A stretch of 64,000 nt of DNA from Lingula anatina (taxonomy: Eukaryota > Animalia > Brachiopoda): assembly GCA_051362555.1 (NCBI GenBank), contig CM120641.1:11222001-11286000 (forward strand). The letters are read 5' to 3'. Position numbers and translations under genes: made by a program. The notes under the pieces were generated by a model. It saw only the letters and a program-made list of their open reading frames with translations, searched no databases and was not told the origin of the DNA. This document shows, piece by piece, positions 1 to 64,000 of the stretch (its first letter is position 1; every line of letters starts with the position of its first letter).

Positions 1-1212
1 AAAGATGTTTTACCAGACTGCCCTGATATTGGCTTGTTAATCGGTGGTGATGTACCTGACATCATGGTCCAGACAGACATCAGACGTGGTCCTCCGGGAA
101 CTCCCATAGGTATAAAGACTGGTCTTGGTTGGCCACTTCTTGGAAGATTGGCAGACCCGACTACGAAACAGCACCGTCTTCACGTCCTCCACGCTAGTTT
201 CAAGTCCATTGACAGAGGGGATGCTGATCAACTTGAGAAATTTTTCACGACAGAATCATTTGGTTGCAAGTTTGAAGGCAATGCAGCAACTTCCGTAGAT
301 GACAGACATGCCCAGAGCCAGCTTGACCAGAAAACCAACTATAAATCTGGACGTTACTCGGTTCCAATGCTGTGGAAAAACGAAAATACAGTTTTACCCT
401 CAAACTACGTAATGGCTCTCAAGCGTTACCAGTTCCTGTGCCGCAAGTTGAGAACCAATCCAGAGCGATCCCGCAGCTACTCTGAAATCATCAACACATG
501 GCTGGAGAAAGGTTATGCCAGAAAGATGACGGACAGTGAAGTCCAGACACAGAGCCCCATCACCCGGTATTTGCCGCATCATGACGTTTACACTTCGAAT
601 AAGACCAGAGTCGTTCAAGACTGTGCAGCCAGATATGCAGGGACGTCGCTGAACGACAAGTTACTTACAGGTCCAGACCTCCTCAACAGTTTGACAGAAG
701 TTCTACTGAACTTCCGACGGGGATCCATTGGTTTATCTGCAGACATTGAGTCCATGTTTCACAGAGTGCTGTGTTTGAAAACTGACAGATACTGTTTACG
801 TTTCCTGTGGTCTGATGATCTACGCATTGAACAGCCTGACAAGTATCAGATGTGCGTTCATCCATTTGGTGCCAAGTCGTCTCCCACGTGTGCCAACTAT
901 GCTTTGCGCTGTACAGCAACTGACAACGCCGACAAGTTTTCTTCCCTAGCAGTTGAAACTACACTGCGGAACTTCTACATGGATGATTTATGTACCAGTC
1001 AACCATCTGTGGACCTCGCCATATCCTTATCCCATGAATTGGTGGATCTACTGAGCATTGGTGGATTTCGTTTGACGAAGTGGGTATCCAACTCCAGAGA
1101 TGTATTGTCCTCCCTCCCTGCATCAGAAGTTGCCATCAAGAACTTTGACCTCTCTATGGATGCCATGCCTTCCCAGCGGGTACTCGGTTTCATATGGGAC
1201 ACTAATGATTAA
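1..1212 (+). pseudogene. Truncated BEL/Pao pol polyprotein (end of protease region + reverse transcriptase)
   Basis: Frame open from base 1; motifs GIKTGLGWPLLG, YLPHHDV, RVVQDCAA, SLNDKLLTGPDLLNSL, SADIESMFHRV, HPFGAKSSPTCA, catalytic NFYMDD, GGFRLTKW; stops at RVLGFIWD, where Pao RNase H normally begins. Confidence 0.88.
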
Positions 1213-1271
1213 TTATATATTTAATTTTTGACACTGTCGCTTCCAGTTAATCGTGTTACTGCGAGGGGGTA

Positions 1272-2064
1272 TGTCAGCGACAGTTACTCAACTTCCCTAC
1301 TTAATGAACTCTGCCAATAGTGAACGCATTCAACACCGTACCTGAGCAGTTTTTGCGTCCAGCTGCTATATAAGCTGGACGTTTTCTACAGCGGTATGCA
1401 GTGCGGCATCGACACACTCCGACGACCACAGCTTGTAGCAACGACCGGCGGCTCGACAGCAGCGGTTCTCTCCAGCGCCTCGCACCGGCCTACGACTCCG
1501 CGGTCACCCCGGCGGCTCGACAGCAGCGGTTCTCTCCAGCGCCTCGCACCGGCCTACGACTCCGCGGTCACCCCGGCGGCTCGACAGCAGCGGTTCTCTC
1601 CAGCGCCTCGAACCGGCCTACGACTCCGCGGTCACCCCGGCGGCTCGACAGCAGCGGTTCTCTCCAGCGTCTCGCACCGGCCTACGACTCCGCGGTCACC
1701 CCGGCGGCTCGACAGCAGCGGTTCTCTACAGCACCTCGCACCGGCCCACGATTCTGCGGTCACCCAGGCGGCTCGACAGCGGTCTACTCCTGCTCCAATC
1801 ATCGGCCCAAGACTCGACGGTCACCCCGGCGGCTCGATATCGGTCTACTCGACTCCTGCGCCACTCACTGCCCACGACCCAGCAGTCATCCCGGCGGCTT
1901 ACGACAGTGGTATCTCTCGATAGTAGTCCAACCGACAGCGATCCATTTCGATTTGGTTTAATTTTATTTTCATTCAATTTTTGTAACCATTTATTCGCTA
2001 TTAAATTATTTATTTATTTATTTACTTCGTTCTTGTTGCTTCTATCACCGTCTCGTCCGCAACA
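1272..2064 (+). repeat. 3' LTR of the BEL/Pao element
   Basis: Begins TGTCAGCG right after the PPT, ends CGCAACA (imperfect terminal inverted repeat); TATA-like CTATATAA near 1366 and ATTAAA near 2000. Confidence 0.7.
1446..1905. repeat. GC-rich 64-bp minisatellite (~7 copies) inside the LTR
   Basis: CGGCGGCTCGACAGCAGCGG... recurs at 1446, 1510, 1574, 1638, 1702, then more diverged at ~1766, 1827, 1892. Confidence 0.95.
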
Positions 2065-2400
2065 GATGTAGTAACATAACCTGTGTTATTTATGTTGTCC
2101 CCAACAAGCTTATCTATACTCTTTGATACTTCATATTAACAATAAATAATGTAGATTACCAGCCTACCTAGATAGTTTTTCTCACTTTCATCGCAGTATG
2201 CGGACATTGCCCAGGTATATGTAGCTGTTTTTCGTGTTAACTCTAAATTTGTCTAATTATCTTTTAACACACTATGTTATCAATAGTTTTATTTTCATAT
2301 CTCAAACTTGATTATTGTTATCATTGTTGTCATTACTATTACTTCACTTTGATATCACTTCTAAGAGCTAGGGCAGTTCATCCAATTTCTGATGTATAAT

Positions 2401-2402
2401 TA

Positions 2403-2453
<51 letters not shown>
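2401..2453. repeat. (ATT)n microsatellite
   Basis: Direct reading. Confidence 0.95.
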
Positions 2454-2454
<1 letters not shown>

Positions 2455-2678
2455 GCAATAAATACAAGACTAATGTATTGATATTATTGCCACCATGATT
2501 GGGATCAGTCAGGTGTCATAAGATTTTCTGTGATTTATTATAATGAGATGGACTGTGTACATCCCTTATGTAGAGTCAAGTCCTCCAACTATAAATAGAA
2601 ACACTACTAAAATTTGTTTTGTTGAGCTTTTAGTTCCGGTAAGTGGGATTACATAGTTAAATGCTTAATGCTGTAGCA

Positions 2679-3420
2679 TAGGGGAGACCGGGGCTAGTTG
2701 GACCCCGGGGTAAGTTGGCCCCCCCCCATCAATTTATGAAAAAGTAACTCTGGGGTAAAAAATGATCACATCATTTAGTAAAGTGACCGCATCCAATAGT
2801 GCTAAGTCCAAATGAAAGAATTTAGCATCTTAAAGTAACTTTATTAAAGAGACTTGAAAATCTGTTTTCATAAGCTTTTGATCGAATATAGTATATATAT
2901 AGCACATCAAACTGAAGCTCATTGTTTCAAATTTACAGAAATGTATCATCGCTGTTCATTCTAGCATCATAAATGGCTGCAATCATTTCAAATGAAATAT
3001 GTGCACTCGGGGCAGGGAATTATATCCGATATAATTCCCTGCTCGGGGCAAGTTGTACCCTCATATTGACCACAATCCTTTGTGCACAACAGAGCTACAG
3101 ACCATTGTTGAAACAAAATGGTTTGTCAAATAATTACCAGTTTAAACTGAATTTGTTACTTTCTTTTAAAACGGAAATTTATCATTCGTTTTCATTCATT
3201 AAAACCTGTTTTATACCATTATTAATTTATTCTTAATTAAAACAAAACAAATTTTATTAAAAGATATTATAATAAATTAAAAATGTATATAATATAATAA
3301 TAAATTAAAAATGTATATAATATAATAATAAATTAAAAATGTATAAAAATGTACTTCAAGGCGTTTACATGGGAAACTTACTTCATTTTCGTATAGGGGG
3401 CTAACTGACCGGTATGACGT
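2679..3420. mobile_element. Degenerate non-autonomous Tc1/mariner-pogo-like DNA transposon remnant
   Basis: Starts TAGGGGAGACCGGGGCTAGTTGG with internal repeats of GGGG(C/T)AAGTTG (~2707, ~3045); weak reverse-complement match GGGGCTAACTGACCGGT near 3397-3413; right boundary uncertain. Confidence 0.35.
3268..3345. repeat. 28-bp AT-rich tandem repeat (~3 copies)
   Basis: AATAAATTAAAAATGTATATAATATAAT repeated. Confidence 0.85.
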
Positions 3421-5131
3421 GATTCAAACAGTCCGTGATTAGACCGCCGTGAAATTGATAAATTATTGTCACCATCATCATTTTATGTTACGATTGAAGT
3501 TAAAAAGTGTTGGCAATAACCCACAAAGGTGGCTTCAAACAATCCTATTTTACTAAAACGGACAACTCAGGGCAGCGTCTCTGCTTTTGCGAAGTCCACT
3601 TTAGTTAACGTCGAGGCTCTTTTATTTCGCTAAATCTCAAAAGCATGGTATTACATGATAGTCTAGAATACGACACTGTACTCAAAACCTTTAGCTCAAT
3701 TGTTGATTTAAGGATATGGGGCCTTAGTTCGCAAAAGTGGGGGTATAAGAAACATGTTATACTGTGGAATTAAAATGAGTGGACCTTATGCAAGGTGCAC
3801 TGGAAAACGCATAAAATATGAACCAATTTGGTTACAAGAAAAAGTGTTTCAAAGAACATACTTTTTTATTATTGATGCTGCCATGTAGTGCCTCTGAGCA
3901 AATTTATCATACAACATGTATTTTTTAAAAAGATTTTTTGCTGCCGTTTTTTTAACCGAAGCATATCTTTGCTTATGTAATCTAAACGACAGCAATCTTT
4001 TCCGTTGTCCCTGGGCTAAAACAATTCAGATAAATGCATGTACGAATGTTGTGCATTGTTAGAATTTATACACTCTTATATAAATATATCATGTTTTTAT
4101 TTAAATAAAAGTTCAAAATTCTATATGGAATATTGCACAGCAGTAGATGAATGCCTACGTTCATATTGCTATTTATCATATAAAATAACCCAAGGCGGTT
4201 TCCTAATCCGATTAATTAAAATCTACAAGGGGATTTGGGCACACCCTCATGAAACGTTTATTTGCCATTCGATTTTGGACATTTTTCACAGCCTTTTTAT
4301 ATTTAAAAACGTAGATTAACTGCTACCAATGTACAATTTATTCATCAAACTGACTTGCAAGTTGACAACCATGGGTGATCTTTTGACAGTTGATATGTTA
4401 AGCAAATAATCTTGGCATATTTCTCACAAGCGGTTATCGTCTCCCTTTCCGAATGCTTCTCGTATTTCGGAAAAAACACACACCACCTTTTGTTATATAT
4501 TCATACGCCCCAACATATCCAAATATGCATGATGTTTAGAGGAAGTGGGTGCATTATTGACAAGAAGCGCTCTTATTTTAATCTCATGTTTATGACTCTT
4601 TTTCTCTAAGTCTTTTCGCTTTCATTTAAAGCACTGTATCCAAAAGCGTTTTTACATTAGTTTCTGAATTTTGACTCGAAAATTTTTATATGTTAATGTT
4701 GAATATTCAAATAATGTGATCCTTATCAAGCTAGTTTTAATTTCCTACAAACAATCTGCGCGCTTTAATTTCGCCCTCCCCTGCTTCTCAGTGCAGTTGT
4801 ACGAACAACTAAGGTTTCCGGTGTGAAGGGAAGGGTCGTATGGACACAAAGTCCTGGAAATGCACGTCTTCTGTCCCCCCCCCCCCCCCCCCCCCCCCCC
4901 CCACCACCACCACCACCACCACCATTCCTAAAAACGCAAAATTATAAATAATAATATCTTAATACAGAGAGTGAAATCGCTTTTATGGATTCAAAGACAC
5001 AAATGAGCTACACGCAGCTGCCAACCGGCCGAAAATTACCTATACTTATTTCTACGTGTTTATAATAACTCTACAGACATTAATTATGTAGGATTTGCCT
5101 CTCTATGTATTTGTGAAAGGAAGTTATGTCT

Positions 5132-5245
5132 GACAGAAATATATGTCCTAGGTGTGTTTAAATACAGCTGGGAATCTAGCTCTTGGTGGGATAATACACC
5201 CTAGGGAACGCGTGTCCATATTTTCCCAGGACATGCATTCCTGTC
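5132..5245. mobile_element. Small degenerate inverted-repeat element (MITE-like)
   Basis: GACAGAAATATATGTCCTAG ... CCAGGACATGCATTCCTGTC are imperfect reverse complements. Confidence 0.45.
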
Positions 5246-7933
5246 TCACTGGTTCAAACTAGCTAAATGAACACGGCGTTTTCAGGCCGGGGAAATCACG
5301 ACCAAAACGTTTAGGATAACAGACCACAACAATAAAATGACTTAGTTTCGGTGTTGACTTGCTCACCTGACCAGTTTAATTGAATTGTTTGTTTAACTGA
5401 TTCAATGACAAAAGTCATAACCATCTATAAATTGGATACTTGATTGTTATTTTGATAAGATTGTGCTCCGTTTGGAGTGGGGTTGTTTAGATTTCTGTCA
5501 CTATCGTTCAAATATTTAACAATATTTAGCAAAAAGGTAAAGTTGCACGTGTGCGTAGCCTCGACTCGCGAACCGTATTGTACGGAGTGGATTCACTTCA
5601 ATACCTTGAAAACGTTACTTTACGGGTGTTTGTTTGAAGTAGAAGAAAATTTACATAGCCGCAGTCGTCTTTTAAATAAAGTATTGTTGACAGAAAAACA
5701 TACCAGGAAAACATTACAACCACCAAGCAATGCAAACCATCTCGTTTCTTACAAGTGCTTCAACAACTGAAACGCGAAGACAATTATTATAAAACAGCAA
5801 AATCGCATAGACGATAAACATGAAGCAAACCAATGATGCTCAATCCCGTGAACGACGATGTTTCTACAATCTGCGATATTTGCAACCCTTTCGTGTCCTA
5901 CCAGCCAGTTATTTGAAAAAAAAATACAAAAGAGAAGAGAAATACAAAAGCTGCAAGATATCGTTCACAAGTGAAATCATGGTAGAAACCCGTCAAGTGC
6001 AAGCTTTTCAAGTACGTTTTTTAAAGGAAGAAGGGTGTACACTCTGGCGACCTCTCTTCTACACAAGTATGGCATTCTTTGTTCAATCCGCTACTTTTAC
6101 ATACCTAAGGCCCTCTATCCTCAGGCCCTCTAACTCGTGGTGGGGGTCGGGTTCAACCCTTTAGATTTCAAGTCGACAGTTTTTCGAAGATAACTTAGAA
6201 ATTAAAACTCGGATTCAACACTAAGTCATATAAGCTCAGCAGATGATTAAAAAAAAAAAGGACTGAAAACTTATCTTTTGAAAATATTTTTGAGGGAACA
6301 TTTTATACTTTAAAGAACATTATTATTGCACATTTTCTCTTTACTGTTAATGCCTTTACTTTTCAAATTCAAAGAATCCTTATAACTTTTCATTTTATTT
6401 GTTAAGTCTACAGAACATATTTTATGGATTTTAATCTCTAAATATGTGTATAACTTCATTGTTATTATGATTATTATTATCACGTATTAGAGCCTCTTAG
6501 GTAACTAAAAGAAAGGGACAAAGATTAAGAGTCCAAATCGAATTTTCGCTATTTCCGTGCAAAGTGATATATAGACCTACACATTATTTATTTATGCATA
6601 TATCAATTCCATGTGTACTGGTTAAACCACCGACAGGTTACACTACTATTGATTTGATGTGCATTTTTAATTTTATTATATATTATTATATAGATGAATG
6701 GTAAATTTTGACACCCAAATCATTTTACTTTTGTCATGTTGCTTTGTCTCTTCCCCCACCCCCTCTCTCTCTCGCTCTATCTCTCAAAGTAAATGTATTC
6801 AATTTTATTTACTTACCGTTCTTTCTGTCGCAATGACATTATCTTCTTTTCCTTTCAAATCCAGTTTGTAAAACTGCAACAGTTATCCAATGTACACTAG
6901 CTTTATTCTCACTAAAACAGTGATTTATTTTTTTGTATCAACGTCCCCGAATGATCCGATTCGTCAAGTGAAACAATTTTAATGAATGGTGCAGACTGTC
7001 TGATTTCAGTTAATTTGTCATGAGTCGACTGACTGCCATGTGCTATTAAAGTGTGATTACAGCGGGCTCCAACCGTGAACGACCAGCCTGTGGGACCATA
7101 AGGTAGTGATGATATAACGTATGCAACTGAAGTGAAAGACAAGCAAACATTTCTGACTTCACATTCAGGATTCAGTTCTGTCGGCATCGATGTGGACAAC
7201 GTTTGCCCTGCAGCTGGATTTTTACTTTGACCCTTCGTTCGTTTGCATTACAGCATGATGCGCCCCTCCCATGTATACTTGTAACATTACTGACAGTGCC
7301 CTACCCGTTGAGGTAATAAAAGCTTGCGGGACCATGAAAAAAATCACGAAATCGATCGGACCAGATTGAGGACAGTCACCCGTAGCACCATCATTAACGT
7401 CATTCTGATTTCCAGAATGCAGTCGTTGTGTTGATTGCAGTTTATTAGTACTTTCTCCAACTCAATCGTATTCAAAATTATTTAAAACATCCAAAATTTT
7501 ATGTTTTTATTTTTCTTCTCCACACAGTGCCACACCCAGGTGGGGCACATGCTACCTTTTTCCTAAGTCTGTTCTATAACTTTGCTAATCCCGAAAGAGA
7601 CCAATACTTGTGTACATAAGTCTTAATCAAGTGGTACAGGACACAACGGTTAGTACTGCGACGAAAGTTGCGCGTGAAAGCCTGAAGTGGGTCTTGTATT
7701 GCACCTGAACCATTATATACATATCCTGATATGAATCTCAATTGTAGTTAAGTGAAAGACCCATGTTACGATCTGTTAAACTGACCATGATCTTATGAAG
7801 CTGTTCAGTTCATGTGCAGGACTTGACATTGCTGATGGATAGTTTGCTCACATTTGCTTAATGTGAGGGGAACTACTCCGCTAAAACGAGAAAGCGAGTA
7901 GAATATATTAATAAATCTTTTATTATGGTTATT

Positions 7934-7953
7934 GGGGGGGGGGGGGGGGGGGG

Positions 7954-7989
<36 letters not shown>

Positions 7990-7990
7990 G
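7934..7990. repeat. G-run/(GA)n/G-run simple repeat
   Basis: Direct reading. Confidence 0.9.
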
Positions 7991-10022
7991 ATAATGGGCA
8001 AAGAGCCCAAGCCCATTTCATAGAAATAAACCAACTATGACTATTTATGTGTTAAAACTTTTACGTAATACAGAAAGCATAAAATAAAAAAAAAATGAGC
8101 TGCTAGATATTACTTTTAATTGTAATTGTATTCAAGGTAGGTCTCGTGCAGTTGGGCCAAGTTTTAATGGTCAAGTGATCATAATCAAACGGTGTGTTGT
8201 GACAGTTAAGTATAAGATAGATCTACCCAGGTAAGTCCGACCGGTCAATGTCGGCGCGTGGCCGTGGCAGGGCCACAGAACGACGGTCTTATCCATTTCG
8301 GGGCTAAGAAGGGTTTACCTCTAGCTTTGACAGAGCACGATGTTTTTGTAGTGCCATTATGAATATATAAAGCGGGCAATGCGGACAGAAACATACGATA
8401 TCATTCTAATATTAAACTTGTGTATTCAGTGAAAAACAGGCGCAATCCACACATGGGCGAACATTGTCAACTTAATCATTATGTAACACAACTGAGGTCC
8501 TTTTGCGGCATTTTGCGAGTTCAACTTCACAGTGGCTTCGAGTCAATCGTCTGCAAAAGCAAAACATGAAAAGCCATAACAACACTCGAAGAAAATCAAT
8601 GCAGCATTATCATTTATATGTTGATTTGATTGAAAATAGTTGTAAATAACCAACTTGCGCAACAAAGGCTAATGTAAACAACAAATGACAAATTGGCGAA
8701 AGCTAGGTGAATACAAAAATATAAAAATATTTTTAGAAACAGAGAAATAAAAATAAATAAAAAGAGATGGGGAAACAGATTTACTTTTGCCGATTCCTTT
8801 TCGTTTTACTCATTTTTATGGTTATGAAATGTGGAATATACTGACACTGCATTTACACAAGAATATTTTATGGTTTATAAACAGTCCTTTCTCTTGTTTT
8901 ATAACCTTATTTAATGTCCTAAGCAGGTCTTTAAATTTAAATATGTCTTGCAGATTAATCTAACAGCACAAATGAAAATATTTCCTTGAAGTAGTTTACT
9001 CTTGCTGGCCTGCTGTGTTGTCTTGTGTTGACTTTAAGGGCGGAGGGACCAGAGCACTGTTTCGGAAAACAATACCTCAAACCGCTTTGTTGACGGTAAC
9101 GCTTACGCTGTCAGGTACAGCCTCTATATACAATAATTACTCAGGAGAAAGTACTTTGAGAGCCTTCCGCCGTGGTGTCTTCAGTAGACCCCAGACCATT
9201 GTGTTGTGTGCCCATACTTAAAGAGCTACTTGATCTTACCAACGAAACAAAACTAACCTTCGCGCATAGTAACTGCGGAGTAGTCAACCAAAACGAGAAA
9301 AGGCAAAGTTGGATTACAGGTCTCAGATCAACGGACCTGCGGATAAAATATTACTTAAGTTATATGTAATATGGAATCAGCACTATAATGGGTGGCGACT
9401 TTCGTCTTAACAGCTAAACAAATGAGAGGAGAGTTTATGGCCCTTGTGTTAAAATGAAAATTTAGGATGGACTTGCAGTGACGAAGCATAGGGCCTACTC
9501 ACATATGTAAATTAGCATTTGTTCTGAGGAAAGATAGAAAAGAAAGCAGAAAATGAAATTTTTACAATATAAAATCGTGAAGACGAAAATACCCTCTTGA
9601 GTGCATTTACTGCTTTAAGTTGTATTTGATTTGGCTTAGTAATTAAGTAGGCATTCTGAATTTGTTCTGTGCGTTACTAAAATCACTACCAAATAAAACA
9701 TTACGTTGTTCAGTTATATGTCCCTAAATTGGAAGCAAAGGAGACGAGCCTTCTGGATTCAATGTTTTTATTCTATTTTTAATTTATTGATTTATTTCTA
9801 AATGACTGACCAGTCACTCAGAACGCCATGTCTTCCAGTACATTTCAGAAGGAGGAACTTTATATCAACGCAACGTTTTATTTGACGGCTTTATATAGTT
9901 TTAAAGGTCAGAATTGGGAAAGATTAGTAGCTTTGCATGATATGTACACATGAAAATATTAATTTGAGAAATTTCAAAATTTTTAACGCGTACGCCTAGA
10001 GTATAACTTTACTTTCAGCAGT

Positions 10023-10272
10023 CAGGGGCGGATCCAGGATTATTTGAAGGGGGGTTCCGCGGATGCAAAGCCGACCCTTCCTCTCACCCCTTGGCGTGGG
10101 GTTGGCGTGGGTTGGCTTGGGTTTTCTTGGTACGGTATACGGTTTAGAACTATGATCCAGCTAGTCAAAATTCCAATTTCAAGAGGGGAATATTGGTGTG
10201 ATATATTTTTCAGAAACCAAAGGGGGGGTCAGCTCCCCCCCTCCGACCCCCCCCCCTCTAAATCCGCCACTG
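10023..10272 (+). mobile_element. MITE, CAG(G/T)GGCGGAT-terminal family, copy 1
   Basis: TIRs CAGGGGCGGATCCAG / CTAAATCCGCCACTG; flanked by 5-bp duplication GCAGT; internally homologous to 28556-28816 and 59507-59789. Confidence 0.85.
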
Positions 10273-11977
10273 GCAGTTGAAAAAATATATCAAAATTCGA
10301 AATAACAGACGATGGCTTACACTTGCGAGAGATCGGAGCTTGCTGAAATATGTTTCTTTTAAACGCAATTCTAAAAAAAAAGGAGAAAAAAGGGAGAAGT
10401 AAACGTTAATCATTAAACATATAAGCCTATAAGGATCGAAAACTCAACCAAAATCAGTTTATTTTATGGAAAGCCTATTTGGCAACGATTATTTGTTACT
10501 GAGCTATATATCTAATGCTAATCTCAAAAATGTGTATAACAAATAAACTGCCGATTTGTGACCGTAAGTCCGTGGGTTATGAAAATGTGGGTATTTGTAG
10601 TAAATCTATGAAGTGGTTAAAATATTAATATTTTTCAAAATACGACCTACATTTAGTTCATTATTTACACACCGACACGTGTTAGAAAAGACATAAGAAG
10701 TAGAGAGGATAGTCTGGCTAAAAGACAGGCAGTGCATTTGTCCGACGCCTGAATGTGACCGGTGTAGGCCCCGTCCCGCAACTGTCGCATTTCGAGTAAC
10801 TACTACGTTAGTATTGTGGTTGTTGGGCAATGACCATTGCTTTTCACTATTGTTGCTCAGTGCGTCGTATTTTCGTGCGTTTACTACCCGTGGATCTGAT
10901 TTAAACAAGTATCAGAAGTGCGCAACTAAGTTTTGTGGATAATAAGCAGTATTTGTTTTATATATTTACAACGTTTGCTACAGTGACAATTAGCTTACCG
11001 ATAGTGTCTTCAACTAGCGTCTCCTATGGCGGTTTTTTCGCTGGTAATCTAGGCCCTACCACACCTGACAGGTGAGGAGAAAATGTATAACCACTAAACA
11101 CCTAGGGCCCAAAGTCACAGATCAGGTCGTCAGTAGTAAGCTGTTGGCCTTCCAGAGGAAAAGCATAAAATAAAAGCCCCAGATTGAAGCCATAAACCAG
11201 TATAACCCTGTTGTCTGACACCGCCATGGTGTAACACAGGCGGTTACATCTATTGCTCTCCACCCTTCCTGCTAACTGCCGCGAGAACTATTGACAGGTT
11301 CATTTGGACGGATAAAAAAAACCGCAAATAAAAGATAAAAGGTTTAGTAAATCAGACTGCATAAGCCAGATTATGTTTAACTCCTTTTCAAGAGCACAAT
11401 CAAAACACAGATTGGGATATCTCATGAGAGCATTGTAAGGGTCGATCCACGAAGACCGATGGTGTCTATGGGAATGGGTCTTAGATCGAATTCTGGCGTC
11501 ATTCCACAAAATGTAGATATTTGAGTCATGTTGCTGACACACATTTTTGTGTAATACTTGCACAACCAATATTTATATAACTTTAAAAACACTGTCGACT
11601 TCTTTCCATACTGTTGGGCACTATACCATGAAAAAACGATAATAATTTGAGAGGTCAAAATTATGCAATTACACAAAATGAGTCAAGTCACTGATATATT
11701 TCATTTCGTTTGCGGCACGATCCTCTTGAGAAAACGGGAGTAAAATCGATTTCATGTCCAGTTTTACTAATGAATGAACAACTGTGTAAGGACAGGGGAA
11801 AGGAGAGTGGGACTTTGAAATGTACTCTCATGTAAAACTCATGATACTGAGTTGATGTGTTTTAGTTTCATCCGAAGTATTTGGAGGTTTTTTAACAGTC
11901 TAAATTGACATGTTTAAATATTATTGTAAACATAAATAACTGTCAATAACACAATATACAAAGTAAATATCAGAATG

Positions 11978-11983
11978 TTTATT
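11978..11983 (-). terminator. Candidate AKT poly(A) signal (AATAAA), implying a ~1.8-kb 3' UTR
   Basis: TTTATT on +, followed on the minus strand by a U/GU-rich tract. Confidence 0.55.
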
Positions 11984-13794
11984 GAACAGACTTGCTGTCA
12001 TTACATTATCTACTGCCGTCTCGCAACTGCTCTACTGGTATTTTAGCTTTCAAGACAGACACTGCCCTTGTTAAAATCAGTCACAGTTTTTGTTTTACAG
12101 AAATAATAACTACAGAAATGGTGTGAGGCATACATTATAGTTAAGCAATGATGTGGATGACATACACACCATAAAGTGTAGGGTTAGATTGCCAATGTCA
12201 CTGAATGTGCTTGTCGAAATCTGTATCCAACCTGCTCTCCATTGGAACTGTAAGCAAACTTGTTTGCAGCAAATCCTTGCAAGGACTTCACAAGTCAGTT
12301 CTTTTAATAAGTAAATTTGCACTGAAAATCTAATGTAGGACAAAGTGGTAAAGATAACCCACAGACCTTCAGGAAATTAGTTCCTTATGAGAATGTTGTT
12401 TATACGGGAGAAGAGTTCTGTCTACGCAACTAAAATTAAGTCGAAAAATGGCAGTATCTAGATAAGGGATGGGTTTTCCTTTTAAGTGACAGTATCCCAT
12501 TTCAGGAATTGGGCCTCTCTTATTTACCTAATATCCAAGAAGAATTCTTGTTTTTCAATTCTAGGCATCTCTTATTTTCTTGAATACTAGTATGGTGCTG
12601 CTACTAAAGGGTTTCAGAGTTATAATAATTAGTTACTTCTTTCTTACTAACATTAGGTTTTCCAACAGTGCAATAATGCTGGTAATAAAAGCAACTTTCC
12701 AGCATGCCAGGACAAGAACTTCCTAAGCCTTGCCCCCCCCCCCAAAAAAAAAAATGCACCTTACACATTTTGTATTCCTCATGAAGGGCACACCTAAACA
12801 TCCACATGGATGTGGCTTTGTAATCTATTTCAATAAAAGCAGTTCAGCCTAACTAACCAGTTACTCTAAAAGCCATACCTTTTTTCACTTTTTATCAAAA
12901 CACGACATGTTCAATGTGCCAGGCCCCGTTTCACAAATGAGCTTTCAATTTTGGTCTTAACTTTTAAGACATTGTTTATTCTGACCACAGATAATTTGGC
13001 ACTAGTCCACTAAAGCAGCAACTTAGCCTGCCTAACAAATTGTTAAAATGTAACTAAAATGTAATAACACTTCACATCAGTCACTTACTTTTACATTAAT
13101 TTCGTCCTGGTTCACAGGAAATGGCCACACGTTAAGATCAACGTTTGGCTACAATACTAATTTTGTGGAAGGGGGAGGATCTGAAACACCAGAACTTGTG
13201 TTACAGTTAACTCTTTCAGTATTGTTTACAACAGTTAATGTTTTGAGATAAATTTACAATTCTGATAGCATGATGGTAGTGGATACAGTAGTAATATTTA
13301 TACCTATAATAATACACACTTAGAGAAGTAAAAATGGTAAGATACATCTTCACTTTTTTCTTAAACAGATTCAACAATAGCAAGGCACAAGTGTGTGCGA
13401 CTGTTGTGGTATCATTCTTCACCCTAGTGTAGTCTGAGACTCCAGATTTCATCTGATACAAAACATTACACCTAACTTTGTGATACCGACAACAACTAAA
13501 ATTTGGTCATCTTTCTCCATTTATTTAGGATATTGACAGTGACAACATATCCTTCTTCAATTCAAATATATTGTTACTAGATTCAGAAGAGAAATTATGG
13601 TAAACTTTTACAGCAATGTATGCCAAGCTTGTCACATAACACTTAATTGGTCTACAACATATTGGACACTATAATAATAATAGTAATAATAAAATTGTAT
13701 TCCATCCATTTCAGGATAGAAATGCCATTAGTTCAGTCAATAATCAACCAGAGTTCATAACCCTACTTAAAATATTCATGACCCTACTGAATAT

Positions 13795-26528
<12,734 letters not shown>

Positions 26529-27717
26529 AGTACATGCTGAAATAATAATGAATTCTGATACTCACTGAATGAAATAAACAACCAGAGTAGCAAGACTAAG
26601 ATGCAAATCTAAAATATCCCAAATTATGAAAAAAAGGTTGTCAAAAATGAAGCCTTGGTGAATGCATTTCATTTATAACATCATGCAATGTGACACAACC
26701 ATATGAAGCAAAAATGCCAGGTGCTACATACTGTACAGGTCCAGGTTGCATCTTATATTCAGACGTTTTATTTCATTTACTTGCTATCTGTACACTGACA
26801 CACACATACACATATATAACAAATCTCTTTATGACCTCTGTCTTGACATACGATGCACCTGAGGAAGGAATGAACATGTTATTTTTAAGAGCTTAATCCA
26901 AGAATTAAACCTTTAATGAGGTAAACTTTTAATCAAATGTATCAATAACCAAGCAGCAATACTAATTCAATGTGAGACATCTGCTTTGACTCTTTAGCAC
27001 AATTCTTAAAAATCCAAGTAGCCATAAATCTAACTGGGGAAAGAACTTTTGATACCATAACAAAAGGGCGCCATTAAGAATTGATGCTTCACCTAAAAAG
27101 TGTTTATTAAATCAACAGGAATTCCAGAGGGCAAACTAAAGGTTGTTGACCTTTCTAAATTAGGGCAACACGTAAGCCTAAAAACCTAAGGGCGATGGTA
27201 TTTCAGTTTGAAATAAATAAAAAAACTGACGAAGTAAAAGAAAATTTACCTTTAACGATTCCTTAAAAAGCGGTATGACTTGTAAAATAAATCAATATAC
27301 ACATTTTGTTGTTCTATGCTACCAAATAACAAGTGCGTGAAAAAAACATTTGATTGGATTGATTGACCCAATTTCTCTCACAATAGCTGTTGGCAAAATA
27401 TGTCTGGATCGCGTAACACAATGCTGTACAACAAGCAATCGAACAACAAGGAACAGCATACATCAAAAGCAAAGTAAACTAATTAACAATACGACCGGCT
27501 TGTAGATCATGGTTATCTTAACACTAAGTTATTCATAATCACAAACCAAGCCGAGTGTTGTTGCCGACAAAGCGCCGGACGAAGTAATATTTCCTTCTTG
27601 ACAGCACATTTACAAAGCTTTAAGTCCTAAAAGATGAGACTCGTGTATATATTCACACAACAAGATGCTCAACGGAGAAAAGGGAACACAAAATATAACA
27701 GAAAAAAGAATAACTAC

Positions 27718-27923
27718 CTCTTATTTTGCAGTATTCCAATTCAGCAATGAAATTGTTGATTTCATCCTAGAAATGACGTCACGCTGTCTGTTTCGCGCTG
27801 GATCTCGTCAGGATCGCGAGAGTCTGGGTGCACTCGATCCCAAGCACCTGCAGGATGTAAACAAGGGAGGGCACGGGAGCTATTGAACCAAAAACACATG
27901 AAAACAGGCGTTGATAAGTGAAC
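27718..27923. promoter_or_regulatory. Candidate shared bidirectional promoter / 5' exons of AKT (-) and AP4M1 (+)
   Basis: Local CpG enrichment; full CRE TGACGTCA 27774-27781; TCGCGAGA near 27814; GTAAACAA 27857-27864; minus-strand donor GAG|GTAGTT at 27717. Confidence 0.65.
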
Positions 27924-27981
27924 ATGTTATCCGAATGCATACTGGTTTCATCGAAAGGCGAGGTGTTGGTTGATAAACAAT
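27924..27981 (+). CDS. AP4M1: AP4M1 exon 1 (MLSECILVSSKGEVLVDKQ)
   Basis: Matches the mu-adaptin N-terminus; donor T|GTATCTTT. Confidence 0.85.
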
Positions 27982-30900
27982 GTATCTTTACTAATGTATA
28001 GCTATTGTCAGCTTAACTGTTGTAATTTTTTTTAAATATTCCGGTACTACCAGTACACTACAGCCGCAGTTTGGTCTCAAGTTGGCCAACTCCCCCAAAA
28101 ATCTTTTTTAGGTGGGATGGGTCTTTTAGTGTAAAGGGTCTCTTGGATAATGTAGATATAAGAGGGAATGGTGAAGCATTTTTACCTTAACATTCTTAGT
28201 CAGACAAGATGTGTGCAAGTCGTCTAGTGGCGGATTCATTGCAAAAGTCAAGGGAGACAGTGCAGCAAGGATACCCCCTCACTTTGTAAGAGTTTTTATT
28301 TAATTTCTGAGTTGAAACATCAGTGTATTCTTAACACTCTGCTGTAATTATTTGCTCCTTGAAACGGTATCTCCATCTTCTGTATGAATGCTGGCATGAA
28401 AAGTTCATGCATTAGTAGACATCATTTAGTAAGATTAATTTTGTACTAATTAATACCTGTAACCAGTCATATTGTGGGATACACTACCAGTGATCTTCAT
28501 GTCAGGCCAATGTTGTACTGGAAGTTGCCAGTGTAAGCAGTGTTACTAGTACATACAGGGGCAGATCCAGGATTATTTGAAGGGGGGGGGGGTCCCCTAA
28601 TGTGAATCCCCCCCCCCCCCCAACTTGGCGTGGAGTTCAGGACCTGCTGAAGGGCTGCAAAAAATTTTGGTATTTTAGAGGGCGAATGGTGCCATTTGGT
28701 ATGGTTTAGAACTATGATTCAGCTAGTCAAATTTCTAATTATAGGAGAAGACCAGAAATCAAAAGGGGGGGGGGGGTCAGAACCCCCCTGACCCCCCCCT
28801 CCCAGGTCCGCCACTGCATGTAAAATGCACATACTACAGGTAATGAACTTGTACTGAGTACATATTTGTTGCTAGGTATCAGCACTGAGCCCAACTTTTT
28901 CTTGTGTACATAATCAAGCTACAAATATTGCTTTACTTTCAGATGGAAGGGGATATCCATTATTATTATATCAAAAGAAGTGGAGTATACTTTGTGGCTA
29001 CAACAAAGGGCACTGAAGTATCTTCTATATTAGTAATTGAAATTCTTTCAAGGTGCATATAGGAATGGATTTTGATTGTTGGTGACATGGTTGTTTAATA
29101 TACAGCAGATATTTTGTACTTACATCAGTTCATACTAGTTTGGCAAACCAACATTGGTTTAAAAGTCCTGGACCAATACTGTAACTGAAAATATTATCAG
29201 TTAAAATTAATAACAACAAAAACCAACAAGGACAAGAGGTGGGCATTGGCATATTAGATTAATTAGTATATATATTTGTTTTTTCATACAATGAATATTT
29301 GACTTATTATGTCTGGCAGTTTTGTGGTGATATTTTAATATTTTATTAAAAAATATGATATCAAATTTGTATGTAAGTGGAACTGAAACATGTGTAAAGC
29401 AATTTTTTAGCAACAGAATATTATTTTTATTTGCTTACAGGGTGTATCATCTTTGCAAAGATTTCTGCGGTGTCATAAACACTGATACAATCAAAGCTAA
29501 CATGGTGCTTATCTATGAATTGCTGGGGGAAGTTCTAGTAAGTTAAGTAAAAAAGAACATGTTGAAAATTAGTTTTTTATGATTTTATAATGAAATGTGT
29601 GGTATATGCATCAACTAAAAAAAAATACTGAGAAGCATAATAGCAGTGACTATTTTTTAAGAAGAACATACATATAACAAAAATTTTAATTCATGTGTCC
29701 TCCAAAACTATGTATGTTGCTGAAGCATTACAGGGGTTGACATTAAATTTTTTCACTTGGTTGCTTAGGAATGCAAACCAGGTCTGCTGGTTTGGTTGCT
29801 ATACTAAATTTTTTTTTTTTAATATCTCAGTGGAGGGGTTATCAAGCATGCAATGTAAAAATCTTTATTTTTAACTGATATTCCAGAATCAAAAAGAAGT
29901 CCAAATAAAAGGTTATGCCAGTTTCTCTGTATTTTTACAAAAAGAGATTAAAAGAGATTACAGAAAATGTAGCATATATTTTATTGGTATCTTATAATCA
30001 ACACAAAAAACTACTGTACATGTTACCAAGAGCAGCCTGTGGCATAAAACATACTATAAAACATACAATAAATGAAAAATATTCAAAATGGAATCAGTTG
30101 CATAGTCTGGCAAATGCTGATCAAGATTTGGTTGCCTGTGAGCAAAACACAACCACGCAACCTTTAATGTCAAGCCTTGCATGTATATTTCAGATGTGTT
30201 TTCCACTAATAACTGCCATATAAAATTAAACTTCATTCTAAATTATTTTGAAAGGGAGAACAAACAAATTATTTGAATTTTTCAACAAAGATTTGAGAGA
30301 TATTATGACTTAAAGATAATTTTGATGGACTTTTTTGTAGCTTTTTGCATGACTGCATATTTAATAAGTGTAACATATACATGTATGTAGACCTTTCACA
30401 TACCACCCCTTGTTTTTTACTACTCCATTACTGTTATTTCTAAATTCATTCATATAAAACTTTGCTCAGCAAACTCAAAATCTGCTGCTTTTCATTCTTG
30501 ACAAGACATTTCTCTTTTAGGCGGGCATACCTACATGTATTTTGGTATTACTCATGTATCTCTACTAAAAGAGCTCCTGTCTTAAATCTATCCAAAACCA
30601 AAATTTATTATTCTTTAAACCCTCAGGATTTTGGCTATGCTCAACTGATGTCTGCCAGTAAGTTGAAGCCATATGTACAAAGTGAACCTGTGCTGGTAAA
30701 ATCTGAAGGAACACAAGATGTTATGGTGCCAGGTTTGGTAAGTGCAAGTCTCCATTCAAAGTCATATCCAACATTACATAGTTTTTAACCAACTACATTC
30801 AGGAAGTAGACAATTTTAGAAACAAGGCAAGGCAGGGACCAGAATGAATGGAAAAGTTGGTAAAAATGAACATTTGTTGTACAATTAAGCTGAGTATGAA

Positions 30901-32420
30901 GCATTGGAGTTGATACCCTGCATGGATGGTGTGATGAGGGTTTTGGTCAAACTTTTTCAGTTTGGTCTTGAACGCAGAGTAGCACCCAGCCATGCAGCAG
31001 ATAAACCAGTCATACGGAGCAGACAAGATCAGGTATTTGAGAAATCAATGAAGGAATTGAAATTTTATTTTAAAAAGAAACATTTAGATTATTCAAAAAC
31101 TACATGGTGTTAATCTTCTGAAAATTTTTCTTATAACTTAATTTTCACAAGCAGTCCTGTTAAATTACCTAGTCAGTCAAATCCTAATGCAGGTTAAGCT
31201 ATGCTAGGCAGATGTCGGAGTGATTTGAAACATATTTATTTATTTATAACATGCTCACGCCAGATTTCCAACTTTTTGGGTGGTGTTGATGTGTTGATGT
31301 TTACGACAGTAATGGGATTTTTTCAACTGTCAGCAGATTTCTGATTTTTTGGGGCCAGAAAGTATGATATGAAACCTACATACCTCACATTTATGTTATC
31401 ATATTGGATTAATTAAATATTTTTATTTAGACAATACTATCATTTTTCAAATTTTAAAAAACAATGTGGCATCATGGCGCAAGAAAAAAAGATGAGATGT
31501 CCCTATTCCAAAACAGTGCACTCTATATTATATGGTAATGCTGGGGAACCTGCTTCTTTGCCAAACAAAGCCAGTCAGTAAATTTAATGTAAAACAAAAA
31601 TATGGTTTTGCAGTTATGGGGCAAACATCACCAAATTTGTGCAAAAAAACAGAATAACTACCATAGATTTCAGAAGCAACCTGCTTCTTTATCAAACAAA
31701 GCAACTCAGTAAATTTAAAATAAAAAAATATGGTTTGGCAGTTATGGGGCATGTGTTGGATGGCTGACCGATCAGAATATATACAGACACTTAGTATCTG
31801 TATGTAAAAACATAAAAACCTTAGAGGAATGTCAGTTGTGATTTCTGTTACATTATGACATTTTCAACTCTCCATTATGGCTTCAATCCAACTATTTTGA
31901 TTCACTACACCTTAGGGCCTTGCAGGTGCTTGTACATTGAGATATGTAAGTCACATCAATAAGGGTCAATTATCCCATAAGTTGAATAACACCAAAAAGG
32001 CTTCAACAAAGGTTATTCCATACACAAATTAATCTTATTTTCTTTTTCAGGAAAAGAGAAACAATGAAATATTTGTGGATATAGTGGAAAGGGTGACAGC
32101 TGTGGTTGATGCTGATGTAAGTTCTGTTCATTGGGATAGTCTTTGTGGGATCTAATGACAAAATATGTGTCACTTCTGAACGTGAATTTGTAATCAAGAT
32201 GATATATATACATGTATTTAAAAATAATTTTGCTATCAAGAAAGGTAAACATACTTAAGCATAAACCTATCTTACTCATTCACATAGAATAAATTTTAAA
32301 TGGTAGATTCAGGATTTTCCTGAGAATGGAGGGTGGGAAACTTGCTTTGCTCACTTAGCAAATGTCAGACAGTAGTTGAGGACCATTTTACCATAATGAA
32401 TAAGGCACATGGACGAAAAA

Positions 32421-32494
<74 letters not shown>

Positions 32495-35400
32495 CTGCAG
32501 GAAAAGGTGTGATCTCAGAAGCTAAGGGAAGGACATATACTCTCCCTTAATCTGCTTTCAGTTATTATCTTTTGAATCTGCATGTTGCAAGTATTTTGAA
32601 CAATTAAATGTTATCTAAAGAGTGTGTGTGAAGGTTTTAGGGCATAATGTTGCACATCCAAATAGACAATTTACATTATATGTATTTCAGGGCTCCCTGT
32701 CTAGAGCTGAGGTCAGTGGTCAAGTTAACATGAAAAGTTTCTTAGCAGGTGCTCCAGTGATCAAGATGGGTTTATCTGAAGATCTGACAATAACAAAGGG
32801 AAAGCAGAAAGGTATGGAATGTAAGGGATGAAATTTGCACGAGTTCTTAGCAGAGTTTTTCATGATGGATTTGTTTAAACAGTAATTTTAAAAGGCACCT
32901 TAGATGTTGAAATTTAGACTTGAGGAATTTTTCCCATAATTTCAGCACTTCTTATATTTTTACCTTATTATGCAAGAATTGCCTCTTGTGAATTGGACAC
33001 GGTTTTTATGTGGGCTGTATTGTTTTAATTTGACTTGCATCTTCTTTGGACTTGTTTATTGTGGTACTGTATAGGCATGTCCATAGAACAGGATGCCTAG
33101 GGAAAAAATTGAAAAGTTTTATGCTTCTTTCAAAACATGTGTAAGTTTGCAGCTATGTGGCACCAAGGTTCAGAATGGGCATTTGAAAGTATAACAAAAA
33201 CTTAACGCCCGATTCAATTAAGTCTCATATACTAACTTATAATAGTTTTGCCATTTATAATGCAAAGCCGTAAGCATCAAATGTAATTTACATGAGACTT
33301 CGCTAGCCAAATGTCTGTTGCTTTCACTGTCTGTTAACAATTACTTTGTGGCCAAATTATTTATTGTCTGATACTTATATCTGTATGTCTGATTGTTTGA
33401 TGTTCATATGTGGATATTCTTTTACCTAGGTTATAACAAAGTTCAGATGGATGATTGTAGCTTTCATCCAAGTATAGACCTCAAGGAATTTGATAACAAT
33501 CGAGTGCTAGGAATCAAGCCCACAGAAGGAGAGGTATATATGTTCCTGTCTAAATAAACTGATAAGTTCACAAATTTTATAATTGATGAAAGGAGTTTGA
33601 TATTGAAAATAACCAATATATTACATCTGTGCGGAGAAGAAAATTTATTCCACTCCGAGAATAAAGGTTACACCAGACAATATTGTGAAGCAATAAAGTA
33701 TTGTCGGGTCATAATTGTTTTTATTGTAGAAAATAGATGAAGGTAAAATACAATTAAACTATGTCATGGATTATGTCAAATGATTGACAGTATATGAAGT
33801 GATATTTTATTCTGCGTCACACATAATAAAGAGAATTATGTTTGTTTTGTACCTTACAGCTTGTGGTAATGACTTATCACATTGGTGGAGAAAACCTGAT
33901 AAATTTACCATTCAGACTTACCCATCGCATTGAATTCTCAAGGTAAAAGTCACATCCTTTCTTTCTCCTGTCCCCCTCTCTTTTCTGGATATCTGGAACC
34001 AAAAAAGCTATTATCTGTTTTATTTTACTGAAAGGAGATAATACAGTCATTTTTGGGATGTTCATTGGCATTATTTTTCAGTATTATAGACACATAACAT
34101 AGACTGGATGTAAGAATTGTGTTATCCTTTTGTAGCACTAGGAATCTTGAGCTACATCTAAAGCTACGCTGCGAGCTTGCTCCGTCAGCCCACGCTGTTA
34201 ACGTAGGACTAAAAATTCATGTGCCACGGGAGACAGGAAGGTAAATATGTGTGAACTAGAAGAAAGGGAATTATGTTTTGTCACTCACTTTTACATTTGA
34301 TGTTCTAAGATTGACATTAAGGTGACAACTACATGCAGCATGTGCTCTATGCTTAATCAACATGTGGCAAAAGTTCTGGTTGATAGCCACAATTTCTATG
34401 CTTTCATTTCATTTGTGCACTTTGAGCATACCTAGTTTTCTACTAACATTCTTCCAGTGAATAGGTACTTTTTTTTAGTTTAATAGTTGGTTTTAACAAC
34501 TTTTTTCCTGTTTGTTTAGGTGCTGATTGTTGCATGTTGTGTTTTGTATGTTTAATATATTTTATGTGGAGAAACAGGACCTTTAAAAACAGTAAATTAT
34601 GTGTAGTGTATCCGAATTGACAGAAATGATAGAGTAACTTATATTTACGTGATATAATAGCATCTTAGTCAAATGATGAAAATATTATATTTAAATAAAC
34701 TGAACCAAAAAAAAAAAAACAAAGTCACCCTATGTTGAAGAATGTGGATACAAAGATAATCTCATTTTTCAGTGACACATTTTTTATCACATCACACAAA
34801 ATATGTCACATTTGTATTACAAATCTAGGTGTGAAATTTTGAAGAAAAATTATACAATGTTAGACAAAATGGAAAAGTAAGAATCTGGTTGCCATAATTT
34901 TCAGAATCACTCAACAGTTCAGTTGCCCAGGTCAGTCAGCCATACTTAAACAAGAGGAAAAATGCATGCTTTGGCAAATTAAAAGGATTGAAGGGGGTTC
35001 AGAGGCTGCGTCGAGATTTATGGTAGGTACTCATAATAATATTGCTTTATGGCTGATATTACAGTTCCAAAGCATAAATAAAGGTTGAGGGAGTGGAGTA
35101 GACTCTCTTACATTCTATATACTGATTCTTCATACTAGTGTCCAACACTTATTAAATTAAATGATTTTTAAAATTTTAGTATTTTTCCAAAATAAAACCA
35201 TCCATTTGTCATAAAATCATTTAAATCCAACCATTTATTATTAAAACAATTGTTCAAAATCTGAATTTCTCAAACTTTGAAGTTTGTTTTCACAGTTAAT
35301 TTCCCAAGACAAGAAATTGCTGAACAGTGAAGAGGTTGGCCCAGCGACACTTGACTTCGAGTTATCCAATCATGTTTGCTCAGGCCTTCAAGTGCGATTC

Positions 35401-35502
35401 CTTCGAGTGTTTGAACGCGAGCATTCCTATCTGCCTCAGAGATGGATTCGATACATCACAGTCCCAGATAACTATCTGTTTAAACTCGCTACAACAGAAT
35501 AA
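27924..35502 (+). CDS. AP4M1: AP-4 adaptor complex mu subunit, complete spliced CDS, 13 exons, 1338 nt / 445 aa
   Basis: Exons 27924-27981, 28200-28285, 28943-29052, 29441-29537, 30627-30737, 30961-31032, 32051-32116, 32691-32811, 33430-33533, 33860-33942, 34136-34240, 34905-35022, 35296-35502 join in frame; mu4-type motifs SSKGE, VAPSHAADKPVIRSRQDQ, NEIFVDIVER, LHLKLRCEL, CSGLQVRFLRV. Confidence 0.94.
27982..28199 (+). other. U12-type (minor spliceosome) GT-AG intron
   Basis: 5'SS GTATCTTT; branch site TTTACCTTAAC 28181-28191 close to the AG at 28198-28199; no long polypyrimidine tract; splicing restores KQF-RQD. Confidence 0.8.
28200..28285 (+). CDS. AP4M1: AP4M1 exon 2 (FRQDVCK...RIPPHF)
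   Basis: Phase 1-0, GTAAGA donor. Confidence 0.85.
28556..28816 (+). mobile_element. MITE, CAG(G/T)GGCGGAT-terminal family, copy 2 (AP4M1 intron 2)
   Basis: CAGGGGCAGATCCAGGATTATTTGAAGGG ... GGTCCGCCACTG; shares GGTTTAGAACTATGAT.CAGCTAGTCAAA with copy 1. Confidence 0.85.
28943..29052 (+). CDS. AP4M1: AP4M1 exon 3 (MEGDIHYYYIKRSGVYFVATT...EILS)
   Basis: Longin domain; phase 0-2. Confidence 0.93.
29441..29537 (+). CDS. AP4M1: AP4M1 exon 4 (RVYHLCKDFCG...LIYELLGEVL)
   Basis: Conserved NxxLIYELL motif. Confidence 0.95.
30627..30737 (+). CDS. AP4M1: AP4M1 exon 5 (DFGYAQ...VPGL)
   Basis: DFGYxQ motif; phase 0-0. Confidence 0.94.
30961..31032 (+). CDS. AP4M1: AP4M1 exon 6 (FGLERRVAPSHAADKPVIRSRQDQ)
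   Basis: mu4-type linker; phase 0-0. Confidence 0.93.
32051..32116 (+). CDS. AP4M1: AP4M1 exon 7 (EKRNNEIFVDIVERVTAVVDAD)
   Basis: Start of the mu homology domain. Confidence 0.94.
32438..32490. repeat. (TA)n microsatellite preceded by poly(A)
   Basis: Direct reading. Confidence 0.9.
32691..32811 (+). CDS. AP4M1: AP4M1 exon 8 (GSLSRAEVSGQVNMKSFLAG...KQK)
   Basis: MKSFL motif; phase 0-1. Confidence 0.95.
33430..33533 (+). CDS. AP4M1: AP4M1 exon 9 (GYNKVQMDDCSFHPSIDLKEFDNNRVLGIKPTEGE)
   Basis: DDxxFH...P.xGE motif; phase 1-0. Confidence 0.95.
33860..33942 (+). CDS. AP4M1: AP4M1 exon 10 (LVVMTYHIGGENLINLPFRL...)
   Basis: LPFRL motif; phase 0-2. Confidence 0.93.
34136..34240 (+). CDS. AP4M1: AP4M1 exon 11 (TRNLELHLKLRCEL...HVPRETG)
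   Basis: Phase 2-2. Confidence 0.93.
34905..35022 (+). CDS. AP4M1: AP4M1 exon 12 (ITQQFSCPGQ...LWQIKRIEGGSE...FM)
   Basis: W.I.RI.GG motif; phase 2-0. Confidence 0.92.
35296..35502 (+). CDS. AP4M1: AP4M1 exon 13 (to stop)
   Basis: GPATLDFEL...SGLQVRFLRV...RWIRYIT, TAA. Confidence 0.95.
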   Translation, partial: LISQDKKLLNSEEVGPATLDFELSNHVCSGLQVRFLRVFEREHSYLPQRWIRYITVPDNYLFKLATTE

Positions 35503-35779
35503 CTGTAAGACTCTTTTAACTAAAAAGTTCCAGTGAACTGTCATGTTGTACTCCAATTGTAAAAGACTGATGGCAAGATAAGCTAAGCCTTGTCTTTCTT
35601 TGATACAAATGGTGGGAAATGCTAGAATTTGTATGGTGCTTCAATTACCTTACTACTTTTGTGATTTTAAAATGACAAAAATTGATTTTAATTCTTGCAT
35701 TGGTGTGTCTTATATAGAACAGAATTTCAATTTTATTTCTGTCAAGAAAATAATTACAAGTCAAACACTGTCCAATGCA

Positions 35780-35785
35780 AATAAA
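35780..35785 (+). terminator. Candidate AP4M1 poly(A) signal AATAAA
   Basis: First AATAAA after the stop (~280 nt downstream); lies in sequence homologous to the array unit. Confidence 0.5.
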
Positions 35786-37893
35786 GCAATGTGACATACC
35801 ACAATACTAAAAAAGACACTAATGCTAAAAAGACATTTCATTAAGAAACACTATTCAATCCCAAAACAAAGCAAAGAATGTAATAACTGAATGAAGCCAA
35901 AACATCCAGCGGGTGGTGTCCCAACACCCATAGACCGTGCTTTGCTCAAGTTTTCAATAATATTTCTTCACCATATCTTATGAAATAGACAATCTATTTA
36001 ACAAATGCCATAATTAGTAAGGACATTACTTGTTATAAGACTCAAATTATAAGGAACACTGTCCAATGCAAATAAAGCAAAGAATGTTTAAACTGGATAA
36101 AGCCAAAATATCCAGCGGGTGGTGTCCCAGCACCCACAGACCGTACTTTAGAACACATTGGCTAATATTCCTTTTACAAGCAACCATTTATTTTTAAATG
36201 AACTAAAGATAATAACCTTTAAATATACATTTGTTTAACAACAGTGAAGCACGTTCACCTGCAAAGCAGTTGTCAACACTTCAAATACTTACATTGTTCC
36301 AACAACTCTGTAATTTTTTTCCACTTTCCAACATACCTTTTCCTCTAATCTAAATTGAATTTTATCTAGGCTGTTGCCTGAAAAAGAAAGTTGTCTACCA
36401 AAATCAATACAGGAGTTGAAGTTTATGCAAAATTTTCCTCCATGTGAGATTTTGCTTGTCTTACCACATACCACAATATCCACGGAGATTCAAATTGCCA
36501 CTAATGCTAAAAAAGACATTTCATTAAGAAACACTATTCAATCCAAAAACAAAGCAAAGAATGTAATAACTGAATGAAGCCAAAACATCCAGCGGGTGGT
36601 GTCCCAACACCCACAGACTGCTTTGCTCAAGTTTTCAATAATATTTCTTCACCATATCTTATCAAATAGACAATCTATTTAACAAATGCCATAATTAGTA
36701 AGGACATTATTTGTTATAAGACTCAAATTATAAGGAACACTGTCCAATGCAAATAAAGCAAAGAATGTTTAAACTGGATAAAGCCAAAATATCCAGCGGG
36801 TGGTGTCCCAGCACCCACAGACCGTACTTTAGAACACATTGGCTAATATTCCTTTTACAAGCAACCATTTATTTTTAAATGAACTAAAGATAATAACCTT
36901 TAAATATACATTTCTTTAACAACAGTGAAGCACGTTCACCTGCAAAGCAGTTGTCAACACTTCAAATACTTACATTGTTCCAACAACGCTGTAATTTTTT
37001 TTCCACTTTCCAACATACCTTTTCCTCTAATCTAAATTGAATTTCATCTAGGCTGTTGCCTGAAAAAGAAAGTTGTCTACCAAAATCAATACAGGAGTTG
37101 AAGTTTATGCAAAATTTCCCTCCATGTGACATTTTGCTTGTCTTACCACATACCACAATATCCACGAAGATTCAAAGTGCCACTAATGCTAAAAAAGACA
37201 TTTCATTAAGAAACACTATTCAATCCAAAAACAAAGCAAAGAATGTAATAACTGAATGAAGCCAAAACATCCAGCGGGTGGTGTCCCAACACCCACAGAC
37301 CGTGCTTTGCTCAAGTTTTCAATAATATTTCTTCACCATATCTTATGAAATAGACAATCTATTTAACAAATGCCATAATTAGTAAGGGCATTATTTGTTA
37401 TAAGACTCAAATTATAAGGAACACTGTCCAATGCAAATAAAGCAAAGAATGTTTAAACTGGATAAAGCCAAAATATCCAGCGGGTGGTGTCCCAGCACCC
37501 ACAGACTGTACTTTACAACACTATGGCTAATATTCCTTTTACAAGCAACCATTTATTTTTAAATGAACTAAAGATAAAAACCTTTAAATATACATTTGTT
37601 TAACAACAGTGAAGCATGTTCACCTGCAAAGCAGTTGTCAACACTTCAAATACTTACATTGTTCCAACAACTCTGTAATTTTTTTCCACTTTCCAACATA
37701 CCTTTTCCTCTAATCTAAATTGAATTTTTATCTAGGCTGTTGCCTGAAAAAGAAAGTTGTCCACCAAAATCAATACAGGAGTTGAAGTTTATGCAAAATT
37801 TCCCTCCATGTGACATTTTGCTTGTCTTACCACATACCACAATATCCACGGAGATTCAAAGTGCCACTAATGCTAAAAAAGACATTTCATTAA

Positions 37894-38230
37894 AGTGATA
37901 ATAACTCTTCGTTTCGGCCAAAAAATGAATTTTCCTGGAGTAAACAACAATTTTCCCATACTTACCAATGGTTAATGAATCCATTTTTACATTCAAAGTT
38001 AGTCCCTGTTTTTTTTCTAAAAAGTTTGGTTTTTTGTTAAAATCTCTTAAGAGATTTTAGCAGAGTATAGCCATCAATGGAGGTCACGTGGTCTAAAGAC
38101 AAGCTCAGATATCAGAATAATAGCTATAACTGCCGTTTTTGTGGTAAAACAGAATATATTATATTTGTATGAGTTATTCACAATGTTTTTATTGTGAAAT
38201 ATAGATCTCATACGAAGAGTTATTATCCCT
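37894..38230. mobile_element. 337-bp Kolobok-type MITE inserted in one array unit
   Basis: TTAA target duplication (37890-37893 and 38231-38234); TIRs AGTGATAATAACTCTTCGT / ACGAAGAGTTATTATCCCT; empty site CATTAAGAAAC in other units. Confidence 0.9.
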
Positions 38231-41200
38231 TTAAGAAACACTATTCAATCCAAAAACAAAGCAAAGAATGTAATAACTGAATGAAGCCAAAATATCCAGC
38301 GGGTGGTGTCCCAACACCCACAGACCGTACTTTAGAACACATTGGCTAATATTCCTTTTACAAGCAACCATTTATTTTTAAATGAACTAAAGATAATAAC
38401 CTTTAAATATACATTTGTTTAACAACAGTGAAGCACGTTCACCTGCAAAGCAGTTGTCAACACTTCAAATACTTACATTGTTCCAACAACTCTATAATTT
38501 TTTTTCCACTTTCCAACATACCTTTTCCTCTAATCTAAATTGAATTTCATCTAGGCTGTTGCCTGAAAAAGAAAGTTGTCTACCAAAATCAATACAGGAG
38601 TTGAAGTTTATGCAAAATTTCCCTCCATGTGACATTTTGCTTGTCTTACCACATACCACAATATCCACGAAGATTCAAAGTGCCACTAATGCTAAAAAAG
38701 ACATTTCATTAAGAAACACTATTCAATCCAAAAACAAAGCAAAGAATGTAATAACTGAATGAAGCCAAAACATCCAGCGGGTGGTGTCCCAACACCCACA
38801 GACCGTGCTTTGCTCAAGTTTTCAATAATATTTCTTTACCATATCTTATCAAATAGACAATCTATTTAACAAATGCCATAATTAGTAAGGACATTATTTG
38901 TTATAAGACTCAAATTATAAGGAACACTGTCCAATGCAAATAAAGCAAAGAATGTTTAAACTGGATAAAGCCAAAATATCCAGTGGGTGGTGTACATTTG
39001 TTTAACAACAGTGAAGCACGTTCACCTGCAAAGCAGTTGTCAAGACTTCAAATACTTACATTGTTCCAACAACTCTGTAATTTTTTTTCCACTTTCCAAC
39101 ATACCTTTTCCTCTAATCTAAATTGAATTTCATCTAGGCTGTTGCCTGAAGAAGAAAGTTGTCTAACAAAATCAATACAGGAGTTGAAGTTTATGCAAAA
39201 TTTCCCTCCATGTGAGATTTTGCTTGTCTTACCACATACCACAATATCCACGGAGATTCAAAGTGCCACTAATGCTAAAAAAGACATTTCATTAAGAAAC
39301 ACTATTCAATCCAAAAACAAAGCAAAGAATGTAATAACTGAATGAAGCCAAAACATCCAGCGGGTGGTGTCCCAACACCCATAGACCGTGCTTTGCTCAA
39401 GTTTTCAATAATATTTCTTCACCATATCTTATGAAATAGACAATCTATTTAACAAATGCCATAATTAGTAAGGACATTACTTGTTATAAGACTCAAATTA
39501 TAAGGAACACTGTCCAATGCAAATAAAGCAAAGAATGTTTAAACTGGATAAAGCCAAAATATCCAGCGGGTGGTGTCCCAGCACCCACAGACAGTACTTT
39601 AGAACACATTGGATAATATTCCTTTTACAAGCAACCATTTATTTTTAAATGAACTAAAGATAATAACCTTTAAATATACATTTCTTTAACAACAGTGAAG
39701 CACGTTCACCTGCAAAGCAGTTGTCAACACTTCAAATACTTACATTGTTCCAACAACTCTGTAATTTTTTTCCACTTTCCAACATACCTTTTCCTCTAAT
39801 CTAAATTGAATTTCATCTAGGCTGTTGCCTGAAAAAGAAAGTTGTCTACCAAAATCAATACAGGAGTTGAAGTTTATACAAAATTTCCCTCCATGTGACT
39901 TTTTGCTTGTCTTACCACATACCACAATATCCACGGAGATTCAAAGTGCCATTAATGCTAAAAAAGACATTTCATTAAGAAACACTATTCAATCCAAAAA
40001 CAAAGCAAAGAATGTAATAACTGAATGAAGCCAAAACATCCAGCGGGTGGTGTCCCAACACCCACAGACCGTGCTTTGCTCAAGTTTTCAATAATATTTC
40101 TTCACCATATCTTATGAAATAGACAATCTATTTAACAAATGCCATAATAAGTAAGGACATTATTTGTTATAAGACTCAAATTATAAGGAACACTGTCCAA
40201 TGCAAATAAAGCAAAGAATGTTTAAACTGGATAAAGCCAAAATATCCAGCGGGTGGTGTCCCAGCACCCACAGACCGTACTTTAGAACACATTGCCTACT
40301 GTAATATTCCTTTTACAAGCAACCATTTATTTTTAAATGAACTAAAAATAATAACCTTTAAATATACATTTGTCTAACAACAGTGAAGCACGTTCACCTG
40401 CAAAGCAGTTGTCAACACTTCAAATACTTACATTGTTCCAACAACTCTGTAATTTTTTTCAACTTTCCAACATACCTTTTCCTCTAATCTAAATTGAATT
40501 TCATCTAGGCTGTTGCCTGAAAAAGAAAGTTGTCTACCAAAATCAATACAGGAGTTGAAGTTTATGCAAAATTTCCCTCCATGTGACGTTTTGCTTGTCT
40601 TACCACATACCACAATATCCACGGAGATTCAAAGTGCCATTAATGCTAAAAAAGACATTTCATTAAGAAACACTATTCAATCCAAAAACAAAGCAAAGAA
40701 TGTAATAACTGAATGAAGCCAAAACATCCAGCGGGTGGTGTCCTAACCCCCACAGACCGTGCTTTGCTCAAGTTTTCAATAATATTTCTTCATCATATCT
40801 TATAAAATAGACAATCTATTTAACAAATGCCATACTTAGTAAGGACATTATTTGTTATAAGACTCAAATTATAAGGAACACTGTCCAATGCAAATAAAGC
40901 AAAGAATGTTTAAACTGGATAAAGCCAAAATATCCAGCGGGTGGTGTCCCAGCACCCACAGACCGTACTTTAGAACACATTGGCTAATATTCCTTTTACA
41001 AGCAACCATTTATTTTTAAATGAACTAAAGATAATAACCTTTAAATATACATTTCTTTAACAACAGTGAAGCACGTTCACCTGCAAAGCAGTTGTCAACA
41101 CTTCAAATACTTACATTGTTCCAACAACTCTGTAATTTTTTTTCCACTTTCCAACATACCTTTTCCTCTAATCTAAATTGAATTTCATCTAGGCTGTTGC

Positions 41201-44200
41201 CTGAAAAAGAAAGTTTTCTACCAAAATCAATACAGGAGTTGAAGTTTATGCAAAATTTCCCTCCATGTGACGTTTTGCTTGTCTTACCACATACCACAAT
41301 ATCCACGGAGATTCAAAGTGCCACTAATGCTAAAATAGACATTTCATTAAGAAACACTATTCAATCCAAAAACAAAGCAAAGAATGTAATAACTGAATGA
41401 AGCCAAAACATCCAGCGGGTGGTGTCCCTCAAGTTTTCAATAATATTTCTTCACCATATCTTATAAAATAGACAATCTATTTAACAAATGCCATACTTAG
41501 TAAGGACATTATTTGTTATAAGACTCAAATTATAAGGAACACTGTCCAATGCAAATAAAGCAAAGAATGTTTAAACTGGATAAAGCCAAAATATCCAGCG
41601 GGTGGTGTCCCAGCACCCACAGACCGTACTTTAGAACACATTGGCTAATATTCCTTTTACAAGCAACTTTTTATTTTTAAATGAACTAAAGATAATAACC
41701 TTTAAATATACATTTCTTTAACAACAGTGAAGCACGTTCACCTGCAAAGCAGTTGTCAACACTTCAAATACTTACATTGTTCCAACAACTCTGTAATTTT
41801 TTTTCCACTTTCCAACATACCTTTTCCTCTAATCTAAATTGAATTTCATCTAGGCTGTTGCCTGAAAAAGAAAGTTGTCTACCAAAATCAATACATGAGT
41901 TGAAGTTTATGCAAAATTTCCCTCCATGTGAGATTTTGCTTGTCTTACCACATACCACAATATCCACGGAGATTCAAAGTGCCATTAATGCTAAAAAAGA
42001 CATTTCATTAAGAAACACTATTCAATCCAAAAAATATAATAACTGAATGAAGCCAAAACATCCAGCGGGTGGTGTCCCAACACCCACAGACCGTGCTTTG
42101 CTCAAGTTTTCAATAATATTTCTTCACCATATCTTATCAAATAGACAATCTATTTAACAAATGCCATAATTAGTAAGGACATTATTTGTTATAAGACTCA
42201 AATTATAAGGAACACTGTCCAATGCAAATAAAGCAAAGAATGTTTAAACTGGATAAAGCCAAAATATCCAGCGGGTGGTGTCCCAGCACCCACAGACCGT
42301 ACTTTAGAACACATTGGCTAATATTCCTTTTACAAGCAACCATTTATTTTTAAATGAACTAAAGATAATAACCTTTAAATATACATTTCTTTAACAACAG
42401 TGAAGCACGTTCACCTGCAAAGCAGTTGTCAACACTTCAAATACTTACATTGTTCCAACAACTCTGTAATTTTTTTCCACTTTCCAACATACCTTTTCCT
42501 CTAATCTAAATTGAATTTCATCTAGGCTGTTGCCTGAAAAAGAAAGTTGTCTACCAAAATCAATACAGGAGTTGAAGTTTATACAAAATTTCCCTCCATG
42601 TGACTTTTTGCTTGTCTTACCACATACCACAATATCCACGGAGATTCAAAGTGCCATTAATGCTAAAAAAGACATTTCATTAAGAAACACTATTCAATCC
42701 AAAAACAAAGCAAAGAATGTAATAACTGAATGAAGCCAAAACATCCAGCGGGTGGTGTCCTAACCCCCACAGACCGTGCTTTGCTCAAGTTTTCAATAAT
42801 ATTTCTTCATCATATCTTATAAAATAGACAATCTATTTAACAAATGCCATACTTAGTAAGGACATTATTTGTTATAAGACTCAAATTATAAGGAACACTG
42901 TCCAATGCAAATAAAGCAAAGAATGTTTAAACTGGATAAAGCCAAAATATCCAGCGGGTGGTGTCCCAGCACCCACAGACTGTACTTTACAACACTATGG
43001 CTAATATTCCTTTTACAAGCAACCATTTATTTTTAAATGAACTAAAGATAAAAACCTTTAAATATACATTTGTTTAACAACAGTGAAGCATGTTCACCTG
43101 CAAAGCAGTTGTCAACACTTCAAATACTTACATTGTTCCAACAACTCTGTAATTTTTTTCCACTTTCCAACATACCTTTTCCTCTAATCTAAATTGAATT
43201 TCATCTAGGCTGTTGCCTGAAAAAGAAAGTTTTCTACCAAAATCAATACAGGAGTTGAAGTTTATGCAAAATTTCCCTCCATGTGACGTTTTGCTTGTCT
43301 TACCACATACCACAATATCCACGGAGATTCAAAGTGCCACTAATGCTAAAATAGACATTTCATTAAGAAACACTATTCAATCCAAAAACAAAGCAAAGAA
43401 TGTAATAACTGAATGAAGCCAAAACATCCAGCGGGTGGTGTCCCTCAAGTTTTCAATAATATTTCTTCACCATATCTTATAAAATAGACAATCTATTTAA
43501 CAAATGCCATACTTAGTAAGGACATTATTTGTTATAAGACTCAAATTATAAGGAACACTGTCCAATGCAAATAAAGCAAAGAATGTTTAAACTGGATAAA
43601 GCCAAAATATCCAGCGGGTGGTGTCCCAGCACCCACAGACCGTACTTTAGAACACATTGGCTAATATTCCTTTTACAAGCAACCATTTATTTTTAAATGA
43701 ACTAAAGATAATAACCTTTAAATATACATTTCTTTAACAACAGTGAAGCACGTTCACCTGCAAAGCAGTTGTCAACACTTCAAATACTTACATTGTTCCA
43801 ACAACTCTGTAATTTTTTTCCACTTTCCAACATACCTTTTCCTCTAATCTAAATTGAATTTTTATCTAGGCTGTTGCCTGAAAAAGAAAGTTGTCCACCA
43901 AAATCAATACAGGAGTTGAAGTTTATGCAAAATTTCCCTCCATGTGACATTTTGCTTGTCTTACCACATACCACAATATCCACGGAGATTCAAAGTGCCA
44001 CTAATGCTAAAAAAGACATTTCATTAAGAAACACTATTCAATCCAAAAACAAAGCAAAGAATGTAATAACTGAATGAAGCCAAAATATCCAGCGGGTGGT
44101 GTCCCAGCACCCACAGACCGTACTTTAGAACACATTGGCTAATATTCCTTTTACAAACAACCATTTATTTTTAAATGAACTAAAGATAATAACCTTTAAA

Positions 44201-47200
44201 TATACATTTGTTTAACAACAGTGAAGCACGTTCACCTGCAAAGCAGTTGTCAACACTTCAAATACTTACATTGTTCCAACAACTCTATAATTTTTTTTCC
44301 ACTTTCCAACATACCTTTTCCTCTAATCTAAATTGAATTTCATCTAGGCTGTTGCCTGAAAAAGAAAGTTGTCTACCAAAATCAATACAGGAGTTGAAGT
44401 TTATGCAAAATTTCCCTCCATGTGACATTTTGCTTGTCTTACCACATACCACAATATCCACGAAGATTCAAAGTGCCACTAATGCTAAAAAAGACATTTC
44501 ATTAAGAAACACTATTCAATCCAAAAACAAAGCAAAGAATGTAATAACTGAATGAAGCCAAAACATCCAGCGGGTGGTGTCCCAACACCCACAGACCGTG
44601 CTTTGCTCAAGTTTTCAATAATATTTCTTTACCATATCTTATCAAATAGACAATCTATTTAACAAATGCCATAATTAGTAAGGACATTATTTGTTATAAG
44701 ACTCAAATTATAAGAAACACTGTCCAATGCAAATAAAGCAAAGAATGTTTAAACTGGATAAAGCCAAAATATCCAGCGGGTGGTGTACATTTGTTTAACA
44801 ACAGTTAAGCACATTCACCTGCAAAGCAGTTGTCAACACTTCAAATACTTACATTGTTCCAACAACTCTGTAATTTTTTTTCCACTTTCCAACATACCTT
44901 TTCCTCTAATCTAAATTGAATTTCATCTAGGCTGTTGCCTGAAGAAGAAAGTTGTCTAACAAAATCAATACAGGAGTTGAAGTTTATGCAAAATTTCCCT
45001 CCATGTGAGATTTTGCTTGTCTTACCACATACCACAATATCCACGGAGATTCAAAGTGCCACTAATGCTAAAAAAGACATTTCATTAAGAAACACTATTC
45101 AATCCAAAAACAAAGCAAAGAATGTAATAACTGAATGAAGCCAAAACATCCAGCGGGTGGTGTCCCAACACCCATAGACCGTGCTTTGCTCAAGTTTTCA
45201 ATAATATTTCTTCACCATATCTTATAAAATAGACAATCTATTTAACAAATGCCATAATTAGTAAGGACATTACTTGTTATAAGACTCAAATTATAAGGAA
45301 CACTGTCCAATGCAAATAAAGCAAAGAATGTTTAAACTGGATAAAGCCAAAATATCCAGCGGGTGGTGTCCCAGCACCCACAGACCGTACTTTAGAACAC
45401 ATTGGCTAATATTCCTTTTACAAGCAACCATTTATTTTTAAATGAACTAAAGATAATAACCTTTAAATATACATTTCTTTAACAACAGTGAAGCACGTTC
45501 ACCTGCAAAGCAGTTGTCAACACTTCAAATACTTACATTGTTCCAACAACTCTGTAATTTTTTTTCCACTTTCCAACATACCTTTTCCTCTAATCTAAAT
45601 TGAATTTTATCTAGGCTGTTGCCTGAAAAAGAAAGTTTTCTACCAAAATCAATACAGGAGTTGAAGTTTATGCAAAATTTCCCTCCATGTGACGTTTTGC
45701 TTGTCTTACCACATACCACAATATCCACGGAGATTCAAAGTGCCACTAATGCTAAAATAGACATTTCATTAAGAAACACTATTCAATCCAAAAACAAAGC
45801 AAAGAATGTAATAACTGAATGAAGCCAAAACAAATGCCATAATAAGTAAGGACATTATTTGTTATAAGACTCAAATTATAAGGAACACTGTCCAATGCAA
45901 ATAAAGAAAAGAATGTTTAAACTGGATAAAGCCAAAATATCCAGCGGGTGGTGTCCCAGCACCCACAGACCGTACTTTAGAACACATTGGCTAATATTCC
46001 TTTTACAAGCAACCATTTATTTTTAAATGAACTAAAGATAATAACCTTTAAATATACATTTCTTTAACAACAGTGAAGCACGTTCACCTGCAAAGCAGTT
46101 GTCAACACTTCAAATACTTACATTGTTCCAACAACTCTGTAATTTTTTTCCACTTTCCAACATACCTTTTCCTCTAATCTAAATTGAATTTCATCTAGGC
46201 TGTTGCCTGAAAAAGAAAGTTGTCTACCAAAATCAATACAGGAGTTGAAGTTTATACAAAATTTCCCTCCATGTGACTTTTTGCTTGTCTTACCACATAC
46301 CACAATATCCACGGAGATTCAAAGTGCCATTAATGCTAAAAAAGACATTTCATTAAGAAACACTATTCAATCCAAAAACAAAGCAAAGAATGTAATAACT
46401 GAATGAAGCCAAAACATCCAGCGGGTGGTGTCCTAACCCCCACAGACCGTGCTTTGCTCAAGTTTTCAATAATATTTCTTCATCATATCTTATAAAATAG
46501 ACAATCTATTTAACAAATGCCATACTTAGTAAGGACATTATTTGTTATAAGACTCAAATTATAAGGAACACTGTCCAATGCAAATAAAGCAAAGAATGTT
46601 TAAACTGGATAAAGCCAAAATATCCCGTGGGTGGTGTCCCAGCACCCACAGACCTAACTTTACAACACATTGGCTAATATTCCTTTTACAAGCAACCATT
46701 TATTTTTAAATGAACTAAAGATAATAACCTTTAAATATACATTTGTTTAACAACAGTGAAGCATGTTCACCTGCAAAGCAGTTGTCAACACTTCAAATAC
46801 TTACATTGTTCCAACAACTCTGTAATTTTTTTCCACTTTCCAACATACCTTTTCCTCTAATCTAAATTGAATTTCATCTAGGCTGTTGCCTGAAAAAGAA
46901 AGTTGTCTACCAAAATCAATACATGAGTTGAAGTTTATGCAAAATTTCCCTCCATGTGACATTTTGCTTGTCTTACCACATACCACAATATCCATGGAGA
47001 TTCAAAGTGCCACTAATGCTAAAAAAGACATTTCATTAAGAAACACTATTCAATCCAAAAAATATAATAACTGAATGAAGCCAAAACATCCAGCGGGTGG
47101 TGTCCCAACACCCACAGACCGTGCTTTGCTCAAGTTTTCAATAATATTTCTTCACCATATCTTATCAAATAGACAATCTATTTAACAAATGCCATAATTA

Positions 47201-50200
47201 GTAAGGACATTATTTGTTATAAGACTCAAATTATAAGGAACACTGTCCAATGCAAATAAAGCAAAGAATGTTTAAACTGGATAAAGCCAAAATATCCAGT
47301 GGGTGGTGTCCCAGCACCCACAGACCGTACTTTAGAACACATTGGCTAATATTCCTTTTACAAGCAACCATTTATTTTTAAATGAACTAAAGATAATAAC
47401 CTTTAAATATACATTTGTTTAACAACAGTGAAGCACGTTCACCTGCAAAGCAGTTGTCAACACTTCAAATACTTACATTGTTCCAACAACTCTGTAATTT
47501 TTTTCCACTTTCCAACATACCTTTTCCTCTAATCTAAATTGAATTTCATCTAGGCTGTTGCCTGAAAAAGAAAGTTGTCTACCAAAATCAATACAGGAGT
47601 TGAAGTTTATGCAAAATTTCCCTCCATGTGACATTTTGCTTGTCTTACCACATACCACAATATCCACGGAGATTCAAAGTGCCATTAATGCTAAAAAAGA
47701 CATTTCATTAAGAAACACTATTCAATCCAAAAACAAAGCAAAGAATGTAATAACTGAATGAAGCCAAAACATCCAGCGGGTGGTGTCCCAACGCCCACAG
47801 ACCGTGCTTTGCTCAAGTTTTCAATAATATTTCTTCACCATATCTTATGAAATAGACAATCTATTTAACAAATGCCATAATAAGTAAGGACATTATTTGT
47901 TATAAGACTCAAATTATAAGGAACACTGTCCAATGCAAATAAAGCAAAGAATGTTTAAACTGGATAAAGCCAAAATATCCAGTGGGTGGTGTCCCAGCAC
48001 CCACAGACCTAACTTTAGAACACATTGGCTAATATTCCTTTTACAAGCAACCATTTATTTTTAAATGAACTAAAAATAATAACCTTTAAATATACATTTG
48101 TCTAACAACAGTGAAGCACGTTCACCTGCAAAGCAGTTGTCAACACTTCAAATACTTACATTGTTCCAACAACTCTGTAATTTTTTTCCACTTTCCAACA
48201 TACCTTTTCCTCTAATCTAAATTGAATTTTATCTAGGCTGTTGCCTGAAAAAGAAAGTTGTCCACCAAAATCAATACAGGAGTTGAAGTTTATGCAAAAT
48301 TTCCCTCCATGTGACATTTTGCTTGTCTTACCACATACCACAATATCCACGGAGATTCAAAGTGCCATTAATGCTAAAAAAAGACATTTCATTAAGAAAC
48401 ACTGTTCAATCCAAAAACAAAGCAAAGAATGTAATAACTGAATGAAGCCAAATCATCCAGCGGGTGGTGTCCCAACACCCACAGACCGTGCTTTGCTCAA
48501 GTTTTCAATAATATTTCTTCACCATATCTTATCAAATAGACAATCTATTTAACAAATGCCATAATTAGTAAGGACATTATTTGTTATAAGACTCAAATTA
48601 TAAGGAACACTGTCCAATGCAAATAAAGCAAAGAATGTTTAAACTGGATAAAGCCAAAATATCCAGCGGGTGGTGTCCCAGCACCCACAGACAGTACTTT
48701 AGAACACATTGGATAATATTCCTTTTACAAGCAACCATTTATTTTTAAATGAACTAAAGATAATAACCTTTAAATATACATTTCTTTAACAACAGTGAAG
48801 CACGTTCACCTGCAAAGCAGTTGTCAACACTTCAAATACTTACATTATTCCAACAACTCTGTAATTTTTTTCCACTTTCCAACATAAATTTTCCTCTAAT
48901 CTAAATTGAATTTCATCTAGGCTGTTGCCTGAAAAAGAAAGTTGTCTACCAAAATCAATACAGGAGTTGAAGTTTATGCAAAATTTCCCTCCATGTGACG
49001 TTTTGCTTGTCTTACCACATACCACAATATCCACGGAGATTCAAAGTGCCATTAATGCTAAAAAAGACATTTCATTAAGAAACACTATTCAATCCAAAAA
49101 CAAAGCAAAGAATGTAATAACTGAATGAAGCCAAAACATCCAGCGGGTGGTGTCCCAACACCCACAGACCGTGCTTTGCTCAAGTTTTCAATAATATTTC
49201 TTCACCATATCTTATCAAATAGACAATCTATTTAACAAATGCCATAATTAGTAAGGACATTATTTGTTATAAGACTCAAATTATAAGGAACACTGTCCAA
49301 TGCAAATAAAGCAAAGAATGTTTAAACTGGATAAAGCCAAAATATCCAGCGGGTGGTGTCCCAGCACCCACAGACCGTACTTTAGAACACATTGGCTAAT
49401 ATTCCTTTTACAAGCAACCATTTATTTTTAAATGAACTAAAGATAATAACCTTTAAATATACATTTGTTTAACAACAGTGAAGCACGTTCACCTGCAAAG
49501 CAGTTGTCAACACTTCAAATACTTACATTGTTCCAACAACTCTGTAATTTTTTTCCACTTTCCAACATACCTTTTCCTCCAATCTAAATTGAATTTCATC
49601 TAGGCTGTTGCCTGAAAAACAAAGTTGTCTACCAAAATCAATACAGGAGTTGAAGTTTATGCAAAATTTCCCTCCATGTGAGATTTTGCTTGTCTTACCA
49701 CATACCACAATATCCATGGAGATTTAAAGTGCCATTAATGCTAAAAAAAAACATTTCATTAAGAAACACTATTCAATCCAAAAACAAAGCAAAGAATGTA
49801 ATAACTGAATGAAGCCAAAACATCCAACGGGTGGTGTCCCAACACCCACAGACCGTGCTTTGCTCAAGTTTTCAATAATATTTCTTCACCATATCTTATC
49901 AAATAGACAATCTATTTAACAAATGCCATAATTAGTAGGGACATTATTTGTTATAAGACTCAAATTATAAGGAACACTGTCCAATGCAAATAAAGCAAAG
50001 AATGTTTAAACTGGATAAAGCCAAAATATCCAGCGGGTGGTGTCCCAGCACCCACAGACCGTACTTTAGAACACATTGGCTAATATTCCTTTTACAAGCA
50101 ACCATTTATTTTTAAATGAACTAAAGATAATAACCTTTAAATATACATTTGTTTAACAACAGTGAAGCACGTTCACCTGCAAAGCAGTTGTCAACACTTC

Positions 50201-53200
50201 AAATACTTACATTGTTCCAACAACTCTGTAATTTTTTTTCCACTTTCCAACATACCTTTTCCTCTAATCTAAATTGAATTTCATCTAGGCTGTTGCCTGA
50301 AAAAGAAAGTTGTCTACCAAAATCAATACAGGAGTTGAAGATTATGCAAAATTTCCCTCCATGTGAGATTTTGCTTGTCTTACCACATACCACAATATCC
50401 ACGGAGATTCAAAGTGCCACAAATGCTAAAAAAGACATTTCATTAAGAAACACTATTCAATCCAAAAACAAAGCAAAGAATGTAATAACTGAATGAAGCC
50501 AAAACATCCAGCGGGTGGTGTCCCAACACCCACAGACCGTGCTTTGCTCACGTTTTCAATAATATTTCTTCACCATATCTTATCAAATAGACAATCTATT
50601 TAACAAATGCCATACTTAGTAAGGACATTATTTGTTATAAGACTCAAATTATAAGAAACACTGTCCAATGCAAATAAAGCAAAGAATGTTTAAACTGGAT
50701 AAAGCCAAAATATCCAGCGGGTGGTGTCCCAGCACCCACAGACCGTACTTTAGAACACATTGGCTAATATTCCTTTTACAAACAACCATTTATTTTGAAA
50801 TGAACTAAAGATAATAACCTTTAAATATACATTTGTTTAACAACAGTTAAGCATGTTCACCTGCAAAGCAGTTGTCAACACTTCAAATACTTACATTGTT
50901 CCAACAACTCTGTAATTTTTTTCCACTTTCCAACATACCTTTTCCTCTAATCTAAATTGAATTTTATCTAGGCTGTTGCCTGAAAAAGAAAGTTGTCCAC
51001 CAAAATCAATACAGGAGTTGAAGTTTATGCAAAATTTCCCTCCATGTGATGTTTTGCTTGTCTTACCACATACCACAATATCCACGGAGATTCAAAGTGC
51101 CATTAATGCTAAAAAAGACATTTCATTAAGAAACACTATTCAATCCAAAAACAAAGCAAAGAATGTAATAACTGAATGAAGCCAAAACATCCAGCGGGTG
51201 GTGTCCCAACACCCACAGACCGTGCTTTGCTCAAGTTTTCAATAATATTTCTTCACCATATCTTATAAAATAGACAATCTATTTAACAAATGCCATAATT
51301 AGTAAGGACATTATTTGTTATAAGACTCAAATTATAAGGAACACTGTCCAATGCAAATAAAGCAAAGAATGTTTAAACTGGATAAAGCCAAAATATCCAG
51401 CGGGTGGTGTCCCAGCACCCACAGACCGTACTTTAGAACACATTGGCTAATATTCCTTTTACAAGCAACTATTTATTTTTAAATGAACTAAAGATAATAA
51501 CCTTTAAATATACATTTCTTTAACAACAGTGAAGCACGTTCACCTGCAAAGCAGTTGTCAACACTTCAAATACTTACATTGTTCCAACAACTCTGTAATT
51601 TTTTTTCCACTTTCCAACATACCTTTTCCTCTAATCTAAATTGAATTTCATCTAGGCTGTTGCCTGAAAAAGAAAGTTGTCTACCAAAATCAATACAGGA
51701 GTTGAAGTTTATGCAAAATTTCCCTCCATGTGACATTTTGCTTGTCTTACCACATACCACAATATCCACGGAGATTCAAAGTGCCATTAATGCTAAAAAA
51801 GACATTTCATTAAGAAACACTATTCAATCCAAAAACAAAGCAAAGAATGTAATAACTGAATGAAGCCAAAACATCCAGCGGGTGGTGTCCAAACACCCAC
51901 AGACCGTGCTTTGCTCACATTTTCAATAATATTTCTTCACCATATCTTATCAAATAGACAATATATTTAACAAATGCCATAATTAGTAAGGACATTATTT
52001 GTTATAAGACTCAAATTATAAGGAATACTGTCCAATGCAAATAAAGCAAAGAATGTTTAAACTGGATAAAGCCAAAATATCCAGTGGGTGGTGTCCCAGC
52101 ACCCACAGACCGTACTTTAGAACACATTGGCTAATATTCCTTTTACAAGCAACCATTTATTTTTAAATGAACTAAAGATAATAACCTTTAATATATTTGT
52201 TTAACAACAGTGAAGCACGTTCACCTGCAAAGCAGTTGTCAACACTTCAAATACTTACATTGTTCCAACAACTCTGTAATTTTTTTCCACTTTCCAACAT
52301 ACCTTTTCCTCTAATCTAAATTGAATTTCATCTAGGCTGTTGCCTGAAAAAGAAAGTTGTCTACCAAAATCAATACAGGAGTTGAAGTTTATGCAAAATT
52401 TCCCTCCATGTGACGTTTTGCTTGTCTTACCACATACCACAATATCCACAGAGATTCAAAGTGCCGTTAATGCTAAAAAAGACATTTCATTAAGAAACAC
52501 TATTCAATCCAAAAACAAAGCAAAGAATGTAATAACTGAATGAAGCCAAAACATCCAGCGGGTGGTGTCCCAACACCCACAGACCGTGCTTTGCTCAAGT
52601 TTTCAATAATATTTCTTCACCATATCTTATCAAATAGACAATCTATTTAACAAATGCCATAATTAGTAAGGACATTATTTGTTATAAGACTCAAATTATA
52701 AGGAACACTGTCCAATGCAAATAAAGCAAAGAATGTTTAAACTGGATAAAGCCAAAATATCCAGTGGGTGGTGTCCCAGCACCCACAGACCTTACTTTAG
52801 AACACATTGGCTAATATTCCTTTTACAAGCAACCATTTATTTTTAAATGTACTAAAGATAATAACCTTTAAATATACATTTGTTTAACAACAGTGAAGCA
52901 CGTTCACCTGCAAAGCAGTTGTCAACACTTCAAATACTTACATTGTTCCAACAACTCTGTAATTTTTTTTCCACTTTCCAACATACCTTTTCCTCTAATC
53001 TAAATTGAATTTCATCTAGGCTGTTGCCTGAAAAAGAAAGTTGTCTACCAAAATCAATACAGGAGTTGAAGTTTATGCAAAATTTCCCTCCATGTGAGAT
53101 TTTGCTTGTCTAACCACATACCACAATATCCACGGAGATTCAAAGTGCCACAAATGCTAAAAAAGACATTTCATTAAGAAACACTATTCAATCCAAAAAC

Positions 53201-54562
53201 AAAGCAAAGAATGTAATAACTGAATGAAGCCAAAACATCCAGCGGGTGGTGTCCCAACACCCACAGACCGTGCTTTGCTCACGTTTTCAATAATATTTCT
53301 TCACCATATCTTATCAAATAGACAATATATTTAACAAATGCCATAATTAGTAAGGACATTATTTGTTATAAGACTCAAATTATAAGGAATACTGTCCAAT
53401 GCAAATAAAGCAAAGAATGTTTAAACTGGATAAAGCCAAAATATCCAGTGGGTGGTGTCCCAGCACCCACAGACCGTACTTTAGAACACATTGGCTAATA
53501 TTCCTTTTACAAGCAACCATTTATTTTTAAATGAACTAAAGATAATAACCTTTAATATATTTGTTTAACAACAGTGAAGCACGTTCACCTGCAAAGCAGT
53601 TGTCAACACTTCAAATACTTACATTGTTCCAACAACTCTGTAATTTTTTTCCACTTTCCAACATACCTTTTCCTCTAATCTAAATTGAATTTCATCTAGG
53701 CTGTTGCCTGAAAAAGAAAGTTGTCTACCAAAATCAATACAGGAGTTGAAGTTTATGCAAAATTTCCCTCCATGTGACGTTTTGCTTGTCTTACCACATA
53801 CCACAATATCCATGGAGATTCAAAGTGCCGTTAATGCTAAAAAAGACATTTCATTAAGAAACACTATTCAATCCAAAAACAAAGCAAAGAATGTAATAAC
53901 TGAATGAAGCCAAAACATCCAGCGGGTGGTGTCCCAACACCCACAGACCGTGCTTTGCTCAAGTTTTCAATAATATTTCTTCACCATATCTTATCAAATA
54001 GACAATCTATTTAACAAATGCCATAATTAGTAAGGACATTATTTGTTATAAGACTCAAATTATAAGGAACACTGTCCAATGCAAATAAAGCAAAGAATGT
54101 TTAAACTGGATAAAGCCAAAATATCCAGCGGGTGGTGTCCCAGCACCCACAGACCGTACTTTAGAACACATTGGCTAATATTCCTTTTACAAGCAACCAT
54201 TTATTTTTAAATGAACTAAAGATAATAACCTTTAAATATACATTTCTTTAACAACAGTGAAGCACGTTCACCTGCAAAGCAGTTGTCAACACTTCAAATA
54301 CTTACATTGTTCCAACAACTCTGTAATTTTTTTCCACTTTCCAACATACCTTTTCCTCTAATCTAAATTGAATTTCATCTAGGCTGTTGCCTGAAAAAGA
54401 AAGTTGTCTACCAAAATCAATACAGGAGTTGAAGTTTATGCAAAATTTCCCTCCATGTGACGTTTTGCTTGTCTTACCACATACCACAATATCCACGGAG
54501 ATTCAAAGTGCCATTAATGCTAAAAAAGACATTTCATTAAGAAACACTATTCAATCCAAAAA

Positions 54563-54640
54563 CAAAGCAAAGAATGTAATAACTGAATGAAGCCAAAACA
54601 TCCAGCGGGTGGTGTCCCAACACCCACAGACCGTGCTTTG
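54563..54640 (-). ncRNA. Candidate structured RNA motif A (representative copy; one per array unit)
   Basis: 78-nt three-helix junction with compensatory differences relative to motif A'; family not recognised. Confidence 0.3.
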
Positions 54641-54768
54641 CTCAAGTTTTCAATAATATTTCTTCACCATATCTTATCAAATAGACAATCTATTTAACAA
54701 ATGCCATAATTAGTAAGGACATTATTTGTTATAAGACTCAAATTATAAGGAACACTGTCCAATGCAAA

Positions 54769-54846
54769 TAAAGCAAAGAATGTTTAAACTGGATAAAGCC
54801 AAAATATCCAGTGGGTGGTGTCCCAGCACCCACAGACCGTACTTTA
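54769..54846 (-). ncRNA. Candidate structured RNA motif A' (representative copy; one per array unit)
   Basis: Paralog of motif A, same 78-nt length and same fold. Confidence 0.3.
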
Positions 54847-57800
54847 GAACACATTGGCTAATATTCCTTTTACAAGCAACCATTTATTTTTAAATGAACT
54901 AAAGATAATAACCTTTAAACATACATTTGTTTAACAACAGTGAAGCACGTTCACCTGCAAAGCATTTGTCAACACTTCAAATACTTACATTGTTCCAACA
55001 ACTCTGTAATTTTTTTCCACTTTCCAACATACCTTTTCCTCTAATCTAAATTGAATTTCATCTAGGCTGTTGCCTGAAAAAGAAAGTTGTCTACCAAAAT
55101 CAATACAGGAGTTGAAGTTTATGCAAAATTTCCCTCCATGTGACATTTTGCTTGTCTTACCACATACCACAATATCCACGGAGATTCAAAGTGCCATTAA
55201 TGCTAAAAAAGACATTTCATTAAGAAACACTATTCAATCCAAAAACAAAGCAAAGAATGTAATAACTGAATGAAGCCAAAACATCCAGCGGGTGGTGTCC
55301 CAACACCCACAGACCGTGCTTTGCTCAAGTTTTCAATAATATTTCTTCACCATATCTTATCAAATAGACAATCTATTTAACAAATGCCATAATTAGTAGG
55401 GACATTATTTGTTATAAGACTCAAATTATAAGGAACACTGTCCAATGCAAATAAAGCAAAGAATGTTTAAACTGGATAAAGCCAAAATATCCAGTGGGTG
55501 GTGTCCCAGCACCCACAGACCTTACTTTAGAACACATTGGCTAATATTCCTTTTACAAGCAACCATTTATTTTTAAATGTACTAAAGATAATAACCTTTA
55601 AATATACATTTGTTTAACAACAGTGAAGCACGTTCACCTGCAAAGCAGTTGTCAACACTTCAAATACCTACATTGTTCCAACAACTCTGTAATTTTTTTC
55701 CACTTTCCAACATACCTTTTCCTCTAATCTAAATTGAATTTCATCTAGGCTGTTGCCTGAAAAAGAAAGTTGTCTACCAAAATCAATACAGGAGTTGAAG
55801 TTTATGCAAAATTTCCCTCCATGTGACATTTTGCTTGTCTTACCACATACCACAATATCCACGGAGATTCAAAGTGCCACTAATGCTAAAAAAAGACATT
55901 TCATTAAGAAACACTATTCAATCCAAAAACAAAGCAAAGAATGTAATAACTGAATGAAGCCAAAACATCCAGCGGGTGGTGTCCCAACACCCACAGACCG
56001 TGCTTTGCTCAAGTTTTCAATAATATTTCTTCACCATATCTTATCAAATAGACAATCTATTTAACAAATGCCATAATAAGTAAGGACATTATTTGTTATA
56101 AGACTCAAATTATAAGGAACACTGTCCAATGCAAATAAAGCAAAGAATGTTTAAACTGGATAAAGCCAAAATATCCAGTGGGTGGTGTCCCAGCACCCAC
56201 AGACCTAACTTTAGAACACATTGGCTAATATTCCTTTTACAAGCAACCATTTATTTTTAAATGAACTAAAGATAATAACCTTTAAATATACATTTGTTTA
56301 ACAACAGTGAAGCACGTTCACCTGTAAAGCAGTTGTCAACACTTCAAATACTTACATTGTTCCAACAACTCTGTAATTTTTTTTCCACTTTCCAACATAC
56401 CTTTTCCTCTAATCTAAATTGAATTTCATCTAGGCTGTTGCCTGAAAAAGAAAGTTGTCTACCAAAATCAATACAGGAGTTGAAGTTTATGCAAAATTTC
56501 CCTCCATGTGAGATTTTGCTTGTCTAACCACATACCACAATATCCACGGAGATTCAAAGTGCCACAAATGCTAAAAAAGACATTTCATTAAGAAACACTA
56601 TTCAATCCAAAAACAAAGCAAAGAATGTAATAACTGAATGAAGCCAAAACATCCAGCGGGTGGTGTCCCAACACCCACAGACCGTGCTTTGCTCACGTTT
56701 TCAATAATATTTCTTCACCATATCTTATCAAATAGACAATCTATTTAACAAATGCCATACTTAGTAAGGACATTATTTGTTATAAGACTCAAATTATTAG
56801 AAACACTGTCCAATGCAAATAAAGCAAAGAATGTTTAAACTGGATAAAGCCAAAATATCCAGTGGGTGGTGTCCCAGCACCCACAGACCTTACTTTAGAA
56901 CACATTGGCTAATATTCCTTTTACAAGCAACCATTTATTTTTAAATGTACTAAAAATAATAATCTTTAAATATACATTTGTTTAACAACAGTGAAGCACG
57001 TTCACCTGCAAAGCAGTTGTCAACACTTCAAATACTTACATTGTTCCAACAACTCTGTAATTTTTTTCCACTTTCCAACATACCTTTTCCTCTAATCTAA
57101 ATTGAATTTCATCTAGGCTGTTGCCTGAAAAAGAAAGTTGTCTACCAAAATCAATACAGGAGTTGAAGTTTATGCAAAATTTCCCTCCATGTGAGATTTT
57201 GCTTGTCTTACCACATACCACAATATCCACGGAGATTCAAAGTGCCACTAATGCTAAAAAAGACATTTCATTAAGAAACACTATTCAATCCAAAAACAAA
57301 GCAAAGAATGTAATAACTGAATGAAGCCAAAACATCCAGCGGGTGGTGTCCCAACACCCACAGACCGTGCTTTGCTCAAGTTTTCAATAATATTTCTTCA
57401 CCATATCTTATCAAATAGACAATCTATTTAACAAATGCCATAATTAGTAAGGACATTATTTGTTATAAGACTCAAATTATAAGGAACACTGTCCAATGCA
57501 AATAAAGCAAAGAATGTTTAAACTGGATAAAGCCAAAATATCCAGTGGGTGGTGTCCCAGCACCCACAGACCTTACTTTAGAACACATTGGCTAATATTC
57601 CTTTTACAAGCAACCATTTATTTTTAAATGAACTAAAGATAATAACCTTTAAATATACATTTGTTTAACAACAGTGAAGCACGTTCACCTGCAAAGCAGT
57701 TGTCAACACTTCAAATACTTACATTGTTCCAACAACTCTGTAATTTTTTTTCCACTTTCAAACATACCTTTTCCTCTAATCTAAATTGAATTTCATCTAG

Positions 57801-58977
57801 GCTGTTGCCTGAAAAAGAAAGTTGTCTACCAAAATCAATACAGGAGTTGAAGATTATGCAAAATTTCCCTCCATGTGAGATTTTGCTTGTCTTACCACAT
57901 ACCACAATATCCACGGAGATTCAAAGTGCCACAAATGCTAAAAAAGACATTTCATTAAGAAACACTATTCAATCCAAAAACAAAGCAAAGAATGTAATAA
58001 CTGAATGAAGCCAAAACATCCAGCGGGTGGTGTCCCAACACCCACAGACCGTGCTTTGCTCAAGTTTTCAATAATATTTCTTCACCATATCTTATCAAAT
58101 AGACAATCTATTTAACAAATGCCATAATTAGTAAGGACATTATTTGTTATAAGACTCAAATTATAAGGAACACTGTCCAATGCAAATAAAGCAAAGAATG
58201 TTTAAACTGGATAAAGCCAAAATATCCAGTGGGTGGTGTCCCAGCACCCACAGACCTTACTTTACAACACATTGGCTAATATTCCTTTTACAAGCAACCA
58301 TTTATTTTTAAATGAACTAAAGATAATAACCTTTAAATATACATTTGTTTAACAACAGTGAAGCACGTTCACCTGCAAAGCAGTTGTCAACACTTCAAAT
58401 ACTTACATTGTTCCAACAACTCTGTAATTTTTTTTCCACTTTCCAACATACCTTTTCCTCTAATCTAAATTGAAATTCATCTAGGCTGTTGCCTGAAAAA
58501 AAAAGTTGTCTACCAAAATCAATACAGGAGTTGAAGTTTATGCAAAATTTCCCTCCATGTGAGATTTTGCTTGTTTTACCACATACCACAATATCCACGG
58601 AGATTCAAAGTGCCACTAATGCTAAAAAAGACATTTCATTAAGAAACACTATTCAATCCAAAATCAAAGCAAAGAATGTAATAACTGAATGAAGTCAAAA
58701 CATCCAGTGGGTGGTGTCCCAACACCCACAGACCGTGCTTTAGCCAAGTTTTGAATAATATTAAAAACTGCACTTTAGAATACATTGTCTAATATTCCTT
58801 TTACAAGCAAATATACTGTTCCAAATGAACCGAAGATAAACTTTTGTTAACTTTAATCGAATTTTACATTATTAGCTTGACCGATTTTCCCCGCTTGGTT
58901 TTTTGTTTGTCTGTTTTGTGCTAGTGAAGAAAAGGATAGACTTAAACCACTATACCAAGTGTACAGGTAGAAATTGT

Positions 58978-59150
58978 CTTTTTACTATTTTTGCCTACCT
59001 GTTTCTTTTGAAAATCCGCGGTTCATCAGTGTGACAACACTTTTCTGCTTGTGAGAATGCGGTTGCCACTGTCCATGGAAACGTAAGCAATGATACACAA
59101 TAAGCACGTCATATGTCAACGTCACGTCGTGACGTATAAAATTGCGCCAA
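58978..59150 (-). promoter_or_regulatory. Promoter-like module + candidate first exon, copy 1 (RFX X-box-like, CRE-like palindrome)
   Basis: GTTGCCA..CTGTCCATGGAAAC 59062-59082; ACGTCACG-T-CGTGACGT 59119-59135; minus donor AG|GTAGGC at 58998. Confidence 0.5.
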
Positions 59151-59506
59151 TGCCCATGGTTTTCTTTTTCAGACTGCATTTTAGTTGGACTACAAAAAAA
59201 ACTGTCTGGGTAATGGAACCCTGAAAGAAATTCCCATTGCGTTAAATGAGCTGAAAGGCACAATAAACCGACTAGTATTTTTTTCTGCGTACGCTCTGTC
59301 TAGGAATTGTATTTCAAAAATATCTCTCGTATATGAATTGAATACCAGTATCGTGTCTTCTGTCTTGTAGCTACTCTCCTTTTTATACTAATACGCAAAA
59401 TCCATACTTAAGCGATATTATTGGATAACTTGCATATACCTTTATACGTAGGAATGGTGCTGACAGATAGGGCATGCTTCGTAGTCAGGTTTCACTTTTA
59501 CCTGCG

Positions 59507-59789
59507 CAGTGGCGGATTTAGAGGGGGGGGGGGGGTCGGGGGGGGGGGCTGACCCCTGCCCTTCGATTTCTGGTCCCCTCTTGAAATTAGAAATTTGACC
59601 AGCTGAATCATAGTTCTAAGCCGTACCAAATGACACCGTTCTCCCTGTAAAATACATTATTATTATTTATTTATTTATTTTTTTTTTTTTTTTTTGGGGG
59701 GGGGGGGCGAACCCCACGCCAAGTGGGAGGGGGGGCTTCGCCTCCGCGTCCCCCCACTCCCCCTTCAAATAAACTTGGACCCGCTCCTG
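59507..59789 (-). mobile_element. MITE, CAG(G/T)GGCGGAT-terminal family, copy 3 (inverted)
   Basis: CAGTGGCGGATTTAG ... GGACCCGCTCCTG; flanked by 6-bp duplication CCTGCG. Confidence 0.85.
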
Positions 59790-59972
59790 CCTGCGGAAGA
59801 ACCAGGAAGCACATAATATTAATTGCGTGTAGATAGCAATCGGTGCGGGGAATAACAACGTAACCGCTTTAGATAAAATCACCAAAAATGGTGTAGTTAT
59901 TGACAAAGGTATGAAGACCAATCGGGTGCAATTTGTTGATAGCAACTTTTGAACCGATGTGATTTACATTGT

Positions 59973-60273
59973 ATTTAGAAAGGTCCAGTGAAAATTGGTT
60001 TGAACGAATGTGATAGAATCTAAACGGAGAGATTTTCAAAAGGTCGGTGGCTACCCTTAGTAGTACTCATGCGCGGCTCCTACTATCCACTGAATTTTTT
60101 CTATACGAGCCCGGGAAATAATTTAGAAAGGTCCAGTGAAAATTGGTTTGAACGAATGTAACAAGTGATAGAATCTAAACGGAGAGATTTTCAAAAGGTC
60201 GGTGGCTACCCTTAGTAGTACTCATGCGCGGCTCCTACTATCCACTGAATTTTTTCTATACGAGCCCGGGAAA
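59973..60273. repeat. Recent tandem duplication, two ~148/154-bp copies
   Basis: ATTTAGAAAGGTCCAGTG...GAGCCCGGGAAAT at 59973 and 60121, apparently identical apart from one short indel. Confidence 0.92.
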
Positions 60274-61046
60274 TCAATCAATCAATAAATCGAGAATAAC
60301 ATTCTCACCCCAAAAACCGCTGGTATGACGTCATCAGCAAAATACCCATACTTTATCTGAAGTTGCATTAAGTCCATGAACATTAAAAGTATATAGGGAA
60401 AAGCTAAATAAATGGGTCATGTTTTTGAAGTTATTGGGAAATTTATTTTTGTAGCAGAGAAGAGCGGTAAATGTCAAAGTCACACGAGGTGTTAGTTGTT
60501 TGGTTAATTTCACAACCGAAATGTAATTTTTGATTACGAGGATAAAACTGTAAACTGGACTTCATAAACTTTTCAAATACGACGTTATAGAGACTGCATT
60601 TCTATACCAATTTAGTTTTGTTAGATGTGAACTAGCATTTGAAGAGATTACTTGTATGAGGTAATATTGTATATTTGGACGACAAAGCATGTATAATGGG
60701 AGATTCTTCGAAAGATAATGAAAAGAAAATAAGTGAACGGGTGATCAGTGTGAAGAGAAAATTTAAATACCACTGCGTTTGTATGATTTTGAATTTATGT
60801 TTCTATTAATCGATGACATCTAATTGTTTCTTACATTATTTCAACACGCAACTTCATTTTACAGGCAATGTACAAAACAATTAAATGCATTCTAAATATA
60901 TATGCTTTGTATTTTTGTACAGGTCTTCCCACTTACATTTGGGGACTTGGGATTGTGCAGTCAAGTAAAGGCTGAAAATAAATGAAAGGCGGGAACGATA
61001 GCCAACCAATACAGATTGCATCCTATATTACGCACTAAACCATACA

Positions 61047-61228
61047 ACTTTTTTTTATTACTTTCCCTACCTTTTTTCTTTTGAAAAATTTCTGCGGTTC
61101 ATCAGTCGCAATGTGATATCGCTTTGATGGTAGTGAGGATGCGGTTGCCACTGTCCATGGCAACGTAGACAATACACAATATACACGTCATATGTCAACG
61201 TCACGTCGTGACGCATAAAAGGCGCCAT
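61047..61228 (-). promoter_or_regulatory. Promoter-like module + candidate first exon, copy 2 (paralog of 58978-59150)
   Basis: GCGGTTGCCACTGTCCATGGCAAC 61141-61164; CACGTCATATGTCAACGTCACGTCGTGACG shared; minus donor AG|GTAGGG at 61070. Confidence 0.5.
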
Positions 61229-61292
61229 GAAAATCTGCACTCTGTCGAAACTCCATAAGAATACAGTATAAAAGTGAAAACATATCTATTTA

Positions 61293-61328
<36 letters not shown>

Positions 61329-62325
61329 AAACAACATTGAATAAAAAATTACTACATAAAAATGGAACATTGAATAAAAAAGAGAATATTGTATAAAATT
61401 TTGGAACATTGAATAACAAAACTTATAATTGAATAAAACATACATTTATTGAACATTGCAACACATATCATGCCATACACTATCACACATACATGTACAC
61501 GATGTAGCATATAATTTTACTTGAATTACGGGCCTCCTTGTTTTGGTTTAGAGCTTTATTTCAAAAATACTGTGGATAACTTTTGAATATTGAATGCTAT
61601 TAACCGTTTAGCCATTTTTTAAATTTCTTGTTTCATTTAGTTTTACATTTTTGATTTACCGGGGTTTTTTTCATGCAGATAGTGTTGCTGTAACTGTGTT
61701 ACAAATCCCATGCCCATCACAGGGTACAACGTGATCAGTTTTTCCATCCAGTTTTCTGCTCAGAATTCTAAACAAAAGAGTCTTACAAAATGGGTAGGGT
61801 GCAAAAATTAGAGATGAAAAACACTCAGTAGAAAGACTTTTGTGAATACGTTTTCAAAATACTTACCTCAATACCCATGTCTGCTTACACCATACGGCCC
61901 TTAGGGGCCTATATCACCGCGTCCTTTTCTAAAGTTTCGTTCGTCTCGAACTGAATAATTGATAACAAATCTTTGCCGCTCATGAGACTTCGTGTTTGGT
62001 TTCGAATTAAAATATTTGTTTTTAACCCCAGAACTATTAAGTTTTATTAAAATTTAAAGAATGCTTTAACAATAAAATATTTTAGTCAAACAATGTGAAC
62101 AAACTGCAAAATATACATTGCTATTAAAATAATACTAATAATAGACCCTACAAAGTAAACCTGTCAGTGAAAACTATATTCTGTGACCCTGGTAAAAGGT
62201 GTACGGTAAAAGACAACATGGGGGCCATCCAGAATAGAAGATTCGAGTATCAACTGGTCCAAAGCTCAAATATGGCGGACCCTACATGAAAGGAAGACCG
62301 CTTAATCCTGTAATGGTCTCTCCGC

Positions 62326-62398
62326 CTCTCACACGCCTCCCCACGCGCCTGGTCGAATTTTAAATTACTGGGACGACGCGTGGGGAAGCGTGTGAGAG
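62326..62398. repeat. GC-rich inverted repeat, 22-bp arms with one mismatch
   Basis: CTCTCACACGCCTCCCCACGCG (62326-62347) / CGCGTGGGGAAGCGTGTGAGAG (62377-62398). Confidence 0.85.
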
Positions 62399-63239
62399 AA
62401 CTGCAGGACGTCAAAAATCCTTCATTCATCCTCACCCTTACCTCCATCCTTGATTAACGAACCTGGAGATCCAGTTTTCTGCAGTTTTGAACTCATTTCG
62501 TTTTGCATGTTAATACAACGCACATAGATTTTAATAATGAATGCTGTTTATCACATAGAAGCGCCACTGAAACTGTTGTGAAGTGTCCTCATCCTCTACC
62601 TTAGCCCTCCCCATCCCGACCTCCTTATCAGTAAGAAAAATTAAATGCGTAGTTACTACCAAGGTAACTGTTTATTCTAATATTGTATTGCACAAAAAGT
62701 TTCACTCTGAAATAAAAAAAATTATGTAACCAAATTTCAGCAAGGCTCTCCAGTACATCTGTCATTATTTGAGGAAAACAAATACATGTACTAGTATTTT
62801 GAAGTAAGAGGTAAAATAATCAACTGCAGCAGAAAGTCACTTTCTTGTCTTAAACAGATCTGACTGTACAAATGTTGTAGCACAGTAAGTTTATAGTAGA
62901 GTTGAATAAAGAAGAGGTCCCATCTTATACGTTCTTCGAATCAACCGAATTTCAAACTACGCCAACAGTTAAGTATTCAATAAGTTTCATCTAAAATATT
63001 TGTATCATACTCAAAGCCCTGTTGGCAGGACTCATACGTAAATTAATTATGGAATTTCTCAATCATTACTGGCTCAATATACCTTATTTGGTGCAGCGTG
63101 TATCTATATACACTACTGACGAGAAAAAACTCTTTAGCGGGATATTTGTATTCCAAGATTCACAGACCGAAGAATGACGGCCTTCATGTTTCAATACGAA
63201 AAAAAAAAACGGAAAATCGAACAGTCGTGAACGGCAAAT

Positions 63240-63440
63240 ATGTATATTAAAATGGCGACGTACCTCTCTGGGATATAAATATCAAAGTGTAAGTTGCTGT
63301 TTTTGCTGAGAAATAAGTCCCACGGGGCCGTTGTTGTGGTTGGTTGCTGCTGACGTTGGATACAACCGTTACTTTACGTCACAGTGATTGACGTCGACGT
63401 CAATGACGTGGGGATGCTTGACCAAAATGGCGGAACAAAG
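63240..63440 (+). promoter_or_regulatory. Promoter / first-exon region of an unidentified + strand gene
   Basis: YY1-type AAAATGGCG at 63249 and CAAAATGGCGG at 63423; donor GTAAGT at 63289; clustered TGACGT sites at 63375-63411; CpG-rich. Confidence 0.5.
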
Positions 63441-64000
63441 ATATTATGTAAATTTGCAAATTGCCATGTAAATCAGCATGGAAGTTCATGTAAGCACTCC
63501 TAGTTATGTATTCTGATATGTATTATATAAAGTTGATGCACACTAAAATCAGGTTATAAGTTCGCGGGGGAGGGGGGTGTACGTGGGAGTTAGATGTACT
63601 ACGAATGATTTTCTTCATGATAAAACATTGAAAGGTTGGACACTAGATCACACCAACGTTAGTTATTATTATCCATTCATCATCAAATAAACAAATCATA
63701 AAGAGGAGCAGATAGAAATGAAGTAAGAAGCACCATGGTTTGCAAGATCTTAATGAACTTGGATTAAAAACTGTAAAAAGTTTTATTGGCAAAATCTGAC
63801 ATGAATTATTATACATGATTTTAAAGACTGCAGCAGTGCTATAACTGTAAACGATCTCTTCTATATTTATAATGCACACCATTTCCATAGAATTAAAAAG
63901 CGTTCGCCAAGAAAAATAATAATGAACTAAGAGAATAATGTGATGCAAAGTATCAATGTCGTCTTTCAGACAAAGCTCAAGACTTCGGTGTTTGAATTTA

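What the first reader, a model, noticed from the sequence alone, without database searches (positions are those of the whole stretch)
54563..54846. Covarying 78-nt three-helix RNA motif present twice in each full unit of the 23-kb array (~60+ copies)
Seen in sequence: each unit has two paralogous 78-nt segments. Minus-strand A = CAAAGCA-CGGUCU-GUGGGUG-UUGGGACAC-CACCCG-CUGGAUG-UUUUGGCUU-CAUUCAG-UUAUUACAUUCUU-UGCUUUG. A' = UAAAGUA-CGGUCU-GUGGGUG-CUGGGACAC-CACCC(G/A)-CUGGAUA-UUUUGGCUU-UAUCCAG-UUUAAACAUUCUU-UGCUUUA. Both fold as a 7-bp closing stem plus two directly abutting hairpins with 9-nt loops. By hand I count 10 A/A' differences, 6 of them in stems, and all 6 keep pairing. Two pairs are fully compensatory (C-G<->U-A at the end of the closing stem; G-C<->A-U closing hairpin 2) and two are G-C<->G.U. 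The common among-copy polymorphism swaps U.G<->U-A. These non-Watson-Crick positions are G.U on the minus strand but A.C on the plus strand, which points to a minus-strand RNA. I see no C/D boxes, tRNA arms, or hammerhead/twister/HDV cores; a conserved ACAUUC follows hairpin 2. Inference: an unrecognised structured RNA (or a structured ssDNA terminus of a rolling-circle element) amplified in tandem.
Basis: partly seen in the sequence, partly recalled or inferred. Interest (0 to 1): 0.85.

Follow-up and report, generated by a model that had tools for sequence, protein, structure and literature searches.

The report
Brachiopod array of branched microRNA-like hairpins
A 23-kb repeat in the lamp shell Lingula carries over 60 copies of two related fold-back sequences, predicted to form long RNA stems topped by a two-hairpin head, that likely act as microRNA precursors with unusually large loops, although no small RNA from them has been seen.

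Summary
The 78-nt motif is real: 66 cores of two paralogs (A, A') in a 683-bp-unit array in Lingula anatina, and all six stem differences keep pairing. But it is only the top of a larger element. Each copy is predicted to fold, on the minus strand, into a 123-126-nt hairpin with a stem of about 30 bp plus a short loose extension (z -6.4 and -4.2), with a third compensatory pair at its base. Stem length, an apical UGU/GUG, a GUG at the mGHG position and a nearly invariant 3' arm fit a Microprocessor substrate whose 54-55-nt branched loop is about twice the longest curated Lingula loop I saw (27 nt). Against: no CNNC (present in 18 of 20 curated Lingula hairpins checked), the loop is better kept than the arms, and five RNA-seq runs gave only trace reads, from both strands. 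Best reading (about 50%): an amplified, C19MC/miR-430-like cluster of long-loop microRNA precursors. Rivals: fold-back satellite DNA, or a non-microRNA structured RNA. No Rfam match, no outgroup homolog. The scan noted two other candidate Lingula microRNA arrays on other DNA; neither came up by sequence.

The parts
35752..58830 (-). Tandem array, unit about 683 bp, two paralogous hairpins per full unit (spacing 206/478)
   Evidence: 30 near-full units aligned
54539..54664 (-). Hairpin A, 126 nt: predicted 31-position symmetric stem plus branched head
   Evidence: (-45.1 kcal/mol, z -6.40, 0 of 200 shuffles)
54747..54869 (-). Hairpin A', 123 nt: predicted 10+8+7-bp stem plus branched head
   Evidence: (54748-54869 folded: -43.8 kcal/mol, z -4.19, 0 of 200 shuffles)
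54563..54640 (-).
54769..54846 (-).
54583..54626 (-). Two abutting hairpins with 9-nt loops in A (same in A' at 54789-54832); lie in the predicted Dicer-excised region
   Evidence: hairpin 2 probability 0.10 in A, 0.99 in A'
54629..54651 (-). Predicted 5p (passenger) arm of A; A' equivalent 54834-54856
   Evidence: inferred from the 13-nt basal rule; coordinates; 12 of 46 sites variable over both paralogs
54550..54573 (-). Predicted 3p (guide) arm of A; A' equivalent 54758-54779; shared predicted seed CUUUGCU if the arm starts at motif position 68
   Evidence: inferred; 3 of 46 sites variable, all singletons; first 10 nt identical in 59 of 62 copies
54545..54547 (-). GUG at -5..-3 of the predicted 3' cut (mGHG position) in A; A' 54753-54755
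   Evidence: 58 of 62 copies; position from PMC9976908; the middle base is paired, so not a strict mismatched GHG
54478..54519 (-). Exon-like segment 1 (35 or 42 nt, two donor-like sites); splicing not shown
   Evidence: sequence; acceptor-like site kept in a diverged single-copy paralog contig (table 5c, read by eye); not enriched over shuffles
54306..54390 (-). Exon-like segment 2 (41 or 85 nt, two donor-like sites); splicing not shown
   Evidence: GTAAGT kept within one base of the same spacing in a diverged contig end (table 7, read by eye)
59001..60000 (-). CpG-rich stretch just upstream of the array with a TATA-like hexamer at 59387: candidate promoter, untested
   Evidence: 40 CpG per kb vs 5-11 inside the array; no RNA reads at 58890-59400 in 3 runs

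Best explanation
The array is likely an amplified cluster of two related microRNA precursors with unusually large, branched loops. A minus-strand host transcript would carry the two hairpins of each unit, probably in an intron between short non-coding exons. Drosha would cut about 13 nt above the base of each stem and release a precursor of about 100 nt (102 for A, 99 for A'). Dicer would remove the 54-55-nt two-hairpin head, and the nearly invariant 3' arms would give two microRNAs that likely share one seed, at high dose from the many copies, probably in a stage or tissue not covered by the RNA runs examined. Shown: copies, paralogy, variation pattern, motif positions. Predicted: the fold. 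Inferred and untested: transcription, splicing, cutting, the mature RNA and its seed.
For: Long stem in both paralogs, minus strand favoured; 58 of 66 copies keep 20 or more long-range pairs, and the 8 others are deletions or chimeras. 8 of 8 changed nucleotides in the 30 shared pairs keep pairing, 3 of them as double changes. Arms pair best with their own partner: -26.0 and -24.9 vs -7.9 and -16.1 kcal/mol crossed; two natural A'/A chimeras lose the fold (z -1.6, -1.5). 9 distinct G.U pairs vs 1 A.C, which symmetric decay of a DNA inverted repeat would not give. About 30 stem positions plus a loose 3-8-bp extension is near the ~35-bp optimum (PMC7174388). In the register set by the 13/11 rule, UGU/GUG falls at +21..+26 in 57 of 62 copies and GHG at -5..-3 in 58 of 62 (windows from PMC9976908); joint chance from composition 0.003-0.005 for one fixed register, counted once because the copies share descent. 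3p arm 3 of 46 variable sites vs 5p 12 of 46 (Fisher p 0.02, copies not independent). Branched Dicer-excised regions with an unpaired patch at the dicing site are documented in invertebrate microRNAs (PMC12553114).
Against: No CNNC in any of 62 copies, whereas 18 of 20 distinct hairpins in the first 30 of 68 Lingula rows of the MirGeneDB table have one (counted by eye). Basal UG is one base outside the window in A (26 of 32) and absent in A'. GHG at exactly -5..-3 is in only 1 of those 20 Lingula hairpins and is not mismatched here, so it is weak support. The loop is better kept between A and A' (48 of 55) than the first half of the 5p arm (3 of 10), unusual for microRNAs; exchange between paralogs (chimeras at 38334 and 44127) may explain it. 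The upper stem of A has five mismatches and both duplexes end loosely at the dicing site. RNA: 4, 0 and 2 reads on a collapsed unit in three runs and depth 4 or less in two more, no splice joints, and the two calibrated stranded runs point to opposite strands. One plus-strand 126-nt window also reached z -5.0 (30 shuffles). Splice-like sites are not enriched (p 0.12 and 0.46). No outgroup homolog.
Confidence: 0.5

Rival explanations
1. Fold-back DNA: a small element with imperfect terminal inverted repeats (MITE-like or Helentron-derived) that duplicated once, diverged, and was then amplified as satellite DNA with no RNA function.
For: Only trace RNA, from both strands. Units about 98% identical. 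A/A' homology ends near the base of the stem, as for an inserted element; one DNA contig end leaves at that boundary (36051).
Against: G.U vs A.C 9:1; no target-site duplication; only 1% of 124 DNA contigs run on into unlike sequence, so not widely dispersed; fewer variable sites in the motifs than outside (11 of 156 vs 70 of 527, p 0.035); 5p/3p asymmetry; internal hairpin 2 covaries.
Confidence: 0.2
2. A structured RNA that is not a microRNA: the two-hairpin head is the working part (protein-binding platform, or a stable ~80-100-nt RNA trimmed or cropped from the intron) and the long stem only presents or protects it.
For: The head is among the best-kept parts between paralogs (48 of 55) and hairpin 2 has a double and a single compensating change; no CNNC; no Rfam family.
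Against: Gene conversion can explain the kept head (chimeras); among copies the 3p arm varies no more than the head (3 of 46 vs 10 of 109 sites); stem length and motif spacing fit Microprocessor geometry.
Confidence: 0.18
3. H/ACA small nucleolar RNAs: an ANANNA hexamer upstream and ACA at motif positions 64-66 would bound a 3' guide hairpin.
For: Both boxes can be read in A and A'; trimmed A folds into a two-hairpin shape at -33.6 kcal/mol; an alternative stem (positions 1-7 with 41-47) also has a double change; a weak SNORA27 match, E 6.6.
Against: Trimmed A' does not form the same hairpin; the alternative stem has probability 0.00 with flanks; the 33 nt beyond ACA+3 are conserved and covary; the Rfam score is 13.7 vs cut-off 64.
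Confidence: 0.06
4. Self-cleaving ribozyme or Sm-class (spliced-leader-like) RNA repeated in tandem.
For: Three-way junction; AUUUUGG in loop 2 of A'; donor-like sites in the unit.
Against: No hammerhead core, no full Sm consensus; no Rfam match; no partly laid mRNA reads of the kind a spliced leader would give.
Confidence: 0.04

Closest known systems
Long-loop ('giant') invertebrate microRNA precursors, e.g. Daphnia let-7 and mir-375, Drosophila mir-989 (PMC12553114; abstract, Results parts 1 and 3 of 3, passages, supplementary table rows)
   Same: Normal basal stem and duplex with a long, structured, sometimes branched Dicer-excised region and an unpaired patch at the dicing site.
   Different: Those are lengthened members of conserved families with small-RNA support; this has no known family, sits in 60+ tandem copies, and has no read support. 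The paper's main text does not mention Lingula, brachiopods or tandem arrays.
Primate C19MC cluster (PMC2691840; passages)
   Same: Tandem units of 400-700 nt holding hairpins between repeated non-coding exons; here 683 bp with exon-like segments.
   Different: C19MC has 46 diverged ordinary-loop hairpins, one per unit, with Alus and proven splicing; here two hairpins per unit, about 98% identical units, branched loops, splicing not shown.
Capitella teleta early-embryo tandem microRNA cluster, likened to zebrafish miR-430 (PMC8915122; passages)
   Same: Tandemly duplicated microRNAs in a lophotrochozoan.
   Different: Backed by small-RNA reads and stage data; long branched loops are not described in the passages seen.
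Lingula Mir-9 (row in supplement 2 of PMC12553114)
   Same: Nearest seed among the 68 Lingula rows seen: one base off the predicted seed.
   Different: Mir-9 is a 5p product with a 15-nt loop and another duplex; not a member, likely chance.

Membership tests
Canonical microRNA (Drosha/Dicer) | Imperfect stem of about 35 bp with single-stranded flanks | tested here: met
   31 stem positions in A, 27 paired or opposed plus a 3x2 loop in A', each with a loose 3-8-bp extension; predicted fold only
Canonical microRNA (Drosha/Dicer) | Mature and star reads of 20-26 nt with fixed 5' ends and 2-nt overhangs (criterion recalled) | not testable with these tools
   No small-RNA run was listed; only poly(A), oligo-dT and unspecified RNA-seq
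Canonical microRNA (Drosha/Dicer) | Apical UGU/GUG at +21..+26 (enhancing motif) | tested here: met
   57 of 62 copies
Canonical microRNA (Drosha/Dicer) | mGHG at -5..-3 (enhancing motif) | tested here: inconclusive
   GHG in 58 of 62, but the middle base is paired; score table not available
Canonical microRNA (Drosha/Dicer) | CNNC at -16..-21 (enhancing motif, common in Lingula) | tested here: not met
   0 of 62; 18 of 20 curated Lingula hairpins have it
Canonical microRNA (Drosha/Dicer) | Basal UG at -14..-12 (enhancing motif) | tested here: not met
   3 of 62; at -15 in 26 of 32 A copies
Curated Lingula microRNA families (MirGeneDB) | Hairpin or seed identity | tested here: not met
   Core absent from the stored table; none of 68 Lingula rows matches. 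The file is cut and shows no Lingula-only families, so an annotation there is not excluded
C19MC-type host gene | Spliced repeated non-coding exons flanking the hairpins | tested here: inconclusive
   No joints in 5 RNA runs with near-zero coverage; sites not enriched; two sites kept in diverged contigs
H/ACA snoRNA | Hairpin-H box-hairpin-ACA fold shared by paralogs | tested here: not met
   Possible in A, not in A'
C/D snoRNA | Box C (RUGAUGA) and box D (CUGA) | tested here: not met
Hammerhead ribozyme | CUGANGA and GAAA cores around a three-way junction | tested here: not met
   no Rfam match
MITE / fold-back DNA transposon | Target-site duplication | tested here: not met
   12-nt flanks of A and A' show none
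MITE / fold-back DNA transposon | Many dispersed insertions | tested here: inconclusive
   15 of 124 contigs partly laid, 1% run on unlike; a few other loci exist; no whole genome held
tRNA or Pol III small RNA | Cloverleaf, B box, no internal T-run terminator | tested here: not met

The most novel reading that the evidence does not exclude
A brachiopod has evolved a C19MC-like host gene that mass-produces a new microRNA family from dozens to hundreds of precursors whose 55-nt branched head is itself under selection, as a protein-docking switch that gates processing to one developmental stage or as a second RNA product. Tandem amplification and giant branched loops are each known; my searches found no paper joining the two or describing this array.
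Probability: 0.2. Interest if true: 0.75.

Novelty: new variant of a known kind. Interest (0 to 1): 0.5.

Why it matters
If true, it adds a high-dose microRNA cluster in a little-studied phylum that standard pipelines would miss twice: repeat masking hides it and the 55-nt branched loop breaks ordinary hairpin filters. Two paralogs, natural chimeras and deletion copies give ready-made controls for asking how Microprocessor and Dicer handle branched heads and what a conserved loop does. If false, it is a satellite with fold-back repeats.

Tried and rejected
Rfam at gathering and E-value thresholds: nothing real. tRNA scan: none. Whole genome: not held. No RNA holder listed by the run index; this blank is not evidence. 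Pattern scans: core pattern 0 hits in metagenome and viral contigs; a 3'-arm pattern gave 30 metagenome loci, none a homolog under model R1 (best E 0.67). Model R1 on the flanks: chance hits only; the best, 15232-15310, folds differently and not beyond chance. Runs of organisms B and C gave no outgroup: one 151-nt contig with 5 differences and one 39-nt match outside the motif. A single long hairpin inside the 78-mer (positions 1-47) was rejected: probability 0.00, precursor too short. I first guessed the array lay in an AKT intron; an AP-4-mu-like gene on the plus strand lies between, and its reads stop near 35640, before the array. A 40-codon open frame can be made from exon-like segments 1 and 2 (read by eye), but an extra A in 12 of 30 units breaks it and many site combinations were possible; rejected as chance. 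Earlier scan notes by sequence, near place and relatives: nothing related. Supplements of other papers and bioRxiv supplements were not read and may list Lingula-only microRNAs.

Full report
Setting. A kinase exon in the window is 99% identical to Lingula anatina AKT, and the next-best hit is 86%, so the window is from this brachiopod. AKT runs on the minus strand from about 26.5 kb down to 13.8 kb. An adaptor-complex medium-subunit gene (Pfam PF00928; AP-4 mu by my recall) ends on the plus strand, with RNA reads stopping near 35640. The array runs from 35752 to 58830 with units of about 683 bp, about 98% identical. CpG is low across the array (5-11 per kb) and high just upstream on the minus strand (40 per kb at 59001-60000). 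No whole genome is held.

The observation. They differ at 10 positions; six are in stems and all keep pairing. There are 66 cores: 32 classed A (two lack the 5' half, two have an 11-nt deletion in the 3' arm), 30 A', two A'/A chimeras and two A' lacking the 5' half. Rfam and ARAGORN find nothing.

With 25 nt of flank, both paralogs extend the 7-bp closing stem into a stem of about 30 bp. The full elements are 54539-54664 (A) and 54747-54869 (A'). They fold at -45.1 and -43.8 kcal/mol on the minus strand (z -6.40 and -4.19; 0 of 200 shuffles) against z -1.15 and -2.72 on the plus strand. These windows were chosen after seeing the fold. In an unbiased slide over 75 windows, the two minus-strand peaks (z -4.7, -5.1) fall on the elements, but one plus-strand window over A' also reached -5.0 (30 shuffles each). 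The basal helix adds a third double change, A-U in A and G-C in A' (8 of the 66 copies were aligned). All 8 changed nucleotides in the 30 shared pairs keep pairing: about 2% by chance, 0.05% with three double changes, with the caveats that there are only two lineages and the structure came from them. The middle of the stem has diverged (3 of 10 identical on the 5' side), yet each 5' arm pairs best with its own 3' arm, and the two natural chimeras lose the fold. In ungapped stem registers A has 6 G.U and 0 A.C, A' 6 and 1; three G.U are shared, so 9 to 1 (about 0.01 one-sided, by hand). That favours selection on one strand.

MicroRNA geometry. [quoted passage not shown] Applying the 13/11 rule gives precursors of 102 and 99 nt with 55- and 54-nt excised heads. 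In that register, UGU/GUG lies at +21..+26 in 57 of 62 copies and GHG at -5..-3 in 58 of 62; CNNC is absent in all 62; UG is off by one in A and absent in A'. Among copies the predicted 3' arm has 3 variable sites of 46, all singletons, plus the two deletions; the 5' arm has 12 of 46. The first 10 nt of the 3' arm are the same in both paralogs, so one seed is predicted, though a one-base shift of the Dicer cut would change it. PMC12553114 (abstract, Results parts 1 and 3 of 3, passages) shows that invertebrate microRNAs can have long, branched excised regions and need an unpaired patch near the dicing site; both paralogs have such a patch. Its supplementary MirGeneDB table (cut when stored, apparently sorted by loop length) has 68 Lingula rows, longest loop 27 nt, none matching. 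It shows no Lingula-only families, so an existing annotation is not excluded. The same rows count against me: 18 of 20 distinct hairpins in the first 30 rows have CNNC, and only 1 of 20 has GHG at exactly -5..-3 (counted by eye). The loop is also better kept between paralogs (48 of 55) than is usual; patchwork copies at 38334 and 44127 show exchange between A and A' there, but a functional head is equally possible.

Unit layout and other loci. The minus strand of the 400-nt spacer has acceptor- and donor-like sites that would define two short exons, as in C19MC (PMC2691840, passages). A crude score finds them not enriched over shuffles. One DNA run holds a 1152-nt contig at single-copy depth (86.6 vs 76.4 for the flanking gene) with a diverged A-like hairpin next to the spacer; by eye it keeps the acceptor-like site while the next 12 nt differ, and another diverged contig end keeps the GTAAGT hexamer. 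So a diverged paralog of the whole unit exists elsewhere. Summed contig depth on the spacer is mostly 7,600-11,200 (range 1,900-11,200), which hints at more units than the 34 or so here, but the tool warns that this is no copy number. Only 1% of 124 contigs run on into unlike sequence, so the hairpin is not a widely dispersed element.

Expression. No small-RNA run was listed. Five RNA-seq runs, each read to 6-26%, gave 4, 0 and 2 reads on one collapsed unit and depth 4 or less in the other two, with no splice joints. The flanking plus-strand gene calibrates one study as stranded: by it, the reads of one run are minus-strand RNA and those of its sister run plus-strand. This is background level. 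It does not test a 22-nt or 100-nt RNA, but it gives no sign of a spliced host transcript in these samples, whose tissue and stage are unknown.

Rivals. Fold-back satellite DNA (0.2) fits the silence and homogeneity but not the G.U bias, the arm asymmetry or the missing target-site duplication. A non-microRNA RNA whose head is the working part (0.18) fits the kept loop and missing CNNC. H/ACA (0.06): boxes can be read, but only A folds that way. Ribozyme or Sm RNA (0.04): no cores. No outgroup homolog was found.

Novelty. Paper searches (listings seen, full passages only for the five papers cited) found no description of this array. Earlier scan notes report two other candidate microRNA arrays in this genome; they prompted the microRNA test and the Capitella paper (PMC8915122, passages), are unchecked, and were not matched by sequence. 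Verdict: a real structured element, larger than reported, that most likely works like an amplified long-loop microRNA cluster. It is not filed as a proven microRNA because the defining read evidence could not be tested. New variant of a known kind; interest 0.5.

Noticed in passing
window 58978-59149 and 61048-61227: Two 80%-identical copies of a ~175-nt element with clustered TGACG words, a TATA-like hexamer on the plus strand (59135) and a kept donor-like site on the minus strand; could be a promoter or first exon for the array's host transcript. No RNA reads on the proximal copy in 3 runs.
   Followed up: partly
window 58770-58830 and 35752-35789: The array starts with a 5' arm of A' and ends with a 3' arm of A', as if it expanded inside one ancestral hairpin.
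   Followed up: partly
window 38233-38356 and 44026-44149: Natural A'/A chimeric hairpins; the first switches type several times inside the head, a sign of gene conversion.
   Followed up: yes
window 35730-35775: A plus-strand AATAAA lies inside the last 3'-arm remnant of the array, near the end of the convergent adaptor-subunit gene; not tested as its poly(A) signal.
   Followed up: no
window 35293-35642: One RNA study differs from the window at many sites in this last exon and UTR and leaves the sequence after 35612-35642: strong haplotype divergence or a cryptic species.
   Followed up: no
window 1445-1907: GC-rich 64-bp tandem repeat (6-7 copies) with open frames in all three plus-strand phases.
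   Followed up: no
window 9987-10282, 28556-28825, 59496-59798: Three diverged copies of a dispersed repeat with C/G runs, probably a short transposon.
   Followed up: no
window 31547-31751: 77-bp inverted repeat at 87% identity with a ~55-bp spacer.
   Followed up: no
window 59973-60274: Two-copy 155-bp tandem duplication at 95% identity.
   Followed up: no
window 27001-28000: CpG-rich kilobase between AKT (minus) and the adaptor-subunit gene (plus): likely shared bidirectional promoter.
   Followed up: no
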